Part shown: one piece after another, positions 1 through 64,000 of the stretch | Numbering within the stretch: the stretch's first letter is position 1 | How the letters are laid out: the number at the start of each line of letters is the position of its first letter | Origin: Parcubacteria group bacterium | GTDB taxonomy: Bacteria > Patescibacteriota > Minisyncoccia > Phycocordibacterales > UBA2135 | Length of the DNA stretch: 64,000 nt | NCBI GenBank assembly: GCA_016204005.1 | Contig: JACQLS010000030.1 | Coordinates: forward strand, 25,952-89,951 | Reading direction: 5' to 3' | Translations under genes and position numbers: made by a program | Notes under the pieces: model-generated | What the model saw: the letters and a program-made list of their open reading frames with translations, nothing else | Database searches by the model: none | What the model was told of the DNA's origin: nothing

Positions 1-22
1 TTGACGTCACGCTATAACTTTT

Positions 23-59
23 AAAACACACCCTCCGCCTAAGGCGGAGGGTGTGTTTT
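23..59. terminator. Perfect 17-bp inverted repeat hairpin (aaaacacaccctccgcc / ggcggagggtgtgtttt) flanked by A/T runs; bidirectional rho-independent terminator-like
   Basis: Palindrome read directly from the sequence; T-run after the 3' arm and A-run before the 5' arm. Confidence 0.6.
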
Positions 60-110
60 AATATCAGCGCGTTGTTTTTAGTGTAAGAATATAGTACCTT
101 TGCCGTAGAA

Positions 111-1391
111 ATGACGCCAGAGATCCTCATGGATGCGCGATCAGAGGCTCGCTCGCTCAAACTTGCTGACTTCGATCTCTATCCGAAACGTGGCTTTCTT
201 GGAGAAGCAGATCCGCTAGAATTTTTTCAGGAAGATATCCGCGGGGCACATTGGCCATGGGTGCGAGAAGTCCAAGATGTTGCCAACGTTCTCCCCAAAT
301 TGTTAATAACGGACAAGGCGCGCAGATATATCACTGACCATATGGGAAGCATGTGGTCACCGCGGGATGGTGAGAGGATTATTGCGCTTTCGAGTTCAGC
401 GCAACATTGTCTCATGCGTACGGTCTCGTTTGTTGGGAACGCTTTTGTGCACGGTAGCATCACTGATATGTGGAGCGGAAAGGCAGAAGCACACATTCCA
501 GAATGGCTCGCCGTGCCATGGTGCCTCCTCGCAGATCAGTTGGGAACAACGCCAACGCTCTCGTACGCATGGTACGCGCTTCATAACTGGCGGCTTGCTG
601 ATCCAACGCAACCGATCTCTCTCGAAAACGTAATGCTCATCAACAATTTTTTTGGCGGGCTTGATGAAGAGGGATTTGTGAAAATCCATGTCGTCGTTGA
701 GGCGGCGTGGGCGCATCTTCCCGATGCTACACAGAGAGCACTCAAGGCTGTCTCCGATGATAATCCGAGAGAACTCGAAGACGCGCTTCTTGTTGTGCGG
801 GACGGGCAAAAAGCCGCCGTCGAAACTATGGGCAAGATGTGGCGGTGGTGTTCACCCAAGGTGTATTACGACCGCGTTCGTCTGCATATTGCCGGGTGGC
901 ACAATAACCCCGCGCTTCCCAATGGTGTCATGTATGAGGGTGTAGAAAAATTTGGAGGGAAGCCACAGCAGTTTGGTGGGGAGACTGGAGCGCAAAGCTC
1001 GGGCATCCCCCTTCAGTACGCTCTGCTTGATGTTCGCCATGAAGATGACATATTTCTCAAATATTTGCTTGGCATGCGCGCGCACATGCCAAGGGGGCAT
1101 CGGGCATTCATTGAAAAGGTAGAAGCATTGAGTCGGAATGGTCTTTCTATCCGTGAGTATGTCGATGCTCACCGGATCTCGAATCACTCGCTTCTTAGGG
1201 TTTATAGACAATGCCTCGCTGCACTTCTCGAGTTTCTCAACGTTCACTATCGATTTGTCGAGGAGTACATTGCGAAGCAAGAACAGACGCTTCCTTTCAA
1301 TACAACTAAGTATGGTACCGGTGGCACTCACGCCCTACCCTACTTGAAGAAGCATATCGATCGCATCGAAGCACTGGTAGAGGAAGTATAA
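111..1391 (+). CDS. Indoleamine 2,3-dioxygenase (IDO) family protein
   Basis: 426-aa ORF. It has the IDO hallmark block GWHNNPALPNGVMYEG...GGETGAQSS...LLDV, which parallels SGWKGNPQLSDGLVYEG...GGSAGQSS in IDO1. The C-terminal RxxH...YHxxxV helices are also conserved. Confidence 0.7.
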   Translation: MTPEILMDARSEARSLKLADFDLYPKRGFLGEADPLEFFQEDIRGAHWPWVREVQDVANVLPKLLITDKARRYITDHMGSMWSPRDGERIIALSSSAQHCLMRTVSFVGNAFVHGSITDMWSGKAEAHIPEWLAVPWCLLADQLGTTPTLSYAWYALHNWRLADPTQPISLENVMLINNFFGGLDEEGFVKIHVVVEAAWAHLPDATQRALKAVSDDNPRELEDALLVVRDGQKAAVETMGKMWRWCSPKVYYDRVRLHIAGWHNNPALPNGVMYEGVEKFGGKPQQFGGETGAQSSGIPLQYALLDVRHEDDIFLKYLLGMRAHMPRGHRAFIEKVEALSRNGLSIREYVDAHRISNHSLLRVYRQCLAALLEFLNVHYRFVEEYIAKQEQTLPFNTTKYGTGGTHALPYLKKHIDRIEALVEEV

Positions 1392-1398
1392 AGCAGTA

Positions 1399-1425
1399 AC
1401 CCACGGCATAGCCGTGGGTTTTTAT
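1399..1425 (+). terminator. Rho-independent terminator (acccacggc-ata-gccgtgggt + TTTTT) after the IDO-like gene
   Basis: Stem-loop followed by a T-run, read directly from the sequence. Confidence 0.7.
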
Positions 1426-1509
1426 TACAAAACGCCCCTTGAGTAAAAGCAACTTCTCTCATCGCTTCTCCACGATACAATGCCATAAGACTTTGACAGA
1501 GGAAATGCT

Positions 1510-2175
1510 ATGTCGCTCAAGAACATTTTGACAAAAGATGCGTGTCTTGAAGATCGCTACATTACCGATTATGGAGAGCTCGCGAAAGTCGTTGCCGACC
1601 TCAAAAGAATGGGATTTCGCATCGTGTTGGCTTCGGGTAGCTGGGACCTCTTCCACGAGGGACACGCTGAATATCTGGCATTAGCCAAGCAGCGCGGGGA
1701 TATCCTTGTCGTGGGTGTTGATAGCGATGAGAAAATCCGTAGACGCAAGGGTCCGCGTCGTCCCATTGTTGGAGAAGAAGAACGGATTCGTATTCTTTCT
1801 CACGTACGCCACGTTGATATTATTGTGCTCAAGAACTCGGATCATCCGAAACATCATCTGTTAAAGACCGTAAGGCCAGACGTACTCATCATTTCAGAAT
1901 CGACAGGGCATGAAGAGGGTGATATTGAAAGCGCGAAGGCACACTGCGGTGAGGTATTTTTGGTTCCCCCGCAGTCGACGACCTCAACGACTGCTAAGGT
2001 GCGCCTGCTTCATGTCATGGGTCAAGAAGACTTGGTTAGCCGCGTGGAACCTGCCCTCGAAGCTCTTCTCCGAACAAAACTGGTTGAAAATGCTCCAGCA
2101 CTCGCGCAACTCCTTGCTCCGGATGTCGTAGGGTTGTTGCGGCAAGGAGTTATCGGCGAGAGGGAGAAAAAGTAA
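1510..2175 (+). CDS. Cytidylyltransferase-superfamily nucleotidyltransferase, RfaE/HldE domain-II-like (heptose-1-phosphate adenylyltransferase-like), with a ~70-aa C-terminal extension
   Basis: Motif ASGSWDLFHEGHAEYL (HxGH nucleotidyltransferase signature) followed by ILVVGVDSDEKIRRRKGPRRP, which closely matches the HldE C-domain. Confidence 0.65.
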   Translation: MSLKNILTKDACLEDRYITDYGELAKVVADLKRMGFRIVLASGSWDLFHEGHAEYLALAKQRGDILVVGVDSDEKIRRRKGPRRPIVGEEERIRILSHVRHVDIIVLKNSDHPKHHLLKTVRPDVLIISESTGHEEGDIESAKAHCGEVFLVPPQSTTSTTAKVRLLHVMGQEDLVSRVEPALEALLRTKLVENAPALAQLLAPDVVGLLRQGVIGEREKK

Positions 2176-3020
2176 TGCGAAAGGTAATCATCGCCTACGT
2201 TCCCGTACTTCACAGCGGCTATATCAAGCTGTTTAGGGCAGAGGGCGCCGAGGATCTCTATATTATCGGCGAAAAGCTTCTTAAGGAACTTTCGGATTTC
2301 GATTATCTTGTTAGGAAAGACAAATTGCGCGCGCTTGAGACCTACGAGGTCTGCCTTGCGGTGACACCGCTCTGTTTGTTTGAGAATGTCTACGTCCTTG
2401 AAGATGTTAATGAGCTTAAGAAAGCAGGCGATCTTCTTATCGTCATGCCAGATGAGGACATTTCTCGAGCGATTGCGAACACCTATTTTCCTGATCGACA
2501 GGTAGAGTTCCGTCCGATTTTCCTCCGATGGCATCGAGACAATGTTGCCGAGAAGCAAAGTGTTGCAGTGCATCGCGCGCTTCCCGTCACCACATTTGAT
2601 GAAGAGATTATGCGGCGCGCCTTCAAAGAAGGGGAAAGAAGTTTCGATTGGTGGCGGCAGATTGGCGGCATTATCGTGAAAGACGGAGAAGTTGTTCTTG
2701 TTGCTCACAATGCTCATGTTCCTGAAGAGCAGATGCCAAACATTGTGGGCGATCCTCGAAGCATCTTTAAGCGAGGCATTAACCTCGACCTTTCCACGGC
2801 CGATCACGCAGAAGCTGTTTTGATCGGAGAGGCAGCGCGTCGCGGTATTCCGCTTGAAGGAGCGTGGTTGTATTCAACCGATTTTCCTTGCCCGCCATGT
2901 GCGAAGCTCATCGCTCGTTCGGGTATTAAGCGCTGCTACTTTAGTAACGGATACGCTGTGCTTGATGGTGAAGCTGTATTGAAAGCGAGTGGCACCGAGC
3001 TCATTCATATTTCTGTCTAA
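2175..3020 (+). CDS. Two-domain protein: unknown N-terminal domain (~130 aa) plus C-terminal dCMP/cytidine deaminase zinc-binding domain (ComEB-like)
   Basis: HAEAVLIGEAARRG...PCPPCAKLIARSGIKRCYF equals the H(A/C)E...PCxxC deaminase signature. Its start overlaps the stop of the upstream gene (ATGA), which suggests translational coupling. Confidence 0.65.
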   Translation: MRKVIIAYVPVLHSGYIKLFRAEGAEDLYIIGEKLLKELSDFDYLVRKDKLRALETYEVCLAVTPLCLFENVYVLEDVNELKKAGDLLIVMPDEDISRAIANTYFPDRQVEFRPIFLRWHRDNVAEKQSVAVHRALPVTTFDEEIMRRAFKEGERSFDWWRQIGGIIVKDGEVVLVAHNAHVPEEQMPNIVGDPRSIFKRGINLDLSTADHAEAVLIGEAARRGIPLEGAWLYSTDFPCPPCAKLIARSGIKRCYFSNGYAVLDGEAVLKASGTELIHISV

Positions 3021-3022
3021 TT

Positions 3023-3049
3023 AAAACCCCGAGTTAATCGGGGTTTTTC
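3023..3049. terminator. Bidirectional terminator hairpin (aaaaccccga gttaa tcggggtttt) between convergent genes
   Basis: Inverted repeat with flanking A/T runs, read from the sequence. Confidence 0.65.
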
Positions 3050-4029
3050 TATGCTTCGTAATATCCAGCTGCTACTTTGATCTTTTGCGCGCCCTCTGTT
3101 CTCGGCGCTCCGACAATAAGGTGCGCGTGAAGGTGCATTACGGTGGCGCATGTGTGGCTTGTATCGCCGAAACGAAAGACAAGTGTGGCGCCCGGTATTC
3201 CAAATGTCGCCGTAATCCAATTCACGTGCTCCATAAGTTCGACAAACGCTTGCGGTCTCATTTCGGCAAGCGTCGTTATATGTTCCTTATGGATAAAGAG
3301 AAAATGCAGTTTTGTTCCCCAGTAGGGATAGTCGTTTTTGGTGACAAACCAGTGTTCACCTTCGCGAATAATCGGTTCACGATGGTATTTCCGTAGGTTG
3401 TCTTCTCCGCAGAAAGGACATACGCCATCCTTTTTTACTTGCGCATAGACATCCTCTTGTCCCTGGCGCAATTGTGTCATGTCTACGAATGTCTCGGACG
3501 CCGTGTCTGCTGTCTTTGTCGGCGACTTCCGCTCGTAGAGAATCAATGTCGCCTTATGCTCGTTTTTCTCATATCGGTTCGAAAATTCAGCACGATACGC
3601 AACACTCCATTCGGATAATTCGAGCTCCGGGAAGAACGCATCTCCCTCGGGTTTCGCATGGACTAGGGTGTAGTATACGCGCGTTACGTACGGCAGGAGG
3701 AGCTTGTATATCTCTCCACCGCCGATAACAAACACCTCTTTCGCCACATCCTTGATAAGGACAAAGAGTTCATCAAGTGAGTGCACGACCGTACATCCAG
3801 GAGCAGTAAATGTCTTTTCCCGCGCGAGTACAATATTTGTTCTCTTGGGAAGTGGTTTTCCCAACTTCGCAACAATTGATTCGTATGTCTTTCGCCCCAT
3901 GACAACAGTGTGGCCCATCGTGAGCTTCCGGAAGTGCGCGAGATCATCTGGAATGTCCCACGGGATTTTTCCTTTATTACCGATACAGCGATTTTCTGCT
4001 GCAGCAACGACGATCGAGAATCTCTTCAT
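3049..4029 (-). CDS. folA: Dihydrofolate reductase fused to a C-terminal HIT-superfamily (histidine triad, GalT/Ap4A-hydrolase-like) domain
   Basis: N-terminus MKRFSIVVAAAENRCIGNKGKIPWDIPDDLAHF is a canonical DHFR start. The C-terminus carries CPFCGED...HLHAHLIVG (CxxC plus HxHxHxx histidine triad). Confidence 0.75.
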   Translation of the reverse strand: MKRFSIVVAAAENRCIGNKGKIPWDIPDDLAHFRKLTMGHTVVMGRKTYESIVAKLGKPLPKRTNIVLAREKTFTAPGCTVVHSLDELFVLIKDVAKEVFVIGGGEIYKLLLPYVTRVYYTLVHAKPEGDAFFPELELSEWSVAYRAEFSNRYEKNEHKATLILYERKSPTKTADTASETFVDMTQLRQGQEDVYAQVKKDGVCPFCGEDNLRKYHREPIIREGEHWFVTKNDYPYWGTKLHFLFIHKEHITTLAEMRPQAFVELMEHVNWITATFGIPGATLVFRFGDTSHTCATVMHLHAHLIVGAPRTEGAQKIKVAAGYYEA

Positions 4030-4038
4030 TTTTCCTCC

Positions 4039-5022
4039 TTAGACTGGCGTGTCAATTTTGTGCGGCGGAAGTTGCGGGTGGTAATCTTCCACCTTGAAAT
4101 GCTCGCCACGGAAATCAAAGAAGTTCTTTACGCCGGGGTCGGCCGTTACCGTTGGAAACCGCTCGGCTTGTGTTGCCCCAAGGAACCCCTCTACATCCCT
4201 GATTTGTCTGCGGTAGATGTGGGCGTCTTTGATGATGTACACAACCTTGTCGATGCTATAGCCAGTTTCTGCCGACAACATGAGCGGAAGAATAATACCG
4301 TGTTGGAAGAGATTGAAAGCAAGCCCCACGGGCGCGTCACAACTCCATTGCGTGTGAATATACGTACCGCGACCTGTTTTGGTATCGATGCGGATCATCA
4401 TGTCGCCATGACACGGCACCACCACCACCTTCTGTTGTCTGCCAGTGAGTCGGTAGCAGTATTGCGGGACCCACGGAATTGCCTGGTGGGTACGCAATTC
4501 AGGCCGCTCTTTGATTTGCTGAAGCATTGCCTTAATCTGGTCAAAAGAAGTTCCGTCGCTCATTGGGAAACTGCGATATGCAGGTCCGTATGACCCAGGC
4601 CCCAAATCACCAGGGGGAAGGCCGCGCTTTGCGCACTTCTCGGGAGTTACCCACGGTGCCCACCAGGGGCAGCCGAACGCCTTTAGTTCCTCATGGGTCC
4701 GCGCGCCGTGCATGAAGGCAATGATTTCCCCAGTACCCATTGAGAAGCCCGAACGTCCGGTCTTCGGGTTGGGTGTAACGATATCCCGTTCTGTGACAAG
4801 GGGTGCTCCGTTCGAGAGATCAAATTCCATGACGTGGCCAAAGATCGTAAGGCGTTCCTCATCCATTCCTGACGGCATCCATTTGCCATCCCGCAGAATT
4901 CGATACAGTAGAGTGCGGTATTGCGCATCAGGCGTACGTTTGTCAAAAGGAAGCATATCAATCATTCTTCGCTCCACTTCGCAGGTCTTCCCACAGCGTA
5001 TGTTTTTTTGGAATAAGGTCAA
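4039..5022 (-). CDS. thyA: Thymidylate synthase (ThyA) with N-terminal extension and insertions; true start possibly the internal Met at 4965
   Basis: Aligns to E. coli ThyA: ERLTIFGHVMEFDLSNGAPLVTERDI, GDLGPGSYGPAYRSF, VVVPCHGDMM (catalytic PCH) and TQWSCDAPVGLAFNLFQ (LYQRSCD...PFNIASY). The stop abuts the folA start, the usual thyA-folA arrangement. Confidence 0.8.
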   Translation of the reverse strand: MTLFQKNIRCGKTCEVERRMIDMLPFDKRTPDAQYRTLLYRILRDGKWMPSGMDEERLTIFGHVMEFDLSNGAPLVTERDIVTPNPKTGRSGFSMGTGEIIAFMHGARTHEELKAFGCPWWAPWVTPEKCAKRGLPPGDLGPGSYGPAYRSFPMSDGTSFDQIKAMLQQIKERPELRTHQAIPWVPQYCYRLTGRQQKVVVVPCHGDMMIRIDTKTGRGTYIHTQWSCDAPVGLAFNLFQHGIILPLMLSAETGYSIDKVVYIIKDAHIYRRQIRDVEGFLGATQAERFPTVTADPGVKNFFDFRGEHFKVEDYHPQLPPHKIDTPV

Positions 5023-5057
5023 GTGCCATGTTTTCGTCTGTCGCGGGAGTTGATGGT

Positions 5058-6740
5058 ATGATGGTACTATCTGACGTATTCATGATTCAGAATAAACTCA
5101 AAAACTTGATCAAGGGGGTGATAACAGAACTCGGCATAGAGGCCGAGGATATTCACCTCGAGCATCCGGCAGAGCTTGCGCACGGAGATTACTCAACCAA
5201 TGTCGCAATGGCAGCGGCGAAGATGGCAAAGGTAAACCCAAAAGCATTGGCAGAAAAAATTGCCGCAAAATTGAATGAGAAAAAAGATGAGGATATCGCA
5301 AAAATAGAAGTTGCGGGCCCCGGGTTCATCAACCTCCATCTTTCTTCGTCCTTTTTCGGAAAAAGCATGGGAGAAGCTGTCTCAGAAGGAGACAGTTGGG
5401 GGAGAAACAAGGCATATGAGGGGAAGAAGGTCATGGTGGAATACACTGACCCGAATCCGTTTAAGGAGTTTCATATCGGGCACCTCATGTCGAACGCAAT
5501 CGGCGAGTCCATCGCGCAGCTTATTGAGTTCGGTGGCGCGAAGGTGAAGCGGGCAAACTGGCAGGGTGATGTTGGTCCCCATGTTGCGAAAGCTCTTTGG
5601 GGTAAAATGCAAAAGCCAGGATTGGGTTGGGGAGAGGCGTATGCGTATGGCGCAGGCGAGTACGATGCGCACAAAGAAGAGATAGATACGATAAACCAAA
5701 AGGTGTACGCCAAAAGCGATAGCGCGATAAATGCTTTGTATGATGAAGGCCGCGCAGAATCACTTAAGCGTTTTGAGGAACTATACAAAACACTCGGCAC
5801 GACATTTGACCACTACTTTTTTGAAGGGAAGGAGGGGCTCTTGGGCAAACCAATAGTCGAGGAGTTTTTGAAAAAAGGTGTCTTTGAAGAAAGTGATGGT
5901 GCCGTTGTTTTCAAGGGAGAGAAGTACAATCTTCACACGCGTGTCTTCCTCACGTCGCGTGGTTTGCCCACCTACGAGGCAAAAGAGCTTGGCCTCAACA
6001 AGACAAAGTTTGAAGTGGAACCCGATTTAGACGCTTCAATCATAGTGACTGCAAACGAGCAAACTGATTACTTTAGGGTTGTGCTCAAAGTCATGGAGCT
6101 TATTTTCCCGGAGATTGCCTCCAAGACGACGCATATTGCCCACGGCGTGATGAAATTCGCCTCCGGAAAAATGTCCTCGCGTAAAGGGAATGTTGTTACC
6201 GGCGAATCGCTTCTCTTGGGACTAGAAAAACTCGCGGAACAGAAAATTAATGAAGGCGGGCGTACGGGAGATACCGCTGAGAATCTTGCAGAGGTAGTAG
6301 CCGTGGGCGCCATTAAATACTCGATTCTCAAACAAAATACAGGACGCGACATTGTGTTTGATCCAGAACAGTCGCTTTCTTTTGAAGGAGATTCTGGCCC
6401 CTATCTTCAATACACACATGCGCGGGCGCGCTCCATTTTACGCAAGGCAGAGGAACGCGGCATAGAGCCGCGCGCAGAGGAGAGAGCGGTTGGCGATGTA
6501 GAAAGAATGCTTTATCGCTTCCCTGAAGTTGTAGCGCGTGCATCCAAGGAATACGAGCCACACTATGTAACGACGTACCTTACAGAACTTGCTGGTGCGT
6601 TTAATACATTCTACGCGAAGGAGCGTATTTTAGATGCGGGAGAAGACGCGCCATACCGCGTGTTGCTCACCGAGGCAGTGGCGGTCACGCTTAAAAATGG
6701 CCTCCACCTTTTGGGCATCAAAGCCCCAGAGGTCATGTAA
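5058..6740 (+). CDS. argS: Arginine--tRNA ligase
   Basis: Class I HIGH motif (FHIGHLMSN) and KMSKS-like motif (KMSSRKGNVV); length about 560 aa. Start chosen at the ATG with a GGGAG SD-like element 10 nt upstream; the ORF track allows 5028. Confidence 0.85.
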   Translation: MMVLSDVFMIQNKLKNLIKGVITELGIEAEDIHLEHPAELAHGDYSTNVAMAAAKMAKVNPKALAEKIAAKLNEKKDEDIAKIEVAGPGFINLHLSSSFFGKSMGEAVSEGDSWGRNKAYEGKKVMVEYTDPNPFKEFHIGHLMSNAIGESIAQLIEFGGAKVKRANWQGDVGPHVAKALWGKMQKPGLGWGEAYAYGAGEYDAHKEEIDTINQKVYAKSDSAINALYDEGRAESLKRFEELYKTLGTTFDHYFFEGKEGLLGKPIVEEFLKKGVFEESDGAVVFKGEKYNLHTRVFLTSRGLPTYEAKELGLNKTKFEVEPDLDASIIVTANEQTDYFRVVLKVMELIFPEIASKTTHIAHGVMKFASGKMSSRKGNVVTGESLLLGLEKLAEQKINEGGRTGDTAENLAEVVAVGAIKYSILKQNTGRDIVFDPEQSLSFEGDSGPYLQYTHARARSILRKAEERGIEPRAEERAVGDVERMLYRFPEVVARASKEYEPHYVTTYLTELAGAFNTFYAKERILDAGEDAPYRVLLTEAVAVTLKNGLHLLGIKAPEVM

Positions 6741-6830
6741 AGGATCGGACATATCTTGAAAAAATATTGCAACGGTAGGCCTAAAACAAGGCCTTTTTGT
6801 GTAATGTCTAAAAATTGGTACTATTTGACT

Positions 6831-9800
6831 ATGTCTGACGAGCAAAATTCTCAAAAAAAGAGCGTAGCCGATCTTGAAAGGGAAATACTTCGCTTTTGGC
6901 GGGATAATAAGATTTTTGAGAAATCTCTTGCCAAGAAATCCCCCAAGGGTGAGTATACTTTTTACGATGGCCCTCCGTTCGCGAATGGGCTTCCCCACTA
7001 TGGGCACATTCTCGCCGGTGTCCTGAAAGATGCAATACCGCGTTTTCAGACGATGCGTGGATACCACGTTGCCCGTCGCTGGGGATGGGACTGCCACGGC
7101 CTTCCTGTTGAATACGAGATTGAAAAAGAGCTCGGATTAAAAACAAAGCGCGAGATTGAGGAGTATGGTATCCAGAACTTCAACAAGAAAGCGCGCGAAG
7201 CAATCATGCGTTATGCGGATGACTGGCGGCAGATCATCCCTAAAACAGGACGCTGGGTGGATATGGATCGCGACTACCGTACGATGGATTCTTCCTATAC
7301 CGAATCCGTATGGTGGATATTTAAGTCACTGTACGACAAGGGTCTCGTATATGAGGGGTTCAAGCCGATGCATTTGTGTCCCCGCTGTGAGACAACACTC
7401 TCAAACTTCGAGGTGAGTCAGGGGTACAAAGACATCACCGACATTACCGTCACAGTGCGATTACCGCTCAGTAAGGAGAAAAACACTTCTCTTCTGGTGT
7501 GGACGACTACTCCTTGGACACTCCCCGGAAACATGGCGGCTGCTGTAAACCCAAGCGTCGTCTATGCTAAATATCGTCTCTCTGATCCAGTTGAAGAGTT
7601 TGTCATTATTGCCAAAGATCGAGGGGAGGAAATCCTCAAGGATAAAAAGTATGAGATTGTTGAAGAGTTTATGGGGAATACGCTTGTTGGTCGTGCCTAT
7701 GAGCCGCCATTTTCGTACTACAAAGACGCGCCGCTTAAACACAAGGGAAATGCTTGGAAGGTATATGGAGCGGATTTTGTAACGACGACTGACGGCACAG
7801 GCATTGTGCATATAGCGCCAGCGTTCGGAGAAGACGACCTCAACCTCGCAAAAGAAAACGACATACCGGTTGTGCACCACGTTGGTACCGATGGCAAGTT
7901 TAAGAAAGAAGTTGCAGATTTTGTAGGTGAAAGCGTGAAGCCCGCCAATGATTTGCAAGCCACCGATGTACTCATCCTTAAAAACCTATCTTCTCGAGGA
8001 CTCCTTTTTGCAAAAGAGAAGATACAACACCCATACCCACATTGTTGGCGGTGCGATACTCCACTTTTGAACTACGCGGCAAGCTCATGGTTTGTGCAAG
8101 TCACTGCGATCAAAGACGCATTGGTGAGCGCAAATAAAAAAATATCGTGGGTTCCATCCGACATACGCGATGGGAGATTTGGTAAATGGCTTCTGGGCGC
8201 GCGCGATTGGGCAGTCTCGCGCTCACGTTTTTGGGGAGCGCCAATTCCCGCATGGCGGTGCCAAAAATGTGAACGTGTAGAGATTATCGGATCACTCTCC
8301 GAACTTCAGGAAAGAAGCGCTGATTCAGGCAACACATTCTTTTTAATGCGGCACGGCGAGGCGCGTAGTAATAAGGAGGGGTTTGTGAGTGCCTCAGTGA
8401 GTGCGCGCAACAACCTTACAGAAAAAGGGAAAAGGGAGGTTGATAAAGCCGCGAAATTTTTGCGGCGGCAATCGATCGATCTCATCATCGCTTCTCCGCT
8501 CGAGCGCACAAAAGAAACAGCGTTTCGGACGGCGAAAAACCTCGGATTAAAGAAAGACAAAGTCATTTTCTCGGACCTCATCCGCGAAACGGGCGTTGGC
8601 GTTTTTGAAGGTAAGCCGATTTCAGAATGGCAATCCCAGTTCTCTTCTTTGGAAGACAAATTCAAAATACGTCCCCAGGGAGGTGAGCATATCAATGATA
8701 TAAAGAGCCGAATTATCCCGTTCCTATATGAAACGGATCGCAAGTACACGAAAAAGAATATTCTCATTGTTTCGCATGCTGATCCGCTTTGGGCTCTTTA
8801 CATGGGGGCGCTTGGATATACGGAAAAGCAGGCAATTGAGGTTCATGGTAGGAAAAAGGATTTTATAAAAACAGCAGAAGTAAAAAAACTTGATTTTGCT
8901 CCGTTACCACACGATGAAGCATACACGCTCGATCTCCATCGCCCCTACATCGACGAGTTGAAGTTTAAATGTCTTTGCGGCGGTAAGATGAAGCGTGTTC
9001 CCGAAGTCTTCGACTGTTGGTTCGAGTCTGGAGCCATGCCCTATGGGCAAATGCACTATCCGTTTGAAAATAAGGACATCTTTGACCCAGAAAAGCAACG
9101 AGGATTCCCCGCGCACTTCATTGCGGAAGGGCTCGATCAGACGAGGGGGTGGTTCTATTCCCTCCTGGTCCTTGGGGTTGCGCTCTTTGGAGAGCCAACC
9201 TATAAGAACGTCATCACGAACGGCCTTGTACTCGCAGAAGACGGGCGGAAGATGTCAAAACGGTTAAAAAATTACCCAGAACCGACTGATGTAATAGAGA
9301 AGTACGGCGCAGACGCTTTGCGATTTTACCTCCTTTCCTCACCTGTTGTCCGAGCGGAAGACCTTCGTTTTAGCGAGGAAGGCGTTCGGGAAATACAAAA
9401 CAAGGTAATGAGCCGGCTTCGCAACGTCGTGTCTTTCTATCACATGTATGCTGGAGATACGTCGGATGGCGGAAGTGTTCCGAAATCAAATAACGTGCTC
9501 GACACGTGGGTGAGGGTCCGTCTCACCGAGGTGGTCAATAAAGTCACCGAGGCAATGGAGCAGTACGAGCTCGACAAGGCCGTTCGTCCACTCGCCGAGT
9601 TCATTGACGATCTCTCGACGTGGTATCTTCGCAGATCGCGTGACCGCTTTAAGTCAAAAGACGAGAGTGATAGGAAGAACGCGGTAGCGACAACGCGCTA
9701 CGTTTTAGTGGAGACAGCAAAGCTCATCGCTCCCTTCGCACCTTTTGTTGCGGAAGAAGTGTATCGCTCATTGTCTCCGAATGTGGAAAGTGTACATCTT

Positions 9801-10391
9801 GAAACATGGCCCAAATATGAACCAAGGTTTCCGATTTGGCCAAACCCGATGGCGCTTTTTCACCGCATTTTCCGGTCACACGGCGATATAAAGATTCTTG
9901 AAGACATGGCAGAGGTACGACACATCGTGTCCGTTGCTCTCGAAGCGCGTGCAAGCGCGGGCATTAAGGTGCGTCAACCCCTCGGGAAACTCTCTGTTAA
10001 AAGCAAAAAAACAAAAATCGTCGGCAATGAAGATCTTCTCACGTTAATTAAGGATGAGGTAAACGTAAAAGAGGTCGTGTTCGATTCGTCTATCAGAGAT
10101 GATGTCGAGCTCGACACGGAAATAACCGAAGAGCTAAAAGAAGAGGGGGCACTCCGCGATCTTATTCGTGTTGTTCAGGATTTGCGCAAGAAAGAAGGTT
10201 TGAATCCCGGTGACAACGCTGTTCTCTTGGTTACTGCGGGCGTTTCGGAACAGCAGTTTATAAAGAAATTCGAAGATGAGCTCAAAGATTCGACAACAGT
10301 TGAGATGGTTGAATTTGGCACCGAGATGCGCGGTGAAGAAGTGAAGGTAGATAACTTTACGTTTAACTTGAAGCTAAAAGCTAAAAGCTAA
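6831..10391 (+). CDS. ileS: Isoleucine--tRNA ligase carrying an inserted histidine-phosphatase (PGAM-like, RHGE) domain between the catalytic core and the anticodon-binding region
   Basis: PPFANGLPHYGH (HIGH), KMSKRLKNYPEP (KMSKS) and the N-terminus MSDEQ...LEREILRFW are typical of IleS. Residues ~500-720 contain LMRHGEARSN...SPLERTKETA...IVSHADPLWAL, which are histidine-phosphatase signatures. The ORF track start is 6756 (TTG); 6831 matches homolog N-termini. Confidence 0.85.
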   Translation: MSDEQNSQKKSVADLEREILRFWRDNKIFEKSLAKKSPKGEYTFYDGPPFANGLPHYGHILAGVLKDAIPRFQTMRGYHVARRWGWDCHGLPVEYEIEKELGLKTKREIEEYGIQNFNKKAREAIMRYADDWRQIIPKTGRWVDMDRDYRTMDSSYTESVWWIFKSLYDKGLVYEGFKPMHLCPRCETTLSNFEVSQGYKDITDITVTVRLPLSKEKNTSLLVWTTTPWTLPGNMAAAVNPSVVYAKYRLSDPVEEFVIIAKDRGEEILKDKKYEIVEEFMGNTLVGRAYEPPFSYYKDAPLKHKGNAWKVYGADFVTTTDGTGIVHIAPAFGEDDLNLAKENDIPVVHHVGTDGKFKKEVADFVGESVKPANDLQATDVLILKNLSSRGLLFAKEKIQHPYPHCWRCDTPLLNYAASSWFVQVTAIKDALVSANKKISWVPSDIRDGRFGKWLLGARDWAVSRSRFWGAPIPAWRCQKCERVEIIGSLSELQERSADSGNTFFLMRHGEARSNKEGFVSASVSARNNLTEKGKREVDKAAKFLRRQSIDLIIASPLERTKETAFRTAKNLGLKKDKVIFSDLIRETGVGVFEGKPISEWQSQFSSLEDKFKIRPQGGEHINDIKSRIIPFLYETDRKYTKKNILIVSHADPLWALYMGALGYTEKQAIEVHGRKKDFIKTAEVKKLDFAPLPHDEAYTLDLHRPYIDELKFKCLCGGKMKRVPEVFDCWFESGAMPYGQMHYPFENKDIFDPEKQRGFPAHFIAEGLDQTRGWFYSLLVLGVALFGEPTYKNVITNGLVLAEDGRKMSKRLKNYPEPTDVIEKYGADALRFYLLSSPVVRAEDLRFSEEGVREIQNKVMSRLRNVVSFYHMYAGDTSDGGSVPKSNNVLDTWVRVRLTEVVNKVTEAMEQYELDKAVRPLAEFIDDLSTWYLRRSRDRFKSKDESDRKNAVATTRYVLVETAKLIAPFAPFVAEEVYRSLSPNVESVHLETWPKYEPRFPIWPNPMALFHRIFRSHGDIKILEDMAEVRHIVSVALEARASAGIKVRQPLGKLSVKSKKTKIVGNEDLLTLIKDEVNVKEVVFDSSIRDDVELDTEITEELKEEGALRDLIRVVQDLRKKEGLNPGDNAVLLVTAGVSEQQFIKKFEDELKDSTTVEMVEFGTEMRGEEVKVDNFTFNLKLKAKS

Positions 10392-10394
10392 AAG
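10371..10394 (+). repeat. Tandem heptamer repeat (AGCTAAA x3.5) at the ileS 3' end, encoding the C-terminal KLKAKS; near-identical copy at 21856-21879
   Basis: Direct reading: aagctaaaagctaaaagctaaaagct. Confidence 0.7.
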
Positions 10395-10398
10395 CTCC

Positions 10399-10986
10399 GT
10401 GTATACCATCTTTCACACCGATGCGATCGTGCTTGGGGGTAACGATCGTGGGGACGCGAGCCGCGCGCTTTCCCTTTTTACACGTGAGCACGGTCTCTTG
10501 TATGCCCACGCCCAAGGACTTCGTGAATTAAAATCAAAACTTCGATATGCCTTGCAGGATTTTTCCTATGCTCATGTTAATCTCGTGCATGGTAAAAGTG
10601 GGTGGAAAGTGACCAGCGCGCTTCATAAGAGTTCTTTTCTCCCACACGGCGAGATGAGGGCGCGCTTGGGTGCTATTGTACGGGTGTCGAAACTCTTGCG
10701 TCGCCTTCTCCCGGAAGAAGAAAAGAACGAAGCACTGTATGACGAAATTCTTCAAACGTTTTCAATGATTAAAAGCACCCCATTTAGTCCCCAATATATT
10801 TTCAATGTTGAGGTTATTCTTGTCATGCGCATCTTGGCGCTTTTGGGCTATTGGGGAGACGATGTTCGTTTTGCTCCATTCCTCGAGGAAGATATTGCGA
10901 AAGAAGAGCTGCTTCAACAAATGATGAGCATTAAACCTTTTGCTATTCGTGAGATTAATAAAGCGCTTAAAGAAACCCAACTGTAA
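10399..10986 (+). CDS. recO: DNA repair protein RecO (short form)
   Basis: N-terminal OB-fold pattern (TDAIVLGGNDRGDASRALSLFTREHGLLYAHAQG) typical of RecO; 195 aa. Confidence 0.55.
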   Translation: MYTIFHTDAIVLGGNDRGDASRALSLFTREHGLLYAHAQGLRELKSKLRYALQDFSYAHVNLVHGKSGWKVTSALHKSSFLPHGEMRARLGAIVRVSKLLRRLLPEEEKNEALYDEILQTFSMIKSTPFSPQYIFNVEVILVMRILALLGYWGDDVRFAPFLEEDIAKEELLQQMMSIKPFAIREINKALKETQL

Positions 10987-11009
10987 ATCCATTTCCTGTG
11001 TGCCATGCA

Positions 11010-11035
11010 AAAACCCGCAAGAGCTGCGGGTTTTA
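11010..11035. terminator. Bidirectional terminator hairpin (aaaacccgca agagc tgcgggtttt)
   Basis: Inverted repeat with A/T flanks between convergent recO and the lipoprotein gene. Confidence 0.65.
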
Positions 11036-11042
11036 TCACTCG

Positions 11043-11570
11043 TTATCTTTTTTGAATCAGCTTCGCATCTCCGCCCGTAAAGATAAAGACGTCGAATGTC
11101 TCTCGTTCAAACGTATAGAGAGCGTGTATGAACCGAACCACGTCGTTCGTGCCCCGCACTTGCACATCCTCGCCTATTTGCCCGACAACCATCACGGTTC
11201 CTGAAAGGGTGCCGCACACATCATCAAACAAGAAGAGGCGTTCCGGATTGTATCCGAATTGTTCGAAGATATCGAGTGCTGCAAGAGCAACCTCCTCCTC
11301 AAAACACGCGAAGTAGTAGGTGTCGGTTAAATCTTTCTCTTCGCCAACAATATACGGGCCTTCGTGGTCAGCCCGCGCTTGCGGAATGGAGAGCAGTAGT
11401 ACTGCGAAGAGAGCGGTAACAATAAGGCATGCGACGAAAAAGGGACGCAGACCCTTCATTGGTTTTTCCGATCCAGAGTCTCTCTCGAGAGTATGCCCCG
11501 AACAACCGGCTGTCAACAGGAAGGTAAACAAAAACATTCCGAGTAGGCGGAATGTTTTTGTGAGCCCCAT
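11043..11570 (-). CDS. Putative lipoprotein (lipobox LTAGC), unknown function
   Basis: N-terminal signal peptide with L-T-A-G-C lipobox; no recognisable domain. Confidence 0.5.
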   Translation of the reverse strand: MGLTKTFRLLGMFLFTFLLTAGCSGHTLERDSGSEKPMKGLRPFFVACLIVTALFAVLLLSIPQARADHEGPYIVGEEKDLTDTYYFACFEEEVALAALDIFEQFGYNPERLFLFDDVCGTLSGTVMVVGQIGEDVQVRGTNDVVRFIHALYTFERETFDVFIFTGGDAKLIQKR

Positions 11571-11773
11571 TAGGACTTCACAGTAAGATGTTTGTTTGCC
11601 TTAATACACTTGGTGCAGACCTTCATCCTTTTCCCCGAAGGCAATTTCGCCCACTGTAGGTTGGGTTGTCTCCGGCGTTTACCGGTCGGGTTGAACTGCG
11701 TTGCGCGGACACGGTTTGAATAGCTTCCGCCGACGAAGGATGTTTTTTCACACAATGGACAAATTCGAGCCAT
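11570..11773 (-). CDS. rpmB: 50S ribosomal protein L28
   Basis: MARICPLCEKTSFVGGSYSNRV...RRRQPNLQ matches the L28 consensus. Confidence 0.8.
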   Translation of the reverse strand: MARICPLCEKTSFVGGSYSNRVRATQFNPTGKRRRQPNLQWAKLPSGKRMKVCTKCIKANKHLTVKS

Positions 11774-11824
11774 ACTTCACAGGTTTAGAATATAACCAAG
11801 CTATGGTATCATACTGGGGTAAAT

Positions 11825-12493
11825 ATGGCAATTGAGCTATTTATTCCCCTCATTCTTATACTCATCATCTCTGTTGTCGCGCACGAGGTGTCACACGGGT
11901 ATATGGCAGAAATATTGGGAGACAGGACAGCGCGTCTCGCGGGTCGCCTCACCATGAATCCCCTGAAGCATCTTGATTTGTGGGGATCAATCCTTATCCC
12001 CCTTCTTCTTATTGTCACTAAAGCGGGGTTTCTTATCGGGTGGGCAAAGCCGGTGCCCTATAATCCCTACAATCTTCGTGACCAAAAATGGGGCGAGGCA
12101 AAGGTCGCCATAGCTGGCCCGCTCGTCAATGCATGCATTGCTATTATTTTTGGGATTCTTGTCCGTTTCGGCACACAAAGCGGTTTTTTTGCGAATGTGG
12201 CACCAGAAGCGGTACACATGCTTGCCTTTGTCGTATACATTAACCTCTTGCTCGCGTTTTTTAATTTAATTCCCATCCCACCACTCGATGGGTCCAAGGT
12301 GCTTGCTGCGCTCTTGCCCTTTCATCTGGCGGAGCGATATCGAGCAGTAATGGAGTGGGCGCTTCAGTACGGTTTTTTTGTTACTGTTGCGTTTATCTTT
12401 CTCTTCTTCTATTTTCTCTGGCCATTCTTCTTTGCGTTTCTCGCGCTACTCTTCAAGCTCATTACGGGGGTCTCTCTATCGGTATTCCTTTAA
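11825..12493 (+). CDS. Site-2 protease family (peptidase M50-like) integral membrane zinc metalloprotease
   Basis: HEVSHG (HExxH) inside a transmembrane helix; multiple TM segments. Confidence 0.6.
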   Translation: MAIELFIPLILILIISVVAHEVSHGYMAEILGDRTARLAGRLTMNPLKHLDLWGSILIPLLLIVTKAGFLIGWAKPVPYNPYNLRDQKWGEAKVAIAGPLVNACIAIIFGILVRFGTQSGFFANVAPEAVHMLAFVVYINLLLAFFNLIPIPPLDGSKVLAALLPFHLAERYRAVMEWALQYGFFVTVAFIFLFFYFLWPFFFAFLALLFKLITGVSLSVFL

Positions 12494-12501
12494 GAAGGGG
12501 G

Positions 12502-12530
12502 TTGCATTTTATAATGCAGTATCCTATAGT
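12502..12530 (+). promoter_or_regulatory. Sigma70-like promoter for the rpsL-rpsG-fusA operon: -35 TTGCAT, 17-nt spacer, -10 TATAGT; spacer contains the palindrome tgcattttataatgca
   Basis: Hexamers and spacing read directly from the sequence. Confidence 0.55.
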
Positions 12531-12568
12531 GACTAGTACTTGGCTTTTGCGCCGAGTTTTGTTTTAGC

Positions 12569-12979
12569 ATGACAACGATTAATCAGCTGATTAAGAGACG
12601 AAGAAGGACCCCAAGAAAAAAGTCAAAAACACCCGCAGTTGGGCGTGGTTTTAATACACTCAAAAACAGACCAGTCTTTTACCCGTCTCCTTTTAAGCGT
12701 GGGGTATGTGTGCAAGTGCGTACCACAACGCCGCGTAAACCGAACTCTGCTGTTCGAAAGATTGCACGTGTGCGTCTCACTAACGGTCAGGAAATAACAG
12801 CGTACATTCCGGGAGAGGGGCACAACCTGCAAGAACACTCGGTAGTTTTGGTTCGTGGAGGTAAGGTAAAAGATATCGGCGTGCGCTACACGATTGTCCG
12901 CGGTATTCTTGACACAACAGGTGTTGAAAAGAGGCGACAAGGAAGAAGCTTGTATGGCGCAAAGCGTCCTAAAAAGTAG
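12569..12979 (+). CDS. rpsL: 30S ribosomal protein S12
   Basis: [10 protein letters not shown] and the overall S12 sequence. Confidence 0.9.
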
Positions 12980-13000
12980 ACATATTAGATTTTCAGTACA

Positions 13001-13471
13001 ATGAGGCGTCCAGTCAAAAAACGACATATTGTAGGGCCTGACTTCAAATACAATTCTCCTAAGGTTGAGAAGTTTGTTAACTATGTCATGAAAGATGGTG
13101 AGAAGACAGTTGCACGAAAGGTTGTCTACACTGCATTTGATGAAATTGCAAAGAAGACAAAAACAGAGAACCCGCTTGAGGTGTTTGATAAGGCGATCAA
13201 AAACGTTGGTCCGACCGTTGAGGTCAGGACGCGCCGCATTGGTGGCGCCAACTATCAGGTTCCGCGTGAGGTGAAGGCAGATCGACGCCTGGCGCTCGCC
13301 ATGCGATGGATTCTTCTTGCGGCCCGCGGCAAAAAAGGGCGCCCCATGCACTTGAAGCTTGCTGACGAGCTTATTGCCGCGTCCAACAATGAGGGCGAGG
13401 CCGTACTGAAGAAGGCAAATGTCCACAAGATGGCTGAAGCCAACAAGGCCTTCGCCCACTTTACGTGGTAG
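13001..13471 (+). CDS. rpsG: 30S ribosomal protein S7
   Basis: S7 consensus N-terminus and length (156 aa); follows rpsL. Confidence 0.9.
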   Translation: MRRPVKKRHIVGPDFKYNSPKVEKFVNYVMKDGEKTVARKVVYTAFDEIAKKTKTENPLEVFDKAIKNVGPTVEVRTRRIGGANYQVPREVKADRRLALAMRWILLAARGKKGRPMHLKLADELIAASNNEGEAVLKKANVHKMAEANKAFAHFTW

Positions 13472-13504
13472 TGATAGACCATATCGATCTCGCAGTTCTG
13501 TTGT

Positions 13505-15652
13505 ATGAAACGTGACTATCCACTAGAGAAAGTTCGAAACTTCGGAATCATTGCCCACATTGATGCCGGGAAAACCACCACTTCTGAGCGGGTTCTTTTT
13601 TATACTGGAATGACGCACAAAATCGGAGAAGTGCACGAGGGAGACACGGTTACTGACTGGATGGAACAGGAACGTGAGCGCGGTATTACTATCACCGCAG
13701 CAGCCATCACCTGTTTCTGGACAAAGACAGACGAGACAGATAAGACGAGCATAGAAAAAAAATACCGTTTCAATATCATTGATACCCCGGGCCACATCGA
13801 CTTCACCGCGGAGGTGAAGCGTTCACTCCGCGTTTTGGACGGCGCCGTCGTCGTCTTTGACGGAGTTGCCGGAGTTGAGCCACAATCAGAAACAAACTGG
13901 CGTTACGCAGACGAGGCCCAGGTGCCCCGTGTCTGTTTCATTAACAAGCTGGACCGCACAGGAGCATCATTTGAAAGGTCCTACGCAAGTATTCTTGATC
14001 GTTTGAATAAAAATGCCATACGTCTGCAGATCCCCATTGGTGAGGAGAGCGCCTTTGAAGGAGTCGTCGACCTTCTCAAAATGAAAGCGTATCGCTTTGA
14101 AGGAGAAATGGGCGCAAAGGTTGTTGAAATCGAAATCCCCGAACATCTGAAGGCCGCCGCAGAGGGCTATCGGCAAGAGCTTGTTGCAAAGATTGCTGGC
14201 GAGAACGATGAGTTGATGAACGCTTACCTTGAAGGCAAGGAGATCCCCATTGCTGATCTTAAAAAAGTACTCCGAGAACTTGTCATTAAGAATAAGATTT
14301 TCCCGGTATTTGTTGGCTCTGCTCTTAAAAACAAGGGCGTACAATTGGTGCTCGACGCGGTTGTTGACTATCTGCCAAGTCCGCTCGATGTTCCTGCGGT
14401 TATCGGCACCGATCCGAATACAGGAGAAAAGATTGAGCGACACCCATCTGATGAGGAGCCGTTTGCTGCGCTGGCTTTCAAGTTGCAAAGTGACCCATTT
14501 GTTGGACAGCTCACGTTCTTTCGCGTGTACTCCGGATCTATTGAAGCCGGTTCTTATATTTACAATTCTACAACGGGTGAAAAAGAGCGTCTTGGCCGTA
14601 TCGTTCGGCTTCAGGCAGACCAGCGTGAAGAGGTGAAGAAGGTTTTTGCCGGAGAAATTGCCGCGGCGGTCGGACTCAAGGGCGCCAAAACGTCGCACAC
14701 GCTCTGCGATGAAAACAAGCCGATTATTCTCGAACAGATCATATTCGCTGAACCTGTTGTTTCAATGAAAGTTGAACCAAAGACAAAAGCTGACCAAGAG
14801 CGTCTCGGCATGGCGCTCTCACGCCTCGTTGATGAAGACCCAACATTCCGCGTTAAGACTGACACGGAAACGCTCGAGACCATTATTTCAGGCATGGGTG
14901 AGCTTCACCTCGAGATTTTGGTTGATCGTATGAAGCGTGAATTTAAGGTTGAAGTGAATGTCGGCGCCCCGCAGGTTGCGTATCATGAGACGGTTACCGC
15001 ATCGGCAGAAGCTGAATCGAAATACATCCGTCAGACAGGTGGTCGTGGTCAATACGGTCACGTAAAGATCAGACTAAAGCCGCTTGAGGCAATCGAGGAG
15101 GGGGCGAAAATTCCAAAAAACGTGAAGCGCGAGGATCACTTCGAGTTTGTTAACTCCATCAAAGGAGGTGTTGTGCCCCAAGAATATATTCCACCCGTTG
15201 AAAAAGGAGTTAGAGAAGCCATGGAGCGGGGCATTTTGGCCGGATTCCCGGTTGTCGATGTTTCGGTTGATCTCTATGACGGTTCATACCACGAAGTAGA
15301 CTCCTCCGAACTCGCCTTTAAAATCGCTGGGTCGCTCGCGTTTCAGGATGCCGCGAAACGAGCAAAGCCGGTGCTCCTCGAGCCCATTATGCGCATCGAA
15401 GTCGTTGTGCCCAAGAAGTTCATGGGGGACGTTACGGGGAACCTCAACTCGAAGCGTGGCCAAGTGACAGACATGGAAGAACGGGGTGAGCTCCAGGTCA
15501 TTCACGCGCTCATTCCTCTCGCAGAAATGTTTGGCTATGTGACGACCCTTCGCTCTATGACTGAAGGCCGCGGTACCTCCACCATGGAATTTGAAAAATA
15601 TGAGATAGTGCCGCGCCACGTGGCAGAAGAGATTATTGCGAAACGCGCGTAA
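13505..15652 (+). CDS. fusA: Elongation factor G
   Basis: AHIDAGKTTTSERVLFYTG G-domain; 715 aa; str operon context. Confidence 0.92.
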   Translation: MKRDYPLEKVRNFGIIAHIDAGKTTTSERVLFYTGMTHKIGEVHEGDTVTDWMEQERERGITITAAAITCFWTKTDETDKTSIEKKYRFNIIDTPGHIDFTAEVKRSLRVLDGAVVVFDGVAGVEPQSETNWRYADEAQVPRVCFINKLDRTGASFERSYASILDRLNKNAIRLQIPIGEESAFEGVVDLLKMKAYRFEGEMGAKVVEIEIPEHLKAAAEGYRQELVAKIAGENDELMNAYLEGKEIPIADLKKVLRELVIKNKIFPVFVGSALKNKGVQLVLDAVVDYLPSPLDVPAVIGTDPNTGEKIERHPSDEEPFAALAFKLQSDPFVGQLTFFRVYSGSIEAGSYIYNSTTGEKERLGRIVRLQADQREEVKKVFAGEIAAAVGLKGAKTSHTLCDENKPIILEQIIFAEPVVSMKVEPKTKADQERLGMALSRLVDEDPTFRVKTDTETLETIISGMGELHLEILVDRMKREFKVEVNVGAPQVAYHETVTASAEAESKYIRQTGGRGQYGHVKIRLKPLEAIEEGAKIPKNVKREDHFEFVNSIKGGVVPQEYIPPVEKGVREAMERGILAGFPVVDVSVDLYDGSYHEVDSSELAFKIAGSLAFQDAAKRAKPVLLEPIMRIEVVVPKKFMGDVTGNLNSKRGQVTDMEERGELQVIHALIPLAEMFGYVTTLRSMTEGRGTSTMEFEKYEIVPRHVAEEIIAKRA

Positions 15653-15670
15653 CTACGAATAGTGCAACTA

Positions 15671-15702
15671 AAACACACCCACTTCACAGTGGGTTTGTTT
15701 TT
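15671..15702 (+). terminator. Rho-independent terminator after fusA (cccact tcac agtggg + tttgttttt)
   Basis: Hairpin plus T-run. Confidence 0.6.
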
Positions 15703-15718
15703 ATCACGGCTCTAAATC

Positions 15719-15747
15719 TTGACCAAAATAGTTTAATGTGCTAGAAT
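15719..15747 (+). promoter_or_regulatory. Strong sigma70-like promoter (-35 TTGACC, 17-nt spacer, -10 TAGAAT) with GAGGAGG SD preceding the ORF at 15782
   Basis: Read directly from the sequence. Confidence 0.6.
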
Positions 15748-15781
15748 CTTTTTAGTCCTGCTTGAGGAGGCGGGTTGAAAG

Positions 15782-16114
15782 ATGTCGAAAAACGACTCTC
15801 GCCACGAAGACATTGAAAGCCTGGCTTCAGTTGGCGCCCTGGTGAACGGGCTCCCGCATGAAGGCGAAGAAGAGTATGATAGGAGAAAACGAGCGCTGAA
15901 GAGACAATTTGGTAAGCTTTCTTCTCGCGAACTTCGCGCAAAGAGGAGAAAAATCGGTATACAACTGTTATCCGATTTACTGTCTCTGGACGCTGAAGGG
16001 CAGAAGAAGCTCAAGCGTCTTTCGACTGAAAGACTTCGCGCAAAGTCGAAAAAGATAGCGGAAAAAACCCTCGCTCAACTGGAGGAGCCAGCACATGAAC
16101 ACGCGTCAATATAA
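15782..16114 (+). CDS. Hypothetical K/R-rich small protein (110 aa)
   Basis: ORF with a good promoter and SD; no recognisable domain; predicted coiled-coil/basic. Confidence 0.45.
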   Translation: MSKNDSRHEDIESLASVGALVNGLPHEGEEEYDRRKRALKRQFGKLSSRELRAKRRKIGIQLLSDLLSLDAEGQKKLKRLSTERLRAKSKKIAEKTLAQLEEPAHEHASI

Positions 16115-16496
16115 ACCTGAGCAACTTGAGACGTTGCGGCAACTCCGCAGCACTATTCAGCAATATGGAATGCACATTGCATCGAAGCCGTTTGCTATCT
16201 TCACCCTTCGAGCTGCAAAGCGAAAGCATCCGCTTGAATTCGTCTGTGCGTCACCAAGCGATCACCCGGTCTTCAATCAGGCCGCCATCGTCCGCTTGTA
16301 CCGCGGAAAGGTACGCATTCAGTTCTTCTATGCGAATACATGGCCTCGTCCCATAACGAGGGCTCTTGTTAAGGAATTCGGCAAGCGGGTAGAGTTTGCT
16401 GAGAAGTCCATATGGGGCCACCGCGAGCTCCTTGGAGAGAAGGCAAGGACCTGGAAGGAGTACGCGACTCCAAGTGAGGTACAGTCTTTTGTATAA
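16095..16496 (+). CDS. Hypothetical protein (133 aa), overlaps the upstream ORF by 20 nt
   Basis: ORF only; no recognisable domain. Confidence 0.4.
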   Translation: MNTRQYKPEQLETLRQLRSTIQQYGMHIASKPFAIFTLRAAKRKHPLEFVCASPSDHPVFNQAAIVRLYRGKVRIQFFYANTWPRPITRALVKEFGKRVEFAEKSIWGHRELLGEKARTWKEYATPSEVQSFV

Positions 16497-16502
16497 GTGT
16501 TT

Positions 16503-16526
16503 CAACCGCCGAATGGCGGTTTTTAC
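16503..16526 (+). terminator. Terminator hairpin (aaccgcc gaat ggcggtt + TTTT)
   Basis: Read directly from the sequence. Confidence 0.6.
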
Positions 16527-16574
16527 GTGGCAAAGAGCAAAAACGCTCGTGTTCTACAGCTATAGTGACTGGGG

Positions 16575-16602
16575 TTGACTCTTTTCCGCAGTTTGCTATA
16601 GT
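16575..16602 (+). promoter_or_regulatory. Sigma70-like promoter upstream of tuf (-35 TTGACT, 16-nt spacer, -10 TATAGT)
   Basis: Read directly from the sequence. Confidence 0.5.
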
Positions 16603-16695
16603 GGTAGAAATCGCAATCGGTGCGCATTTTTCTTTTGGAAACAGGGCGCCGAGAGAATAATCATTAGTAATTACTTATTAATAATCTAATTTTTT

Positions 16696-17889
16696 ATGGC
16701 AGAACAATTTAAGCGAGACAAGCCACACGTTAACGTGGGTACCATTGGCCACGTTGACCACGGTAAGACGACTCTCACCGCAGCTATTCTTCACGTTTTG
16801 AACCTCTTGGGACACAAGGTGAAGTTGCGTGGTGTTGATGAGATCGACAACGCGCCTGAGGAAAGGGAGCGTGGTATTACTATCGCCCTCTCACACAACG
16901 AATATGAGACGGCGAAGCGTCACTATGCGCACATTGATGCTCCTGGTCACGCAGACTATGTTAAGAACATGATCACTGGTGCCGCACAAATGGACGGCGC
17001 AGTACTTGTTGTTGCTGCGACTGATGGCGCCATGCCACAGACACGTGAGCACATTCTCCTCGCAAAGCAGGTGGGTGTTCCAAAGATCATTGTCTTCTTG
17101 AACAAAGTAGACATGGTTGATGATAAAGACATGGTTGACCTCGTTGAAGAAGAAGTGCGTGAGCTTTTGACTAAGTACGGATACGAAGGAAAAGAAGTAC
17201 CTGTAATCCGCGGATCGGCGCTCAAGGCGCTTGAAGCGACGTCAAAAGACGACCCATGGGTCAAGGGGATTGCCGAGTTGGCAAACGCTCTTGATGAATA
17301 CATCCCACAGCCAGACCGTGATCTCGACAAGCCATTTCTTATGCCTGTCGAAGACATTTTCTCCATTGAAGGTCGTGGTACGGTCGTTACTGGTCGTATC
17401 GAGCGTGGAAGGGTCAAAGTAGGCGAGGAGGTTGAAATCATTGGTATTAAACCGACCTCAAAGACAACGGTGACAGGTATTGAAATGTTCAACAAGTCTC
17501 TTGACGAAGGTCAGGCAGGCGACAACGCAGGTATTCTTCTTCGTGGTAGCAAGAAAGAAGATATCACACGCGGACAAGTACTCGCTGCGCCTGGCTCTGT
17601 TACACCACACACGGAATTTGACGCTGAAATCTACGTTTTGACAAAAGAAGAAGGCGGCCGTCACACTCCGTTCTTCACCGGCTACAAACCGCAGTTCTAC
17701 ATCCGCACCACAGATGTTACGGGTGAAATGTTGCTTCCAGAAAGCGTGAAGATGGTTATGCCGGGTGACACAATCACCATTAAGGCAAAACTTATCGCCC
17801 CAGTTGCGCTTGAAGAGCAGCAACGCTTCGCGGTTCGCGAAGGCGGCAAGACTGTTGGCGCGGGAGTTGTAACCAAGATTACTGTTTAA
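16696..17889 (+). CDS. tuf: Elongation factor Tu
   Basis: [26 protein letters not shown]; 397 aa. Confidence 0.95.
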
Positions 17890-17957
17890 GGCTCTAGGCC
17901 TTGGGCACTAGGTGCTAGAAAAATGCTTTAGTACCTAGCCCCAAGTTCTCGATCATC

Positions 17958-18326
17958 ATGGCAACGGAAACAAAACAAAAGAAAACAGCACGACCTCGAA
18001 AGAAGAAAGAGGAAGCGCAGGTCCACCGCCTTCGTATACGCGTCATGGCGTATGAGAACAAGGTGCTTGACGCAAGCGTGAAGCAAATTATTGACACGGC
18101 AATGCGTTACGGAGCAGATCTTCATGGGCCAGTGCCGCTTCCAACGGAAATCAAGAAGTATACGGTTAACCGTTCGACATTTGTACACAAAAATGCCCGT
18201 GAACAGTTTGAAATGCGCATTCACAAACGACTTATCGACATCGTGAATCCTTCGCATCAGGTTATTGAGTCCTTAACAAATCTCACGTTGCCGTCAGGTG
18301 TCAATATCGACGTCAAAATGATCTAA
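17958..18326 (+). CDS. rpsJ: 30S ribosomal protein S10 with a K-rich N-terminal extension
   Basis: RLRIRVMAYENKVLDASVKQI core; about 22 extra N-terminal residues. Confidence 0.88.
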   Translation: MATETKQKKTARPRKKKEEAQVHRLRIRVMAYENKVLDASVKQIIDTAMRYGADLHGPVPLPTEIKKYTVNRSTFVHKNAREQFEMRIHKRLIDIVNPSHQVIESLTNLTLPSGVNIDVKMI

Positions 18327-18327
18327 C

Positions 18328-18948
18328 ATGTCATTCCTTCTCGCAAAAAAGCAGAATATGATTCAATACTTTGATGAAAACGGGCGGGCATACCCCGCTA
18401 CTGTTTTAGTTGCGGGACCGACTACGGTGACGCAAGTCAAAAGCACTGAAACTGACGGATACAATGCCGTACAAGTCGGATTTGGGGAACAAACCCACAC
18501 GCGTCTCTCCAAGGCGCTTCGAGGGCATCTTAAAAAGTCAGGTACGAGCGCTCGTCATGTCAAAGAATTTCGCACTCCTGAAGTTCCAACACAAACTGTT
18601 GGGGATGTGGTGCGCGTAGAAGACGCCTTTAAGGTTGGCGATACTATTGTCGTAACGGGCATCTCCAAAGGCAAGGGGTTTCAGGGTGTTGTGAAGCGCC
18701 ACGGATTTGGTGGAGGTCCACGATCACACGGACAAAAGCACTCAGAACGTGAGCCGGGCTCTATTGGCGCAACGTGGCCACAGCGCGTCATCAAAGGCAT
18801 GAAAATGGCCGGTAGAATGGGTAGCGACCGCGTGACAGTAAAAGGACTCAAGGTTTTGAGTATTGACGCTAAGCAAAACCTCTTGGTAGTTAGTGGCGCA
18901 GTGCCAGGAAGACGGGGTACGCTCTTAGAGGTTAGGAGTAGCAAGTAA
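18328..18948 (+). CDS. rplC: 50S ribosomal protein L3
   Basis: L3 consensus; S10 operon order. Confidence 0.9.
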   Translation: MSFLLAKKQNMIQYFDENGRAYPATVLVAGPTTVTQVKSTETDGYNAVQVGFGEQTHTRLSKALRGHLKKSGTSARHVKEFRTPEVPTQTVGDVVRVEDAFKVGDTIVVTGISKGKGFQGVVKRHGFGGGPRSHGQKHSEREPGSIGATWPQRVIKGMKMAGRMGSDRVTVKGLKVLSIDAKQNLLVVSGAVPGRRGTLLEVRSSK

Positions 18949-18952
18949 CAAC

Positions 18953-19630
18953 ATGGAATCCCCAATCTACAACCAAAAAGGAGAAGAGGTTGGAAAAATT
19001 TCTTTACCAGAGAGCATTTTCGGCCTGCCCTGGAATGCTGATTTGGTACACCGTGTTTTTGTCTCCTACACAGTGAATGCGCGGACTTCAATTGCCCACA
19101 CAAAAAATCGCGCAGAGGTTTCTGGTGGTGGAAGGAAGCCTTGGCGGCAAAAGGGGACAGGTCGCGCGCGACACGGATCAATTCGCTCGCCTTTGTGGGT
19201 TGGTGGCGGTATTGCGTTTGGCCCACGGAACGAGCGAATCTATGAGGCAAAAATAAACAAAAAAGAGAAAATCAAAGCCCTCTTTGTTGCGCTCTCAGAA
19301 AAGATGCGTAGTGGAGAGATCTTCTTTCTTGATGCGCTTACGCTTGCGGATGCAAAGACACGCGAAGCAAAAACGCTTCTCTCGTCACTCGCAACCGCAT
19401 TGGGCAAGGACATGAATGCCACCCGGGCGCATGGAGTAATGGTCCTCACTTCAGCACAGGAGGAAATGCTTATTCGAAGCTTCCGTAATATCGGAAATGT
19501 AGAGGTAAAGAACATTTCGGATGTTAATCTTCCTGATGTCTTGCGCTTTAAATATCTAATCATTGTCGACCCAGAGAAGGGACTTCCTAAACTAGAGGGA
19601 AGGAAGACAACCCGTCGCGTTAACGCCTAA
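18953..19630 (+). CDS. rplD: 50S ribosomal protein L4
   Basis: Position and similarity (RKPWRQKGTGRAR). Confidence 0.88.
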   Translation: MESPIYNQKGEEVGKISLPESIFGLPWNADLVHRVFVSYTVNARTSIAHTKNRAEVSGGGRKPWRQKGTGRARHGSIRSPLWVGGGIAFGPRNERIYEAKINKKEKIKALFVALSEKMRSGEIFFLDALTLADAKTREAKTLLSSLATALGKDMNATRAHGVMVLTSAQEEMLIRSFRNIGNVEVKNISDVNLPDVLRFKYLIIVDPEKGLPKLEGRKTTRRVNA

Positions 19631-19662
19631 GCGTTACCTATTTATACGTTTAACTTTTTCTC

Positions 19663-20142
19663 ATGGCTTTATTCGATTTATTCAAAAACCAAAAGAAAGG
19701 CAGGGATGCCGATGCGGTAACTGCAAAACCGGCGCGCGAAACGGCGGCGGCGGAAGCACGCGCTCGTGAGAAACAAACGACATCTAAGGGGGAGGCAAAA
19801 GAAAAGAAGCAAAACCGCGCAGTCAAAGCAGCTGTAGCCAACACCCGTGACTCGGCAGAGGGCGGCGAGGCATACGCGTCTATTATCCTCAAACCTTTTA
19901 TTACGGAGAAGTCCTCTTTTATGAGTGCGGATGGCGCATATGTGTTTGCTGTCAGCAAAGATGCTACAAAGAATGAAATTAAAAAGGCGATCCGTGAAAT
20001 GTACAAAGTTACTCCGAAGCGAGTGAATATCCTAACACAACACGCAAAGCGTCGTTTTCTCCGGGGTCGAGAAGGCGTTCGCTCACGTCCCAAAAAGGCA
20101 ATTGTCTTTTTGAAAAAGGGTGATAGAATCGAATTCGTATAA
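19663..20142 (+). CDS. rplW: 50S ribosomal protein L23 with a ~65-aa A/K/E-rich N-terminal extension
   Basis: ILKPFITEKSS...YVFAVSKDATKNEIKKAI core. Confidence 0.85.
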   Translation: MALFDLFKNQKKGRDADAVTAKPARETAAAEARAREKQTTSKGEAKEKKQNRAVKAAVANTRDSAEGGEAYASIILKPFITEKSSFMSADGAYVFAVSKDATKNEIKKAIREMYKVTPKRVNILTQHAKRRFLRGREGVRSRPKKAIVFLKKGDRIEFV

Positions 20143-20153
20143 ACAGCTAGACT

Positions 20154-21002
20154 ATGAAGAAATTACGACCAACAACACCGGGACAACGAGGCGCCATCCT
20201 CCCAAGCTTTAAGGCAGTCTTAACGACCGGAAAACCGTTTAAGGCCCTTGTTCGTGGCGGGAAAAGGCATGGTGGACGTGGAAACACAGGCCGCATTACA
20301 ACCCCGCACAAAGGAGGTGGCCACAAGAGGCGTCGTCGCCTTGTTGATTTTCGTTTTGATAAAAAGGATATACCGGCGCGTGTTGAAACTATCGAATATG
20401 ATCCTGACCGCAGTGCCTTTATTGCCCTGGTCCTCTACAAGGATGGGGAGCGCCGCTACATACTTGCACCAAAGAACATGCGCCCCGGGGACACGTTCAT
20501 TGTTTCAAAGACCGCAGAATTGAAACCAGGTAACCGCACAGTTTTAGGAAACATCCCTGTGGGTACCTTTGTACATAACATCGAGATTCAGGCAGATGGC
20601 GGCGGTAGAATCGCCAGATCGGCAGGGGGATCTGCACAAGTAATCGCACACGCAGAGGGTCACACACAGCTTAAGATGCCGTCCGGAGAAGTGCGCAAGG
20701 TATCGCGTGCTGGGTGGGCGACGGTAGGAGAGGTTTCGCACGAAGAGCACAAGCTGCGTAGCATTGGCAAAGCAGGACGTTCACGATGGAAAGGCATTCG
20801 ACCAACAGTCCGAGGTGTTGCCATGAACCCGGTTGACCACCCGCACGGTGGTGGTGAAGCGCACCACTCGATTGGGCTACGTTCAGGCCCTAAGACACGG
20901 CAAGGAAAGCGTGTCGGGGGTGTTAAGACTCGTCGAGCAAAGAAATATTCGAACAATCTTATTATGCAAAGGAGGAAGAACGCCCGCGAGCGCAGGCGAT
21001 AG
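20154..21002 (+). CDS. rplB: 50S ribosomal protein L2
   Basis: GRITTPHKGGGHKRRRR motif; 282 aa. Confidence 0.92.
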   Translation: MKKLRPTTPGQRGAILPSFKAVLTTGKPFKALVRGGKRHGGRGNTGRITTPHKGGGHKRRRRLVDFRFDKKDIPARVETIEYDPDRSAFIALVLYKDGERRYILAPKNMRPGDTFIVSKTAELKPGNRTVLGNIPVGTFVHNIEIQADGGGRIARSAGGSAQVIAHAEGHTQLKMPSGEVRKVSRAGWATVGEVSHEEHKLRSIGKAGRSRWKGIRPTVRGVAMNPVDHPHGGGEAHHSIGLRSGPKTRQGKRVGGVKTRRAKKYSNNLIMQRRKNARERRR

Positions 21003-21034
21003 GAGACCCCGCCCCCCTTTTGGCGGATTATTAC

Positions 21035-21069
21035 ACAAAAGCCGGTCGCCTCAGGCGACCGGCTTTTGT
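21035..21069 (+). promoter_or_regulatory. Perfect 16-bp hairpin (acaaaagccggtcgcc tca ggcgaccggcttttgt) within the rplB-rpsS gap, followed by a promoter-like TTGACT(21071)...TATAGG(21092); internal attenuator/terminator-plus-promoter candidate
   Basis: Read directly; an unusual 136-nt gap inside an otherwise tight S10 operon. Confidence 0.45.
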
Positions 21070-21138
21070 GTTGACTTTTATCCTAGCGTTGTATAGGATA
21101 CCTTGAAGGCCCGCAAGGGCTCATTTTAACTGATTTGT

Positions 21139-21486
21139 ATGGTACGTTCATCCCGCAAAGGTCCCTACGTTGACCCCAAGCTAATGAAAAAAGTCGAAGG
21201 GCAGAAACCTGCGAGCGGGGTTATTAAGACATGGTCGCGTGACAGCCAGATTGCGCCAGAAATGGTTGGCTACACCTTCGGGGTCTATAACGGGAAGGAA
21301 CATCTCCCCGTTGCGGTAACGGAAGAAATGGTGGGGCATCGTTTGGGTGAATTCTCTCCGACAAAGAAATTCCTACGGCACGGAGGTAAGATGCAGAAGG
21401 AAATGGAGCAGAAGAAGCGCGAGGCGGAAATTGCCGCAGCTGCCGCAGCTAAGGTAGAGAAAGCTCCTGCCGAGAAGAAAAAGTAG
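21139..21486 (+). CDS. rpsS: 30S ribosomal protein S19 with a K/A-rich C-terminal extension
   Basis: [17 protein letters not shown]...[10 protein letters not shown] core. Confidence 0.88.
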
Positions 21487-21501
21487 TAACCAAACTTTTC
21501 C

Positions 21502-21879
21502 ATGAAAGCTTTTTTGCGAAACTATCGACAATCACCAAGAAAAGTTCGGCTTCTCGCTGATCTTGTTCGTGGCAGGGAAGTTTCGGACGCCCTCGTCATC
21601 TTGGAAGCGGCTGTAAAGCGCGGAGCGCTGCCCTTGAGGAAGCTCTTGAGCTCGGCTATCGCTAATGCAAAAAAGAATGACGGCATTGGAGACGAGAGCG
21701 CGCTATACGTAAAAGAGATTCGAGTCGATGAGGGTCCAACCATGAAGCGCGGAATGCCACGTGCATTTGGCCGTTCAGCAATCATTCGAAAGAGAACCTC
21801 GCACATCTCCCTTGTTTTGGGAGAAAAAGTGCAAAAACCAGAACCAGTTGAAACTAACAAGCTAAAGGCTAAAAGCTAA
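21502..21879 (+). CDS. rplV: 50S ribosomal protein L22 (ends ...KLKAKS, encoded by an AGCTAAA heptamer repeat)
   Basis: MKAFLRNYRQSPRKVRLLADLVRG core. Confidence 0.88.
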   Translation: MKAFLRNYRQSPRKVRLLADLVRGREVSDALVILEAAVKRGALPLRKLLSSAIANAKKNDGIGDESALYVKEIRVDEGPTMKRGMPRAFGRSAIIRKRTSHISLVLGEKVQKPEPVETNKLKAKS

Positions 21880-21889
21880 AAGCTGTTTT

Positions 21890-22564
21890 ATGACACACGT
21901 CGTCCATCCATACGCTCATAGATTGGGGATACTCCGTGACTGGAAATCACGTTGGTTTAAAAATGGCCCCGTATACAGGGATCAGCTTCGTGGCGACACG
22001 CTCTTGCGGGAATATCTTACTAAGCGCTTGCGCAGTTTTTATATTGCTTTGATTGAGATTGAGCGAAATGGCAAGATGACCAAAGTCATAATCTCGTCTT
22101 CTCGCCCAGGTATGATTATTGGAAGGCAGGGTGAAGGCTCATTAAAGTTAAAGAACGACATAGAGCAATTTGCTCGAAAGAAAAAGTTAAATGTCGGAGA
22201 GCTTAAAATCGAGGTAACAGAAGTGCGCTCGCCAGAATCAAACGCGGCAGTTGTCGCGTACATGATTGCGGAGGGGCTTGAGCGCCGCCTAGCTTTCCGT
22301 CGGGTGCTTAAGCAGACGATGGACAAGGTTATGGCAAATAGGCAGGTAAAGGGTGCCCGCTTTGCTCTCTCCGGGCGCCTTGGAGGTGCCGAGATGGGCC
22401 GAAGAGAAGCATTAAAGCAAGGAAACATTCCACTTCAGACGCTTCGAGCGGATGTTGACTTTGCTCGCGAAAAAGCGTACCTTCCCTACGGCGTCATAGG
22501 TGTTAAGGTATGGATTTATAAGGGCGAAGTGTTTGAAAAAAGCAAGGAAAAGCCCCGCAGGTAG
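21890..22564 (+). CDS. rpsC: 30S ribosomal protein S3
   Basis: KVHPYAHRLGILRDW core; KH domain. Confidence 0.9.
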   Translation: MTHVVHPYAHRLGILRDWKSRWFKNGPVYRDQLRGDTLLREYLTKRLRSFYIALIEIERNGKMTKVIISSSRPGMIIGRQGEGSLKLKNDIEQFARKKKLNVGELKIEVTEVRSPESNAAVVAYMIAEGLERRLAFRRVLKQTMDKVMANRQVKGARFALSGRLGGAEMGRREALKQGNIPLQTLRADVDFAREKAYLPYGVIGVKVWIYKGEVFEKSKEKPRR

Positions 22565-22587
22565 AACACCTTTCATACAACCCCACT

Positions 22588-23007
22588 ATGTTGTTTCCCA
22601 AAAAAGTAAAACACAGAAAATGGCATCGGATGCGTAAAAACCCAAAGAAGGTACGCATCGAAACTCGAGGCACTACAGTCGCCTTTGGCTCGTTTGGTTT
22701 GAAGGTGATTGCTCCCGGCTTTATTAGGTCCAACCAAATTGAAGCGGCTCGAAAAGTTGTTGCACGCGCGACAGCAAAAACCGGTAAAATGTGGATTCGT
22801 GTTTTTCCTGACCGTCCGTTTACCCAGAAAGCGGCAGAAGTCGGCATGGGTAAGGGAAAGGGAGATGTACAAGGGTACGAAGTAGAAGTATTGCCGGGAA
22901 GGGTCCTTTTTGAAATTGATGGAGTAGAGAGCGTTGCCGCGGAGCTCGCTTTGCGTAAGGCCGGCTCAAAGCTCCCAGTAAAGACTAAAGTAGTTGCGCG
23001 GGTTTAG
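22588..23007 (+). CDS. rplP: 50S ribosomal protein L16
   Basis: MLFPKKVKHRKWHRMR N-terminus and operon position. Confidence 0.88.
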   Translation: MLFPKKVKHRKWHRMRKNPKKVRIETRGTTVAFGSFGLKVIAPGFIRSNQIEAARKVVARATAKTGKMWIRVFPDRPFTQKAAEVGMGKGKGDVQGYEVEVLPGRVLFEIDGVESVAAELALRKAGSKLPVKTKVVARV

Positions 23008-23010
23008 TTT

Positions 23011-23199
23011 ATGCAATACAAGGAACTACAATCAAAAGGAGTAGACGAGCTCAAAAAGCTCATCAGAGAGAAGCGCAAGGCGCTGCGGCTTTTTCGCTTC
23101 GGCTCCGCAGGTTCACGAACGAAAAATGTGAAAGAAGGCCGGAATTTGCGAAGAGATATAGCGAGAATTTTAACAAAGGTTACAGAGAAGTCATCATAA
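23011..23199 (+). CDS. rpmC: 50S ribosomal protein L29
   Basis: Size and position; [18 protein letters not shown]. Confidence 0.8.
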
Positions 23200-23200
23200 T

Positions 23201-23446
23201 ATGGCTACAGGAGACCGAAAAACACGTCGTCAGCTCAAGGGGACCGTTGTCTCTGACAAATCGGACAAAACCGTCGTTGTTTTGGTAAACCGGTATGTTG
23301 AGCATTCGAAATACGGGAAGTTTATGCGTGTAAGCAAGAAATACAAAGCACACGATCCGGAGAACAAGTATAAGATTGGAGACACCGTTGTGATCGAAGA
23401 ATGCGCTCCGATATCAAAAGATAAACGTTTTAAAGTTTTAGCATGA
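23201..23446 (+). CDS. rpsQ: 30S ribosomal protein S17
   Basis: [28 protein letters not shown]. Confidence 0.88.
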
Positions 23447-23814
23447 TACAACCAGAAGCAAAAGTCATAGTTGCCGACAACTCGGGCGCACGCTTGTGCG
23501 AGGTCTTTAAAATTTTAGGCGGAACGCGAAGGCGTTACGCACGCATTGGCGATATTGTTGTTGCCTCTGTTAAGATTGCTGAACCGCGCAAGCTTGTAAA
23601 GAAAAAAGATGTCGTGCACGCTGTCGTGGTGCGTCAGCGCCAGCCATTCCGTAGAAAAGACGGCACGTACGTCAAGTTTGACGACAATGCTATCGTCATT
23701 ATCGAGAAAGGCAAAAAGGAGCCTCGTGCGGGACGTATTTTTGGACCTATCCCGAGGGAGCTGGGCGAACTTGGTTATCAGAAGATTATTTCTCTAGCAC
23801 CTGAGGTGGTGTAG
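23443..23814 (+). CDS. rplN: 50S ribosomal protein L14
   Basis: [17 protein letters not shown]. Confidence 0.92.
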
Positions 23815-23825
23815 CCTCCTATACT

Positions 23826-24131
23826 ATGCGGATTAAAAAAGGCGACAATATAATAGTCATTTCTGGTAAAGACAAAGGCAAGACGGGTAAAATCACCCAC
23901 GCCTTTCCTTCTGATGATCGAGTTATTGTTGAAGGCGTAAATATGAGGAAAAAGCACAGAAGGTCAACGCAATCTCGGCAGAAAGGACAGATAGTTGAAT
24001 TTGCCTCTCCTATTCATGCTTCGAACGTGATGCTTGTTGATCCTAAGACAGGAAAGCCAACGAGGATCGGTATGAAAATGGAAGGGGGGAAAAAGGTGCG
24101 CGTAGCGAAAAAGAGCAACACGGTACTGTAA
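23826..24131 (+). CDS. rplX: 50S ribosomal protein L24
   Basis: [23 protein letters not shown] (KOW). Confidence 0.9.
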
Positions 24132-24159
24132 AACATTTTGAGTTTTTGAAACATATCGT

Positions 24160-24720
24160 ATGAAGCTAACAAAGGAAAAAGAAAAAACAGCATTCGATGC
24201 CCTTAAGGGTGTATTTGGGTATGAGAATCGAATGGCCTCGCCACGTCTCGTCAAAGTAGTGGTTGGCTCTGGCACAGGGAAAGCATCGCGTTCTGATAAG
24301 AATCGGAATGATTTTATTGCTGAGCGCTTAGGGAAGATTGTTGGCCAAAAGCCGTCTCCGCGCGGGGCGAAAAAGTCAGTCGCGTCATTTAAGGTGCGTG
24401 AGGGGGAGCACATCGGTTTTTCGGCGACATTGCGAGGCCGACGTATGTATGATTTCCTTGACCGCTTTCTCTCAATTGCCTTGCCGAGGACACGCGATTT
24501 TCGCGGGGTATCCCGTACGGCTATTGACCAGATGGGAAACATTACGATTGGGGTGCCCGAGCACACGGTTTTCCCTGAAACGACAGATGAGGAATTGAAA
24601 AATGTCTTTGGGCTTGCCGTTACTATCGTGACTACGGCAAAGACAAAGGCGGAGGCAGAAGCGTTTCTTACACACATCGGCGTACCCTTCAAAAAAGAGG
24701 AGGAGTCTAAAAAGGCATAA
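24160..24720 (+). CDS. rplE: 50S ribosomal protein L5
   Basis: Position and similarity. Confidence 0.88.
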   Translation: MKLTKEKEKTAFDALKGVFGYENRMASPRLVKVVVGSGTGKASRSDKNRNDFIAERLGKIVGQKPSPRGAKKSVASFKVREGEHIGFSATLRGRRMYDFLDRFLSIALPRTRDFRGVSRTAIDQMGNITIGVPEHTVFPETTDEELKNVFGLAVTIVTTAKTKAEAEAFLTHIGVPFKKEEESKKA

Positions 24721-24785
24721 AAGTAGCAGATTGACTTCCGGTACCACCTTCTATATTATGTGTGGAAGCCCGTTAGGGCTTTCAT

Positions 24786-24980
24786 TTGGTTTTTATGGCA
24801 AAAAAGTCTGTAATTGCAAGATCAGAAAAGAAACCCAAATATCAGTCGCGCGTCGTACGGCGCTGTTTTCGATGCGGAAGAAGGAGGGGTTACATGCGTG
24901 ACTTTAATCTTTGCCGCATTTGTTTCAGGGAGCTCGCAAATGAAGGGATGATACCAGGAGTTAAAAAGTCTTCTTGGTAG
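24786..24980 (+). CDS. rpsZ: 30S ribosomal protein S14 type Z (zinc-binding)
   Basis: [23 protein letters not shown] CxxC...CxxC motif. Confidence 0.88.
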
Positions 24981-25009
24981 TAAAACGTTTTCAAATATTC
25001 GATTGAACC

Positions 25010-25396
25010 ATGGATCCAATAGCCGACATGTTAATCCAAATAAAGAACGCAAGCTTGGTCCGGAAGGGATCGGTTGTTGTTCCCTATGCTAAGTTCTCGC
25101 ACGCGGTTGCCGACGTACTGGTGCGCGAAGGATATCTAAAGGAGGCAAGTAAGAAAGGACGTAAGGAAAAAAAGGTGCTTGAACTTGAGATTGCGTATGA
25201 GAACGGAAAGCCAAAGGTAGAAGATGTACAGCGTCTTTCAAAACTCTCTCGTCGAAAATACCTCGCTGTTCATGAAATTCGTCCCGTGCGCCAAGGCTAC
25301 GGAACACTTGTCATCTCAACACCCAAGGGGGTTCTTACAGGAGACGAGGCGAAAAGGCAAAAAGTAGGAGGAGAGGCCTTGTTTAAGATTTGGTAA
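25010..25396 (+). CDS. rpsH: 30S ribosomal protein S8
   Basis: MDPIADMLIQIKNAS. Confidence 0.9.
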   Translation: MDPIADMLIQIKNASLVRKGSVVVPYAKFSHAVADVLVREGYLKEASKKGRKEKKVLELEIAYENGKPKVEDVQRLSKLSRRKYLAVHEIRPVRQGYGTLVISTPKGVLTGDEAKRQKVGGEALFKIW

Positions 25397-25403
25397 TACG
25401 CGT

Positions 25404-25937
25404 ATGTCCAGAATAGGAAAACGACCAATACCCATACCAGCAAAAACAGAAGTTACCGTGGATAACCACACGGTTGTTGTTCGTGGGCCTCTCGGCGAGA
25501 CTCGTCGCTCCTTTACGGATGAGGTTTCTATTGAAGTAGAAAATGGCGCTGTGCTTGTTACCCCGCGTCGTAATGCTAAGCGAACACGCGCATTGTGGGG
25601 CACATATGCCGCGCACATAAAGAACATGCTCAAGGGAGTCAATACTCCCTATGCGAAAGATTTAATCGTGGAAGGCGTAGGATATCGCGCCGAGGTTAAG
25701 GGAAAGTCCTTGGTGCTCCAGGTTGGCTTTTCACACCCGGTACCAATGCTTATCCCCGAAGGTATTTCTGTGAATGCGGAAAAAAATGCTATTCGCGTTA
25801 GTGGTATTGATAAGGAGGCGGTTGGTCAATTTGCCGCAGATGTGCGCGCTGTAAAGAAGCCAGAGCCGTATAAGGGCAAGGGTATCCGTTACGCGGACGA
25901 AGTTATCCGAAGAAAGGTTGGTAAGAAAGCCGCGTAA
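25404..25937 (+). CDS. rplF: 50S ribosomal protein L6
   Basis: MSRIGKRPIPIP N-terminus. Confidence 0.9.
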   Translation: MSRIGKRPIPIPAKTEVTVDNHTVVVRGPLGETRRSFTDEVSIEVENGAVLVTPRRNAKRTRALWGTYAAHIKNMLKGVNTPYAKDLIVEGVGYRAEVKGKSLVLQVGFSHPVPMLIPEGISVNAEKNAIRVSGIDKEAVGQFAADVRAVKKPEPYKGKGIRYADEVIRRKVGKKAA

Positions 25938-25970
25938 AGAATCGTTTTCATAATTCTTATTTGTAATCAT

Positions 25971-26321
25971 ATGAAGTCTAAAACAACTTTAAGGAAACGG
26001 CGTCATATACGCATTCGAGCAAAGGTACACGGAACAGCCACGCGTCCGCGTCTTTCGGTGTTTCGATCGAACAAGCATTTTTATGCCCAGCTTATCAATG
26101 ATGATGCCTCCGTTACGCTCGGCGCTTCATCTGACGGTAAGGTAAGGGGCGGCAGAGAGAGCTCTCCGAAGGAGCGTGCAAAACTCATTGGTGCTGATAT
26201 CGCGGAGCAGGCAAGAGAAAAGGGCATTAAAGAAGTTGTCTTTGACCGCGGTGGTTTTGCCTACACAGGTATCATTAAAGAATTTGCTGAGGCTGCACGA
26301 GGGGCAGGTCTTGGATTTTAA
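25971..26321 (+). CDS. rplR: 50S ribosomal protein L18
   Basis: RLSVFRSNKHFYAQLI. Confidence 0.88.
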   Translation: MKSKTTLRKRRHIRIRAKVHGTATRPRLSVFRSNKHFYAQLINDDASVTLGASSDGKVRGGRESSPKERAKLIGADIAEQAREKGIKEVVFDRGGFAYTGIIKEFAEAARGAGLGF

Positions 26322-26330
26322 ACTGTATCT

Positions 26331-26972
26331 ATGACAGACGTTCCAACAAACACAAACACAGAACAAAAAGTTGTGACTGAAGCTCAAACTTCCGTTGCCG
26401 GGACAAGTGCTCCAAAGAGTACTTCATTTGGCGGGAGGGGTGCCGGGAGGGGAGAACGACCCCGGAGAGGAAGAGGAGGGCGCCCCGGAGAAGGAGGCGA
26501 CTCTCGTCGTGGAGGAGGCCGTCCGCGTCGCACAAACACTCGCGCGCGCCCCGAGTTTGACCAAAAGGTCATTGATGTTCGTCGTGTCGCTCGTGTCGTT
26601 GCCGGAGGTCGGCGCTTTAGCTTTAGCGTTGTTATCATATTGGGCGACAGGAAAGGGAGAGTTGGTGTTGGTATCGGCAAAGGGGGGGACACATCACTTG
26701 CGATTGAAAAGGCGACAAGGTTCGCAAAGAAAAGCATGATAAAGATACCTCTCACCGAATCGATGTCGATTCCGCACGAAACAGGCGCGAAATACTCGAG
26801 TGCCGTTGTCGAAATTGTCCCAGCCCCGGGAAAGGGTTTGGTTGCCGGAAGCTCAGTCCGAACAGTCCTCGATTTTGCTGGCGTCACGGATGTTGCCGCA
26901 AAGGTTATGGCTCGGAGCAAAAACAAACTAAACAATGCTCGAGCAGCCATTGAAGCATTGAAACGGCTCTAA
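26331..26972 (+). CDS. rpsE: 30S ribosomal protein S5 with a G/R-rich N-terminal extension; rplO follows directly with no rpmD (L30)
   Basis: KRVARVVAGGRRFSFSVVIILGDRKGRVGVGIGKG core; N-terminal GGRGAGRGERPRRGRGGRPGEGG low-complexity stretch. Confidence 0.88.
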   Translation: MTDVPTNTNTEQKVVTEAQTSVAGTSAPKSTSFGGRGAGRGERPRRGRGGRPGEGGDSRRGGGRPRRTNTRARPEFDQKVIDVRRVARVVAGGRRFSFSVVIILGDRKGRVGVGIGKGGDTSLAIEKATRFAKKSMIKIPLTESMSIPHETGAKYSSAVVEIVPAPGKGLVAGSSVRTVLDFAGVTDVAAKVMARSKNKLNNARAAIEALKRL

Positions 26973-26982
26973 TATTCACACC

Positions 26983-27432
26983 ATGCAATTAAACAAACTA
27001 AAACCAGCAACTGCTCGCAGGGCAGGGAAACACATCGGCCGCGGAGGTAAACGCGGTACGTATTCGGGGCGTGGCGGAAAGGGTCAAACAGCGCGTTCAA
27101 ATACGCACATGCGCCCTGAGATGCGAGACATCATTAAAAAGATCCCCAAGAGGCGTGGGTACGGCAAGAACCGCGCTCGCACGGTTAATGACTCGCGACG
27201 CGAATCCTTGCCAATAACTCTGAAACTCCTTGAATCAAAATTCTCTTCTGGAGAATCCGTGACTGTAGAGACCTTGAACGCTAAGGGGCTCATTAAGAAG
27301 AGTCGTTCTGCCAGGCTCCCCATCAAGATTTTGGGAATGGGTGCGCTCTCGAAAAAGCTCTCCGTCTCCGGCGTATCTCTTTCTAAGGGTGCGAAAGAGG
27401 CGATTCTACATGCCGGAGGCACAGTAAAGTAG
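26983..27432 (+). CDS. rplO: 50S ribosomal protein L15
   Basis: MQLNKLKPATARRAGKHIGRGGKRG. Confidence 0.88.
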   Translation: MQLNKLKPATARRAGKHIGRGGKRGTYSGRGGKGQTARSNTHMRPEMRDIIKKIPKRRGYGKNRARTVNDSRRESLPITLKLLESKFSSGESVTVETLNAKGLIKKSRSARLPIKILGMGALSKKLSVSGVSLSKGAKEAILHAGGTVK

Positions 27433-27490
27433 CTTCACTAGCTTTCTGGGGGATGACCACCTAACGGAAGCTAATGAAGCCCATGAAGCC

Positions 27491-28762
27491 ATGCAAACCT
27501 TCTTCCAAAAATTCAAATTAGCTCTCAGTGATGCAACGCTCCGAAGGAGGATTCTCTTTGTCTTGGGCGCGCTTGTTATTTTTCGCATTCTCGCTGTTGT
27601 CCCAATTCCGGGGATTGATCCAGTGCGTCTCTCAGAATTTCTTTCGAATAACCAATTTTTTGGACTCCTCAACATCTTCTCAGGAGGCGGTTTGTCCAAT
27701 CTCTCTATTGTCATGTTGGGTGTTACCCCGTACATCACGGCCTCCATTATCATGCAGCTTTTGACTGTCATGTCAGCCAAGCTTAAGGCGCTCTACCATG
27801 AGGAGGGTGAGGCGGGGCGCAAGAGGTTCATGCAGTATTCGCGCCTCATCATGGTCCCGCTCGCGGTTATTCAGGGAGTTGGATTGATCCTCATCCTTTC
27901 ACGGCAGGGTGTCGTCGAGAGTTTGGGGGGCTTTGACCTATTGACCAACGTCATTGTTATCACGGCGGGATCGGTGCTCCTCATGTGGTTGGGAGAGCTC
28001 ATATCAGAATTTGGGATCGGCAACGGTGTCTCGCTTATTATCTTTGCGGGTATCGTGGCGGCACTTCCAGCTACGGTTCAACAGCTCATCTTCACCTTTG
28101 ATGTTGCCCAAATTCCTGTGTATCTCGGGTTCTTAACTGCGGCCATTATTATTGTTGCCGGTATTATCTGGATCACGGAGGCAGAACGGCCGATTCCTGT
28201 TTCTTATGCGAAAAGAGTCCGCGGAGGACGGATGTATGGCGGTATTCAAACATATCTCCCGTTGCGTTTGAACCAAGCGGGGGGTATCCCGATCATCTTT
28301 GCGCTCTCTATTCTCCTTTTCCCGCAAATGATTGTCAACTTTCTCGTAGGGGTAGACAATACCGCCGTACTTGCTGTGGGGAGGATGCTACAAGCGTTTT
28401 TCAACAACACCGTACTCTACGCCGCTTTCTATTTCTTCCTCGTGTTTTTCTTCACGTATTTTTACACTGCGGTGACGTTTGACCCGCACTCTATTGCCAC
28501 GAATCTTCAAAAGAACGGCGCCTTTATTCCCGGTGTACGCCCCGGCAACACAACAGCGGACTACATTGCGGCGATTTTGACGCGCATCACTCTTGTTGGC
28601 GCCCTTTTCCTTGGCACTGTGGCAGTTCTCCCCGTTGTCATGCAAGGTATTACCGGCATTACTGCATTTGCGATCGGAGGCACAAGCGTCCTCATCGTCG
28701 TTGCTGTTTTACTCGATCTCGTGAAAAAGATTGACGCGCAAATAGCAATGCGAGAATACTAA
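27491..28762 (+). CDS. secY: Preprotein translocase subunit SecY
   Basis: 10-TM protein downstream of rplO; SecY consensus blocks. Confidence 0.9.
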   Translation: MQTFFQKFKLALSDATLRRRILFVLGALVIFRILAVVPIPGIDPVRLSEFLSNNQFFGLLNIFSGGGLSNLSIVMLGVTPYITASIIMQLLTVMSAKLKALYHEEGEAGRKRFMQYSRLIMVPLAVIQGVGLILILSRQGVVESLGGFDLLTNVIVITAGSVLLMWLGELISEFGIGNGVSLIIFAGIVAALPATVQQLIFTFDVAQIPVYLGFLTAAIIIVAGIIWITEAERPIPVSYAKRVRGGRMYGGIQTYLPLRLNQAGGIPIIFALSILLFPQMIVNFLVGVDNTAVLAVGRMLQAFFNNTVLYAAFYFFLVFFFTYFYTAVTFDPHSIATNLQKNGAFIPGVRPGNTTADYIAAILTRITLVGALFLGTVAVLPVVMQGITGITAFAIGGTSVLIVVAVLLDLVKKIDAQIAMREY

Positions 28763-28891
28763 AATAGTATATGGTATTTAGTATCTTGTATTTGGTATAG
28801 AAAACACACGCTCCGATGTTTTGTCCGAGCGCGTGTTTTGTTTTTGTGCGTACGTCGTATACTATATACCAAATACTAAATACTATATACT
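28763..28891. repeat. Nested palindromic intergenic element: ~34-nt imperfect terminal inverted repeats (agtatatggtatttagtat... / ...atactaaatactatatact) flanking a terminator hairpin (aaaacacacgctc...gagcgcgtgtttt + T-run)
   Basis: Read directly; MITE/REP-like architecture between secY and adk. Confidence 0.5.
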
Positions 28892-28898
28892 TTTGTTT

Positions 28899-29480
28899 AT
28901 GGACAACGCCTACATTTTTATCGGCCGTTCCGGATGCGGCAAAGGAACACAAGCAGAGCTTTTGAAAGCCTATCTTGAAAAGAAAAATCCCGGGCAAAGG
29001 GTCATATGGTTTGGCACCGGGGAACGGTTCAGGACGTTTCTTAAAGAACCTGGACATACACAGGATATTGCTCGCGGTTATGTTGAAAGAGGCAAGCTCT
29101 CCCCTGAATTCTTGGCGATTCATATCTGGTCTCATTTTTTTATTGAGGATATTGTTGGCGGCGAAAGTGTCATCTTTGACGGCACGCCAAGAAAACTGAA
29201 TGAAGCGCGTGTGCTTGACGACGCCCTCGAGTTTTATGGCGCGAAGGTTTCGGTGATTTTTATAAATGTTTCTCGAGAGTGGGCGCGAGAACGTTTGCTC
29301 GGGCGAGGAAGACAGGATGACACAGAAGAATACATTAAAAATCGACTTGATTGGTTTGAAAGTGACGTTGCAGAGACGCTGGCTTTCTATAAGGACTCAA
29401 AACATGCCTTTCTCGAGATTAATGGCGAACAGCCAATACCAAAAGTACACGAGGATATCGTGAAGCAGCTTGAAGCGTAA
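28899..29480 (+). CDS. adk: Adenylate kinase
   Basis: IFIGRSGCGKGTQAELL P-loop; start at the internal Met of track ORF 28821. Confidence 0.85.
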   Translation: MDNAYIFIGRSGCGKGTQAELLKAYLEKKNPGQRVIWFGTGERFRTFLKEPGHTQDIARGYVERGKLSPEFLAIHIWSHFFIEDIVGGESVIFDGTPRKLNEARVLDDALEFYGAKVSVIFINVSREWARERLLGRGRQDDTEEYIKNRLDWFESDVAETLAFYKDSKHAFLEINGEQPIPKVHEDIVKQLEA

Positions 29481-29490
29481 CGTATCAGTA

Positions 29491-30261
29491 ATGGCAATCT
29501 TTAGAAATGAGCAAGATATAGAGATTCTCCGAGAAGCCGGTCGCCGGCTTGCTTTTGTCGTGGGAGAGGTAGCGAAAAAAGCAGTTCCCGGAGTTTCCGA
29601 AGAAGCACTCGATCTCTACGCAGAGGAGTTAATCCTCAAGGGGGGAGACAAGCCGGCGTTTAAGGGATACCGACCTTCTGGCGCCCGCGCTCCTTACCCG
29701 TCGACGATTTGCATTCAGACGAACGATAAAGTGGTGCACGGCATTCCGACCGGCTACATCCTTAAAGAGGGCGACATCGTTGTCATAGATACCGGGCTCG
29801 AGCATAAGGGTTTCTTTACCGACATGGCAATCACCATCCCTATAGGAAAAGTCGATGCCGCCGCAAAGAAACTGATAACGACAACACGCGACGCGCTCTA
29901 CGCGGGGATCAAGGAAGCCCGTGCAGGTAATCGCCTCGGAGACATTGGCGCTTCTGTTGAAGCGGTAGTCAAGAAAACAGGATTCTCAATTGTCCCCGAG
30001 TTTGGAGGGCATGGTATCGGGAAGAAACAGCATGAGGACCCCTTTGTTGCCAATTACGGAAGAAAGAAAACCGGACCCCTTCTTGAAGAAGGCCTTGTCA
30101 TCGCCATTGAACCTATCGTCAATGAAGGTTCTCCGGAGGTGATCTTCGAAAAAGACGGCTACACCGTGCGTACCAAAGACGGAAAACGAAGCGCGCAGTT
30201 TGAACACACAATCCTTATTACCAAAGGGGATCCGGAAATCATCACAGACCTAAAAAACTAG
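29491..30261 (+). CDS. map: Methionine aminopeptidase type I
   Basis: MAIFRNEQDIEILREAGR... metal-binding D/D/H/E/E pattern; follows adk as in spc/alpha operons. Confidence 0.85.
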   Translation: MAIFRNEQDIEILREAGRRLAFVVGEVAKKAVPGVSEEALDLYAEELILKGGDKPAFKGYRPSGARAPYPSTICIQTNDKVVHGIPTGYILKEGDIVVIDTGLEHKGFFTDMAITIPIGKVDAAAKKLITTTRDALYAGIKEARAGNRLGDIGASVEAVVKKTGFSIVPEFGGHGIGKKQHEDPFVANYGRKKTGPLLEEGLVIAIEPIVNEGSPEVIFEKDGYTVRTKDGKRSAQFEHTILITKGDPEIITDLKN

Positions 30262-30311
30262 TACACATTCTCCCATCGACTATTCTGCCATCACTACGTA
30301 TACTATAAGGA

Positions 30312-33044
30312 ATGGCAGTTGAAAGAGCCCCCATCCCGCAGCCGTTTACCACACCAGATGCAGAACTCGCGTACTTGCGGGAACGTCTTCGTCTAAAAGA
30401 GCGCGAGCTTGAGACCCGTGGTGAGAGAGATGCTTTAGCGAGAGCTGCAACGGAAACAGTGCAGGAACACGCCGCCCGATCTCCCGAAGAAGTACTTCCA
30501 AAAGAACAAGTGCTCCCCAAGGAGGAAGCTGAAGCTATAGCACTCAATCTTTCACCAGAGAAGCATGATGATCGCATGGGCGAGTTCCTCGGACTCCTTC
30601 AAGAGCGGGGTATTAAAAATGCCCTTTCGGTTATTGAGTCACTCAAGAGTCCTCATCTTGCAGACGATTTTCATCGTTTTTTGATTGCATATGTGAAAGG
30701 AGGGCATTCTGTCTATGGGTTGAAAGAGCGCGGAGAGTTATGGAAGTCACTGCGAATGACGCTCTACGAAGTTTTCTTGCCAGAAGCTGTGAAAGAAGAA
30801 CTTAAGGGGAAGACACTCAAAGAACTCCTCTCTTCTATGGAGCAGTTCTTCGCGGGAATGGCATCTATTTCCGACGTTTCCCCTGATACTACACGCCACT
30901 GGAGCGCTGAGTTGGCGCTCGCAGAGTCTGGGTCGGAAGTTGTTTTTTATGTTGCTGTTCCTGACACAAAGAAAGATCTTTTTGAAAAACAACTTCTTTC
31001 TGTCTTTCCTAAGGCAGAACTTTACGAACAAAAAGATGACTTCAACATCTTTAACGAGGGGGGGATTGCCGTTGGTGCTGTTGGGACATTTAAGCGGGAG
31101 GCGATTCTTCCCCTCAAGACATACGACACCTTTGACTACGATCCTTTGAATATCGTTCTCAACACGTTTTCAAAACTGGCAAAAGACGGAGAAGGCGCGG
31201 CGATACAATTTGTTTTTGAAGCAACGCCCAACTCACTCGTTGGAGACTATCGGAAGACATTGGAAAAAGTAGAGAAGGGAGCGTCACTCAAAGATGCCTA
31301 CGGCGGATCCTTCACCAAGGAGTTCATCAAGGCTTTTGGCGGCATCATGGGCGACAGTCCAAGTAAGGAGAAAGAGAAGCACGTTGATACCGCGGTTGTT
31401 GAGGCGATCCGCGCGAAAATCGCCGCGCCAATCATAAAAGCAAACATTCGCTTAATAGCTGGAGCTGCCGATTCCGCACGGGCGAAAGAAATTTTGAGTG
31501 ATATGGTGTCCGCATTTCGACAATTTGAAAATACGACAGGAAACACCCTTGTTTTTAAAGAAATGGAAGGCGGCAAAAAAGATGTCCTCTTGAAGTCATT
31601 TTCATACCGCTTATTTAACGAGAGCGAATCATTACCCTTGAACCTCCGTGAGGCGACGACTTTGATGCATCTCCCGTCGGCGGGTATTGAATCATCCCCG
31701 CACTTGAAGCAGGCGAAGAGCGGTGGAGCTCCAGCCCCCGTCGCGCTTCCCACAAGCGGCACCCTCTTGGGAGTGAACCACTATAGGAACACCGAAACAA
31801 AAGTATACCTTACGAAAGAAGACCGACTACGACACTTCTACGTCATCGGTCAGACGGGTACAGGAAAGACGACATTATTGAAAAATATGATCGTGCAGGA
31901 CATCCAAGATGGCGACGGTGTCTGCATGATTGACCCCCACGGCACGGACATTCAAGATGTCCTGGGGCTTATTCCCGATCATCGGAAGGAAGACGTCATC
32001 TATTTCGACCCGAGCAATTTGAATCGCGTCATGGGGCTTAACATGCTCGAGTATGACCCACGTTTTCCAGAGCAGAAGACCTTTGTTGTCAACGAGCTTT
32101 TTAGCATTTTCCAAAAGCTCTATGGGGCGGTACCGGAGTCTATGGGGCCCATGTTCGAACAGTACTTCAGAAATGCGACACTCCTTGTTCTTGAGGACCC
32201 TGAATCGGGGAATACACTCCTAGATGTGTCACGCGTGCTCTCGGACGCTACCTTCCGAAAAGCAAAACTTTCGAAATCCAAAAATCCCGTGATCAATCAG
32301 TTCTGGGAGGAAATCGCGGAGAAAACAGGCGGAGAAGCGGCGCTTTCAAACATCGTTCCCTACATCACGAGCAAATTCGACATCTTCACCGCGAACGACT
32401 TTATGCGACCAATCATTGCCCAGTCGAAATCGTCCTTCAACTTCCGCGAGATCATGGACTCTCGAAAGATTCTTCTTGTCAATCTTGCGAAGGGCCGGCT
32501 TGGAGCAATCAACTCGAACCTCCTCGGTCTCATTATTGTCGGAAAGATCCTCATGTCGGCCCTTTCGCGTGTCGACATCGTCGGGAAGGGTGAGGTGGCG
32601 CCGTTTTATCTCTACATCGATGAGTTCCAAAACGTCACGACAGATTCCATCTCAACTATTCTCTCTGAAGCTCGCAAGTATAAGCTTTCGCTCACCGTTG
32701 CCCACCAGTTCATTGCTCAACTCGAGGAAGGTATTCGCAACGCAGTCTTTGGAAACGTTGGTTCAATGGCCGCTTTCCGTGTAGGACCGGAAGATGCCGA
32801 ATTTCTAAAGCAGCAATTTACTCCGATTTTTGGAGCCAACGACCTCATGAATATCGACAATTTCAACGCGTACGTGCGCTTACTCGCGAACGGCCGTCCA
32901 GCGAAGCCGTTTAATATTCGCATTCCTCCGAAGCCGGAAGGCAACCCTGCCCAAGCTGAAGTACTAAAAGAGCTCTCCTCGCTCAAATATGGGCGACCGC
33001 GGGAAGACGTTGAGACCGAGATCGCCACTCGCTACAGCCTTTGA
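30312..33044 (+). CDS. Large soluble P-loop ATPase with a C-terminal VirD4/TrwB/TraD-like (type IV coupling protein-like) NTP-binding domain and a ~470-aa N-terminal domain of unknown function; no TM segments
   Basis: RHFYVIGQTGTGKTT (Walker A), IDPHG, LYIDEFQN (Walker B) and VAHQFIAQL (T4CP Q-motif, compare TrwB GLQSTSQL); 910 aa. Confidence 0.6.
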   Translation: MAVERAPIPQPFTTPDAELAYLRERLRLKERELETRGERDALARAATETVQEHAARSPEEVLPKEQVLPKEEAEAIALNLSPEKHDDRMGEFLGLLQERGIKNALSVIESLKSPHLADDFHRFLIAYVKGGHSVYGLKERGELWKSLRMTLYEVFLPEAVKEELKGKTLKELLSSMEQFFAGMASISDVSPDTTRHWSAELALAESGSEVVFYVAVPDTKKDLFEKQLLSVFPKAELYEQKDDFNIFNEGGIAVGAVGTFKREAILPLKTYDTFDYDPLNIVLNTFSKLAKDGEGAAIQFVFEATPNSLVGDYRKTLEKVEKGASLKDAYGGSFTKEFIKAFGGIMGDSPSKEKEKHVDTAVVEAIRAKIAAPIIKANIRLIAGAADSARAKEILSDMVSAFRQFENTTGNTLVFKEMEGGKKDVLLKSFSYRLFNESESLPLNLREATTLMHLPSAGIESSPHLKQAKSGGAPAPVALPTSGTLLGVNHYRNTETKVYLTKEDRLRHFYVIGQTGTGKTTLLKNMIVQDIQDGDGVCMIDPHGTDIQDVLGLIPDHRKEDVIYFDPSNLNRVMGLNMLEYDPRFPEQKTFVVNELFSIFQKLYGAVPESMGPMFEQYFRNATLLVLEDPESGNTLLDVSRVLSDATFRKAKLSKSKNPVINQFWEEIAEKTGGEAALSNIVPYITSKFDIFTANDFMRPIIAQSKSSFNFREIMDSRKILLVNLAKGRLGAINSNLLGLIIVGKILMSALSRVDIVGKGEVAPFYLYIDEFQNVTTDSISTILSEARKYKLSLTVAHQFIAQLEEGIRNAVFGNVGSMAAFRVGPEDAEFLKQQFTPIFGANDLMNIDNFNAYVRLLANGRPAKPFNIRIPPKPEGNPAQAEVLKELSSLKYGRPREDVETEIATRYSL

Positions 33045-33086
33045 TTTGTTTTATACTGTAGGCATTAGTTACACAACGTTTCCATT

Positions 33087-35435
33087 ATGGCAAACTTCGA
33101 AAGACCAATGAGTACTGGAGGAGCTGAAGGTGCCCCCGAAGCACCACGTCAGGCAACTCGGGCAGAAAAAGCGAAGCTTACGCGGCAGATAAACATACTT
33201 GAGCGTCAATTGGAGAAACTCGCACACGAGGACAGGGAGCAGCCCGGAGCACAAGCGGAGCGCGAGAGAATCGGTGCCGAGCGAAACAGGCTTTGGGATT
33301 TGCGGAATCAGATGGATACGGAAGTTGCCTCCTCTGAAGCGGTATTTCCAAACGTACCCATGGGCGAAGGAACTTTTGATGAAGCCGAGAGTGCGCCCCA
33401 AGAAATGCGCGTTGCTGGGGAGACGTACGAAGATACACCCCCTCCTACTCCCGAAACGCTTCGCCCTGACACGCAAGAAAAAGCAGAAGAGCCCAAGGCG
33501 CACTTCTCTTACAAATGGACTGGCCGTAGGACGGGAGAGCCGGGAGAGGCCGAAGAAATAGCAAGAGAGGAAGCGGAGCGCGAGGAAAAGTTAAGGGCTT
33601 TAGGCAAAAAGACCCCCCAAAAAAACAAGGGGGATATTCCCGTGAGGCAGGAACCTTCAGAACCGGTTGTGTGGGATAGTTCAAAGACAACAGGGAGAAG
33701 GACAAAGGGAGAAGAAGCAATTGATAGCAGAGTAACGGCATTCAAAAAAAAGATTCGTGGTATTGCAGATGGTACGATCCCCGTACCTCTTGCGGGAGAA
33801 ACTCCCGCAAGAGAAACACTCACTGCGGAAGAGGAGCCAACTCCTCTCTATGATGCCGCTGTCAGGGAGGGGTATATCAAAGAGGAACTGAAACCGCGCA
33901 GGAGACGCCAAGCGCTCGTTACACCCAAAGCAGATGCGGAGTTTCCAGGAGAAGTGAGCGAAGCAGAAAGACGGCACCTAGAAGAGCTTGGCCGCATGAC
34001 GCCATGGACGGGTGAAGAGTCTCCCGAAGTCGGAAGAGAAATGACCCCAGAGGAGCAAGGAAGGCGATTAGAGGAATGGTTGGGCGAAATGCAGAACTCC
34101 ATTAGGGCTGAAGCAGAAAGGAAAAGCCTCTGGCAGTATATGAGAGGAGCTTCAGAACGTTATGCGAAACTTCCTTTCTATCAAAAAATTGCTGTTGGAC
34201 TCGCTCTTACAGCAGGTGTTGGAAGTGGAGCACTTCTTGGTGGTCCCGCAGGGCTCGCAATCACGGCGGGTGCAATGGGTGCAAAACTTGGTGTTGGTTT
34301 TCTCACATTCCTTGGCACATACGAAGCTGTCGAGTCGTTGGCGGAACGGTCAAGGGAGAGACAAGTAAAGTTTTGGAACAAATACCCTAGAGTTCTTGGC
34401 GCTGTTGCCGGAGCAATCACGGGGGGCATTTCAGCGTACAGTATCGGGCAGGCTCTTGAATGGGTGGCGGACAATTTCGCATCCAGCGCTACCGAAGGTG
34501 CAGCGCGCGTTGCTGTCGAGGCAGCCGACCGGGGAGGCCAAGTAGTGGCAGAAGTCAGACCGGGCCTCGTAGAACCAAAGGTAGTAACTCCGGAGATGCC
34601 TCCTGCGTCAGATTATGCAGAGGGGTCGGGTGTATATGCCGTTGGAGGAGAAGTGGGTTCCCAAGAAAGTGTTGTCCAGATTGGCGCCGAAGCCGCGCGC
34701 ACTATTACAGCAGAAGTTGCGAAGGGTGACACTGTGTGGGGGCTCTTGAAGAACGGATTAGGAGAGAAGCTCGCAGGGCTTTCCCCAGAACAGCAAACCT
34801 ACGTCATTGATGGGCTCAAAGACAAACTTGCGGCGATGACTCCGGCAGAATTGAAGGACCTCGGTATTAAGAGCGGCAACATTGATCGCATCTTCCCTGG
34901 GCAAAAGCTTGATTTCACGTCTCTCCTTGGGGATTCTTCTCTTGTTGAGAAACTTAAAGCTGGAGCAGAAAACCTTACCGCAGAACAGCTACAGAATATC
35001 CGAGAGGGAGGAGTTGCACTACCCCCCACTCCATTAGCTGAGGCGATGGAGGCGCCTACCGTTGAACAAGCAGCCGAGGTTTTGGAAAAGGGGGCTGAAG
35101 TAGTCGTGAATGAAGAGGCTGGATCCGTGGAACACATGGGCACAGAGGTTTTCTTTGATAAGTCGGCAGCGAACATCTATGAGCAAGGCAACGGCGAGCT
35201 CATAGCTTGGGGCGGCACGGATGATGCAAAAGCGGCGCTTGCGGAACGTATTGCGGGGGAAACGGGGAAGCAAGTGCGTGTGGACGCTTCCATGGGTTCT
35301 TACTATGTAACCCCGGAGGGTTCGCGTGTTTCAATAGAAGAAACATTTAAAAGTTTTGGTGATTGGTGGAGTCGCCTTTGGGGGAACATGCCGGAGCCTG
35401 AAGGAGTGGCCACCATGCTTACGCGTAATAAATAG
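33087..35435 (+). CDS. Large acidic protein (782 aa) with E/R-rich N-terminal region, central glycine-zipper hydrophobic segments and a C-proximal LysM-like peptidoglycan-binding motif
   Basis: GDTVWGLLKNGL...IDRIFPGQKLDF (LysM signature); GLALTAGVGSGALLGGPAGLAITAGAMGAKLGVGFL glycine zipper. Confidence 0.5.
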   Translation: MANFERPMSTGGAEGAPEAPRQATRAEKAKLTRQINILERQLEKLAHEDREQPGAQAERERIGAERNRLWDLRNQMDTEVASSEAVFPNVPMGEGTFDEAESAPQEMRVAGETYEDTPPPTPETLRPDTQEKAEEPKAHFSYKWTGRRTGEPGEAEEIAREEAEREEKLRALGKKTPQKNKGDIPVRQEPSEPVVWDSSKTTGRRTKGEEAIDSRVTAFKKKIRGIADGTIPVPLAGETPARETLTAEEEPTPLYDAAVREGYIKEELKPRRRRQALVTPKADAEFPGEVSEAERRHLEELGRMTPWTGEESPEVGREMTPEEQGRRLEEWLGEMQNSIRAEAERKSLWQYMRGASERYAKLPFYQKIAVGLALTAGVGSGALLGGPAGLAITAGAMGAKLGVGFLTFLGTYEAVESLAERSRERQVKFWNKYPRVLGAVAGAITGGISAYSIGQALEWVADNFASSATEGAARVAVEAADRGGQVVAEVRPGLVEPKVVTPEMPPASDYAEGSGVYAVGGEVGSQESVVQIGAEAARTITAEVAKGDTVWGLLKNGLGEKLAGLSPEQQTYVIDGLKDKLAAMTPAELKDLGIKSGNIDRIFPGQKLDFTSLLGDSSLVEKLKAGAENLTAEQLQNIREGGVALPPTPLAEAMEAPTVEQAAEVLEKGAEVVVNEEAGSVEHMGTEVFFDKSAANIYEQGNGELIAWGGTDDAKAALAERIAGETGKQVRVDASMGSYYVTPEGSRVSIEETFKSFGDWWSRLWGNMPEPEGVATMLTRNK

Positions 35436-35444
35436 AAGCAGTTA

Positions 35445-35488
35445 ATTAACTACTACTCACTACTTACTACTAACTACCCACTAATCAT
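35445..35488 (+). repeat. Array of six tandem heptamers (TAACTAC TACTCAC TACTTAC TACTAAC TACCCAC TAATCAT) abutting the ATG of the downstream ORF, which has no SD
   Basis: Read directly from the sequence. Confidence 0.6.
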
Positions 35489-35806
35489 ATGGCACTGCTC
35501 CAAAGTAATCTCCAGAGTAAAATTGCGACCGAACTCGGCGTTGGCAATCTTCCCCCAGAAAGTCAAAAACGCATTATTGCACGACTCGGAGAAATCATCC
35601 TCCAGCGCGCAACAATGAACATTCTGGACGTACTCCCAGAAGAAAAACGCGGTGAGTTTGGCAAACTTGCGGCAGGCGATGACCAGTCGGCAGTAGAAGC
35701 TTTTTTGAAACAATTTGTGCCAAATGCGGACGAACTGGTAAACGCCGCGATTAAGCAAGAAGTGGAAGCGTTCAAGGGGTTTAAGGCACAACTTGCCGCG
35801 AGCTAG
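35489..35806 (+). CDS. Hypothetical small protein (105 aa)
   Basis: ORF only; no recognisable domain. Confidence 0.4.
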   Translation: MALLQSNLQSKIATELGVGNLPPESQKRIIARLGEIILQRATMNILDVLPEEKRGEFGKLAAGDDQSAVEAFLKQFVPNADELVNAAIKQEVEAFKGFKAQLAAS

Positions 35807-35839
35807 ACCGACTTTTCAATACAACGGGGGGATGTTAGA

Positions 35840-36652
35840 GTGGAATCATCCGCTCTAACTTTGTTTAGTATGAAAGATTCTTTCGAGAAACCATCACAAC
35901 AAGAGGTTGATCCTGATCGGGAACCTTACCCCGAAATCGAGGAGCTCAAGGATCCCCTTGAGAATATCTTCAACCAACTCGCCGAAGGCATCGAGAACGG
36001 CGAATGGTATGACCTCATTGTCGGCGATGATGCCTCGGGCCGCATCCCGACCCTTATTGTTGCTGGAGTGCTTAAAGAAATCGCAGAAGCCCGCGGACTT
36101 GAAAAACCGGATATGCTCTTTTTTGCGGGGGTGAAAGACGTAGCGCTTAAAAAGAAGCGAAAGAGAGAAATTGTGGAGGTACTAAAACAACATGAGAAAT
36201 GGAGTGGAACGGCGCACAAACGAGCGCTTTTGGTTACTGACACCATCGCTTCGGGAGAGACAATCAGAGACATTACTGACGCGTTAAAGGAGCAAGATAT
36301 TTTCTTTAAAATCATTACAATAGGCACCACTTTTGGAGTTCCCAAGACCGAGGAGCAGGTGAAGGAGTCTCGTGAATATATATTAGGAGGCAAGATCATC
36401 TCTGGCATGCGTGGTACCCCTAAAATTTACCAGATGCATACTTATGGTGGTGTGCAAAAGGAGGACAAAGCGAGCATTCATGCTTTGCCGATAAGAACAG
36501 CCTTATCGCAGACGGGGAGTGATTATCCTCCAAACAGCTTCCAAAAAAACATCAACGAAGCCCGCGCCGACAGCAAAGAAATCGCCCACGAAATCGCGGA
36601 GAAGTATTTAGCAGAACACCCCCAAAAAGCTACGGGGAGAAAAGCGGCGTAA
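35840..36652 (+). CDS. Phosphoribosyltransferase (PRTase type I fold)-like protein
   Basis: YDLIVGDDASGRIPTLIVAGVL and LLVTDTIASGETIRDI resemble the PRPP-binding loop (hhhhDDhhxTGxT, here D-T variant). Confidence 0.45.
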   Translation: MESSALTLFSMKDSFEKPSQQEVDPDREPYPEIEELKDPLENIFNQLAEGIENGEWYDLIVGDDASGRIPTLIVAGVLKEIAEARGLEKPDMLFFAGVKDVALKKKRKREIVEVLKQHEKWSGTAHKRALLVTDTIASGETIRDITDALKEQDIFFKIITIGTTFGVPKTEEQVKESREYILGGKIISGMRGTPKIYQMHTYGGVQKEDKASIHALPIRTALSQTGSDYPPNSFQKNINEARADSKEIAHEIAEKYLAEHPQKATGRKAA

Positions 36653-36664
36653 CCATACTATACT

Positions 36665-37648
36665 ATGATTTGGAATCCACACGAAGGTCGCGGATCTAAT
36701 GATCGCTTAGACCAAATAATGCGCGAGAAGCGCAAGGCGCGTCTGGAACAAGAAGCGGCGGCGGAGGAGGCTCGTGTCTTAGAGCTTGCATCTGAAAAGG
36801 CCGAGAAGAGGCTCACGGAAGATCAGATTGATTTTACAAACCCGGAGTTTCGAGGAGTTTTTACTGATGCGGCAGTAGAAAAAGATATGCAATACCTCGC
36901 AAGAGTCGAAGCGGCCATCAAAGAAGGTGAAACAGAAAGGAGCCGGGACACATTTCGCCTCGCGAGAATTCTCGAAGCAATCATTCACGAGCAAACAGAG
37001 CTTGCCAACTGGCTTGGGTCTGGTGCTACTACCATTAAGACTTCACGGCTCGACGATATTGCCAATGGCGTGGATGAGGTGGTGGAGTTTAGAAAAGATG
37101 AAGGTCACACGGCGCACCTTGGTCTTGGTATTGACGTAACGCTCGGCACCCACTTTCTTGGACAGAAGTTTGAAAGGATCAGAAAGGAAATTGAGAGTGG
37201 GAAGCTTGCACAGGTGAGATACTTCAAATCAAGTGATGGGAGCTTCGTCGGAACATTACCACTCTTGCCTCGCGTTATTGTTGGGGCTGAACGGCGGCAC
37301 ATCACAGAGCTTGCGCGGCTTTGGGTGAACAATAAAAATAAAGAACTTGCGGAACATCCGTTTAAAAAAGTTTTGATTGCAGAGATCATTGAGCAGCTCA
37401 GAGCCTTTAGAGAATATGCCCGTTTTGAGGCTATGAGGCAGACTCAACCAGCTGAAAGAGAGAGAAGGGAGGGGGTGATTCGGGCATATGAACGGGCGCT
37501 CCTCATTGCCGAAGGAGTAAAGCGGGGGGAGAAAGCGGCCCTCTCGAAATTGCCTGAAGGAAGCCGTGACGCGGAGTGGGGCAATAACGACCGTGTCCTC
37601 CTCGCCATCCGCCAAGAACTCAAGTCGTTTGGAGCGGGGGTGAGTTAA
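36665..37648 (+). CDS. Hypothetical protein (327 aa)
   Basis: ORF only; charged N-terminus; no recognisable domain. Confidence 0.4.
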   Translation: MIWNPHEGRGSNDRLDQIMREKRKARLEQEAAAEEARVLELASEKAEKRLTEDQIDFTNPEFRGVFTDAAVEKDMQYLARVEAAIKEGETERSRDTFRLARILEAIIHEQTELANWLGSGATTIKTSRLDDIANGVDEVVEFRKDEGHTAHLGLGIDVTLGTHFLGQKFERIRKEIESGKLAQVRYFKSSDGSFVGTLPLLPRVIVGAERRHITELARLWVNNKNKELAEHPFKKVLIAEIIEQLRAFREYARFEAMRQTQPAERERREGVIRAYERALLIAEGVKRGEKAALSKLPEGSRDAEWGNNDRVLLAIRQELKSFGAGVS

Positions 37649-37694
37649 ACCGTGTAGGTTTGCTCTTTGTGTCGGACTAGTTTAAAATACCTCC

Positions 37695-38294
37695 ATGTCA
37701 GATTATAAAAAGTTCAAAGAGGAGAGAACATTTGTTTTAATTAAGCCTGACGGCGTTCGCAAGGGGCTTACCGGGGAAATTATCAAGCGTTTTGAACAGC
37801 GGGATTTGAAGATCGTTGCCCTCGAGATGTTCCAGCCTACAAGGAAGCAGATCGACGATCACTACCCAAAGGAACAGAAGTGGGTTACGCGGTTGGGTGA
37901 AAAATCTCTTTCCACTTATAGCAAATACGGCATTGATCCGGCGAAAGAACTCGGCACCAATGATGCTGCAAAAATTGGGGAGATGGTGCGAGAGTGGCTC
38001 GTTGACTACATGACTTCGGCACCGCTTGTACGCATGGTCGTAGAAGGCGTGCATGCCGTTGATATGGTCAGGAAAATTGCCGGTCCCACCATACCCTCTA
38101 TGGCGGACATGGGAACTATTCGCGGCGACTTTTCGGCCGACTCTCCGGCTATCGCGAATACGGAAAAGCGGGCAGTCATGAACCTGATTCATGCTTCTGA
38201 AACCCCAGAAGAAGCGATGCACGAGATAAAGCATTGGTTTGGCGAGAAACCGCCCATATTCTCCTACAGTCGTTTTTGCATTGATCTCTGGTAG
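37695..38294 (+). CDS. ndk: Nucleoside diphosphate kinase (with internal insertion)
   Basis: ERTFVLIKPDGVRKGLTGEIIKRFE and NLIHASET (active-site His). Confidence 0.8.
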   Translation: MSDYKKFKEERTFVLIKPDGVRKGLTGEIIKRFEQRDLKIVALEMFQPTRKQIDDHYPKEQKWVTRLGEKSLSTYSKYGIDPAKELGTNDAAKIGEMVREWLVDYMTSAPLVRMVVEGVHAVDMVRKIAGPTIPSMADMGTIRGDFSADSPAIANTEKRAVMNLIHASETPEEAMHEIKHWFGEKPPIFSYSRFCIDLW

Positions 38295-38304
38295 TGCTAC
38301 ACTT

Positions 38305-38470
38305 AGGGTAGTTATTGGAGTAAAAATCCAGAATGTTAAAAACCCAGGGAGCTCGAATTGGCTCACTCTACTGATTCGTTCAGGGAATGATGTCTGAGGG
38401 CACCCACCTTGTATATAACGCTCGGGTTTTTCTACTCCAATAACTATTAAAGAATCCCCTGTGGGGTTTT
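38305..38470 (+). other. Structured intergenic region: perfect 14-nt long-range inverted repeat (tagttattggagta ... tactccaataacta) enclosing ~100 nt, followed by a short hairpin + T-run (cccctgtgggg tttttt); candidate small RNA or cis-regulatory element
   Basis: Read directly; no match to an RNA family recognised by eye. Confidence 0.3.
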
Positions 38471-38522
38471 TTAATGCTTCATTATGCCAGATACGATATA
38501 CTAGAGACTACATACCACTACT

Positions 38523-38927
38523 ATGTTTCGTCATCCCTTTTTCTACTTCCTCTTCTGTCTCCTCATCGTCATTACGGCTATGCATGTTTTTGGTATTATG
38601 TATTTTTGGTATGCCACGTATCCACTCCTTGATCTCGTCTTACATTTTGTTGGCGGTTTCTGGATTGCCGGTATAAGTTTATGGATCTTCTTTTTATCAG
38701 GGGCTTCGCGAGCTTCCTATAAGCAGAAAATACCCAAGGTCCATGTTGTCTTGGGTGTCCTCTTCTTCACCGTAATGATAGGGGCACTGTGGGAAATATT
38801 TGAAGTCATAAACGATATAACGCTCCGAGGATACCCAAAATACGAGTTCGATACGATAACCGATCTTATCGCTGACTCGATGGGGGCCCTCCTTGCTGGC
38901 TGGTATTTTGTCCGACGATATTTGTAA
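38523..38927 (+). CDS. Small integral membrane protein (4 TM), unknown function
   Basis: Hydrophobic segments; no CrcB motif; no other domain recognised. Confidence 0.45.
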   Translation: MFRHPFFYFLFCLLIVITAMHVFGIMYFWYATYPLLDLVLHFVGGFWIAGISLWIFFLSGASRASYKQKIPKVHVVLGVLFFTVMIGALWEIFEVINDITLRGYPKYEFDTITDLIADSMGALLAGWYFVRRYL

Positions 38928-38949
38928 CAGTTCAAAAGCTAGTATCTTA

Positions 38950-40314
38950 ATGAGCAAAGCCAAACTTACATTTTGCGGGGGAGCAGGGGAGGTGACCGGT
39001 TCAAATTTCCTCTTGGAGACCGACGAGGCGAGCGTGCTCGTTGATTGCGGTTTGTTTGAGGGATGCGACACCTGTGGCGACAAAAATGTAGATCCGTTTC
39101 CATACGACCCGAAAAAGATCGATGCCTTGTTTGTGACTCACCCACACGTTGACCACGTAGGGAGGATCCCGAAGCTTGTGAAAGAGGGTTTTCGGGGCAC
39201 AATCTACTCCACTCCGCCCACCAGAGATATTGTCGAGGTTGTCTATGACGACGCACTCAAAATCATGAGAGAAGAAACAGCGAGGACGGGAGCACCACTT
39301 TTATACGGACCGGAAGATGTTACGCAAACACTCGCCTTGTGGGAGACCAGAGAGTATCGGAAAACCTTTGTTGTAAAAGGCCTCACGGCTTCATTTAAAA
39401 ACTCAGGGCATGTTTTAGGTTCTGCGATGGTGGAGCTTGAACGCGGTGGAAAAAAGATCGTCTTTACGGGGGACCTCGGTAACTTCCCATCGCCACTCTT
39501 ACCCGACCCCGATGCGGTGAATGACGCGGACTATCTCGTTATGGAGAGCGTATACGGTGATCGAAACCACGAGGCACGGGATGAGCGCCGTTCTGCGTTG
39601 GAAGATATTATTGAGGAGACATCTCGGAAGAAGGGCGTGCTCATGATTCCAGCCTTTTCTCTTGAGCGCACACAAGCTGTCCTTTACGAAATAGAGCACA
39701 TGGTTGAGGGGCGACAGATCCCACGCATGCCCGTTTTCATTGATTCGCCGCTTGCGATTAAGATTACAGACATTTACAAAAAATATTCATCGACCTACTT
39801 CAATAAAAGTGTGGGGATGGAGTCAAAAGGCGGCAACGGCATTTTTGCATTTGCTGAACTCTCTTTCACAAGGACTTCCGAAGAATCAAAGCACATCCTC
39901 GCTGTTCCGGAGCCGAAAATTATCATTGCGGGAGGAGGTATGTCCGAAGGGGGGCGCATTATCTTCCATGAAAAGCATTATCTGCCTCAACCTAAAAACA
40001 CCCTCCTTATTTTAGGATATCAAGCACCAGGTACCCGCGGCCGTGAAATAGAAGACGGCGCAAAGACCATAGAGATACTCGGGGAAGAGATACCTGTTAA
40101 TGCTCGTATTCGCACTATCAGCGGCTATTCTGCGCACATGGACTCCGAGCATCTCCTTGAGTTTGCGGCGAACGACGCAGATGCGGCAAAAACAATCTTT
40201 GTTGTTATGGGAGAACCCAAGTCAGCTTTCTTCCTGACCCAACGAATACGCGATTATGTAGGGCTCAACGCAGTTGCTCCACAGCGTGGTGACACGTTCC
40301 CTCTAGATTTTTAG
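38950..40314 (+). CDS. MBL-fold beta-CASP family metallo-hydrolase (RNase J / CPSF-like ribonuclease)
   Basis: HPHVDHVGRIP (HxHxDH) plus downstream beta-CASP motifs; start at the internal Met of track ORF 38893. Confidence 0.65.
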   Translation: MSKAKLTFCGGAGEVTGSNFLLETDEASVLVDCGLFEGCDTCGDKNVDPFPYDPKKIDALFVTHPHVDHVGRIPKLVKEGFRGTIYSTPPTRDIVEVVYDDALKIMREETARTGAPLLYGPEDVTQTLALWETREYRKTFVVKGLTASFKNSGHVLGSAMVELERGGKKIVFTGDLGNFPSPLLPDPDAVNDADYLVMESVYGDRNHEARDERRSALEDIIEETSRKKGVLMIPAFSLERTQAVLYEIEHMVEGRQIPRMPVFIDSPLAIKITDIYKKYSSTYFNKSVGMESKGGNGIFAFAELSFTRTSEESKHILAVPEPKIIIAGGGMSEGGRIIFHEKHYLPQPKNTLLILGYQAPGTRGREIEDGAKTIEILGEEIPVNARIRTISGYSAHMDSEHLLEFAANDADAAKTIFVVMGEPKSAFFLTQRIRDYVGLNAVAPQRGDTFPLDF

Positions 40315-40362
40315 CGTCGCGCATACCGCTCTGTATGCTATACTTTCTATATCATTACCCCT

Positions 40363-40971
40363 ATGCACCCTGACGAGCAAAAACACGTTCACTTGAAGTT
40401 AAAAATCTGCGTCTCTGGCGCGGCAGAGACCGGTCATTGCGGTCCAGATGCTCTTGATTCAGCAAAAGAACTGGGACGTGAAATCGCGCGGCACAATGCT
40501 GTGCTGGTAACCGGTGCGACAACAGGCTTTCCCCTCTGGGCGGCTATGGGCGCAAAAGAGGTGAATGGTATCTCCCTCGGGCTTTCGCCCGCCTCAACAG
40601 AGGAAGAACATATTGGAATCTACAAGCTCCCTGTCGATTACCTTGATTTGATCATCTATACCGGTTTTGGATACTCCGGCAGAAACCTTCTTTTGACTCG
40701 GGCATCAGACGCGATCATTGTTGGGTGCGGGCGTATCGGAACCGTGAATGAATTTACCATCGCCTTTGAAGACAAGAAGCCCATTGGCATCTTGGAGGGG
40801 TCGTGGGAGACAGACGAAGTGTTCCGAAACATCATTGAAAAGGCACATCGGCCAAACAATAAAATCATCTTTGACTCTGATCCGAAGGCGCTTGTCGAGA
40901 GACTAATGGAGCTTGTGAAAAAAGAAAAGAAACACTACTACCTCTACGAACGCCGCCAAGCAATAGAGTGA
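40363..40971 (+). CDS. LOG-family / TIGR00725-like Rossmann-fold nucleotide-binding protein
   Basis: LKICVSGAAETGHCG...AVLVTGATTG...GTVNEF pattern typical of LOG/SLOG proteins. Confidence 0.5.
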   Translation: MHPDEQKHVHLKLKICVSGAAETGHCGPDALDSAKELGREIARHNAVLVTGATTGFPLWAAMGAKEVNGISLGLSPASTEEEHIGIYKLPVDYLDLIIYTGFGYSGRNLLLTRASDAIIVGCGRIGTVNEFTIAFEDKKPIGILEGSWETDEVFRNIIEKAHRPNNKIIFDSDPKALVERLMELVKKEKKHYYLYERRQAIE

Positions 40972-40975
40972 TACA

Positions 40976-41021
40976 AAAATAACAAAAAACGGTCGCCTGA
41001 AGCGATCGTTTTTTGTTATTT
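40976..41021. terminator. Bidirectional terminator: 14-nt perfect inverted repeat (aaataacaaaaaac / gttttttgttattt) around an inner GC stem
   Basis: Read directly; lies between convergent genes. Confidence 0.6.
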
Positions 41022-41363
41022 CACTTTCTCGAGAACCTTCTTGAAGATTTCAGGATTGTTTTCAGCGAGGTCGGCGAGAGATTTGCGATCAAGGCCGATT
41101 CCTTTCTGTTTCAGCATGAAAATAAATTGAGAATACGAGATGTTCCCGTACTCACGGGTTGCCGCGTTGATTTTTACCTGCCACAAGCGTCGGAAGTCTT
41201 TCTTTTTCTTTCGCCGATGTCCAAAGGCATGCACTCCTGCGTGAGCGATTGCTTCGTGTGCTTGTCGCACCTTTTTACTTCGGCCAAATCGATACCCCTT
41301 CGCCTGCTTCAAGGTGTTTCGACGGCTTTTTATTCGCGTTGTGCCTCTCTTTACCCGTGTCAT
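41016..41363 (-). CDS. rplT: 50S ribosomal protein L20
   Basis: MTRVKRGTTRIKSRRNTLKQAKGYRFGRSK. Confidence 0.9.
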   Translation of the reverse strand: MTRVKRGTTRIKSRRNTLKQAKGYRFGRSKKVRQAHEAIAHAGVHAFGHRRKKKKDFRRLWQVKINAATREYGNISYSQFIFMLKQKGIGLDRKSLADLAENNPEIFKKVLEKVK

Positions 41364-41368
41364 AGTCG

Positions 41369-41548
41369 TTAGTTAATGAAACGCTGTTTTGATTTAGCGG
41401 ACATGGTAAATGAACGCATGCGATTGCGGTCGAGCTTGTCGGACTTGCTTTTTCTCGCACGGAAATGGTTTTGTCCGCCTCTGCGCGCAAGCATTTTTCC
41501 GTTTTTCGTGACTTTGAGTCGCTTTGTGTAGGATTTGTTGGTTTTCAT
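41369..41548 (-). CDS. rpmI: 50S ribosomal protein L35 (59 aa; below the ORF-track cutoff)
   Basis: Hand-translated on the minus strand: MKTNKSYTKRLKVTKNGKMLARRGGQNHFRARKSKSDKLDRNRMRSFTMSAKSKQRFIN; sits between infC and rplT as expected. Confidence 0.75.
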   Translation of the reverse strand: MKTNKSYTKRLKVTKNGKMLARRGGQNHFRARKSKSDKLDRNRMRSFTMSAKSKQRFIN

Positions 41549-41565
41549 GGTCGCGTGCGTTTGTA

Positions 41566-42063
41566 CTACTTTTTCGCGCGTTCGAGTATGACCGCGAGGC
41601 CCTTGGGGCTTCTCTTTGGTCCATCAGCTATTTTGTACTCCTCTGTGATAAGTCGTAAGACGCGTTCCAGACGTTCTTGTAAAAATTCTTTCGGGAGGTA
41701 CTTTGCGCGGCCAGCAAGGAAAAGATCCATCTTGACGCGATACCCCTCTTTCAAGAACTTAGAAGCCTGTTTTGCCTTGAGTTCTAGGTCGTGCTCGCCC
41801 GTACCGATCTTGATCTGGAGGGATTTTGTCTCTGTTCCCTGTACTTTAACCCCCCTTTGCTTCTTTTGCTCCAGATACTGAAACTTACCATAATCCATGA
41901 TTTTGGCAACTGGTGGGGTAGCATTGGGCGAAATCTCAATCAAATCAAGCCCCCGCCCTTGCGCTACTTCGAGGGCTTCCTTAAAGGGGATGACACCGAG
42001 GTTACCTCCGTCATCGGTTACAACACGGAGCTCCTGTGCGCGTATTTGGTTGTTTATCCTCAC
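41566..42063 (-). CDS. infC: Translation initiation factor IF-3 (GTG start)
   Basis: RINNQIRAQELRVVTDDGGNLGVIPFKEALEVAQGRGLDLIEISPNATPPVAKIMDYGKFQYLEQKK. Confidence 0.88.
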   Translation of the reverse strand: MRINNQIRAQELRVVTDDGGNLGVIPFKEALEVAQGRGLDLIEISPNATPPVAKIMDYGKFQYLEQKKQRGVKVQGTETKSLQIKIGTGEHDLELKAKQASKFLKEGYRVKMDLFLAGRAKYLPKEFLQERLERVLRLITEEYKIADGPKRSPKGLAVILERAKK

Positions 42064-42166
42064 CTTTGCTTTCAGATTAGGGTAGTATAGAGGATTTTAA
42101 AAGGAATGGCAAGACATTCGACCTTGCTCATGATAAACAAAAACCCGCGTAAGGCGGGTGTATTTT

Positions 42167-43333
42167 TTAGGCGCGGATGCGCGCAATCTCGTAGTTTGAA
42201 TACATCTTATTCCCAGTTACATCTTCTAGCACCGGGAGGAATGGCGGAAGTGAAACTTTACTCGTCTCCCTAGTCAGCTCAACCTCTAGGAGGAGAAGGC
42301 CGGTAGCCGGGTCTCTGAATACATCGAGTTCAAAGTATTGGTTTTCCCACGCGAAACAAAAACGATGTTTTTGTATAACCGCGAACCTGGGGTCGCGAAC
42401 GCGAGCAAGTTCGCCGTACATTTCGGGTGAAATGTGTTTTTCCGTTTCCGCGCGAGCAAATGTCCCAGGAATTTCCCACTTGTGTGTACGATAGTATACA
42501 TATGTACCGTCTTGGCCGCGACGGCGAATGCGTCCTTCATTACCCGGAGCTTCACCCGTCAAATACATCTGTTCAATCTGAACACACTCAAATGGGATCC
42601 GCAGTTCTTTGAGTAGCCGCGGATTAAACGACGGATCGATGAGATATTTTCTCTCAATCTCGATCGGCACCGGGATGCCGAGGACAACGCAGACCTCTTG
42701 GAAGAGTCGATCAATCTTTTCTTCAAAGCCCGTTGAGTTATCAATGGATCGCCAGTGTGGGTGCCCCATCCATGCCTCAAGCGTCTCTTTGTCTCTCTCC
42801 CGAGCTTCTCCCAACGTTGTTTCTTGGCGAGCGGTGTTATTTGCAACCGTGTAGAACGCCTCTGCTCCAAATGCCGCCGTGACGAGATGGAAGACGGCAT
42901 TATAGGGAAGATCGCGCAGGTGGGGGATTTTGAGACCCGACTCGTGCGCGAGTTGTTTGAACAGATCCGCTTTTGCGTACCCGAGTATGTCCATAAAACC
43001 GCGGTCGCAGATCACCACCTTTTTCTTGGCTTTGGATCGAGCCACATAGCGACGGTAGTTGAGTTCCCGTGCAAGTGTCTCTTCAAAGACACAACGTTGG
43101 AATGTTTGAAAGTCCAATCCATTTGCATCCGGCTTAATCCCCGCATTTATGAGAAGTGTCGGCACCTCGGGCGGCATAAAAACCGTGAACCCGCGGTCCA
43201 AGAGCTTCTGTTCAGTGCGGCACAAAGCCGTCGTCTTGCCCGCGCACGGCCCGCCAGTAAGAACCATGATCGGAACGTCTTCTGGCCTCAAGTGTTTTAG
43301 TATCTCTGCCTCAGAACTGAAGTGAGGAAGCAT
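42167..43333 (-). CDS. Two-domain protein: N-terminal P-loop NTPase/kinase-like domain (AAA_28/NadR-like or uridine-kinase-like) fused to a C-terminal CYTH (triphosphate tunnel metalloenzyme) domain
   Basis: VLTGGPCAGKTT (Walker A). CYTH hallmarks: IEIERKYL (ExExK), FELDVF and LEVEL. Start placed at MLPHFSS; the track ORF extends to 43606. Confidence 0.6.
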   Translation of the reverse strand: MLPHFSSEAEILKHLRPEDVPIMVLTGGPCAGKTTALCRTEQKLLDRGFTVFMPPEVPTLLINAGIKPDANGLDFQTFQRCVFEETLARELNYRRYVARSKAKKKVVICDRGFMDILGYAKADLFKQLAHESGLKIPHLRDLPYNAVFHLVTAAFGAEAFYTVANNTARQETTLGEARERDKETLEAWMGHPHWRSIDNSTGFEEKIDRLFQEVCVVLGIPVPIEIERKYLIDPSFNPRLLKELRIPFECVQIEQMYLTGEAPGNEGRIRRRGQDGTYVYYRTHKWEIPGTFARAETEKHISPEMYGELARVRDPRFAVIQKHRFCFAWENQYFELDVFRDPATGLLLLEVELTRETSKVSLPPFLPVLEDVTGNKMYSNYEIARIRA

Positions 43334-43441
43334 GAATGTCACCCAGATCTCCTTTCTTTCTGCATCGTAACCCGCCTCACACACTTTGGGAAGCCTTCGA
43401 AAATTGAAAAAGATGTGAAATCGGGATACTCTAAACCAGAG

Positions 43442-45433
43442 ATGAAAACAACCAAAAGAACATCCATGAAGAGCAAAAGCGCCTTTCGAAGAAGCGAGCT
43501 TGACGGGAACGTCAAGCCGACAGACGATTTTTTCCAGTTTGCAAATGGCAAGTGGGCGGAGCGACACGCTATTCCCGCAACAGAAAGCATATGGGGACCC
43601 TTCCACATTTTGTGGAAGAAAAACCTTGAGCGTCTTCGCATCCTTCTTGAAGATATTTCAGAAGGTAGAGTAGAAGAAGGGGGGAGAGAGTTAGTGCTTC
43701 TTCGCGATTATTACCGAACAGCGATGGATCGCGCAATGGCCAATGCTCTGGGCTCTAGTCCCTTGACGCCCTTCTTTGATGACGTGAACGCCGTGGCGAC
43801 GATTCAGGATATTGTGGCGCTCATGGCACGTTTCCGTAAAGCTGGCATCGGTGGGCCTTGGACTGTCACCGCCTACAGGGACTTGAAGGAGGGAGATCTC
43901 GTTAAACTTTCGTTTGGGCAAGGAGGTTTGGGCCTGCCAGAGAAGACCTACTATCTTTCAGATGATCCCGCCACGCGTAAAGTACGAGATGCCTACCGCA
44001 AGCATGTAGAGAAAATGTTTCGCCTGGCGAACATCGAAGGAGATGCTCGAGAAAGCGCCGATACTATCATGGAGATAGAAACAGCACTTGCTCGGGTATC
44101 AAGAACAAACGCTGAATTGCGGCAGATTGAGAACATTTACAACGAGAGGACAATACCGGCTCTTGAGCGCGAAGTACCCGGCGTGAATTGGCGGATGTAT
44201 CTTTCGGAACTCGGCGCTCCGCCTTTGGACACAGTCAATATTGAGGTGCCGGAATTCATGTCGACAGTTTCGAGTCTCTTCCAAAGTATTCCGCTTCAGA
44301 AGTGGAAAGTGTATTTTTCCTGGAGAATAATCACTTCGGGGGCAAGCTTCTTGAGCGATGCGTTCGCCCGCGAACAGTTTAATTTCTGGGGCAAAGTTGT
44401 TTCGGGGACGAAGAGAATGCAACCGCGGTGGCGTAGGGTCGCCCACGACATTGACGGCACGGTTTTGGGAGAAGTGCTCGGCAAATTCTATATCCAACGT
44501 CACTTCAGTGAGAGCGCCAAAGACTATGTGCGCACAATGGTTGCTTACGTAAAGGAGGCATTCAAGGAACGCGTTAGTTCTCGCCCATGGATGGGGGAGG
44601 CGACAAGGGCAATGGCCATTCGGAAGCTCGATGCCGTGAAAGAAAAGGTGGGGTATCCAGACACGTGGCGGGATTCTTCTCGGCTTCAGCTTACCAACGC
44701 TTCATACTACGAAAATAGCGTTCAAGTGTCTCGCTTTGAATTTGAGGACATGCTCTCCAAGGTGGGCAAACCGGCAGATCGGCAGAAATGGTTTTGTTCG
44801 CCGCAAACGGTTAATGCCTTTTTCGAGGAGGAGCTTGTATCGATGACATTTCCCGCAGGAATTCTGCAGCCACCGTTCTTTGACCCTGAAAGAGATGAAG
44901 CGGTGAATTTTGGCGCAATCGCATCAATCGTAGGGCACGAACTCACGCATGGCTTCGACGATCAAGGAAGAAAGTTCGATGAGAACGGTCATCTCGAGGA
45001 TTGGTGGACCCCGGAAGACAAAGAAGCATTTTTGGAACGCACAAGAGCGTTCGAGGCTCAAATTGGGACGTACCGCATTATTGATGACGTCTACGCAAAT
45101 GGCGCTCTCACTATCGGTGAAACGGTTGCGGACTTAGGCGGGCTCGTGCTTGCTTTCTACGCGATGCAAAAGTTCTTTGCGGAAAAAGGCCGTCCTCGTC
45201 TGGTCAATGGACTCACTCCAGAGCAGCGCTTCTTTCTTGGGTATGCGTTAATAGAGCGCTCAAAGTTCCGCGAGGAGCGCTTGCGCGAAATTGCTATTAC
45301 CGATCCGCATCTGCCATCGTATTGGCGTGTGAATGGTGTGCTTTCCAATATGTCGGAATTCTTTGACGCATTTAATGGGGGTCCTGGCGACAAGATGTGG
45401 CGCCCGGAAAACGAGCGAATAGAGATTTGGTAA
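43442..45433 (+). CDS. Peptidase M13 family (neprilysin/PepO-like) zinc metalloendopeptidase, apparently cytoplasmic
   Basis: HELTHGFDDQGRKFDENGHLEDWW (HExxH ... M13 block) and DFFQFANGKWAE N-terminal M13 motif; no signal peptide. Confidence 0.7.
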   Translation: MKTTKRTSMKSKSAFRRSELDGNVKPTDDFFQFANGKWAERHAIPATESIWGPFHILWKKNLERLRILLEDISEGRVEEGGRELVLLRDYYRTAMDRAMANALGSSPLTPFFDDVNAVATIQDIVALMARFRKAGIGGPWTVTAYRDLKEGDLVKLSFGQGGLGLPEKTYYLSDDPATRKVRDAYRKHVEKMFRLANIEGDARESADTIMEIETALARVSRTNAELRQIENIYNERTIPALEREVPGVNWRMYLSELGAPPLDTVNIEVPEFMSTVSSLFQSIPLQKWKVYFSWRIITSGASFLSDAFAREQFNFWGKVVSGTKRMQPRWRRVAHDIDGTVLGEVLGKFYIQRHFSESAKDYVRTMVAYVKEAFKERVSSRPWMGEATRAMAIRKLDAVKEKVGYPDTWRDSSRLQLTNASYYENSVQVSRFEFEDMLSKVGKPADRQKWFCSPQTVNAFFEEELVSMTFPAGILQPPFFDPERDEAVNFGAIASIVGHELTHGFDDQGRKFDENGHLEDWWTPEDKEAFLERTRAFEAQIGTYRIIDDVYANGALTIGETVADLGGLVLAFYAMQKFFAEKGRPRLVNGLTPEQRFFLGYALIERSKFREERLREIAITDPHLPSYWRVNGVLSNMSEFFDAFNGGPGDKMWRPENERIEIW

Positions 45434-45605
45434 TTGTTAAACGACTGCGAGAGACGCGGTCGTTTTATGTTATAGTCATACCATGGTCCCGATAGTGTCC
45501 GCGGTCACGGACGGAGAGCGTCAAAACAGCTCACATTATTGGGAATATTATAAGAAGTAATTTTCATGGGTTGAGGTTGAGAGACCGCGACCTGACACTA
45601 TCGGG

Positions 45606-46055
45606 ATGGCACTCGTGAGTAACAAGAAAGCGTATTTTAATTATGAAATCCAGGAAAAACTGGAGGCGGGTATTGAATTACTCGGTCATGAAGTGAAGAC
45701 CTTGAAAGGCGGTCGCGGCTCGCTTGAGGGGGCATATGTGATTACACGCGGAAATGAAATGTTCTTGGTGAATATGCATATTCCACCCTACCAAGTGGGC
45801 AATGTCGGGAAGGACTACGACCCCTATCGGCTTCGAAAACTGTTGTTAAATAAGAAGGAAATCGCTTTACTCACAGGTGTTGAAAAACAGGGGGGGTTGA
45901 CAATCATGCCACTTTCCGTGTATAATAAAGGAAACAAAGTCAAGGTTGAGATAGGCGTTGCGCGCGGAAAGAAAAAATACGACAAGCGCGAAACATTAAA
46001 GCGCCGTGCTACAGAGCGCGACGTAGCAAGAGAAACAAGGTCGCGTTTGAATTAG
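45606..46055 (+). CDS. smpB: SsrA-binding protein SmpB
   Basis: KAYFNYEIQEKLEAGIELLGHEVKTLK...DPYRLRKLLL. Confidence 0.88.
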   Translation: MALVSNKKAYFNYEIQEKLEAGIELLGHEVKTLKGGRGSLEGAYVITRGNEMFLVNMHIPPYQVGNVGKDYDPYRLRKLLLNKKEIALLTGVEKQGGLTIMPLSVYNKGNKVKVEIGVARGKKKYDKRETLKRRATERDVARETRSRLN

Positions 46056-46440
46056 AACATTTACACTCTTGAACATTGAGACGTGGCCCACCTCAGAACG
46101 ACAAGGAGAGCACTTCATGCAAGCCACGACTAAGCCAAGACGGAATCGCCGCCATCCACGAAAAGAGCTTGCCGACGGCACGGACCAAGAGTCCGCACCA
46201 CGGGCCGAGCACTACTTCGACATGCCAACGGAGGACAACGAGGGCTGCGAGCCGCTGATGCTCGAGGACCTACGGGGCGGCCCACAGGGCGGCCCACTGC
46301 CACTTACGGCTATCTTCCCCCGCTAAGCGAGGGATTGGGTCAGGGTCTCTACCGCAAGGATGAGACCCTGACCCCCACTTCTCAATGTTTAAGTTGCCGG
46401 TCCTTCGCCGCTTTCAATCTGTTTCGACTGATTGAAAGCG

Positions 46441-46825
46441 GGGGATGATCGGCTTCGACAAGGGGCGTACTTTGAAACGCGCAGGTAGAGCTGGGATAAC
46501 TCTTAAAAAGGCCCCAAACCATAAGTGCAAACAAATTGCGCTCAATCGTTTCGCCTTACTTTAAGGCGAGCGACTTCGTGTTCGTATACGCTTAAGCGGC
46601 GAACGTGAACGCTCCCACTTTTAATTTCTGGTAGAGAGACGGGAGTGTCATACCACCAGGATAGGCATGCAGATTGCTTCGACTGCTCCGCTGAAACCAA
46701 GAAGCTCGATGCAGTTCGGTTTTGTATGTTTCAGACGCTCTGCATTTAAATCAAAAAACACACTACACCTGTAGATCCGTTTCAATTTTCTCTTTGCATG
46801 CGGGTTCAATTCCCGCCATCTCCAT
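46441..46825 (+). ncRNA. ssrA: tmRNA (transfer-messenger RNA), standard one-piece
   Basis: 5' end GGGGAUGAUCGGCUUCGACAAGGGG matches the tmRNA 5' consensus. 3' end GCGGGTTCAATTCCCGC-CATCTCC-A gives the T-arm plus acceptor 3' strand. The acceptor pairs GGGGAUG/CAUCUCC with a G3:U wobble (alanine identity). It sits immediately downstream of smpB. Confidence 0.85.
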
Positions 46826-46837
46826 CGAATTTTGTTC

Positions 46838-46867
46838 AAAAAGCTCTGATTTCTTTCAGAGCTTTTT
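46838..46867 (+). terminator. Rho-independent terminator of ssrA (aaaaagctctga tttcttt cagagcttttt)
   Basis: Perfect hairpin plus T-run. Confidence 0.7.
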
Positions 46868-46873
46868 GATTTA

Positions 46874-46930
46874 CAAAATTCAGATGGAGATGAGCAAGAC
46901 GCTTTTGCGCCTTGCGTGCGGGAATTGAAC
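46874..46930 (-). repeat. Inverted partial copy of the tmRNA 3' terminus (caaaattcagatggagatg ... gcgggaattgaac), split by a 25-nt insert; forms a large palindrome with the ssrA 3' end around the terminator hairpin
   Basis: Reverse complement of ssrA 46804-46835 recognised by eye. Confidence 0.6.
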
Positions 46931-47028
46931 AGGAAGGGGGTCGGGGAAACACCTGTTTCCCTGTGGAGGAAGGCAGGGCGAAGCCCGTTGGAAAACCGTG
47001 GGTTTCCAAAGAGTGAGATAGCGAAGCG

Positions 47029-47080
47029 TCCCCCCATCTCCACAATTCAAAAACACAGCCGCATATGCGGCTGTGTTTTT
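47029..47080 (+). repeat. Direct repeat of the tmRNA 3' acceptor end (CCCCCCATCTCCA vs CCCGCCATCTCCA, plus similar downstream AATT..CAAAAA) followed by its own perfect hairpin terminator (acacagccgcat/atgcggctgtgt + TTTTT); att-site-like duplicate
   Basis: Read directly from the sequence. Confidence 0.55.
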
Positions 47081-47221
47081 GTAAAGGTGACATTGAATAA
47101 CACAACGTTATGATGAGAATAATTCCTATTCCGCATGGAGTAGGTCGCTCTCTAAACGAGAGTAAGGTCAGAACACCTCCCCTGACTGCATGAGGAGGGC
47201 TCAAAGGAAAGAGGAAGTCGC

Positions 47222-47569
47222 ATGACTTCACCCAAAACCCTAAAGATTGTCGGCGGACCTGGCAGATTTGAACTCTTAGTATCTCAAGGTTTTAATGATC
47301 CTGGCTGTCTCTCCCATACTCCAACAGTTGTTTTCAAGTTTGAGCCAGGGGCAGTCACATACCGCAACTCGAGCATTGAAGTGGAAATAACAGCCCTTGA
47401 ATGTACAGACAGAGTTTTTGGGATTTTCCATTTTCGAGGGAAAGTTCAGTCAAACTGGTATGTAGAGGGCACATATTGTGTCCATAACCACGGCGGTGAG
47501 GTGATACTTCACGCGCCCTCCGCCAACTGGAACGAACGTCTCTTGAAATCAGCAAGCGGCGCTGAATAA
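47222..47569 (+). CDS. Hypothetical protein (115 aa)
   Basis: ORF followed by a terminator hairpin at 47585-47616; no domain recognised. Confidence 0.4.
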   Translation: MTSPKTLKIVGGPGRFELLVSQGFNDPGCLSHTPTVVFKFEPGAVTYRNSSIEVEITALECTDRVFGIFHFRGKVQSNWYVEGTYCVHNHGGEVILHAPSANWNERLLKSASGAE

Positions 47570-47623
47570 TGGAATAAGCCTCGTAAGCCCCGATTCTTAG
47601 TCGGGGCTTTTGTTTACTTATGA

Positions 47624-47962
47624 TTGTTGACACACCACCAATACTCGTGTTACGCTCTTTCGGGCTACCGGGTAGTAGCTTTAGTAACTTCACAACCCAA
47701 ACACGGAGGACCGCGCGTGCACATAGTCGGTGAATGGTGGTTTGTATGGATTATCGGGTGGGCGCTCTGTCTCGCCTATATCATCAACAACCAACTTCGG
47801 CGCATTGGAGGGATGGCCGGCGGCATGCTCCAGGGCAACGTCGGCCATAGCGTTAACAGTTTCAAGAAAGGCCTCTTTGGAATGATGTATGCTGGAGTAG
47901 CCGGCACAATATTCTTTGCACTGTTCGTCGTCGCCGTCTTGTATAACATCTTTGCCGGTTAA
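47624..47962 (+). CDS. Hypothetical small membrane protein (possible GTG start near 47714)
   Basis: Two predicted TM segments; ORF only. Confidence 0.3.
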   Translation: MLTHHQYSCYALSGYRVVALVTSQPKHGGPRVHIVGEWWFVWIIGWALCLAYIINNQLRRIGGMAGGMLQGNVGHSVNSFKKGLFGMMYAGVAGTIFFALFVVAVLYNIFAG

Positions 47963-47977
47963 GGGGGAGTAAGCACA

Positions 47978-48829
47978 ATGTGCATCTCAATGGCTCCTGC
48001 CGCCTTCACGGGCACGAAGATTTGTCTCAACGCGACGAGGGTCCCCGAACTCGGCGGGCTTGTTCATGTGCTCATGTATCAGAACACCGTTGCAAGCTCG
48101 GCCGGGCCGAATGCCATGCTCTTGCACCTCCCCGCGGACGATATCGGGCAGAAGAACTTCATCGACACCCGCAGATTCCCGCACATTTTGGACGACATGG
48201 TTGATGTGATGATGCCGAGAGCTCGCGGTGGCGCAAAAAGCATGGGCGGGACAAGAGAGTTCTCCTCTAGTCGCGTGCAGATGTTTGAGGTTGGTATCTA
48301 TACGATCCTTCTTGCGAGGGATGCGTCCGACATTCCCTCTGCGTTGAACAGGGTGCCGGCAAATAAGCGGCCAAAAGTTAATCGCGCGCTCTTCGACTTC
48401 TACGCGAGCGAGTACCCGGGCTACGCGGTTGCTCTGTGTTGTTTCGACAATAGCAACAGCAAAGAGGCAGAACCGATCATGGTTTGGTACCGACCCGCGA
48501 ACAGAAGCGGGAGGTATCGCCTTCCCGCGCTCGACTGCCATACGGGCGCTGTACCTGATCTCAACGCGCAAGTTCAAACTGATCACTGGGTCTTCATGTC
48601 GACCAATGTCATGCAAGGCGGCCACGGGGTACGGTATCGGGAAGAAGGGGCGATTCCACCCCACGTACGCGCTCTTTTGCCGAATAAGGTCTATGGAGCC
48701 TATTTCGGCGATCGTATGCAGAATGGAGACTTCGGAATCTTACAACCCGAGCACCTTGCGCTCGGAAGCAAAAGTAAAATCACCCGTCTTCCGCCCCCGG
48801 GCAGACAAGCGGCCGCAGTCAACGCCTGA
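47978..48829 (+). CDS. Hypothetical protein (283 aa), GC-richer than surroundings by eye
   Basis: ORF only; no domain recognised. Confidence 0.4.
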   Translation: MCISMAPAAFTGTKICLNATRVPELGGLVHVLMYQNTVASSAGPNAMLLHLPADDIGQKNFIDTRRFPHILDDMVDVMMPRARGGAKSMGGTREFSSSRVQMFEVGIYTILLARDASDIPSALNRVPANKRPKVNRALFDFYASEYPGYAVALCCFDNSNSKEAEPIMVWYRPANRSGRYRLPALDCHTGAVPDLNAQVQTDHWVFMSTNVMQGGHGVRYREEGAIPPHVRALLPNKVYGAYFGDRMQNGDFGILQPEHLALGSKSKITRLPPPGRQAAAVNA

Positions 48830-48959
48830 TCTTTTTGAAGCACCGTCGGTTCAACTAAAATAGTATTTCGGTTTTGATGTCGCACTCCCCGTGAGTGCGA
48901 TTTTGTTTACAAAAAACCACACCGTTTGGGTGTGGAAGATCTTGTGTTTTTACACTCTA

Positions 48960-49763
48960 TCATCTGAAATGGGATGGGGTTCCGTTTTGAAATCCGCGGA
49001 CAATGTAGCGGTCTCCTTGCGGATGTTCGTCATCATGATCAACCAAGTGGCTGTCTGGACACGCAAACAAGAAATCAGCCGGCGTTGTCCCCAAGTTTCT
49101 GAACGAGTGTACTTGTCCCGCTTCAATCAGGAACTCTTCACCGCGGCGCACCATTACGGGGGTGTCCCAAATAACGCTTTTGGTCGTCGCTACGACGATG
49201 CCACGGAACTCAGTCGTCGTTGTCAGGACATGCCCGAAATTCATCTCACCAACACCGTCTTTGAAAACATAAGGTTCGACGCCAAGTGCGTGCAAGTGAG
49301 GAGTGACGAATGGCTGTGTCCCCGTAGCAGTTCTACAAAGAACCCTCGCTCCATAGATGCTGTACGCTTGCCCCCCAACGATAACAGGAGGCTGATCTAG
49401 CTTGGCAACAAAAATACCGGCAGCAGGGTCCATCTTTTTTGCCGCTTCCGCCGCGTTAAGCGCGGTAGTTAGAGTTGCCGTACCGACAGCGTGCATGGCC
49501 CTAAATAAGGCACGTATGTCATCATGATGGACATCAAGGATTTCTTCTACTTCGCTACAATACATCCAACCCAATTCTCCCGGTTTCCCGAGCGGTGCCA
49601 TGTCGACATCATATCCGCCCTCTCTTTTTTGGATTATGTCGAATACCGTGCCCTTATTTTTCTCGAAAAAGCTAGGTACTTTTAGCGGGTGCTGTCGTAC
49701 CAACTTGACCTTCATCGTTTTTCCCTCGGGTCGTTGCGTCGATTCCTCATCGCAATGTAGCAC
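48960..49763 (-). CDS. Hypothetical protein with C-terminal cupin-like fold
   Basis: GEEFLIEAGQVHSFRNLGTTPADFLF resembles the cupin motif G(X)5HXH...G(X)5PXG...N; weak. Confidence 0.35.
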   Translation of the reverse strand: MLHCDEESTQRPEGKTMKVKLVRQHPLKVPSFFEKNKGTVFDIIQKREGGYDVDMAPLGKPGELGWMYCSEVEEILDVHHDDIRALFRAMHAVGTATLTTALNAAEAAKKMDPAAGIFVAKLDQPPVIVGGQAYSIYGARVLCRTATGTQPFVTPHLHALGVEPYVFKDGVGEMNFGHVLTTTTEFRGIVVATTKSVIWDTPVMVRRGEEFLIEAGQVHSFRNLGTTPADFLFACPDSHLVDHDDEHPQGDRYIVRGFQNGTPSHFR

Positions 49764-49871
49764 ACGTTTTTAAAAAGTCAAACTATGGGGTGAATCAAAA
49801 AACTAGAACTACGTGACCCCATTATGTTTTTGGTTTTTAAAAAACCACATCATTGTGATGTGGGTTATTTT

Positions 49872-51107
49872 TTATTCCTTTGGAAAGCGAGAAAGTGCAA
49901 CGATAACCTCTGTAATGTCTTGATACGTGTGAGCGGCGGTGACTTGGAAGCGAATCTCTTCTTCGCCCCGTGGCACGACCGGGTAGGTGATACCCGTCGC
50001 AAGGATTCGGTTTTCGAATAGGTGTGTCACCAATTTTCGCGTCTTCTCTGTGTCGCGCGTAAGCAAGGGAACGATTGGATGTTCATCCCCGATCGTTTCA
50101 AATCCATGTGCCTCGAGTCCGAAGCGCAAATGTTCTGCGAGCTTGCGTGCTATAGCAACGCGCTCCATTCCCTCGCGACTATCTAGGATTTGGAGTGCGC
50201 GCATGGCCGCGCCTGCTTCCCCAGCTGTGATTGGGTTTGAATAAATGTATGTGGGAGCGGTTTCTCTCAAATACTCGATGATAATACCGTCTGCCACCAC
50301 ATAGCCGCCGTTTGCACCAAGCGATTTGCCTAGAGTGCCGATCAACACATCAGCTTTTGCGCCAACATATTCTTCTGTTCCGCGTCCGGTCGGGCCAAAT
50401 GCCCCAACACCGTGAGAATCGTCAACGATTACAAGGACTCCTTCCTCGTACTTGTCGTCATGCTCTCGTGCGATTGCCATGATCTCATCAAGCGGCGCAT
50501 GGTCGCCGCGCATACTGAAGATTCCATCAGTCACTATACAGGCGCGTTTTGCCATAGAGGCGTACTGGTTCAAAGAACCTTCAAGTGCCACGACATCACA
50601 ATGCGGATAGACGACGCTTTTCACGGGACGTGCAAGGCGGATCGCATTGATAATGCTATTGTGATTCAGCTTGTCGCTCACGACGAGCGTTTTGTCCGTG
50701 ATGAGCGCGCTTAGGGTGCCCAGAACAGCAGCGTACGCAGAGCTGAAGAGCATACCACCGTCTCGCCCCGCTCTTCCGTGGAACACGGCGAGTTTGCGCT
50801 CCAACTCGACGTGCTGAGTCGAGGTGCCAGAGATAAAACGTACAGCCCCCGGGCCAACACCAAAAAGGTGTGTTGCGCCGGTTTCTGCCTCGATGACTCG
50901 AGGATCGAAGTCGAGTCCGAGATAGGAATTCGAATTCATCCGCAAGAAGGTTTTATCTCCTTGCCCCAAAAGCATATACCGAGGTCCACGGTCATTCTTG
51001 GCCGGGATTACGGCAAAGATGGTATGCTCATGTCTTTTCGAAGTACCAGATGCATCCAGCTCTGCAAGTTTCGCAGAGAAGACCGGAACAAGCTTGTTCG
51101 TTGGCAT
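49872..51107 (-). CDS. kbl: 2-amino-3-ketobutyrate CoA ligase (glycine C-acetyltransferase) / 8-amino-7-oxononanoate synthase family PLP aminotransferase class II
   Basis: Class-II aminotransferase blocks (SNSYLGL, DDSHGVGAFGPTGRG, PLP-binding GTLGKSLG); paired with an upstream tdh-like gene. Confidence 0.7.
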   Translation of the reverse strand: MPTNKLVPVFSAKLAELDASGTSKRHEHTIFAVIPAKNDRGPRYMLLGQGDKTFLRMNSNSYLGLDFDPRVIEAETGATHLFGVGPGAVRFISGTSTQHVELERKLAVFHGRAGRDGGMLFSSAYAAVLGTLSALITDKTLVVSDKLNHNSIINAIRLARPVKSVVYPHCDVVALEGSLNQYASMAKRACIVTDGIFSMRGDHAPLDEIMAIAREHDDKYEEGVLVIVDDSHGVGAFGPTGRGTEEYVGAKADVLIGTLGKSLGANGGYVVADGIIIEYLRETAPTYIYSNPITAGEAGAAMRALQILDSREGMERVAIARKLAEHLRFGLEAHGFETIGDEHPIVPLLTRDTEKTRKLVTHLFENRILATGITYPVVPRGEEEIRFQVTAAHTYQDITEVIVALSRFPKE

Positions 51108-51121
51108 TGTTACGGACTCCC

Positions 51122-52060
51122 TTATGCCGACAACTTCTCGAGCATGTCCTTGACCATCATTGTGAGATCAAACTCATGTTTCCAACCCCACTCTTGTCGC
51201 GCGATACTGTCATCGAGAGACTGTGGCCACGAATCAGCAATGGCTTGCCGCGCCGGATCAACCGCATAACCCATCGTGAAGTGCGGAATATGTTTTCTGA
51301 TTTCAGCCGCAAGTTCCCGCGGAGTGAAGCTCATGGCTGCAACATTGAACCCGTTACGGTGACTAAGTCTTCCCGCAGGTGTCTCCATAAGCTCAATCGA
51401 TGCGCGCAGAGCGTCCGGCATGTACATCATGGGAAGTGCTGTTCCCGGTTTCAGGAAGCACTCATAGCGTCCTGTTGTAAGCGCGGCGCGAAAGATTTCC
51501 ACGGCATAATCGGTCGTGCCGCCACCGGGCGTGTGCGACCACGAGATGATTCCCGGGTAACGGACACCCCTTGTATCAACACCAAAATGGTCGTGATAAT
51601 AATCGCAGAGGAGTTCCCCCGCGAGCTTGGTGATTCCGTACATCGACGTTGGCCGCTGGATCGTGTCTTGGGGAGTATACCTCCGCGGTGAAAGCGGTCC
51701 AAAAGCACCAATCGAACTCGGGAAGAAGACCGCACACGCGCGCAGGCGCGCAACCTCAAGGACGTTCAGGAGCCCCGACATATTCACATCCCACGCCTTT
51801 AGCGGATCCTTTTCCGCGACAGCGGAGAGTAGCGCCGCAAGGTGGAATATAGTATCAACACCATGGTCTTCAACAATGGAGTCCAATACCATTCGTTCTC
51901 TGATGTCAAAATATTGCCACGGCCCCGCGTGATCAAGCGCGCCTTGGTCACTTGTTGCTACGACATTCTGATTGCCATATCTTTCACGCAGCGCACGTGT
52001 CAAATCGGAACCGACCTGTCCGGCCGCTCCCGTTACCAGAATCTTCCTTTGTTTACCCAT
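51122..52060 (-). CDS. tdh: NAD-dependent epimerase/dehydratase-family L-threonine 3-dehydrogenase-like
   Basis: KILVTGAAGQVGSDL Rossmann motif, catalytic YxxxK (YGITK) and context with kbl; start chosen at MGKQRK, which has a GAAGAGGA SD. Confidence 0.6.
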   Translation of the reverse strand: MGKQRKILVTGAAGQVGSDLTRALRERYGNQNVVATSDQGALDHAGPWQYFDIRERMVLDSIVEDHGVDTIFHLAALLSAVAEKDPLKAWDVNMSGLLNVLEVARLRACAVFFPSSIGAFGPLSPRRYTPQDTIQRPTSMYGITKLAGELLCDYYHDHFGVDTRGVRYPGIISWSHTPGGGTTDYAVEIFRAALTTGRYECFLKPGTALPMMYMPDALRASIELMETPAGRLSHRNGFNVAAMSFTPRELAAEIRKHIPHFTMGYAVDPARQAIADSWPQSLDDSIARQEWGWKHEFDLTMMVKDMLEKLSA

Positions 52061-52195
52061 GTTCCTCTTCACGCCTCGCGTGGTATCCAAGAATCTCGTT
52101 TTAGAGTATCAGTGCCGACCCCCCTGTCAAGCAGATTGCTTAAGTCTTCTCTATGTGGAAAAGACAGCTATTCCCTAGGGGGTTTTATTGCTATC

Positions 52196-52612
52196 ATGGA
52201 CATATCGCACAAGGCGCCCATTTTCATGCCAGAAGGGATTCCTACAGACAAGAAAATACTCATTGTTGAAGACGATTTGTTTTTAAGCGACCTTCTTGCG
52301 AAGCGTTTAGGAAAAGAGGGTTTTCATTTTGCCATAAAGTTAGACGGGGAAACCGGCTTGGAAGAAGCGCGCAAAACACATCCCAACCTCATTCTGCTCG
52401 ACCTCCTTCTTCCTGGCATGGACGGGTATGAAGTGCTCCGCCAGATTAAGGCGGATAACGCTCTCAAGGACATTCCCGTGCTGATCGTCTCAAACCTTGG
52501 CCAAAAAGAGGAAGTGGATAAGGGGATGCAGCTCGGCGCGGCAGGCTTCCTTGTTAAGGCGCACGTCGACCTGGACGATATTGTCGCAAAGATTCAGCAA
52601 TTTCTTAAATAG
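52196..52612 (+). CDS. Single-domain response regulator (CheY-like receiver)
   Basis: KILIVEDDLFLSDLL...LILLDLLLPGMDGYEVLRQIK...PVLIVSNLG receiver signature with conserved D/D/K. Confidence 0.75.
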   Translation: MDISHKAPIFMPEGIPTDKKILIVEDDLFLSDLLAKRLGKEGFHFAIKLDGETGLEEARKTHPNLILLDLLLPGMDGYEVLRQIKADNALKDIPVLIVSNLGQKEEVDKGMQLGAAGFLVKAHVDLDDIVAKIQQFLK

Positions 52613-52694
52613 GAGACATTATATAACGTATTATTAATAAATAGAGATCAGTTCGAAGCGCGTTGCGCGGAGGTGATCTCACAAAGATTAGAGT

Positions 52695-53387
52695 ATGGGA
52701 CATTTTTTAGTTTTATTACCGCTCCTCATTATTGCGTCAGCGTTCTTGCACCGGGCGTATAAGAAGGATCCGGACAACCTCTACGCGCACTACTTCAGAA
52801 ACTTTGCCGTGGTGTGGACGGGGTGTACATTAATTGGCGCCACGGCGGTCGTCGTCGGGGGGACTGTCTACGCGCAGCTCATGGGAGCCGCGTTTAGTTT
52901 GCCGCTTCACTATTTTGCAAGCGCCTACCTCGTTCTCTTGGCATTCGCTTTGTACAAGAAGCATGGGATTCTCCCCAAGATTATCGTAGGTCTCATTATT
53001 GCCGCAGGTGCCTTCATAGGTTCCGTCATATTCTTTAAGGCAAACAACCTTTTTGGTTCACTGGGACCGTTGCAGGGCCTTTATGAAGCAACATTCAAGA
53101 ACTTTGCGTATGTACGCTTGAGCCTTCTCACGGGAATATTGATTCCACTCGGACTTTTCTTCTTGAGTGAATCATTGAGAGCAGTCAGTAAGCGGGTTCG
53201 TATGCGCGCGCTCCTTATTGGTCTCGGAACAATCGTTATAGGTGTTTTTGGAGGAATTCACGTGTTCCTTGGGCCGGTTCCCATAGCATTTAAAGTCCAC
53301 TGGGCAGACCTTGTCGTTCCGCTCGGCTTTCTCCTCGTCTTTATTGGGCTTGTCTACGGTAAGACACCCTCTGCTGGGGAGAAATAG
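52695..53387 (+). CDS. Hypothetical polytopic membrane protein (230 aa)
   Basis: Six or more hydrophobic helices; no motif recognised. Confidence 0.4.
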   Translation: MGHFLVLLPLLIIASAFLHRAYKKDPDNLYAHYFRNFAVVWTGCTLIGATAVVVGGTVYAQLMGAAFSLPLHYFASAYLVLLAFALYKKHGILPKIIVGLIIAAGAFIGSVIFFKANNLFGSLGPLQGLYEATFKNFAYVRLSLLTGILIPLGLFFLSESLRAVSKRVRMRALLIGLGTIVIGVFGGIHVFLGPVPIAFKVHWADLVVPLGFLLVFIGLVYGKTPSAGEK

Positions 53388-53421
53388 GACAATGCAGGTT
53401 CCGCCCCAACTCTAATACCAT

Positions 53422-54471
53422 ATGGAAGCTGAAGAAAATCGCATATCCCCCGAAGGGTTGATTAAGGAAAACCTACTGACGCTTTCTGCCGGGCTTATTA
53501 TCGGCGCCTATGCAGGAATAGCATTTGTTGGGTTTTTCTTGTATGAAGTACCGCCGCGCGATATTGAATCGTTTGAAATATTTTTCAACGAAGTATCGGC
53601 ATCGGGGAAAAAATTTTTTGAGTTTCTCATACTCTTCAGCGCGTTTTCTTTCCTTGGGGCGCTTGCGAGCTATGGCCTTGTCCTCACGCGGATGGTGAAG
53701 AAGCTTCGGAGAGAAGTCGTCGTCGTTCGTACGGTAGATAAATCAAAAGACCAATTCATCTCGATGGTGCTTCACCATATCAGAACTCCACTCGCTGGTA
53801 TCAAATGGAGTATCAAAGAAGCGTTCAAGGAAGCAGAGAAGCAAAGCCTTGGCAACGACGGCGTCAAAAGTATCCAAGACGTACTTATGGAGAACGAGCG
53901 AGTACTTACCGCTGTCGAGCATTTGATAGAAGCGTCACAAGCGAGCATGGGCAGGGTGACGTATAACTTCAAAGTGGTTCCCGTACAGGACGTCGTAACC
54001 CGCATCAAAGAAATTGTTGCTTCCCTCGGGGCGCTCGTGAACGCAAAGGGGATTTCGCTCCGATCTAATATTACATCTCCATCGAAAGCTTCGATAAAGG
54101 TTGATATGGAGAAGGTCGCCATTAGCGTTCAAACGCTTTTTGAAAATGCCGTGTCCTACACAGACACAGGCGGCTCGATAACGGTAGAGACCGAAGAGGT
54201 TGCTTCTCATTTTATCTTTCGCATTGCTGACACCGGCATTGGGATTCCCAAAGAAGAACAGGGTAAAATCTTTCAACAGTTTTTTAGGTCCGAGAGCGCG
54301 CGACGAAAGGACCCAGGTGGGTTTGGTGTCGGACTCTTCATTGTAAAGACGTTCTTGAAAGAACATGGTGGTGATATCTGGTTTACTTCAGAAGCGGGGA
54401 AGGGGACAACGTTCAGTTTTAAAATCCCCCTCATCACCTCCGAGACTGAAAAACATTTAGAAAAACTCTGA
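53422..54471 (+). CDS. Sensor histidine kinase (2 TM + HisKA + HATPase_c)
   Basis: H-box SMVLHHIRTPLAGIKWS, N-box/G-boxes DTGIGIPKEEQGKIFQQFFR...GGFGVGLFIVK...GKGTTFSF. Confidence 0.75.
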   Translation: MEAEENRISPEGLIKENLLTLSAGLIIGAYAGIAFVGFFLYEVPPRDIESFEIFFNEVSASGKKFFEFLILFSAFSFLGALASYGLVLTRMVKKLRREVVVVRTVDKSKDQFISMVLHHIRTPLAGIKWSIKEAFKEAEKQSLGNDGVKSIQDVLMENERVLTAVEHLIEASQASMGRVTYNFKVVPVQDVVTRIKEIVASLGALVNAKGISLRSNITSPSKASIKVDMEKVAISVQTLFENAVSYTDTGGSITVETEEVASHFIFRIADTGIGIPKEEQGKIFQQFFRSESARRKDPGGFGVGLFIVKTFLKEHGGDIWFTSEAGKGTTFSFKIPLITSETEKHLEKL

Positions 54472-54577
54472 GCATAGCGCCTACGCAAAGCTCCTGTGGG
54501 ATTGACCACGGGAGCTTTTTGTACTACAACAGTGGCAGAACGTGTGGGCGAATAAACGCCCTTACGAGGAGAGCGGC

Positions 54578-55765
54578 ATGGCGCGCACGTCCCAGATCGG
54601 TGTGCTTCGTGAACGTATGAAGGGTGAGCACAGAGTTGCCATCACCCCCGATGGTGTTCGCACCTTGTCTGAAAAAGGGCACGTCGTGTCTGTGGAATCC
54701 TCTGCGGGGAAGGGTTCTGGCTTTTCTGATGAAGACTATGTTGCGGCTGGGGCTGTACTACAGCCAACCGCCGGGGACGTTATTAACAATTCGAAAATCG
54801 TTGTGAAGGTAAAAGGACTCACGGCGGACGAACGTTCTGTGCTTCCCTTGCTTCGCAGTAAAGTGCTTTGCTGCTTTCCGCACTTTGCCGGGTATACCGA
54901 ACATTGGATGAAGCTATTTCTGGATCATGAAATTACGGTCTTTGGATATGAGACCATACAGAATGACGATGGCCGCCTACCCGTCCTTGCCCCAATGAGC
55001 GCAATCGCAGGTATCGCCGCGGTGCAATATGGCGCGCACTATCTGCAAAAGCAAAAGGGCGGTCTCGGAATAACACTGGGCGCTGTGTCATTGTCAGCGC
55101 ACGCCGGCCACATCATTATCGGAGAACCCACTGTTCCCACTGCAAACGTGGTAGTCGTTGGCGGAGGAGTCGCCGGATTTCATGCAGTAGAAACAGCCGC
55201 AGGTATGGGCGCTCGAGTGCTGTTGTTTGAGAAAAACCCCGGTGTGCGCGAGCGTTTGAGGGAATACTTTAAGAAAACTAATGCCGTCATCATTGTTGGT
55301 GACCCAGACAAGATTTTTCCCGAAGCGCTCAAGGAAGCCGATCTACTCATCAGCGCCGTTTCAAGCCCGGGTGCTCGAGCGCCGCACATTCTTGACAGTG
55401 CGATGGTGCATTCTATGAAAAGAGGCGCTGTCATCGTCGATATCGCGATTGATCAAGGCGGCTCGCTGTGGGGAGCAAGACCAACGAGCCACGAGCAACC
55501 AGTAACACAACTCGGCAATGGTGTCTTGTATTGCGCAATCCCCAACATCCCGGGACAATTTCCCCGGCAGTCGACTCCGGCTCTTGCGAGCGCGCTTAGG
55601 CCGTTCCTCGCCATCCTTGCCGATGAGGGTGTTTTGAAAGGAGTTACTAACTATTCTTTGCTTAAGTCAGGTCTCCAGACACACGGCGGATGGATTACAA
55701 ATGAAGCGGTCGCACGCGATTTAGGAATGATGAGTTATTTTCGTAAGCCGGAAGACGCGCTTTAG
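54578..55765 (+). CDS. ald: Alanine dehydrogenase / PNT-alpha family NAD(H)-dependent dehydrogenase
   Basis: HRVAITPDGV N-terminal AlaDH motif and VVVVGGGVAGFHAVETAAGMGARV dinucleotide-binding fold; start at the Met with an AGGAGAG SD. Confidence 0.65.
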   Translation: MARTSQIGVLRERMKGEHRVAITPDGVRTLSEKGHVVSVESSAGKGSGFSDEDYVAAGAVLQPTAGDVINNSKIVVKVKGLTADERSVLPLLRSKVLCCFPHFAGYTEHWMKLFLDHEITVFGYETIQNDDGRLPVLAPMSAIAGIAAVQYGAHYLQKQKGGLGITLGAVSLSAHAGHIIIGEPTVPTANVVVVGGGVAGFHAVETAAGMGARVLLFEKNPGVRERLREYFKKTNAVIIVGDPDKIFPEALKEADLLISAVSSPGARAPHILDSAMVHSMKRGAVIVDIAIDQGGSLWGARPTSHEQPVTQLGNGVLYCAIPNIPGQFPRQSTPALASALRPFLAILADEGVLKGVTNYSLLKSGLQTHGGWITNEAVARDLGMMSYFRKPEDAL

Positions 55766-55806
55766 TAGAACAAAAACGCAGTAGGTGCCGTATCGGCACC
55801 TTTTTC

Positions 55807-55835
55807 TTGCCATAAATACACCCATATTGTACAAT
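55807..55835 (+). promoter_or_regulatory. Sigma70-like promoter (-35 TTGCCA, 17-nt spacer, -10 TACAAT) ending 6 nt before the ftsH ATG, implying a leaderless transcript
   Basis: Read directly from the sequence. Confidence 0.5.
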
Positions 55836-55841
55836 GCTTTT

Positions 55842-57794
55842 ATGCAAGGTAAGGAGAAAAAAGCAGGGAAAATCGGCAAAAAAATACTAAAAGGGGTTAA
55901 AGAGGGCGGTATGAACCTGTCACCAAGGCAGGGCTTTTTTGGCAACGTGATGACGACACTGGTCATTCTCCTCATGATCGTCTTGGCTGCGTCCCTTTTT
56001 ATGACTGGCGAGAAAAAGACAGAAGAAATCGCAATCTCTCAAGTTGCGAAGGATATCCAAGCGGGAAGTGTGACGAAAGTTGTTGTTGAGGGAGAAGAGA
56101 TCACGCTTACCTACAAGGATGAGGTTACTAAGAAATCAAAGAAAGAACGAGAGACGGCACTCTCAGAGACGCTCGCGAACTACGGCGTGACTGCAGCGGA
56201 ACTTGCAACGATTGAAGTTGAGATCAAGAGAGAATCCGGCTTTTTCTACTGGCTGCTTCAGATAGCACCTTTCCTTTTGCCGCTCATCCTTATCGTTCTC
56301 TTCTTTTGGTACGTTTCGCGCCAAGTCAAAGGGGCGGGGATGCAAGCTTTTACCTTCGGACAGTCGAAGGCGCGCATGATTGATCCGGACGACAAAACAC
56401 AACGGGTACTTTTTAAAGATGTTGCAGGAGTGAAGGAGGCAAAGCACGAACTCGAAGAAGTCGTCGACTTTCTGAAGAGTCCAAAAAAGTTCCTCGACAT
56501 CGGTGCGCGGATCCCCAAGGGAGTGCTTCTCATGGGTGCTCCAGGTACGGGGAAGACGATGCTTGCGCGCGCGGTTGCGGGCGAAGCCAAGGTACCCTTT
56601 TTCTCCATCTCAGGTTCTGAATTTGTGGAGATGTTTGTCGGTGTAGGAGCTTCTCGTGTGCGAGACCTCTTCAAAATGGCAAAGAAAGTTGCTCCAGCAA
56701 TTGTCTTTATCGACGAGATCGACGCTGTCGGTCGTATCCGTGGCACAGGTATGGGTGGTGGGCACGACGAGCGTGAACAAACACTAAACCAAATTTTGGT
56801 AGAGATGGACGGCTTTGAGCCGAACGAGAAAGTAATCGTGATGGCGGCGACTAACCGCCCGGATGTTCTCGATCCCGCACTTCTTCGTCCGGGACGTTTC
56901 GATCGTCGGGTCATTCTTGATTTGCCGGACATTCATGATCGCGAGGCGATCTTGAAGATTCACTCAACCAAGAAGCCGCTCGCGGAGGATGTGAATCTTA
57001 AAATCATTGCGGAACGTACGCCAGGGTTCTCTGGCGCGGATCTGTACTCCCTCATGAACGAAGGAGCGATTCTTGCCGCACGGAACGACAGAAAAACAGT
57101 CACGCAACACGACCTCATTCGCTCGATAGAGAAGGTGATGCTAGGCCCCGAACGGCAGAGCCACCTCCTTTCGAAGAAAGAAAAAGAGATAACCGCTTAC
57201 CACGAGGCTGGGCATGCGCTTGTTGCCTCCATTTTGCCTCACGCGGACCCAGTCCATAAGATCTCGATCGTCTCGCGTGGACATGCGGGCGGCTATACAC
57301 TGAAGCTCCCACTTGAAGAGCGGCGCCTTCAGTCGCGTCGCGAATTTCTCGATGACATTGGTGTGTCACTCGGTGGATATGTTGCCGAAGAAATGATCTT
57401 TGGCGATATTACGACTGGGCCATCAAATGACCTCCAGGTTGGGTCTGCGCTTGCACGTGACATGGTGACAAAGTACGGCATGTCAGATGGGCTTGGGGCT
57501 GTTGCCTATGAAGAATCCGGTGGGCGTTCATACTTGGGACGTACGCGTGGAAGCGCCGATCGAGAATACTCTGAAGATATCTCTGCAAAAATAGACAAAG
57601 AAGTTGCGAAAATTGTTGACCGAGCATTGAAGCAGGTGAAAGAGCTTCTTACAAAACACCGAGATGTTCTCGAAGCGATTGCCCTGGAACTCATCCGTGT
57701 TGAGACACTTGAACGTGCTGAATTCGAAGCGCTCCTCAGGAAACACGGCATAAGCCCGAAGAGTAAAGTTGAGGCAACAGAAAAAACAAAGTAG
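55842..57794 (+). CDS. ftsH: ATP-dependent zinc metalloprotease FtsH
   Basis: [23 protein letters not shown] (AAA Walker A), [12 protein letters not shown] (HExxH). Confidence 0.9.
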
Positions 57795-57828
57795 TATAGA
57801 GAAGACCAAAGCCGCTACGGCTTAGGGC

Positions 57829-57901
57829 GTGCCCGTAGCTCAATGGTTAGAGCACAGAGCTTATACCTCTGCGGTTCCTGGTTCGAGTCCAGGCGGGCAC
57901 A
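57829..57901 (+). tRNA. tRNA with anticodon UAU (reads AUA; tRNA-Ile2-like)
   Basis: Cloverleaf traced by hand. Acceptor GTGCCCG/CGGGCAC with discriminator A; D-arm GCTC-AATGGTTA-GAGC. Anticodon arm CAGAG-CTTATAC-CTCTG with U33 and A37. T-arm CCTGG-TTCGAGT-CCAGG. No encoded CCA. Confidence 0.75.
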
Positions 57902-57913
57902 TAGAGTTGTATC

Positions 57914-58831
57914 ATGCGTTCCGTATTTGAGAAAAACGGCATAACATGGGTGAAGGTGACCGAGCCCAACAGGGGCGACTTTAAGTTTGTCAAAAACTTA
58001 TTTCCCTTCCACCCGCTTGTCATCGAATCCATCGAGTCGCCGACACTTCACCCAGCGCTCGAACAATACAAAGACCACCTCTTCCTTATTCTCCACTTTC
58101 CAATCATTTACCGTGATGCATCGAAAAACAAAGCAGTGGAGGTGGATTTTCTTATCACTAAGAATACACTTGTGACACTGACATATGAACCATATGCTCA
58201 GCTCGACAAGATGTTTAAGAAGTTCGAGAAAGACGAAGAACTACAAAATGAGCTCTTGGGGGAGCACACCGGGAAGCTCGTCCACGGCACCATTGAATGG
58301 CTCATGAAATCGCTCCTAAACGATCTTGATTTCCTTGAGGAAACAGTGACAGACATTGAAGATAGGATTTTCGAAGAGAAACACGCCTCAATCATTGAAG
58401 AGATCTCGAACGTACGGCGCGACATATTGGATTTTCGCCGGACGACTGCTCCGCATCAGACTATTTTAAAACAGCTTTTGCCCCAGGTTGCGAAGGAATT
58501 TTACGGGAACGATATGGAGCCATATTTCGTGGACCTCGCGAGAAACGAAAGCAAAGTGCGGCACCTCATAGAAAACCACAAGGAGACGATTGAGGCGCTC
58601 CATGCGACAAACGAATCGCTGACCTCAAACAGGGTCTCAAAGATCGTGACGCTTCTCACTATATTCTCGACTATCATTCTGCCGCTCAACTTCATGGCAT
58701 CCCTTTGGGGGATGAACCATGAGTTTTTGCCGCTCCGCGATGGTCCGTATGACTTTTGGGTTCTTCTCACGCTCATGTTTGTCATAGGGGCAACCCTTAT
58801 TATCTACTTCCGTCATATGAAGTGGTTATAG
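57914..58831 (+). CDS. corA: Magnesium/cobalt transporter CorA
   Basis: C-terminal two TM helices with WGMNHEF (GMN motif). Confidence 0.8.
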   Translation: MRSVFEKNGITWVKVTEPNRGDFKFVKNLFPFHPLVIESIESPTLHPALEQYKDHLFLILHFPIIYRDASKNKAVEVDFLITKNTLVTLTYEPYAQLDKMFKKFEKDEELQNELLGEHTGKLVHGTIEWLMKSLLNDLDFLEETVTDIEDRIFEEKHASIIEEISNVRRDILDFRRTTAPHQTILKQLLPQVAKEFYGNDMEPYFVDLARNESKVRHLIENHKETIEALHATNESLTSNRVSKIVTLLTIFSTIILPLNFMASLWGMNHEFLPLRDGPYDFWVLLTLMFVIGATLIIYFRHMKWL

Positions 58832-58936
58832 TATCTCGATCTTTGGGAAGGCCGCGCCGAACTCTGCGCGGCCTTTTTGATTTTAAAAAGTCCCCAGCCT
58901 TCTTGCGTGCAAAAGAGGTCGTAGTATTATAAGAGT

Positions 58937-59170
58937 ATGGATACTGGAATAAAAATAAGTCCCGCCCTAATTGGCGCAGGAGTTCTCGTCCTTATTCTCA
59001 TTGTGATCGGCTTCTGGTTTTTACCGCAGAAGCAAGAGGGCGCGCTTCAAAGTGCCGAGGAGGCAAGTGGGGCAGTGCCAGAGATCTCGACTAATCCGGC
59101 CGAGTCGGTGCCAGAGGTAAACCCAGTCGATCGTGCGAACCCCTTTAAATACGATAATCCCCTCCGATAA
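58937..59170 (+). CDS. Small single-pass membrane protein (77 aa), unknown function
   Basis: One TM helix then an acidic/Pro-rich tail; 3 nt upstream of the Cys-repeat protein gene. Confidence 0.4.
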   Translation: MDTGIKISPALIGAGVLVLILIVIGFWFLPQKQEGALQSAEEASGAVPEISTNPAESVPEVNPVDRANPFKYDNPLR

Positions 59171-59173
59171 CAT

Positions 59174-61672
59174 ATGTCCCTTGTTCTCTCTAAAAAATTG
59201 TCAGCCCTCACGATCTTTTTCGCAGGGCTCTTTATGAGTTTGTCTCTTGTTGCTACCGCTCTCGCGGCGACACAAGACTCCTCGATTTCTTTGAAGAAAG
59301 ACCCCAGCTCTGGACTTTTCGTCCTTACTGTGAGAGACCCGGACGGCATTCAGGAGTTCTCTCTTAAGCCAGTTAGGGGGTCTTCTTATGGTGGCGGGCT
59401 AGGTAGCTGTCCTCGGACTTTCACGAGCGACAATGTCGCTGTCTTCACCGACCTCTCTTTTGATCCGGCAATGCCAGCTTTTGTCATTGACTGTAATAAC
59501 AACACAACCGAACTTGAAATCGGCGCTCTTAAAAATGGGTTCACCTCAAGCAGCATTGTGAAGAAAGAAACGCCAGTCACGGAGTCCGTCGATGCAGCCA
59601 CCACACCAACATCCACGAAACAAGAAGAAAAGGAAGAAGACGAGAGTTCCCTCGGGAACGTAACATTTCCCGTGCCGGAACTGGGCAACTGCAAGAGTGA
59701 GAATGATTGCCGGTCCTATTGCGATAACGCCGATCATGCTAAGGAGTGCCTCACCTTTGCTAAGAAGCACAACCTTATCTCCGAAGAAGAAGCTGAAGAG
59801 GCGGCCGACAAGTTTTTGAATGTTAAAAATGGCCCAGGGGGATGCGATTCATGGTCTTCCTGCGAATCATATTGCAGCAGCATTGACCGTTTGGACGAAT
59901 GTATTTCGTTTGCCGAGAAATCAGGGCACTCAAATGAAAAGATAGCAGAAGCAAAAAAGATTCAGGCCTTAGTCAAAAGTGGCAAGCAATTTCCGGGTGG
60001 TTGCAAAGATCGAAACTCATGCGAGCTGTATTGTGCAGACGTAACACACATGGAAGAGTGTATTGCCTTTGCCGAAGATGCTGGTTTTATGCCGGAAGAG
60101 GAGTTGAGGCAAGCAAAGAAGATTCTACCATTGATGAAGCGTGGCGAAATGCCGGGCGGATGCACCTCCAAGGAACAGTGCGAGAAATACTGTGAAGCCG
60201 AAACCCACTTTGAAGAATGTATCGCTTTTGCCGAAAAGGCAGACCTTCTTTCTGGTGAAGAAAAAGAGATGTTGAGAAAGACGGGCGGGAAGGGGCCTGG
60301 CGGTTGTAAGGGCAAAAAACAATGCGAGGCATATTGCGAGACCAACTCAGAAGCGTGTTTCAACTGGGCGAAAGAAAATGGTGTTTTGAAAGAAGAAGAT
60401 CTTGCAAAAATGCGCGAGGGAATGACACGCTTCCGCGACGAACTCGATAAGATGCCTCCGGAGGTTGTATCTTGTCTCAAACAGAACATGGGCGAGGAAA
60501 ACTTCACAAAGATGTCGAGTGGCGAGCCTGTGTTCGACCGCTCTCTTGAGGGCAAAATGAAATCATGCTTCGGCGCCATAACCAAACAAGTAAGCAGCCA
60601 ACTGCACTCTCTGCCACCAGAAGCAGCCGAGTGTATCAAGAACACTATAGGAGAAGACGGCCTCTCGAAGCTTCAAAGCGGAGAGTTTGATCCCACCACC
60701 ACCGATTTTGGTAGTTTGGAGACCTGTTTCCAAAAGATACAGGAGTCATTCGGTGGTCCAGGAGGTTTGGGAGGGCCAGGCGGTTGCAAATCTAAGGAAG
60801 AATGTCAGGCGTATTGTGAATCTAACCAAGAAGAGTGCAAAGGCTTCAGCCCTTCAGGTGGCGGCGGTTTCTCGGGAGGGGGATCAGGTGGCTTCTCCGG
60901 TCCAGGCGGGTGCCATTCAATAGATGAATGCACCGCGTATTGTGAAGGCAATCCCGAAAAGTGCCAAAACTTCGGACCTTCAGGTGGCGGCGGGTTTCCG
61001 GGTGGTCCCGACGGCGGATTCCCTGGCGATGGGGCGACCAGAGAACAATTCCCCGGCGGTGGAGCAACGGGCGGCGGGTTTCCGGGAGGACCAGGCGGGT
61101 GCACCAGCCAAGAAGAGTGCAGGGTGTACTGTGAAAAAAATCCAAGAGAATGCCAAGGGTTTACTCCTCCCGGTGGAGGTCCTGCCTACCAAAACGAGTC
61201 GCAGATAAGGCATGATGGAGGAGCCGAAGAATGCGCAAAGCGGGGCGGCAAATTTGATGGTAGTACGTGTGTCTTTCCCGAGAGGTCTATAGACGGAAGG
61301 AATACATCGATATGCCCCTCTATGCCTACTGTTGATTCCTGTCCCTCTGGACAAGAGAAGGTCGTGACCTTCAAGTCGAGTGAGTGTGGTGAATATTACG
61401 GATGTAAACCGGCATCCAATACAGAAGTGACTAATCCCAGCTCCGGTTACGAGCAACAATACAAAGAAGAATACCAGAGACAATACGAAGAGCAGTACAA
61501 ATTACAGTATCAACCACAGTATCAGCCGCCACCAGCACCATATCCGGACAGCGGTACATACCAACCGCCAACTACTGCACCGCAAGAGGGCGAGACGCGC
61601 CTGTATCAAGCTCCTGAGGGCTCACTCGGAGCAAATGTTCGAGCAATCTTAAGCGGCCTTGCTCATAAGTAG
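59174..61672 (+). CDS. Secreted protein (signal peptide) built from 8 tandem copies of a four-cysteine module (PGGC-x5-C-x2-YC-x6-7-EC), with Gly-rich linkers and a C-terminal Q/Y/P-rich tail
   Basis: Repeats read directly, e.g. GPGGCDSWSSCESYCSSIDRLDEC, FPGGCKDRNSCELYCADVTHMEEC, GPGGCKSKEECQAYCESNQEEC, GPGGCTSQEECRVYCEKNPREC. N-terminal hydrophobic signal MSLVLSKKLSALTIFFAGLFMSLSLVATALAA. Confidence 0.6.
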   Translation: MSLVLSKKLSALTIFFAGLFMSLSLVATALAATQDSSISLKKDPSSGLFVLTVRDPDGIQEFSLKPVRGSSYGGGLGSCPRTFTSDNVAVFTDLSFDPAMPAFVIDCNNNTTELEIGALKNGFTSSSIVKKETPVTESVDAATTPTSTKQEEKEEDESSLGNVTFPVPELGNCKSENDCRSYCDNADHAKECLTFAKKHNLISEEEAEEAADKFLNVKNGPGGCDSWSSCESYCSSIDRLDECISFAEKSGHSNEKIAEAKKIQALVKSGKQFPGGCKDRNSCELYCADVTHMEECIAFAEDAGFMPEEELRQAKKILPLMKRGEMPGGCTSKEQCEKYCEAETHFEECIAFAEKADLLSGEEKEMLRKTGGKGPGGCKGKKQCEAYCETNSEACFNWAKENGVLKEEDLAKMREGMTRFRDELDKMPPEVVSCLKQNMGEENFTKMSSGEPVFDRSLEGKMKSCFGAITKQVSSQLHSLPPEAAECIKNTIGEDGLSKLQSGEFDPTTTDFGSLETCFQKIQESFGGPGGLGGPGGCKSKEECQAYCESNQEECKGFSPSGGGGFSGGGSGGFSGPGGCHSIDECTAYCEGNPEKCQNFGPSGGGGFPGGPDGGFPGDGATREQFPGGGATGGGFPGGPGGCTSQEECRVYCEKNPRECQGFTPPGGGPAYQNESQIRHDGGAEECAKRGGKFDGSTCVFPERSIDGRNTSICPSMPTVDSCPSGQEKVVTFKSSECGEYYGCKPASNTEVTNPSSGYEQQYKEEYQRQYEEQYKLQYQPQYQPPPAPYPDSGTYQPPTTAPQEGETRLYQAPEGSLGANVRAILSGLAHK

Positions 61673-61816
61673 TAAAGAAATATCTGTGAAATCACCCCCG
61701 ACAGCATCATCGGAGGTGATTTCTTTTGTGCTTTTGCGTTTTCGAAGGTCGTCTTCCAGCGCGGGCGTTTTTTGGTATACTGCCGTAAGAGTCCGTTGTC
61801 TTGGAAGTGTGGTGGC

Positions 61817-62458
61817 ATGAGTCGCCCTCCCTCAAGAAAGACCACAAAAAAAGTTGGGGAACTCCCCGCGCTTGAATTGACATCGCTCATACACGCCCTG
61901 GTGGCCGATGAGGTCAAGGGCTCCTTTGAAGATATTTGGCGACGAGTTCATTTACCCCTCCTCCTGAAGCGCCAAGTGTTGCTTTTTGGTGTGATTGACG
62001 AGGATACATCGGAGCGCGTCATAGAAAGTTTGCTGCTCCTTGAGGCAGGTTCGGATCTTCCCATCACACTCTACGTACATTCGCATGGTGGCGACATAGA
62101 TGCGTCGCTTGAGATTTGTGCCGCCATCCAGCATCTCGAAGCCCCCGTTGACGCAATCGTCGTCGGTAAGGCACAGTCATCCGCCTTTCATATTCTGCAA
62201 GCGTGCAGGAAAAGAAATGCGTATTCGTGCGCTACGTTCATGTTGCATGGCCCTCGATTCGTGAATCTCCGTACGGATGCACCCGGGTTTAACAGAAATG
62301 TTCGACAAATGAGGCGTGATTTTGAAAGCATCCTTCAAATGATTGCAGACAGAAGTCGTCTTTCTCTGGAGGAGATTCGTGCGTTCTCTCGCGAGGAAGC
62401 AACGTTCACTGCCGCAGAAGCTCTTCGCCACGGTTTTATTGACACCATCATACGTTAA
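61817..62458 (+). CDS. ClpP-family (peptidase S14) proteolytic subunit-like protein, divergent
   Basis: Alignable to ClpP: LYVHSHGGDIDASLEICAAIQHL (compare [23 protein letters not shown]), GKAQSSAF (Ser), MLHGP (His). Confidence 0.55.
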   Translation: MSRPPSRKTTKKVGELPALELTSLIHALVADEVKGSFEDIWRRVHLPLLLKRQVLLFGVIDEDTSERVIESLLLLEAGSDLPITLYVHSHGGDIDASLEICAAIQHLEAPVDAIVVGKAQSSAFHILQACRKRNAYSCATFMLHGPRFVNLRTDAPGFNRNVRQMRRDFESILQMIADRSRLSLEEIRAFSREEATFTAAEALRHGFIDTIIR

Positions 62459-62467
62459 AGCAAAAGC

Positions 62468-62505
62468 GGTCGCCTCAGCCAGTTGACGGAGGCGACCCTT
62501 TTTAT
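62468..62505. terminator. Bidirectional terminator (ggtcgcctc ... gaggcgacc + CTTTTTAT) between the clpP-like gene and convergent recG
   Basis: Read directly from the sequence. Confidence 0.6.
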
Positions 62506-62516
62506 GAGAAACTGCT

Positions 62517-64000
62517 CTATTCCCAATGTGTTTCTTCGGTTGTGAGGTGCTTTGCGATGAGGGGATGTTCCGCGAGTACCGGGTCTTCATCGAGAAGCGC
62601 CGCGGCCTCCGCGCGCGCCGCTTCGACCATCTTTAAGTTTTGAATCGCTTCCATGCCGAGGTCCGAAATGCCCCACTGTTTTTTGCCTGAGAGTTCACCC
62701 GCGCCGCGTAATCGGAGATCGAGCTCCGCAAGTTCAAAGCCGTTGTTTGCGTCCCGGAGTGCGTGCAATCGCGCAAGCGCGGCCCCTTTTGTGTCGGGAA
62801 ATACATAACAATACGCTTGGTGCGTTGAGCGTAATACTCGGCCGCGAAGTTGATGGAGTTGCGCCAAACCAAACCGCTCCGCACCCTCAATAATGATGAC
62901 CGTCGCATTCGGCACGTTCACCCCAACCTCAATGACGGAAGTTGCCACGAGAATCTGAACCTCTTTGTTTAAAAACTTTTGCATTACATCCTCCCGCTCT
63001 TTCGACTTCATCTTGCTGTGGAGGATTTCTATTGCATATTCGGGAAATACATCTTTTTTAAGTCGTTTTGCCTCTTCCTTGACCGACTTTACCAAAAGGG
63101 CGCGCTCTTTCTCGGGGTCGGGTTCGTCGATGCGTGGGCAAATGACATAGACTTGTCGCCCTTCTTTAAGTTCCTCGCGCGCTTTTTCATACGCACCCGT
63201 TCTCTCTTGGGGAGGCACGATGTGCGTTGCGACAGGCTTTCTTCCCTTCGGCATCTCACTCAAGAGTGTTAAATCAAGGTCGCCGTAAATGGTGAGCGCA
63301 AGCGTGCGGGGAATTGGGGTTGCTGTCATAGAAAGAAGATGCGGCACCCGCTTGTCCTTTCGTACAAGTTCGAATCGTTGCATTGTTCCAAACCTGTGTT
63401 GCTCATCGATTACGACATATGCAAGGTCTTTGAACTTCACGTGTTTTTGAATAAGCGCATGGGTGCCGACCACGATAGGAATCTCGCCGTTCGCCACCCA
63501 CTTCAAGAGTTGGCTTCGCGAGATGCTCGTAGCATCACCCGGATGCACTTTTGATGGAAATTTGTAGCATCCACTTCCGGTAATGAGGCCTATTTGAATC
63601 GGTAAATGCGAGAAGAGGTCAATGAATGACGCGAAGTGTTGCCTTGCGAGGATCTCGGTTGGGGCCATAATGGCGGCCTGAAGATTGCCGAAGTCTTGGA
63701 GTTTACCTTCCGCATGGTCGAAGGGGCGTGACGTGACAATGGCGTGCGCGGTTATGGCCGCGACCGCCGTTTTGCCGGAACCAACATCTCCTTCGAGGAG
63801 TCGCGTCATCGGCTTCCCCTTGCAGAAGTCATCAAGGATTGCGTGGACAGCATCATTTTGTGAGTGCGTGAGCTCGAAAGGAAAGCGCTTCGTGAACTCG
63901 GCAGCGGCTTCATCCGCAACTTTCACTGGAAAGGTCTCATGCGTCTTGTATTCTTGCCGCGCCTTTTGTCTCGAAAGTTGTATGAAAAAGACCTCTTCAA
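62517..64000 (-). CDS. recG: ATP-dependent DNA helicase RecG (3' portion; ORF runs off the window edge)
   Basis: FPFELTHSQ, GDVGSGKTAVAAI (Walker A), VIDEQHRFG (DEQH), helicase C motifs. The minus-strand frame has no stop up to position 64000. Confidence 0.85.
   Translation of the reverse strand, partial: EEVFFIQLSRQKARQEYKTHETFPVKVADEAAAEFTKRFPFELTHSQNDAVHAILDDFCKGKPMTRLLEGDVGSGKTAVAAITAHAIVTSRPFDHAEGKLQDFGNLQAAIMAPTEILARQHFASFIDLFSHLPIQIGLITGSGCYKFPSKVHPGDATSISRSQLLKWVANGEIPIVVGTHALIQKHVKFKDLAYVVIDEQHRFGTMQRFELVRKDKRVPHLLSMTATPIPRTLALTIYGDLDLTLLSEMPKGRKPVATHIVPPQERTGAYEKAREELKEGRQVYVICPRIDEPDPEKERALLVKSVKEEAKRLKKDVFPEYAIEILHSKMKSKEREDVMQKFLNKEVQILVATSVIEVGVNVPNATVIIIEGAERFGLAQLHQLRGRVLRSTHQAYCYVFPDTKGAALARLHALRDANNGFELAELDLRLRGAGELSGKKQWGISDLGMEAIQNLKMVEAARAEAAALLDEDPVLAEHPLIAKHLTTEETHWE

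Follow-up and report, generated by a model that had tools for sequence, protein, structure and literature searches.

Aminoacyl-tRNA synthetases rank among the best-studied enzymes, and the insertion of a hydrolytic domain into the core of the class Ia members has a precedent in the CP1 editing domain, which acts in cis on a tRNA 3' end that has swung over from the synthetic site (PMC7373986). CP1 is universal in IleRS, ValRS and LeuRS, and its chemistry is the hydrolysis of the ester bond to a mis-acylated amino acid. The type-2 isoleucyl-tRNA synthetases of T. thermophilus (1ILE) and Priestia megaterium (IleRS2, 8C8U) combine a Rossmann fold, CP1, a zinc knuckle, an anticodon-binding domain and a DUF5915-type C-terminus. 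A curated group of IleS proteins carrying an extra enzymatic domain has also been defined (ileS_w_GNAT, NF040702).

Phosphatases joined to nucleic-acid enzymes are known outside the synthetases. In the RNase H/acid phosphatase proteins of the mycobacterial Rv2228c/RnhC type (PRK07238), whose physiological substrate is unclear, a branch-1 histidine phosphatase is fused end to end with an RNase H, and the CCA-adding enzyme of E. coli, which acts on the tRNA 3' end, has a phosphatase built in as its HD domain. In toxSAS systems, antitoxins of the small alarmone hydrolase type clear pyrophosphate from the acceptor end (bioRxiv 10.1101/2021.04.30.441581). Both kinds of enzyme free a blocked end for extension or charging. 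The histidine phosphatases of the PspA type are, by contrast, free-standing metabolic enzymes with no link to a synthetase.

The ileS gene described here, from a 64-kb window (the whole stretch of DNA that was analysed) of a Parcubacteria-type bacterium of the candidate phyla radiation (CPR), has the synthetase body of the type-2 enzymes (E=5.8e-225 to 1ILE) and shares all the domains listed above for 1ILE and 8C8U, with a histidine phosphatase sitting inside it. The core of this essential IleRS thus houses another catalytic domain, unrelated to its own and apparently active, an architecture found, also in ValRS, across a large bacterial radiation. A search of the literature on IleRS and other aminoacyl-tRNA synthetases with a histidine phosphatase, including those of Parcubacteria, Patescibacteria and CPR, found no description of it, the papers returned being on other subjects such as resistome surveys and genetic-code expansion; this is consistent with the original prediction, where no IleS with a phosphatase module was known.

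The synthetase and its neighbours

The window contains a single copy of IleS, in an uninterrupted open reading frame on the forward strand (6756..10391; 1211 aa counted from a TTG at 6756). Translation probably begins at the ATG at 6831, giving a gene at 6831..10391 (+) and a protein of 1186 aa, as this is the length of a 100% identical database protein (P0001) and as a hairpin followed by a T-run after argS falls within the TTG extension. Residue numbers given here (e.g. 522-724, H533) are those of the 1211-aa frame. The protein is a type-2 (eukaryote-like) isoleucyl-tRNA synthetase, scoring 895 bits with the ileS equivalog model TIGR00392 against a cutoff of 621, and contains the Pfam domains tRNA-synt_1, Anticodon_1 and DUF5915. 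The acquired mupirocin-resistance enzymes MupA and MupB, which are of the same IleRS type, are other genes (742 and 770 bits against a cutoff of 1900).

Both parts of the synthetic site are present. The HIGH-type signature reads PHYGH (6993..7007, +), with its P, H and G invariant in 52 family members, and the KMSKS-type loop reads KMSKR (9249..9263, +), with K, M, S and K invariant or nearly so in the family alignment. The CP1 editing-domain signatures, TTTPWTLPGN ... GTGIVHIAPAFGEDD (7503..7838, +), are invariant in alignment A1; the editing motif GTGIVH...D is found and conserved like TTTPWTLPGN, and the region matches 1WK8 and 1UE0, structures of the IleRS editing domain in isolation. As these motifs are intact, the phosphatase, whose fold and chemistry are unrelated to those of CP1, does not substitute for editing.

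The ileS_w_GNAT group offers a parallel, but the window protein is not a member of it (316.7 bits with NF040702 against a cutoff of 1999; no GNAT domain by Pfam). Two relatives, P0083 and P0194, contain a GNAT domain as well as the phosphatase, and in P0083 it is the CP1 region, rather than the zinc knuckle, that holds the GNAT domain.

The gene sits in a conserved argS-ileS-recO arrangement. The upstream neighbour, argS (5028..6740, +), is an open reading frame with the same synteny in loci L001, L003 and L093, and precedes ileS in 52/80 species loci; recO (10399..10986, +), with RecO_N and RecO_C domains, follows it in 55/80.

A histidine phosphatase in the zinc knuckle

The inserted domain, a branch-1 histidine phosphatase (Pfam His_Phos_1, PF00300), covers residues 522-724 (8319..8927, +), with boundaries set by alignment with solved and insert-less synthetases. 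Residues 38-521 align with residues 11-480 of the 1ILE chain and residues 725-1024 with 488-792, so that 203 residues stand where 1ILE and 8C8U have about 7; insert-less CPR IleS proteins likewise have a short linker at the identical point. The original prediction, of a PGAM-like domain of about 220 aa seamlessly inserted where IleS normally has a short linker, thus holds for the insertion and its boundaries, with a size slightly different from the estimate, and the reading frame runs through it with no stop or shift. All the motifs quoted in that prediction are found: PIPAWRCQKC (8241-8270) before the insert, LMRHGEARSN (8343-8372), SPLERTKETA (8493-8522) and IVSHADPLWAL (8766-8798) within it, and DLHRPYID (8931-8954) after it.

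Alignment with the T. thermophilus enzyme places the phosphatase in the loop between the two Cys pairs (C-x2-C ... C-x-C) of the zinc knuckle of the catalytic domain. The first pair, C502-x2-C505 (8259..8270, +), aligns with VCQAC of T. thermophilus and is Cys at both positions in 116/121 sequences; the second, C739-x-C741 (8970..8978, +), aligns with ACACGG and is conserved in 116/121 and 117/121. The polypeptide returns into the DLHRPYID block of IleRS through a conserved linker, F-x-P-L-P-H-[ND]-x-x-Y-E/T-L (8895..8930, +), in which F714, P716, P718, H719 and N720 are each found in at least 100 of 121 members and which is missing from insert-less IleS proteins. In a Pfam search with the whole protein, His_Phos_1 splits the tRNA-synt_1 match in two. 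The GC content of the insert is close to that of the remainder of the gene.

Membership of the branch-1 superfamily is clear from the profile score, the catalytic residue set and the predicted alpha/beta fold. His_Phos_1 scores 105.5 bits (E=3.7e-30) with the whole protein and 109.9 bits with the excised segment, far over the gathering cutoff of 21.7. The RHG motif provides R532 and the catalytic phospho-accepting H533 (8349..8357, +); R584, the second phosphate-binding Arg, lies in SPLERTKETA (8505..8507, +), E611, the likely proton donor, at 8586..8588 (+), and H674, the second catalytic His, in IVSHADPLWAL (8775..8777, +). All of these are invariant in 121/121 sequences of the homologue alignment and in 81/81 of a set made of the window sequence and 80 species loci, so that the RHG residues are anything but degenerate. 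R532, H533, N539, R584, E611 and H674, invariant in these roughly 200 sequences, are kept in every other context of the domain too, the position of E611 being E or D in free-standing and other fused copies.

The AlphaFold model of the insert alone (pLDDT 93, pTM 0.91) is a confident histidine-phosphatase fold of compact form, about 200 aa with a short helical cap, and the insert is modelled with a pLDDT of 86-97 within the full-length protein. Every one of the top 50 Foldseek matches of the model is a histidine phosphatase or mutase, with TM scores of 0.7-0.78 (about 0.76 for the best). The inserted phosphatase thus appears complete and is apparently active. That it has been retained as a non-catalytic structural or regulatory module, such as a ligand sensor or a docking domain, is very unlikely: domains inserted in synthetases are sometimes structural, but here none of the catalytic residues varies among some 200 sequences at a domain identity of 36-50%, whereas the surrounding positions do, a pattern that indicates selection for catalysis. 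Pairwise identity is 48% for the insert and 50% for the anticodon and C-terminal part of IleS, and the two are therefore similarly conserved.

Among solved structures the closest relative, by sequence (4IJ5, E=1.6e-16) as well as by fold (TM about 0.76), is PspA (iPSP1) of Hydrogenobacter thermophilus (4IJ5/4IJ6). PspA, the GpgP Rv2419c, CobC and a riboflavin-pathway histidine phosphatase (9MMH) have the fold, the catalytic residues and the compact size of the insert, but identity to these is only 26-29%, and the equivalog models remain far under their cutoffs, with 63.9 bits against 350 for phosphoserine phosphatase PspA (NF045917) and 74.4 against 162.9 for alpha-ribazole phosphatase CobC (TIGR03162). 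The insert does not belong with the dPGM enzymes either (NF038349, 76.8 bits against 225; TIGR01258, 28.4 against 81.7; other gpmA/gpmB models far under cutoff), and a genome with a ValRS fusion carries enolase and PGK genes with two iPGM genes beside them, which speaks against such a reading. The top NCBIfam model for the insert is PRK07238 (92.8 bits, in its phosphatase half, below the cutoff of 326), in which the phosphatase is likewise joined to a nucleic-acid enzyme, an RNase H in that case, but end to end and not by insertion. The only PHROGs match is a phage histidine-phosphatase family of unknown function. PADLOC defence models gave no match for the insert or for P0171, and a marginal, unrelated one for P0180.

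The superfamily includes the protein phosphatases SixA, PGAM5 and Sts-1, and the insert could act on the synthetase or a factor bound to it, for example by reversing an inhibitory Ser/Thr/His phosphorylation of class I synthetases of the HipA-family-kinase type, in which case it would be a built-in regulator. A protein substrate would be a good reason for tethering in cis, PspA as the closest solved relative is a phosphoserine phosphatase, and the SixA model (TIGR00249) is among the weak NCBIfam matches. We nevertheless consider this distinctly unlikely, as the SixA match (41.8 bits against a cutoff of 74.5) covers the N-terminal half only (the first 80 or so residues), as there is no protein phosphatase among the top 50 fold matches, and as no kinase partner is found in the gene neighbourhoods examined.

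Distribution of the fusion

The insert is common to the relatives of the window protein. PF00300 is present in 120/120 of its closest homologues, and a genome scan that used a tight alignment of the phosphatase as query gave 577 matches in species-representative genomes that were confirmed as relatives, the best 80 of which all lie in frame inside IleS. The fusion is therefore common to at least 80 related species, and probably to several hundred. The source of the window is a metagenome-assembled genome, in which a chimeric contig or a wrongly merged phosphatase and ileS could be suspected, but such an assembly or annotation artefact is ruled out with a confidence close to certainty by the 120 homologues and by the recurrence of the in-frame architecture at 80/80 loci from independent assemblies, which include the closed chromosomes CP011215, OY969557 and OY970290. 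In the window itself, the two halves of IleS flank the insert in one frame and composition is uniform. The insertion is genuine, as had been predicted.

Association of the phosphatase with synthetases

The same phosphatase also occurs as a gene of its own. In unfused lineages argS and ileS are separated by a free-standing phosphatase gene, and in 4/5 cases examined (L003, L004, L005/L006 and L093) this gene lies 1-10 bp upstream of an ileS with no insert. The unfused IleS of L093 nests within the fused clade in 100/100 bootstraps, which indicates that the fused and adjacent-gene states have interconverted at least once. The tree of the phosphatase domain is star-like and poorly resolved, and shows only that free-standing and inserted copies interleave.

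Some 20 clusters of ValRS also have a member of the family inserted, in most cases between the zinc-knuckle Cys pairs, i.e. in the homologous loop; three insertion sites are used in ValRS, and four tandem copies occur. Fusions to TsaC, the tRNA-t6A enzyme, form 3 clusters, with a CCA-adding enzyme, TGT and TruD in the neighbourhood. TsaC and ArgRS both carry the phosphatase at the C-terminus, but the ArgRS fusion is rare, being limited to two clusters that share 92% identity, and read-through in an argS-phosphatase-ileS operon explains it without an independent recruitment. Among the best 150 matches, all contexts examined, which cover a minority of the free-standing ones, except those of P0134 and P0173 are fusions to, or neighbours of, genes for tRNA-related enzymes. 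P0134, a high-scoring close homologue, lies in a sialic-acid/polysaccharide (NeuB/CMP-sugar) gene cluster.

The abutting free-standing genes, the nesting of L093, the ValRS insertions and the TsaC fusions all argue that in Patescibacteria the phosphatase is no passenger but a partner dedicated to class Ia synthetases. In comparative genomics an association conserved in three ways, as here (operon, insertion and parallel insertions), is usually a sign of true functional coupling. We are thus highly confident of the overall reading, namely that a housekeeping type-2 IleRS with intact sites of its own holds a complete, predicted-competent phosphatase that is its dedicated partner, as shown by the adjacent genes, the interconversion, the independent insertions in ValRS and the TsaC fusion.

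Possible substrates

We tentatively propose that the module acts in cis on a terminal phosphate blocking the acceptor end of the synthetase-bound tRNA. The synthetase would provide the phosphatase with tRNA binding and specificity, and the flexible ACCA-3' end, besides shuttling between the synthetic and CP1 editing sites, would also enter the phosphatase pocket. There H533 would accept a terminal 2'- or 3'-phosphate or, where the end bears a 3'-pyrophosphate, its outer phosphate; E611 would protonate the leaving group, and water would then free the phosphate, restoring a chargeable 3' end on tRNA-Ile, or on tRNA-Val in the ValRS versions. The phosphatase would in effect be a third catalytic station, devoted to end-healing.

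Tethering is kinetically useful only for a macromolecular, synthetase-bound substrate, and the identical structural loop is used in IleRS and ValRS; both points favour such a role. The domain is not basic (pI about 7) and so would need the synthetase for binding RNA. CP1 is a precedent for an inserted hydrolytic domain acting on the CCA end (PMC7373986). Ends blocked against charging do occur, as pyrophosphorylation of the CCA end by toxSAS toxins stops charging and can be isoacceptor-specific (bioRxiv 10.1101/2021.04.30.441581, PMC11559606). The antitoxins of these systems and the HD domain of the CCA-adding enzyme have HD/RSH hydrolase folds, whereas the insert is a histidine phosphatase, so that the likeness extends to hypotheses of function only.

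Several observations weigh against a tRNA-end substrate. We know of no branch-1 histidine phosphatase that acts on RNA ends. The geometry of the fusions varies (three sites and four tandem copies in ValRS, C-terminal positions in ArgRS and TsaC), the work of TsaC does not involve the tRNA 3' end, and the PADLOC results provide no link with defence systems. The zinc-knuckle loop may merely be a permissive site for insertions, and the polysaccharide setting of P0134 suggests that the chemistry of the family is generic. In its most specific form, the idea is that the IleRS of Patescibacteria (and ValRS elsewhere) possesses a third station removing a 3'-phosphate, a 2'-phosphate or a toxin-made 3'-pyrophosphate from its own tRNA, as built-in end repair or toxin immunity. 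This is more doubtful still than action on a terminal phosphate in general, but if it is true, neither an RNA-end activity of the histidine-phosphatase fold nor a repair function within an aminoacyl-tRNA synthetase would have a precedent; with a blocked tRNA end as substrate, translation would gain a new step of quality control or repair.

The closest solved relatives also count against the tRNA end, as all of them (PspA 4IJ5, GpgP Rv2419c, CobC, TIGAR/FBPase-2 and the riboflavin-pathway phosphatase) are small-molecule phosphatases. A slightly less probable reading is that the insert is such a phosphomonoesterase, its chemistry unrelated to aminoacylation and its substrate for example a sugar phosphate, a phosphorylated amino acid or a nucleotide-like phosphate, and that it was tied to IleRS, first in an operon and then by insertion in a permissive loop, for co-expression, stability or stoichiometry. 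The short-helical-cap form typical of these enzymes, the neutral pI and the NeuB/CMP-sugar surroundings of P0134 are consistent with this, as is the readiness with which CPR genomes fuse genes elsewhere (TsaC-TruB, DHFR-HIT). Repeated independent recruitment by ValRS, TsaC and IleS is, however, unexpected for an unrelated passenger, which would not be expected to stay abutting ileS after fission either, and the contexts examined among the best 150 matches point the same way, within the scope given above. Among small-molecule identities, that of a glycolytic mutase is excluded by the dPGM scores and by the two iPGM genes of the ValRS-fusion genome.

A rather unlikely alternative is that the phosphatase removes a by-product of adenylation, the hydrolysis of PPi or of another terminal phosphate driving adenylate formation in a limited or PPi-conserving metabolism. 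The conversion of ATP to adenylate and PPi is the sole chemical step common to IleRS, ValRS, ArgRS and TsaC, although with the ArgRS fusion attributed to read-through from a neighbour there is one independent partner fewer. Members of the wider histidine-phosphatase superfamily (the branch-2 acid phosphatases) can hydrolyse phosphoanhydrides, but to our knowledge no branch-1 member is a pyrophosphatase. No pyrophosphatase gene (ppa) is present among the window ORFs scanned, a weak argument for a stretch of only 64 kb, and literature bearing on the absence of pyrophosphatase from CPR gives PPA only as a scored gene. Tethering gains little for a diffusible product, and the domain is found in only one or two of some 20 synthetases. 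Were PPi or a metabolite the substrate, the fusion would be informative about the organisation of essential chemistry in ultra-small symbiotic cells.

The original prediction suggested misactivated adenylates, tRNA 3' ends or a regulatory phosphoprotein as targets. Of these, the aminoacyl-adenylates are improbable on chemical grounds, since, going by the established mechanism of the superfamily, the fold transfers a terminal phosphoryl group, which an adenylate does not have.

Naming of the fusion proteins

The fusion proteins are already deposited in public databases under generic names, the NCBI pipeline calling them only 'class I tRNA ligase family protein'. This naming results from the insert, and because of it IleRS can seem absent or unusual in surveys of CPR genomes.

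The insertion in isoleucyl-tRNA synthetase

The ileS gene is a single long open reading frame (6756..10391, + strand; residues numbered from its TTG), in which Pfam finds tRNA-synt_1 in two pieces around His_Phos_1, then Anticodon_1 and DUF5915. The NCBIfam ileS model gives the protein 895 bits (cutoff 621), and His_Phos_1 covers residues 529-695 with 105.5 bits (E=3.7e-30, cutoff 21.7), or 109.9 bits when the segment 8280-8940 is searched alone. The original prediction, that a histidine phosphatase domain interrupts IleS, is borne out by these scores, and every motif it quoted is present where it was placed. In alignment with T. thermophilus IleRS (1ILE), residues 38-521 match chain positions 11-480 and residues 725-1024 match 488-792, the inserted phosphatase (residues 522-724, 203 aa; nt 8319-8927, + strand) replacing about 7 residues of 1ILE. 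The insert separates C502-x2-C505 from C739-x-C741, the Cys pairs of a Cys4 zinc knuckle conserved in 116-117 of 121 relatives. The insert is delimited equally by comparison with insert-less IleS proteins, which have a clean short linker at exactly this point.

The HIGH, KMSKS and CP1 editing motifs are all present and conserved, and the insert is therefore an addition and not a replacement. The window holds only this one IleS, a housekeeping enzyme that is neither a paralogue nor an assembly chimera. Its sequence is that of a eukaryote-like type 2 IleRS, the type also including MupA/MupB; sequence and predicted fold agree throughout in assigning the protein to type-2 IleRS and its insert to branch-1 histidine phosphatases. 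Identity with MupA or MupB themselves was rejected, the scores lying far under their NCBIfam cutoffs. Translation probably starts at the ATG at 6831, since an identical protein in the databases is 1186 aa long and since a hairpin with a T-run (GGCC-TAAAACAA-GGCC, then TTTTT; 6778-6801, + strand) falls within the TTG-extended frame, between the argS stop (6740) and this ATG. The hairpin resembles a terminator or attenuator-like element, between genes that are otherwise tightly linked.

Distribution and precedent

The insert is shared by related genomes, as had been asked of it. PF00300 is listed for 120/120 best homologues of the window IleS (52-84% identity), whose labels include Parcubacteria, Paceibacterota, Niyogi- and Wolfebacteria. 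An alignment of the insert alone, run against a single genome for each GTDB species, matched at least 599 stretches, at least 577 of them confirmed as relatives, and the best 80 of these all belong to Parcubacteria-type Patescibacteria (Yonath-, Campbell-, Taylor-, Kaiser-, Nomurabacteria, Minisyncoccia). In all 80 the phosphatase shares its reading frame with both halves of IleS, closed chromosomes included (CP011215, OY969557, OY970290), which upholds the claim of a genuine in-frame insertion. The order thyA ... argS - ileS - recO is kept in a distant relative as well as at the majority of the 80 loci. Judged from these sequences, the insert is real and fixed in a lineage.

Synthetases with additional domains are already known: the NCBIfam model 'ileS_w_GNAT' describes an IleS with one, and some relatives of the window IleS have both GNAT and phosphatase. 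Phosphatase-IleS sequences are already public under generic names. A literature search found no description of a histidine phosphatase tied to IleRS, ValRS or TsaC, in agreement with the earlier statement that no IleS with such a module was known. For so well studied an enzyme the architecture is surprising, and it is both firmly established and widespread.

The phosphatase domain and its relatives

All 121 homologues agree at R532, H533, N539, R584, E611, H674, G643, E644 and R652, with positions beside them varying freely, and so do the best 80 species loci; by these residues the phosphatase looks active. Pairwise identity is 48% for the insert, 50% for the anticodon-binding/C-terminal part of IleS and 67% for the catalytic core; being close to the second value and below the third, that of the insert indicates ordinary purifying selection. 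AlphaFold models the whole protein with pLDDT 87 and pTM 0.81 (86-97 in the insert region); the insert alone is predicted confidently as a histidine phosphatase (pLDDT 93, pTM 0.91). The solved structures nearest to it, by both sequence and fold, are those of compact small-molecule phosphatases, namely PspA (phosphoserine; 4IJ5/4IJ6), Rv2419c (glucosyl-3-phosphoglycerate), CobC and one of the riboflavin pathway; mutases rank slightly lower. A small-molecule phosphatase scaffolded by IleRS would agree with these neighbours but account poorly for repeated recruitment to tRNA enzymes, and we consider it possible but doubtful. That the domain is a protein phosphatase acting in cis seems quite unlikely; none occurs in the first 50 fold matches.

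No NCBIfam equivalog cutoff is reached for dPGM, PspA, CobC, SixA or GpmB, and the insert lies outside every characterised phosphatase subfamily. A glycolytic mutase was rejected: every dPGM model scores under its cutoff, and a ValRS-fusion genome has two iPGM genes beside enolase and PGK.

Fused and free-standing copies

An exhaustive insert-only search of 1.8 billion representative proteins gave 8652 matches (774 with E < 1e-10). IleS proteins or pieces of them make up most of the best 150, their synthetase bodies only about 40-60% identical to that of the window protein; among the rest are other fusions and some 25 complete proteins of about 190 aa that stand free. In 4/5 cases looked up, the free-standing phosphatase gene precedes an ileS without insert (931-972 aa) by 1-10 bp in the same argS ... 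recO neighbourhood (loci L003, L004, L005/L006 and L093), the order in L093 being smpB-infC-rplT-argS-(3 bp)-phosphatase-(1 bp)-ileS-...-recO. A distance tree built from the IleS bodies places the L093 protein, which is unfused, within the fused clade (100/100 bootstraps) and the unfused proteins of L003/L005 outside it; fused and unfused states have therefore interconverted at least once with physical linkage kept.

Some IleS relatives are more elaborate. P0160 (1419 aa) has two phosphatase domains, one in the zinc knuckle as usual and one immediately ahead of the anticodon-binding domain, and P0194 (1066 aa) combines the phosphatase with an IS200-like Y1 transposase domain, placed in CP1, and a C-terminal GNAT. 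Besides the phosphatase, P0083 (1325 aa) carries a GNAT acetyltransferase, which lies within the CP1/editing region, an intriguing position given that GNAT toxins acetylate aminoacyl-tRNAs.

The same family occurs in about 20 distinct clusters of ValRS (P0271 is a full ValRS, 948 bits), usually between the zinc-knuckle Cys pairs (...IPVWYCxxC-[phosphatase]-CxxCG...DTLDTWFSSG), in the loop that corresponds by homology to the IleRS site. Two further ValRS sites follow ...STLGWP and QWF, the latter with four tandem copies. P0151 (ValRS, 1161 aa) has four tandem phosphatase domains that have diverged from each other. TsaC (threonylcarbamoyl-AMP synthase, tRNA t6A) has a C-terminal phosphatase in three clusters, near genes for CCA-adding enzyme, TGT, queuosine salvage and TruD. 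ArgRS with a C-terminal phosphatase exists but is rare, and is explained by read-through in an argS-phosphatase-ileS operon. In L002 (10001-12795) recO directly follows such a fusion; ileS, which has its usual place between the two in L093, is missing there and must therefore have moved elsewhere in the L002 genome. Catalytic residues are retained in the free-standing, ValRS, TsaC and ArgRS contexts, and in all full copies of P0151 and P0160. A further tRNA-enzyme fusion in the CPR radiation is TsaC (Sua5/YrdC) with TruB, in P0276, P0277, P0279 and P0281 of Buchananbacteria-like CPR. Removal of PPi or another product is rather unlikely: PPi is the sole chemical common to all fusion partners, but a diffusible product gains little from tethering and the domain is in one or two synthetases only.

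The family is not exclusively tRNA-linked, given the contexts of two insert homologues. P0134 (L091, 8001-8870), to which the insert profile gives 223 bits, is extended by 57 aa at its N-terminus, has V and Y aligned with E611 and R652, and lies in a sialic-acid/polysaccharide neighbourhood (NeuB / CMP-sugar / epimerase); it may be a sugar-phosphate phosphatase offshoot. The neighbours of P0173 are uninformative.

Possible substrates

The domain, by its residues a catalytically intact phosphomonoesterase, thus stays linked to class Ia editing synthetases, either physically or through translation. Adjacency in an operon, insertion into IleS, a parallel insertion at the homologous ValRS loop and re-separation with adjacency kept argue strongly that phosphatase and synthetase work together. 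As the fold passes a terminal phosphoryl group to histidine, aminoacyl-adenylates would be excluded, and we infer four remaining substrate classes: phosphorylated tRNA ends, PPi/nucleotides, phosphoproteins and ordinary metabolites. Our tentative first choice is that the substrate would be the phosphorylated end of the synthetase-bound tRNA, because tethering benefits only a bound macromolecule, because the domain has no basic character and would depend on the synthetase for binding RNA, and because one loop is used in two synthetases. Moreover, in class Ia enzymes the CCA end is already shuttled from one catalytic site to a second (PMC7373986), and phosphate-blocked tRNA ends are real and can be isoacceptor-specific (bioRxiv 10.1101/2021.04.30.441581; PMC11559606). 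Against action on tRNA ends stand the close structural relatives, which all act on small molecules, the varying fusion geometry between partners, TsaC, which does not touch the tRNA 3' end, and the lack of any PADLOC defence-system signal for the phosphatase.

Other features of the window

A tRNA-Ile with anticodon UAU (57829-57901, + strand; ARAGORN) bears on tRNA recognition by this IleRS; it is uncommon, as most bacteria read AUA by a lysidine-modified CAU tRNA. A single 326-aa ORF (3049-4029, - strand) encodes dihydrofolate reductase together with a HIT-family domain as one fused protein, whereas DHFR and a HIT-like gene are separate in the related locus L001; HIT/Hint enzymes are hydrolases of acyl- and aminoacyl-adenylates. 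An indoleamine 2,3-dioxygenase-like protein (111-1391, + strand; PF01231, 202 bits) belongs to a family unusual for a reduced CPR genome. Directly after secY-adk-map, a 910-aa TraG/VirD4/HerA-like ATPase and a 782-aa ORF without Pfam match (30312-35435, + strand) may represent a mobile or secretion-related insertion. The tmRNA (46441-46824, + strand) encodes a long tag peptide, ANKLRSIVSPYFKASDFVFVYA, whose end differs from the common ...LAA.

Follow-up and report, generated by a model that had tools for sequence, protein, structure and literature searches.

Across the window, the whole stretch of 64,000 nucleotides that was analysed, the genes of the canonical S10-spc-alpha superoperon follow one another intact and collinear from rpsJ to rplO and on through secY and adk to map, and the alpha part that would continue the series is missing. 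Which genes stand in its place before ndk, and do they represent an acquired block, a single module or the ordinary gene order of the lineage? The original prediction described an inserted accessory block that replaces the infA to rplQ half of the superoperon, and proposed that its ATPase, membrane protein and PRTase-like protein could form a module.

Gene order between map and ndk

The open reading frames after map are exactly those given in the original prediction, encoding 910, 782, 105, 270 and 327 aa on the + strand and followed by ndk, with gaps of 12-53 nt between the genes of the map-ndk stretch (Table 1). In the window, map is the last gene of the S10-spc cluster. The 50-nt spacer between map and the first of the five genes contains a promoter-like site, which is weak because such sites in this region do not exceed shuffled expectation.

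Table 1 Features of the map-ndk region, with positions in the window
Feature	Position	Strand	Evidence or remark
map, type I methionine aminopeptidase	29470..30261	+	Left boundary; Pfam Peptidase_M24 E=1.2e-45; TIGR00500 271 bits vs cut-off 171
Promoter-like site TCGACT-17-TATACT	30276..30304	+	In map-ATPase spacer; consensus match only
910-aa soluble DUF8128 + VirD4/HerA/VirB4-superfamily ATPase	30312..33044	+	Core gene of Paceibacteria
Walker A GQTGTGKT, aa 513-520	31848..31871	+	aa 513-519 (G513-K519) invariant in 82 homologues
Walker B YLYIDE, aa 766-771	32607..32624	+	D770, E771 invariant
p782, 782-aa fast-evolving partner protein	33087..35435	+	Leave-out HMMs, shared C-terminal motif
(ACTACTC)x5 G-free leader	35452..35487	+	TRF; directly before DUF5663 start codon
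DUF5663 protein, 105 aa	35489..35806	+	Pfam PF18908 E=1.2e-8, 35.9 bits vs 23.7
11-bp hairpin, then TTTGTTT	35834..35859	+	Fold -23.4 kcal/mol, z=-3.1
Divergent PRTase-fold protein, 260 aa (270 from GTG at 35840)	35870..36652	+	AF2/Foldseek fold; public annotation starts at 35870
327-aa protein of large unnamed family	36665..37648	+	1456 cluster representatives
ndk	37695..38294	+	Right boundary; next gene after the ATPase in most related genomes; Pfam NDK E=1.8e-37

Pfam identified rpsL, rpsG, fusA, tuf, rpsJ, rplC, rplD and rplW, and for rplB-rplO, secY, adk and map the identification came from Pfam and NCBIfam together with a gene order shared with an annotated relative. E. coli InfA, RpmJ, RpsM, RpsK, RpsD, RpoA and RplQ gave no tblastn match in the 64-kb window (best E=0.06), so that the profile and tblastn searches agree with the predicted picture of a canonical run from rpsL to map that lacks the infA to rplQ half after it. 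The same seven genes, infA-rpmJ-rpsM-rpsK-rpsD-rpoA-rplQ, gave no tblastn match at E<=0.01 in any of 82 related loci. The locus thus departs from the canonical superoperon in that the alpha part does not follow map, either here or in 34 related loci with map; infA-rplQ lie >10 kb from map in every map-containing relative examined, which makes the break after map a trait of the lineage and means that nothing was replaced.

Relatives of the ATPase are encoded in at least 596 species-level genomes and are 49-58% identical to the window ATPase in the loci examined. Mean identity in map-linked loci was 52% for the ATPase, compared with 49% for map, 37% for adk, 44% for rplO and 63% for secY; by this measure the ATPase is better conserved than map, adk and rplO, and it is a core gene of the lineage. 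Where an ATPase locus had 3 kb or more of flank on the upstream side, map preceded the ATPase in the same orientation in 32 of 66 cases; ndk lay downstream in 28 of 65 loci, and both genes flanked the ATPase in 23 of 55 (median gaps 440 nt for map-ATPase and 130 nt for ATPase-ndk). The order map, ATPase, ndk is common to dozens of Paceibacteria species, and a longer arrangement, secY-adk-map-ATPase-ndk-DUF2238-betaCASP-SLOG, is repeated in loci that carry the labels Nomura-, Taylor-, Campbell- and Kaiserbacteria. Recurrent neighbour families of the ATPase that could be identified are housekeeping genes, and many neighbouring ORFs are without annotation. In the closest relative (L001, 87% identity) the five-gene order is identical, with a duplicated PRTase-fold gene.

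These observations bear on the view of the block as a horizontally acquired accessory island, either a conjugation remnant or a piece of an ICE, that was inserted at the map-infA junction and displaced the alpha-operon genes. Although the domain family of the ATPase is typical of conjugative elements and map lacks its canonical downstream genes, the identical junction in dozens of species, the collinear locus of L001 and an ATPase more conserved than map all speak against an island, as do a GC content of 0.48-0.53 that resembles the flanks and a surrounding sequence in which no integrase, relaxase, flanking tRNA or flanking repeat was seen. A mobile island was therefore rejected on synteny, base composition and the lack of an integrase or tRNA, and we regard it as very improbable. 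Judged from gene order, the five genes stand in the usual arrangement of a chromosome of Paceibacteria (Parcubacteria, candidate phyla radiation) and are not an inserted block. Two outcomes had been named beforehand as speaking against the original prediction, namely infA-rpoA directly after map in relatives and an assignment of all genes to known pathways; neither was found, and the order in L001 was the same as in the window.

The ATPase and its partner genes

The 910-aa protein begins with an all-helical region (aa 15-129) that carries the invariant motifs HD (85-86) and PHxxDDFHRF (114-123), continues with an alpha/beta DUF8128 core (aa ~140-460) and ends with a P-loop motor (aa ~484-875). 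A precomputed PF26449 (DUF8128) assignment exists for the public protein of identical sequence (P0001), for the L001 protein and for all 120 homologues among the matches listed. With this N-terminal domain fused to a DUF87/T4CP ATPase over ~900 aa, the protein belongs to the DUF8128-ATPase family. Its predicted VirD4/TrwB-like nature was confirmed by profile and structure comparisons: the P-loop NTPase domain matches T4CP profiles, and a HerA-type DUF87 central domain is present. No hydrophobic segment was found in aa 1-700, the sole match (aa 730-758) being a core helix of the motor, and in the AF2 model the N-terminal half is soluble, helical and alpha/beta; no fold was identified for the N-terminal domain.

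Assignment to a named subfamily is not favoured by the equivalog profiles. TIGR03743, TIGR03754 and NF045973 scored 52, 39 and 34 bits against cut-offs of 366, 648 and 250, the TraD/VirD4 equivalog matches of NCBIfam being confined to the Walker A stretch (aa ~487-581), and TIGR00929 (VirB4/TraC) reached 19.5 bits against 643; full-length TrwK/VirB4 (7o42) aligns over 308 residues only. The window ATPase differs from VirD4/TrwB/TraD coupling proteins (PF02534, PF10412, PF12696) by the lack of N-terminal transmembrane helices, by a soluble N-terminal extension of ~470 aa (DUF8128) and by its setting, a chromosomal core position by ribosomal genes, whereas theirs is by a relaxase or T4SS; no T4SS or relaxase domain was found in the 64-kb window. 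Nor does it match the N-terminal or accessory domains of the HerA, FtsK, VirB4 and DndH hexameric translocases: a NurA-like nuclease, an N-terminal HAS barrel and an FtsK gamma domain were not detected, and none of the partners NurA, VirB3 or Dnd is present beside it.

The closest full-length likeness is to proteins of Bacillus phages and plasmids. The ATPase matches PHROG 5156 (E=1.7e-74 over aa 209-905), Bacillus phage G gp156 (Foldseek E=1e-42, 845 columns), whose gene adjoins the VirB-like gp155, and a 913-aa B. subtilis plasmid protein (CP120602.1; BLASTP E=8e-26 over ATPase aa 225-907), whose gene lies upstream of TcpC/D/E-like genes. These DUF87 proteins of 825-913 aa share the DUF8128 core and the ATPase at only ~20% identity; they are without the first ~200 residues and hence without the HD and PHxxDDFHRF motifs, and they reside on mobile elements by VirB-like or TcpC/D/E-like genes, whereas the window ATPase lies in a housekeeping locus. 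The pLS20 T4CP has 786 aa and two TM (PMC8557374), and an identification of the plasmid homologue as the pLS20 VirD4 was rejected, since it is a 913-aa protein of a different plasmid.

In the part of PMC12102498 considered here, 5,713 VirD4-type T4CP homologues are reported in 2,918 Patescibacteria genomes, about two per genome and almost always far from virB4, with only 148 near it; Quinonero-Coronel et al. (2025) raise a possible exaptation, and in a Saccharibacterium the single T4CP homologue that was put to a genetic test proved dispensable for epibiotic growth. The window ATPase very probably belongs to this population of orphan T4CPs, at least as it is described in that portion of the study. 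The same portion gives counts and distances to virB4, and nothing was seen in it on a post-map position, a missing anchor, DUF8128 or a link to p782-like and DUF5663 proteins.

Directly downstream, p782 combines a charged, low-complexity N-terminal part of ~360 aa, glycine-zipper membrane segments (aa ~368-460) and an acidic C-terminal half that ends in a conserved domain of ~100 aa (aa 676-778). The predicted glycine-rich membrane segment is thus borne out, but the predicted LysM domain is not: PF01476 gave no match at E<=0.01 on the whole protein and 15.0 bits against 20.9 on the excised segment, over profile positions 29-40 only, a partial, sub-threshold match that does not support a LysM domain. 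Only 2 homologues of p782 were found in 5.8 billion proteins. In a leave-out test, HMMs derived solely from the proteins encoded next after the ATPase elsewhere, in other genomes, matched p782, with E=7.6e-14 for the full length and E=2.3e-6 for the C-terminal domain. Such fast evolution is in line with expectation for a surface protein.

The ATPase, a large p782-type membrane protein and DUF5663 occur in sequence at 14 other ATPase loci. The heptamer array noted before the 105-aa ORF is real, but L001, at 87% identity, has a different G-poor leader in its place; a functional repeat was rejected on this account, and the array is treated as a low-complexity, G-free leader. The hairpin after the DUF5663 gene has an equivalent in L001, where one T-A pair is replaced in a compensatory manner by C-G and one G-C pair by G-U; it is probably a terminator or a processing site at the close of the ATPase-p782-DUF5663 unit. 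Based on the loci compared, only these three genes recur together, as a three-gene unit of this genome and one sub-lineage. At ~40 loci ndk is the very next gene after the ATPase, and neither a p782-like gene nor DUF5663 occurs within 10 kb; the partnership may therefore be non-obligatory or the partners may be encoded elsewhere. The predicted link between the ATPase and the membrane protein after it holds, but the five genes are not one module. Literature searches returned no papers on DUF8128 or DUF5663, and the literature that was searched yielded nothing on the post-map position, the soluble architecture or the three-gene unit; likewise no paper was found that describes the combination, which had not been recognised as a described system.

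The PRTase-fold and 327-aa genes

The fourth protein, predicted to be PRTase-like, has 14 homologues with an invariant GDDASGRIP motif. Its AF2 model (pLDDT 86, pTM 0.86) has OPRT, HGPRT and APRT as best Foldseek matches (E~1e-4, TM 0.33-0.48), and 23 of the 25 PDB matches at E<=0.001 are PRTases or PRT-related (TM 0.26-0.48, E~1e-4). The predicted structure thus supports a PRT fold for the 270-aa protein, although the score of Pfam Pribosyltran (PF00156) lies beneath the cut-off (16.2 bits against 26.3) and the PRPP loop, LLVTDTIASGET, contains a single acidic residue where the canonical loop has two. In other genomes the gene adjoins ftsZ/ftsA, aspS/scpA or glycosyltransferases, and from these contexts it appears to be a sporadic family and an unrelated neighbour of the ATPase unit.

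The 327-aa protein belongs to a family that counts 1456 cluster representatives at E<=1e-3; at E<=1e-30 the number is 245. No credible Pfam or PDB match was obtained, even with a 40-sequence profile; 2 isolated matches occurred among 40 members, and the best PDB match had E=0.065. Among the related loci examined, the gene is near the ATPase only in L001, which suggests an unrelated neighbour filling the space before ndk.

Possible roles of the ATPase

The reading that we favour, and consider rather probable, is that the ATPase is an orphan motor resembling type IV coupling proteins that would have been fixed as a housekeeping gene within the Paceibacteria layout. It would assemble into a ring and spend ATP on recruiting or translocating a macromolecule, either DNA or protein, at the cytoplasmic membrane. 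Canonical coupling proteins contact the membrane through their own N-terminal helices; here p782 could supply this contact in trans. The motor may serve a type IV secretion machinery of monoderm type that these epibionts encode on the chromosome. Against the favoured reading stand the lack of any T4SS gene in the 64-kb window, the TraD/VirD4 equivalog scores far under their cut-offs and, if it is an orthologue, the dispensable T4CP homologue of the Saccharibacterium. Alternatively, exaptation may have given the motor a different task in the handling of DNA or protein.

A housekeeping DNA translocase of FtsK/HerA type, independent of secretion and acting in chromosome segregation, repair or the processing of imported DNA, would explain fixation by translation and nucleotide-metabolism genes. 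It is a possible but unlikely account, as the nuclease, HAS-barrel and gamma domains expected of such proteins were not detected, the nearest full-length relatives occur in secretion-type contexts on phages and plasmids, and the conserved partner is a membrane protein. Defence systems are patchy in distribution, and an ATPase with conserved synteny and 49-58% identity in the loci examined fits poorly with an anti-phage system around a HerA/DndH/mad8-like ATPase; defence had been among the options first proposed. PADLOC gave partial matches for the ATPase alone (mad8, HerA, DndH), none for the other four proteins and no complete defence system; as these matches span only the generic ATPase domain and a nuclease, Sir2 or methyltransferase that could act as effector is lacking, a defence role was rejected and has hardly any probability.

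A competence module, in which the ATPase and the PRTase-fold protein would pull DNA in like ComFA and ComFC, has some appeal in that ComFC is itself a PRTase-fold protein and the two genes share a neighbourhood here and in L001. Dependence of these organisms on imported nucleotides (PMC12857230) would also agree with it. Such a pair was rejected because the PRTase-fold homologues stand in unrelated contexts, unlinked to the ATPase in the other genomes examined (a small sample), and because the hairpin lies between this gene and the ATPase unit; moreover, its best structural matches are OPRT, HGPRT and APRT and the ATPase is no DEAD-box helicase, so that a competence role is most unlikely.

Beyond the favoured reading of a fixed, coupling-protein-like motor, it is conceivable, if doubtful, that the ATPase, the hypervariable glycine-zipper surface protein and DUF5663 form an unrecognised, Paceibacteria-specific machine for the exchange of DNA or protein with the host. 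Such a machine would derive from a monoderm conjugation coupling protein, would be essential and possibly co-transcribed with the ribosomal operon, and the HD and PHxxDDFHRF motifs would add a metal-dependent enzymatic activity that no known coupling protein has.

Paceibacteria are ultra-small and among the most abundant uncultured bacteria. Conservation beyond that of map and a place right after the ribosomal operon in dozens of species make the ATPase a strong candidate for a function that defines the lineage. Loss of the map-infA junction is a trait of the lineage rather than a local rearrangement, and the unexplained count of orphan T4CPs in Patescibacteria becomes a testable gene set: an anchorless ATPase with a new N-terminal domain and two partners.

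Genomic position of the ATPase gene

The five co-directional ORFs between map and ndk in this Parcubacteria/Paceibacteria metagenome-assembled genome are laid out exactly as first described. Upstream of them, Pfam confirmed the identity of rpsL, rpsG, fusA, tuf, rpsJ, rplC, rplD and rplW, and between rplB and rplO-secY-adk-map the gene order matches that of an annotated relative. The alpha-operon half is indeed not found after map, as E. coli InfA, RpmJ, RpsM, RpsK, RpsD, RpoA and RplQ queries found no match across the 64-kb window, the best E value being 0.06. The only RNA genes detected, the tmRNA and one tRNA, are distant from the block.

Features of the window and of two comparison loci (window positions unless a locus is named)
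Feature	Coordinates	Strand	Basis or remark
Indoleamine 2,3-dioxygenase homologue	111-1391	+	PF01231, E=2e-59
dCMP deaminase	2175-3020	+	nucleotide-salvage cluster (2175-5022)
DHFR-HIT fusion protein	3049-4029	-	nucleotide-salvage cluster
Thymidylate synthase	4039-5022	-	nucleotide-salvage cluster
Isoleucyl-tRNA synthetase, 1211 aa	6756-10391	+	PF00300 at aa 529-695, E=3.7e-30
Two small ORFs (110, 133 aa)	15782-16496	+	no Pfam match
map	29470-30261	+	ORF map
ATPase, 910 aa	30312-33044	+	ORF map, Pfam
ATPase aa 1-135	30312-30716		all-helical
p782, 782 aa	33087-35435	+	ORF map
DUF5663 protein, 105 aa	35489-35806	+	ORF map
Hairpin	35834-35859	+	11 bp, T-rich tail; z=-3.1
PRTase-fold protein, 270 aa	35840-36652	+	ORF map; public annotation start 35870, 260 aa
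327-aa protein	36665-37648	+	ORF map
ndk	37695-38294	+	ORF map
479-aa protein	42167-43606	-	AAA_28; weaker CYTH match (E=5e-4, below Pfam cut-off)
smpB	45606-46055	+	
tmRNA	46441-46824	+	tag peptide ANKLRSIVSPYFKASDFVFVYA
832-aa ORF	59174-61672	+	no Pfam match; identical public gene call not found
Hairpin in closest relative (L001)	15384-15412		one compensatory base-pair change
Truncated ATPase paralogue (L081)	4816-6120		~496 aa, 33% identity

Relatives of the ATPase were found by pattern scan in at least 596 genomes, one per species, and the best 80 of these loci were compared with 10-kb flanks. Upstream, map lies on the same strand in 32 of the 66 loci with at least 3 kb of sequence there (median gap 440 nt); ndk is found downstream in 28 of 65 loci with at least 3 kb (median gap 130 nt), and both genes accompany the ATPase in 23 of the 55 with both flanks. 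The genes recur in the order secY-adk-(extra genes)-map-ATPase-ndk-DUF2238-betaCASP-SLOG, then rplT and infC on the opposite strand; genomes with this arrangement carry the labels Nomura-, Taylor-, Campbell- and Kaiserbacteria. The closest relative (L001, GCA_016204045.1, 87% identity) has the five genes in the identical order, plus a duplication of the PRTase-fold gene. The original prediction of an accessory block replacing half of the superoperon is largely wrong. In none of 82 loci does infA, rpsM, rpsK, rpsD, rpoA or rplQ lie within 10 kb. Given this recurrent junction, both the break after map and the presence of the ATPase there are lineage traits rather than the result of an insertion into this genome. 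The ATPase is also conserved like a core gene at a housekeeping locus: at map-linked loci, the mean identity of the window protein to its counterparts is 52%, compared with 63% for secY, 49% for map, 44% for rplO and 37% for adk.

Many Nomurabacteria-type genomes (L046, L064, L068 and others) carry extra genes between adk and map, namely one to three tandem copies of a cysteine-rich protein of ~570-590 aa (cluster c16) and a ~228-aa protein (cluster c15), which marks the spc operon tail as a hotspot for lineage-specific genes. One Nomurabacteria genome holds a second, truncated ATPase paralogue upstream of map, in agreement with the roughly two homologues of type IV coupling proteins (T4CPs) per Patescibacteria genome given in the available text of PMC12102498.

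Elsewhere in the window, the PF00300 histidine-phosphatase domain lies within the class I catalytic domain of isoleucyl-tRNA synthetase, an unusual place, and the indoleamine 2,3-dioxygenase homologue is surprising in a candidate-phyla-radiation genome with so reduced a metabolism. A three-gene nucleotide-salvage cluster lies between the two. The str operon is otherwise canonical, but two small ORFs separate fusA and tuf. The tmRNA gene follows smpB, and the ~400 nt downstream of the tmRNA, as far as 47222, hold no convincing ORF. A homologue of the AAA_28 gene occupies the equivalent place in L001.

Architecture of the ATPase

A public 'Parcubacteria group bacterium' protein, encoded on a 100-kb contig, has exactly the sequence of the 910-aa protein. 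Residues ~490-835 match DUF87, T4SS-DNA_transf, TraG-D_C and TrwB_AAD_bind, each above the curated Pfam cut-off, in agreement with the VirD4/TrwB-like ATPase first proposed; the NCBIfam TraD and VirD4 models matched the Walker A stretch alone, with scores far below their cut-offs. Walker A (G513-K519) and Walker B (D770, E771) are invariant in an 82-sequence alignment. The protein is a conserved P-loop motor of the HerA/VirD4/VirB4 superfamily with intact catalytic motifs.

The AlphaFold model (pLDDT 82.5) has three parts, an all-helical one (aa 15-129), an alpha/beta one (aa ~140-460) and the C-terminal motor. No hydrophobic segment was found at the N-terminus, so that the ATPase is soluble and lacks the defining feature of canonical coupling proteins, a membrane anchor. 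Its conserved N-terminal half had no sequence match in the PDB or in the Pfam set searched, which did not include PF26449 (DUF8128); this N-terminal domain is precomputed in all 120 homologues among the matches listed. Invariant polar residues are frequent in the same half, and the HD (85-86) and PHxxDDFHRF (114-123) motifs among them may form a metal-binding site. The first 135 residues are lineage-specific and missing in the Bacillus phage and plasmid relatives.

PHROG 5156 (function unknown) matched aa 209-905 (E=1.7e-74), and Foldseek aligned the whole model over ~845 columns with gp156 of Bacillus phage G (E=1e-42) and a protein of Bacillus phage JL (E=3e-39). A 913-aa DUF87 protein of a 65-kb B. 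subtilis plasmid aligned with aa 225-907 (E=8e-26); it is not the VirD4 of pLS20, which is described as 786 aa long with two membrane helices (PMC8557374). As gp156 adjoins the VirB-like gp155 and the plasmid gene lies upstream of TcpC/TcpD/TcpE-like conjugation genes, the two-part architecture occurs next to secretion genes on monoderm mobile elements, in line with the monoderm (MPF-FATA) origin proposed for type IV secretion system (T4SS) genes of Patescibacteria in the available text of PMC12102498.

Partner genes and neighbours

A second class of loci, without map, has the ATPase followed by a large protein (580-1400 aa) and DUF5663, and then by plainly housekeeping genes (FKBP, tgt, uvrB). 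The large proteins show no evident kinship by BLAST, and p782, the glycine-zipper membrane protein after the ATPase, had only two matches among 5.8 billion proteins. All share one architecture, in which the N-terminal region is charged, the membrane helices are rich in glycine and the C-terminal part carries a motif around PH(I/V)Y...GG(T/S)...V.VDAS; in p782 the originally suggested LysM is unsupported. HMMs built solely from the proteins of other genomes match p782 over its full length (E=7.6e-14) and in the C-terminal domain (E=2.3e-6). Together with the common architecture, this makes the ATPase, a p782-family protein and DUF5663 a conserved three-gene unit, found at 14 other ATPase loci including L001, and the suspected association of the ATPase with the adjacent membrane protein is real. 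The heptamer array before DUF5663 is present but not conserved in L001.

The proposed single module of five genes holds only for these three; the PRTase-fold and 327-aa genes are adjoining genes outside the unit. AlphaFold and Foldseek back the PRTase-like fold first suggested. The protein has 14 homologues, and in other genomes its gene adjoins ftsZ/ftsA, aspS/scpA or glycosyltransferases. A large family without a name, with 1456 cluster representatives at E<=1e-3, includes the 327-aa protein; this protein has no credible match in Pfam or the PDB, and its gene is close to the ATPase only in L001. The hairpin directly 3' of DUF5663, kept in L001, is consistent with a transcription boundary and is probably a terminator dividing the block into two units.

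Possible role in Paceibacteria

The most likely role of the ATPase is a coupling-type one, either for the chromosomal T4SS or after exaptation. It would assemble as a ring that, powered by ATP, recruits or moves DNA or protein at the membrane, with the p782-family protein providing membrane contact in trans; the rapid evolution of p782 might then reflect surface exposure. The main rival is an independent FtsK/HerA-like housekeeping DNA translocase. A membrane protein and DUF5663 recur next to the ATPase; the main argument against an obligate ATPase-p782 partnership is that at ~40 loci ndk directly follows the ATPase and a p782-like gene is absent within 10 kb. A mobile island was rejected, as the synteny is common to relatives and the GC content of the block (0.48-0.53) is that of its flanks. 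The same applies to a defence system, PADLOC matches being confined to the generic ATPase domain, and to a competence module of the ATPase and the PRTase-fold protein, whose homologues occur in unrelated contexts and whose gene lies beyond the hairpin.

The family consists of DUF8128-bearing relatives of coupling proteins that have no anchor and are fixed in the chromosome. It has very probably been counted already among the T4CP homologues of recent literature. In the available text of PMC12102498, exaptation of such homologues is held possible, and the S. epibionticum ML1 homologue is dispensable for epibiotic growth; the same text has no mention of the post-map position, missing anchor, DUF8128 or partner genes, leaving context, architecture and function undescribed there. 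No mention of DUF8128 or DUF5663 was found in the literature searched. With its proposed role only inferred, the ATPase gene set offers a good, testable entry point to the biology of Paceibacteria.

Follow-up and report, generated by a model that had tools for sequence, protein, structure and literature searches.

A T4CP-class ATPase with an N-terminal DUF8128 domain and no membrane anchor, encoded beside a ribosomal-protein operon in Parcubacteria

Type IV coupling proteins (T4CPs), such as TrwB of R388, VirD4, TraD, and TraG, have a nucleotide-binding fold with Walker A, Walker B, and HQ motifs, an inserted all-α domain, and an N-terminal membrane anchor; their genes are linked to relaxase and/or mating-pair-formation genes. 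The VirB4 ATPases, represented by TrwK of R388 (PDB 7O43/8RTD), have a two-domain layout and no transmembrane (TM) domain of their own. Within Patescibacteria, t4cp genes are often distant from virB4 (PMC12102498, Quinonero-Coronel et al. 2025): among 3,035 genomes, 2,918 had VirD4 homologues (5,713 in all, of which just 148 lay near virB4) and 2,417 had VirB4, so that VirD4 homologues are the commoner of the two (96% versus 80% of genomes). A distinct Patescibacteria VirB4 clade sits near dnaA (PMC12102498). The sole genetically tested VirD4 homologue, that of Ca. Southlakia, is dispensable whereas the T4SS is essential, and the authors left open a possible exaptation of these homologues (PMC12102498).

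The 64-kb window analyzed here (the whole stretch of DNA under study) encodes an ATPase that shares the fold, inserted domain, and motifs of T4CPs but only about 16% identity with TrwB. Short-form relatives retain the membrane anchor; this long form has no TM domain and carries about 320 aa of DUF8128 plus a fused 135-aa adaptor ahead of the ATPase. In contrast to T4CP genes, its gene lies in a chromosomal housekeeping operon without linked relaxase or mating-pair-formation genes. It resembles VirB4 in size, in lacking a TM domain, and seemingly in its two-domain layout, but it does not adjoin virB3, virB6, or virB8. Like the orphan VirD4 homologues of the same phylum, which are chromosomal and nearly all remote from virB4, it lies apart from virB4, and it is very probably among those already counted (PMC12102498). 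The first-pass annotation had called an orphan soluble ATPase unusual; with 148 of 5,713 homologues near virB4, such orphans are instead the rule in Patescibacteria.

The gene is genuine and intact. It is the sole long ORF at its place, has an ATG start that matches the N-termini of 60 homologues, and encodes a 910-aa protein that is 100% identical to one NCBI Parcubacteria MAG protein. Its G+C content is that of its flanks, and an AF2 model of the protein has a mean pLDDT of 80. Promoter and terminator scans at the locus gave nothing above shuffled expectation; a promoter-like site upstream of the gene (30276-30304) carries no evidential weight. The features of the gene are as follows.

30312..33044, + strand: whole gene, DUF8128 plus coupling-protein-type ATPase, long anchor-less form (ORF, translation)
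30312..30716, + strand: N-terminal extension (NTE), aa 1-135, charged module of six helices bearing the conserved motif GIKNALSV...PHxxDDFHRFL at aa 100-124
30729..31676, + strand: DUF8128 core, α/β domain, aa 140-455 (precomputed PF26449 annotation; model)
31761..32069, + strand: nucleotide-binding domain, part 1, aa 484-586
31848-31871, + strand: Walker A GQTGTGKT, aa 513-520, within RHFYVIGQTGTGKTT, aa 507-521
31929-31943, + strand: IDPHG motif, aa 540-544
32070..32459, + strand: all-α insertion of the nucleotide-binding domain, aa 587-716 (AF2 model)
32460..32936, + strand: nucleotide-binding domain, part 2, aa 717-875
32607-32630, + strand: YLYIDEFQ, Walker B, aa 766-773
32700-32723, + strand: AHQFIAQL motif, aa 797-804
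32946..33035, + strand: C-terminal helix pair, aa 879-908 (AF2 model)

Class of the C-terminal ATPase domain

The C-terminal half is supported as a coupling-protein (VirD4/TrwB/TraD) ATPase, rather than one of the HerA, FtsK, or VirB4 type. Three T4CP models of Pfam match above their cut-offs: T4SS-DNA_transf (32 bits, aa 500-807), TraG-D_C (28.5 bits, aa 764-833), and TrwB_AAD_bind (23.8 bits), the last of which was matched by a short-form relative over profile positions 12-288 of 387. The best NCBIfam matches are TraD, CD1115, and TrbC models. When the family profile was compared with PDB sequences, TrwB was the sole match, and an HMM of the C-terminal domain scored TrwB at 24.7 bits versus 1.7 for TrwK/VirB4. 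By contrast, HerA_C (13.7 bits) and FtsK_SpoIIIE (15.2 bits) stayed below the Pfam cut-offs and were limited to aa 493-544; the DUF87 match was restricted to aa 492-578, and HerA- or FtsK-specific domains beyond the P-loop were not found. Among VirB4 signatures, TIGR00929 matched only the P-loop (19.5 bits), and PF03135 (CagE_TrbE_VirB) and PF19044 (P-loop_TraG) did not match. The first-pass annotation had proposed a T4CP-like C-terminal half from its motifs, each of which is present in the ORF translation; the profile matches bear this out and point away from clustering with HerA or FtsK, which would have spoken against it.

The predicted structure agrees with this assignment. Foldseek matched the AF2 model to TrwB with an E value of about 2e-10, and the model superposes on TrwBΔN70 over about 420 columns with a target-normalised TM-score of 0.62-0.66. 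In the model, strands 562-565 and 720-724 are separated by eight successive helices, an all-α insertion of ~130 aa, so that the insertion typical of coupling proteins is predicted for this domain. As read from the alignment, the catalytic motifs are intact: Walker A, Walker B, and HQ are invariant in 61 family sequences, the fixed residues being G513-K519, D541-G544, D770-N774, H798, and Q799.

The N-terminal half and the membrane anchor

The N-terminal half had been described in the first-pass annotation as a large novel domain of about 470 aa, unassigned and highly charged. It is, however, catalogued: precomputed Pfam annotation places PF26449 (DUF8128) on the identical protein and on all of the best 120 matches, and the region comprises a fused small-protein module followed by an α/β domain. 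A full-text literature search for "DUF8128" found no paper. Residues 1-470 are charged, but not extremely so, since they contain 15.7% D+E and 13.4% K+R. In predicted models the NTE helices span aa 15-129; H115, D119, and R122 of this module are invariant. Within the DUF8128 core, E200, E225, F247, D277, Q299, G323, K369, R380, and R433 are invariant in long and short forms alike.

A structure model of the N-terminal half has a pLDDT of 84.8 and a pTM of 0.77. The Foldseek search that had been proposed for this region gave TrwK/VirB4 as the only significant PDB matches of the 480-aa model (14 chains, E values of 3e-5 to 2e-3), although the TrwK match of the DUF8128 model reaches a query-normalised TM-score of only 0.31 with an rmsd of 8-10 Å. 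These Foldseek matches suggest that DUF8128 may have a fold like that of the VirB4 N-terminal domain. Homology between the two is not established by sequence, because profile comparisons match only the P-loop: hhalign, run with the full-length and N-terminal profiles on an MPF_T VirB4 alignment of 36 sequences, returned the P-loop match alone (83% probability, 93 columns around Walker A only), a 151-sequence DUF8128 core profile aligned to the TrwK N-terminal profile with a probability of 0.2%, and the family profile searched against PDB sequences at E values up to 10 gave only noise for a DUF8128-VirB4 link.

The membrane anchor is missing, as had been noted: in a Kyte-Doolittle scan (19 residues), aa 1-700 contain no hydrophobic window that could provide an N-terminal TM helix. 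The single window of ≥1.6, at aa 730-758, corresponds in the model to an ATPase-domain helix that precedes the Walker B strand. Short-form relatives (45-48% identity) have one N-terminal TM helix where the long form has the fused NTE module; in the examples read, this hydrophobic helix is followed by a K/R cluster. In 10 short-form loci, moreover, NTE homologues are encoded as stand-alone ORFs of 125-156 aa immediately 5' of the short-form gene, and two of the 10 were recovered independently of the model (E values of 5e-12 and 3.5e-9). Because sister lineages keep a single N-terminal TM helix, loss of the anchor seems to be lineage-specific, and because they have that helix in place of the adaptor, the anchor-less state was most likely derived by gene fusion plus loss of the TM segment.

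Other phyla, too, have TM-less members of this ATPase clade, encoded on non-mobilizable plasmids. One of them, Bradyrhizobium p131_1 WP_247904195.1 (708 aa, from such a plasmid), has an N-terminal domain of about 320 aa and scores 284 bits with the family HMM, versus 25 bits for TrwB. The C-terminal ATPases of these plasmid orphans and of PADLOC mad8 fall in the same sub-clade as that of the DUF8128 protein (33-35% identity), but the N-terminal domain of the orphans is unrelated to DUF8128, and they sit in patchy, island-like settings where the DUF8128 ATPase has a conserved core operon.

Family spread and genomic setting

The family extends over at least 600 species-level genomes or loci at 45-60% identity, and its N-terminal region alone yields 981 clusters at 50% identity. 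The best 120 matches are full length and 54-87% identical, with a close relative at 87%. In about a third of loci the gene order is fixed as ribosomal operon-secY-adk-map-ATPase-ndk-DUF2238-β-CASP RNase. Among 84 related loci, secY-adk-map precedes the ATPase gene in 20-26, and NDK (26 loci) and β-CASP (25 loci) lie at a constant distance downstream; the ndk/β-CASP linkage is confined to long-form lineages. Short-form loci have cell-envelope neighbors, with GtrA-like and glycosyltransferase-39-like motifs that were read by eye and are not Pfam-confirmed. The window holds the following neighbors, of which secY, adk, and map close the ribosomal-protein super-operon.

27491-28762, + strand: secY, upstream of the ATPase gene (Pfam)
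28821-29480, + strand: adk, upstream of the ATPase gene (Pfam)
29470-30261, + strand: map, upstream of the ATPase gene (Pfam)
33087-35435, + strand: fast-evolving protein of 782 aa whose TM segments are Gly-rich, downstream
35489-35806, + strand: 105-aa DUF5663 protein, downstream
37695-38294, + strand: ndk, downstream (Pfam)
38523-38927, + strand: DUF2238-like membrane protein, downstream (Pfam)
38893-40314, + strand: β-CASP/RMMBL ribonuclease-type hydrolase, downstream (Pfam)

A large variable protein and then a DUF5663-like protein of ~100 aa follow the ATPase gene in the window and in five related loci (L019, L037, L054, L061, and L066); in two others (L033 and L040) the large variable protein stands alone. 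Most of these large proteins have at least one predicted TM segment, and the 782-aa protein of the window has one homologue only among 5.8 billion proteins. The 782-aa and DUF5663 proteins may belong to one functional unit with the ATPase. In the window, the main synteny block has an additional insertion, a sub-threshold phosphoribosyltransferase-like gene.

The reported absence of T4SS and relaxase genes nearby was upheld. A Pfam scan of about 45 ORFs of the 64-kb window found only housekeeping and other non-T4SS families, with no VirB4, VirB6, or relaxase, and a six-frame scan of the window with HMMs for the ATPase family and MPF_T VirB4 recovered nothing besides the ATPase itself. The ±10-kb flanks of the 84 related loci likewise contain no T4SS component, relaxase, or mating-pair-formation gene, and when 1,501 flanking ORFs were clustered all against all, no T4SS-like or otherwise universal partner gene emerged. 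As a chromosomal core gene of Paceibacteria/Parcubacteria, the ATPase gene is inherited vertically and lies outside mobile elements. We rejected a mobile-element origin because the N-terminal half has no match on plasmids, composition is flat, and the synteny is of a housekeeping kind.

Possible roles of the ATPase

The ATPase is most likely a membrane-proximal hexameric translocase that either serves the Patescibacteria T4SS or has been exapted. The reading we prefer, with a probability of about one half, is that a catalytically intact, ring-forming T4CP-class translocase, the product of a chromosomal core gene, acts as a separately encoded coupling ATPase of that T4SS. It would assemble as a hexamer on the cytoplasmic face of the membrane and would dock on a membrane partner through its adaptor and DUF8128 modules, in place of a TM helix of its own; ATP hydrolysis would then pass a polymer substrate, either nucleic acid or unfolded protein, to a channel. 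The likeliest channel would be the MPF_FATA-like type IV secretion apparatus that is encoded elsewhere, near dnaA, in most Patescibacteria, in which case the ATPase would be its separately encoded coupling ATPase. Against coupling to a T4SS stands the finding that no T4SS component adjoins the gene in the window or the 84 related loci; moreover, VirD4 homologues outnumber VirB4 and the Southlakia homologue is dispensable, so that a T4SS-independent role fits at least equally well (PMC12102498). The docking step is weakened in that the VirB4-like reading of DUF8128 comes from Foldseek, whereas HMM and profile-profile comparisons are empty outside the P-loop.

The same observations lend some weight to a housekeeping motor exapted to work without a T4SS, which we regard as possible but tentative: a ring ATPase of coupling-protein type would move nucleic acid to meet the needs of the cell itself, either drawing in or processing host DNA or RNA that neighboring salvage enzymes then break down and re-phosphorylate, or acting on the chromosome. 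Its gene never adjoins T4SS genes in the 84 loci and always lies in housekeeping operons, the main synteny type puts adk on one side of it and ndk with a β-CASP RNase-type hydrolase on the other, and exaptation was raised by the authors who found VirD4 homologues in more genomes than VirB4 (PMC12102498). In addition, a 2026 preprint reports that a cultured member lives on RNA of its host and that salvage of nucleotides has a central place in the phylum (10.64898/2026.06.21.733656); that study, however, names T4SS-like pili as the route of uptake and is silent on this protein. Adjacency to adk and map is little informative because both are standard spc operon members, the ndk/β-CASP linkage is absent from short forms with their cell-envelope neighbors, and no channel such as ComEC is linked. 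A more far-reaching version, rather unlikely as a joint proposition, makes the family a near-universal T4SS-independent machine that imports or threads host nucleic acid for salvage and whose gene keeps company with adk, ndk, and an RNase-J-like hydrolase, with DUF8128 as an evolutionary link between VirB4 and VirD4 through the order TM helix, VirB4-like N-terminal domain, VirD4-like ATPase.

It is also unlikely that the protein is a divergent second VirB4-type ATPase, membrane-peripheral, that powers assembly of the T4SS or pilus instead of recruiting substrate. TrwK/VirB4 of R388 does provide the best PDB matches of the full-length model (about 900 columns, E value of 5.7e-16, better than with TrwB) and the only ones of the N-terminal model, and the size and two-domain layout look VirB4-like. 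VirB3-VirB4 fusions are known, and the short form with its one TM helix may be similar. But VirB4 sequence signatures are missing, with no match of CagE_TrbE_VirB or P-loop_TraG beyond the P-loop; hhalign aligns just the 93 columns around Walker A, and the N-terminal domains pair at a probability of 0.2%. The C-terminal domain has the coupling-protein all-α insertion and the TraG-D_C match, and Patescibacteria already possess a distinct VirB4 clade near dnaA (PMC12102498). Less probable still is a role as ATPase subunit in anti-phage defence, in a system comparable to MADS or HerA-containing ones. PADLOC mad8 matches aa 507-832 (45.6 bits, E value of 1.6e-12), HerA matches weakly, and the nearest C-terminal-domain relative outside Patescibacteria is encoded on the Bradyrhizobium plasmid among CHAT-protease and TPR genes. 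Conservation at this level across at least 600 species in fixed housekeeping synteny is at odds with the typically patchy distribution of defence genes, however; the adjacent genes include no methyltransferase, nuclease, or other partner for defence, PADLOC matches none of the neighbors, and we judged the mad8 match to reflect shared ATPase ancestry only. As for an orphaned, decaying coupling-protein gene left by an integrated conjugative element, a T4CP-type ATPase domain without partners nearby would fit, but the ORF is intact, its catalytic motifs are invariant, its composition is that of the flanks, and the scanned ORFs showed no integrase, relaxase, or repeat boundary; the 87% identical relative, deep conservation, and synteny effectively refute this reading, to which we give almost no credence.

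The location of VirD4 homologues away from virB4 was already known; the earlier survey does not describe the DUF8128 architecture, the fused adaptor, the alternation of TM helix and adaptor, or the ribosomal-operon synteny (PMC12102498).

The alternation between a TM helix with a separate adaptor and a fused adaptor predicts a concrete protein-protein interaction that can be tested, and it offers a handle on the docking partner. Patescibacteria account for a large part of bacterial diversity, are unable to make nucleotides, and rely on hosts by way of envelope machines that are poorly understood. Because it is conserved at 45-60% identity over hundreds of species and tied to the ribosomal-protein operon region, and because VirD4 is more widespread than VirB4, the ATPase is a strong candidate for a central, uncharacterized step in the movement of macromolecules by these bacteria. 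If the VirB4-like fold of DUF8128 is true, the family would also bear on how the VirB4 and VirD4 ATPases diverged.

Class assignment and domain structure

The ATPase gene is an ORF of 910 codons at 30312-33044 (+) with an ATG start, and no other long ORF occupies the site. Its product is 100% identical to an NCBI entry from a 100-kb contig (MAG: DUF87 domain-containing protein [Parcubacteria group bacterium]); the window comes from a Parcubacteria (Paceibacteria) MAG. Every coupling-protein motif quoted in the first-pass annotation is found in this ORF, and the four listed below do not vary among 61 aligned family members.

Motifs of the ATPase domain
aa 507-521: RHFYVIGQTGTGKTT
aa 540-544: IDPHG
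aa 766-773: YLYIDEFQ
aa 797-804: AHQFIAQL

Assignment of the C-terminal half to the coupling-protein (T4CP) ATPases, proposed in the same annotation, is borne out by Pfam, a PDB profile search, model superposition, and a domain HMM. Residues 490-835 match the coupling-protein families T4SS-DNA_transf (aa 500-807), TraG-D_C, and TrwB_AAD_bind, all above gathering cutoffs; DUF87 also exceeds its cutoff, confined to aa 492-578. FtsK_SpoIIIE, HerA_C, and the VirB4 model TIGR00929 match the P-loop only, below cutoff. TrwB was the sole PDB sequence match of the family profile, and the C-terminal-domain HMM scored TrwB at 24.7 bits versus 1.7 for TrwK (VirB4 of R388) and 0.3 for F TraC. In the AlphaFold2 model (mean pLDDT, 80), the RecA-like core is interrupted by ∼130 helical residues (aa 587-716) that sit where TrwB has its all-α domain; Foldseek aligned the model to TrwBΔN70 over ∼420 columns, with a target-normalized TM-score of 0.62 to 0.66. 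Because the domain does not group with HerA, FtsK, or AAA_10, we assign it to the T4CP type; its motifs indicate that it is catalytically intact.

The N-terminal ∼470 residues had been described as unassigned and highly charged. They are indeed charged (acidic residues make up 15.7% and basic residues 13.4% of aa 1-470), but not unassigned: precomputed annotation places PF26449 (DUF8128) in the window-identical protein and in all 120 homologues listed. Searching 1.84 billion representative proteins with aa 1-480 yielded 981 clusters at an E value of ≤1e-3. A separate model of this segment (pLDDT, 84.8; pTM, 0.77) contains a six-helix module (aa 15-129), which forms the adaptor (aa 1-135), and an α/β domain (aa 149-451) in which aa 333-350 form a disordered loop. 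Its only significant PDB matches in Foldseek were 14 chains of R388 TrwK/VirB4 (E, 3.4e-5 to 2.3e-3; ∼400 to 430 columns), the next best having E values of >0.03. For the full-length model, too, TrwK was the best PDB match (E, 5.7e-16; ∼900 columns), with TrwB behind.

Probable loss of the membrane anchor

As claimed earlier, the N-terminal transmembrane (TM) anchor is absent: a Kyte-Doolittle scan found no hydrophobic segment before residue 730, and the sole window of ≥1.6 (aa 730-758) corresponds to an ATPase-domain helix ahead of the Walker B strand. Family members occur in two forms. The long form (∼900 to 970 aa, this protein included) is TM-less. The short form (∼790 to 870 aa; 45 to 48% identical over aa 125-910) lacks the first ∼135 residues and instead has one strongly hydrophobic N-terminal helix directly preceding the conserved DUF8128 start, LxMxLFEVxLP, with a Lys/Arg cluster after the helix in the examples read; such proteins are membrane-anchored, like ordinary coupling proteins. 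Thirteen further short-form examples were present among the top 150 representatives. At 10 short-form loci, the ATPase gene is directly preceded by a separate ORF of 125 to 156 aa in the same orientation. These small ORFs align to long-form aa 1-135 and share with it the motif G[IV]xxA[IL]xV...P[HY]xxD[DE]xH[DR]xL; detection of two of them (loci L077 and L080; E, 5e-12 and 3.5e-9) did not depend on the model.

Most simply read, these data suggest that the small gene fused to the ATPase gene and that the TM helix was lost, giving the long form. By the gene-fusion argument, the small adaptor protein and the ATPase probably interact in lineages where they are split. Since the short form is anchored, the same reading makes the "soluble" state a derived, lineage-specific trait of an otherwise membrane-anchored family.

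Nor is an orphan soluble ATPase of this kind the oddity it was first taken for. Relatives of the ATPase domain outside Patescibacteria, at 30 to 35% identity and much closer than TrwB, are encoded on plasmids of alphaproteobacteria, actinobacteria, and haloarchaea, mostly non-mobilizable. One of these (L087:7074-9200, on the non-mobilizable Bradyrhizobium plasmid p131_1) is a TM-less 708-aa protein encoded among CHAT-protease/TPR genes. Its ATPase scores 284 bits with the C-terminal-domain HMM of the DUF8128 ATPase family, whereas its N-terminal ∼320-aa domain is unrelated to that of the window protein; it may be a defence-island relative in the same ATPase clade. PADLOC mad8 matches the window ATPase itself (45.6 bits). 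This genome is therefore not alone in having a TM-less orphan of this sub-clade.

Genomic setting

Gene order around the ATPase gene
Upstream: ribosomal-protein super-operon, ending in secY, adk, map
30312-33044 (+): ATPase gene
Downstream (+), in order: 782-aa protein without a family; DUF5663 protein; two uncharacterised proteins; ndk; DUF2238-like membrane protein; β-CASP/RMMBL hydrolase

The reported lack of nearby T4SS genes holds throughout the 64-kb window. A Pfam scan of ∼45 ORFs found no T4SS families, all having housekeeping or other non-T4SS functions (ArgRS, FtsH, peptidase M13, CorA, ClpP, a two-component system, thymidylate synthase/DHFR, and others), and a six-frame scan with the family and MPF_T VirB4 HMMs found neither a second family copy nor a VirB4.

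Other features of the window
111-1391 (+): indoleamine 2,3-dioxygenase family protein (Pfam IDO, 202 bits), unexpected in so reduced a Parcubacteria genome
35840-36652 (+): lineage-specific gene in the interval separating the ATPase unit from ndk; sub-threshold match (16 bits) to a phosphoribosyltransferase PRPP loop
36665-37648 (+): second lineage-specific gene in that interval, with no match at all
46441-46824 (+): tmRNA gene; its tag peptide, ANKLRSIVSPYFKASDFVFVYA, is longer than typical tags and differs at its end from the usual ALAA
57829-57901 (+): tRNA-Ile, anticodon TAT (UAU), directly 3' of ftsH; UAU is uncommon for AUA in bacteria, the usual anticodon being lysidine-modified CAU
59174-61672 (+): secreted protein of 832 aa, comprising a signal peptide, about nine Cys-rich repeats (PGGC.S.E.C..YC......EC..FA), linkers rich in Gly, and a tail rich in Q, Y, and P; unmatched in Pfam and PADLOC

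Scanning one genome per species recovered at least 600 matching loci, the best 80 of which all come from Patescibacteria-type MAGs. Between 20 and 26 of 84 loci share the order ribosomal operon-secY-adk-map-(0-2 variable genes)-ATPase-(0-4 variable genes)-ndk-DUF2238-β-CASP; the remainder have housekeeping or envelope neighbours, including uvrB, tgt, truB, ruvX, and pilM, as well as GtrA-like and glycosyltransferase-39-like genes assigned from motifs alone. Proteins of ∼570 aa, forming a family unmatched in Pfam, are encoded by one to three tandem genes per locus, mostly between adk and map, in L027 (e.g., 5720-7474 and 7441-9162), L029, L030, L038, L039, and L044. In the loci examined, no VirB4-like or other superfamily ATPase adjoins the ATPase gene, with one exception. 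This T4CP-like paralogue (L044:4-1203 (+), Nomurabacteria MAG) is encoded ∼9 kb upstream of the DUF8128-type gene; it shares 52% identity with that type at the end of its ATPase domain, after which come a C-terminal CxxC...CxxC zinc ribbon and a long K/E-rich tail, the ORF running off the locus edge.

A large-protein gene and then a ∼100-aa DUF5663-type gene come after the ATPase gene in the window and in L019, L037, L054, L061, and L066; L033 and L040 have the large protein without the latter. These large proteins (782 to 1,202 aa) evolve very fast, and most have at least one predicted TM segment. Several are linked by weak but significant similarity, and the window protein (33087-35435 (+)) is weakly related to its counterparts in L037 and L061. 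Among 5.8 billion proteins, only one homologue of it was found, 62% identical; the ATPases of the same two genomes are 87% identical. In the window protein, the N-terminal half is acidic and probably disordered; the protein also has hydrophobic, Gly-rich segments (aa ∼365-460) and a stretch resembling LysM (GDTVWGLL...IFPGQKL). The large protein is a possible local partner; that it might serve as a membrane dock for the anchor-less ATPase is speculative.

Possible functions

Orphan VirD4 homologues of Patescibacteria have been published: VirB4 is found in 2,417 of 3,035 genomes, usually near dnaA, and the 5,713 VirD4 homologues are spread over 2,918 genomes, with just 148 lying near virB4 (PMC12102498). 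The L044 paralogue fits the resulting ∼two VirD4 homologues per genome. No recognisable coupling protein was seen in the T4SS cluster of Southlakia (PMC10633639). The Southlakia VirD4 homologue is non-essential while the T4SS is essential, and the authors therefore state that exaptation of these homologues "cannot be ruled out" (PMC12102498).

A nucleic-acid-handling role independent of the T4SS is the main rival to a coupling function and is possible, if on the doubtful side. Having adk, ndk, and β-CASP genes as neighbours makes it somewhat more attractive, as does a 2026 preprint describing RNA feeding by Patescibacteria (10.64898/2026.06.21.733656), but neither is specific to it. The other readings are less likely than either of these. 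The predicted TrwK-like fold would suit a second VirB4, which the all-α insertion and the TraG-D_C match of the C-terminal domain make improbable. A defence role, toward which the mad8 match and the Bradyrhizobium relative might point, is very unlikely for a gene that behaves as a core gene, and a remnant of a conjugative element is hardly credible for an intact-motif ATPase gene with flat G+C across it.

The analysis establishes a T4CP-class ATPase with intact motifs, conserved N-terminal modules, core-gene behaviour, and alternation between a TM helix and a fused adaptor. The family itself is already listed as Pfam DUF8128, and NCBI labels its members with titles such as "TraM recognition domain-containing protein." Our literature search found no paper mentioning DUF8128 and none pairing DUF87 with the Candidate Phyla Radiation. 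The DUF8128-T4CP-type ATPase architecture, the fused adaptor in place of an anchor, the predicted VirB4-like fold of the middle (DUF8128) domain, and the conserved gene order where the ribosomal operon ends all appear to be undescribed.

Taken as a whole, the proposal we favour, that this protein is the separately encoded coupling ATPase of the Patescibacteria T4SS, stands, in our judgment, at about an even chance. The ATPase would form a hexameric ring at the membrane, dock via its adaptor and DUF8128 modules, and drive a polymer substrate to a channel.
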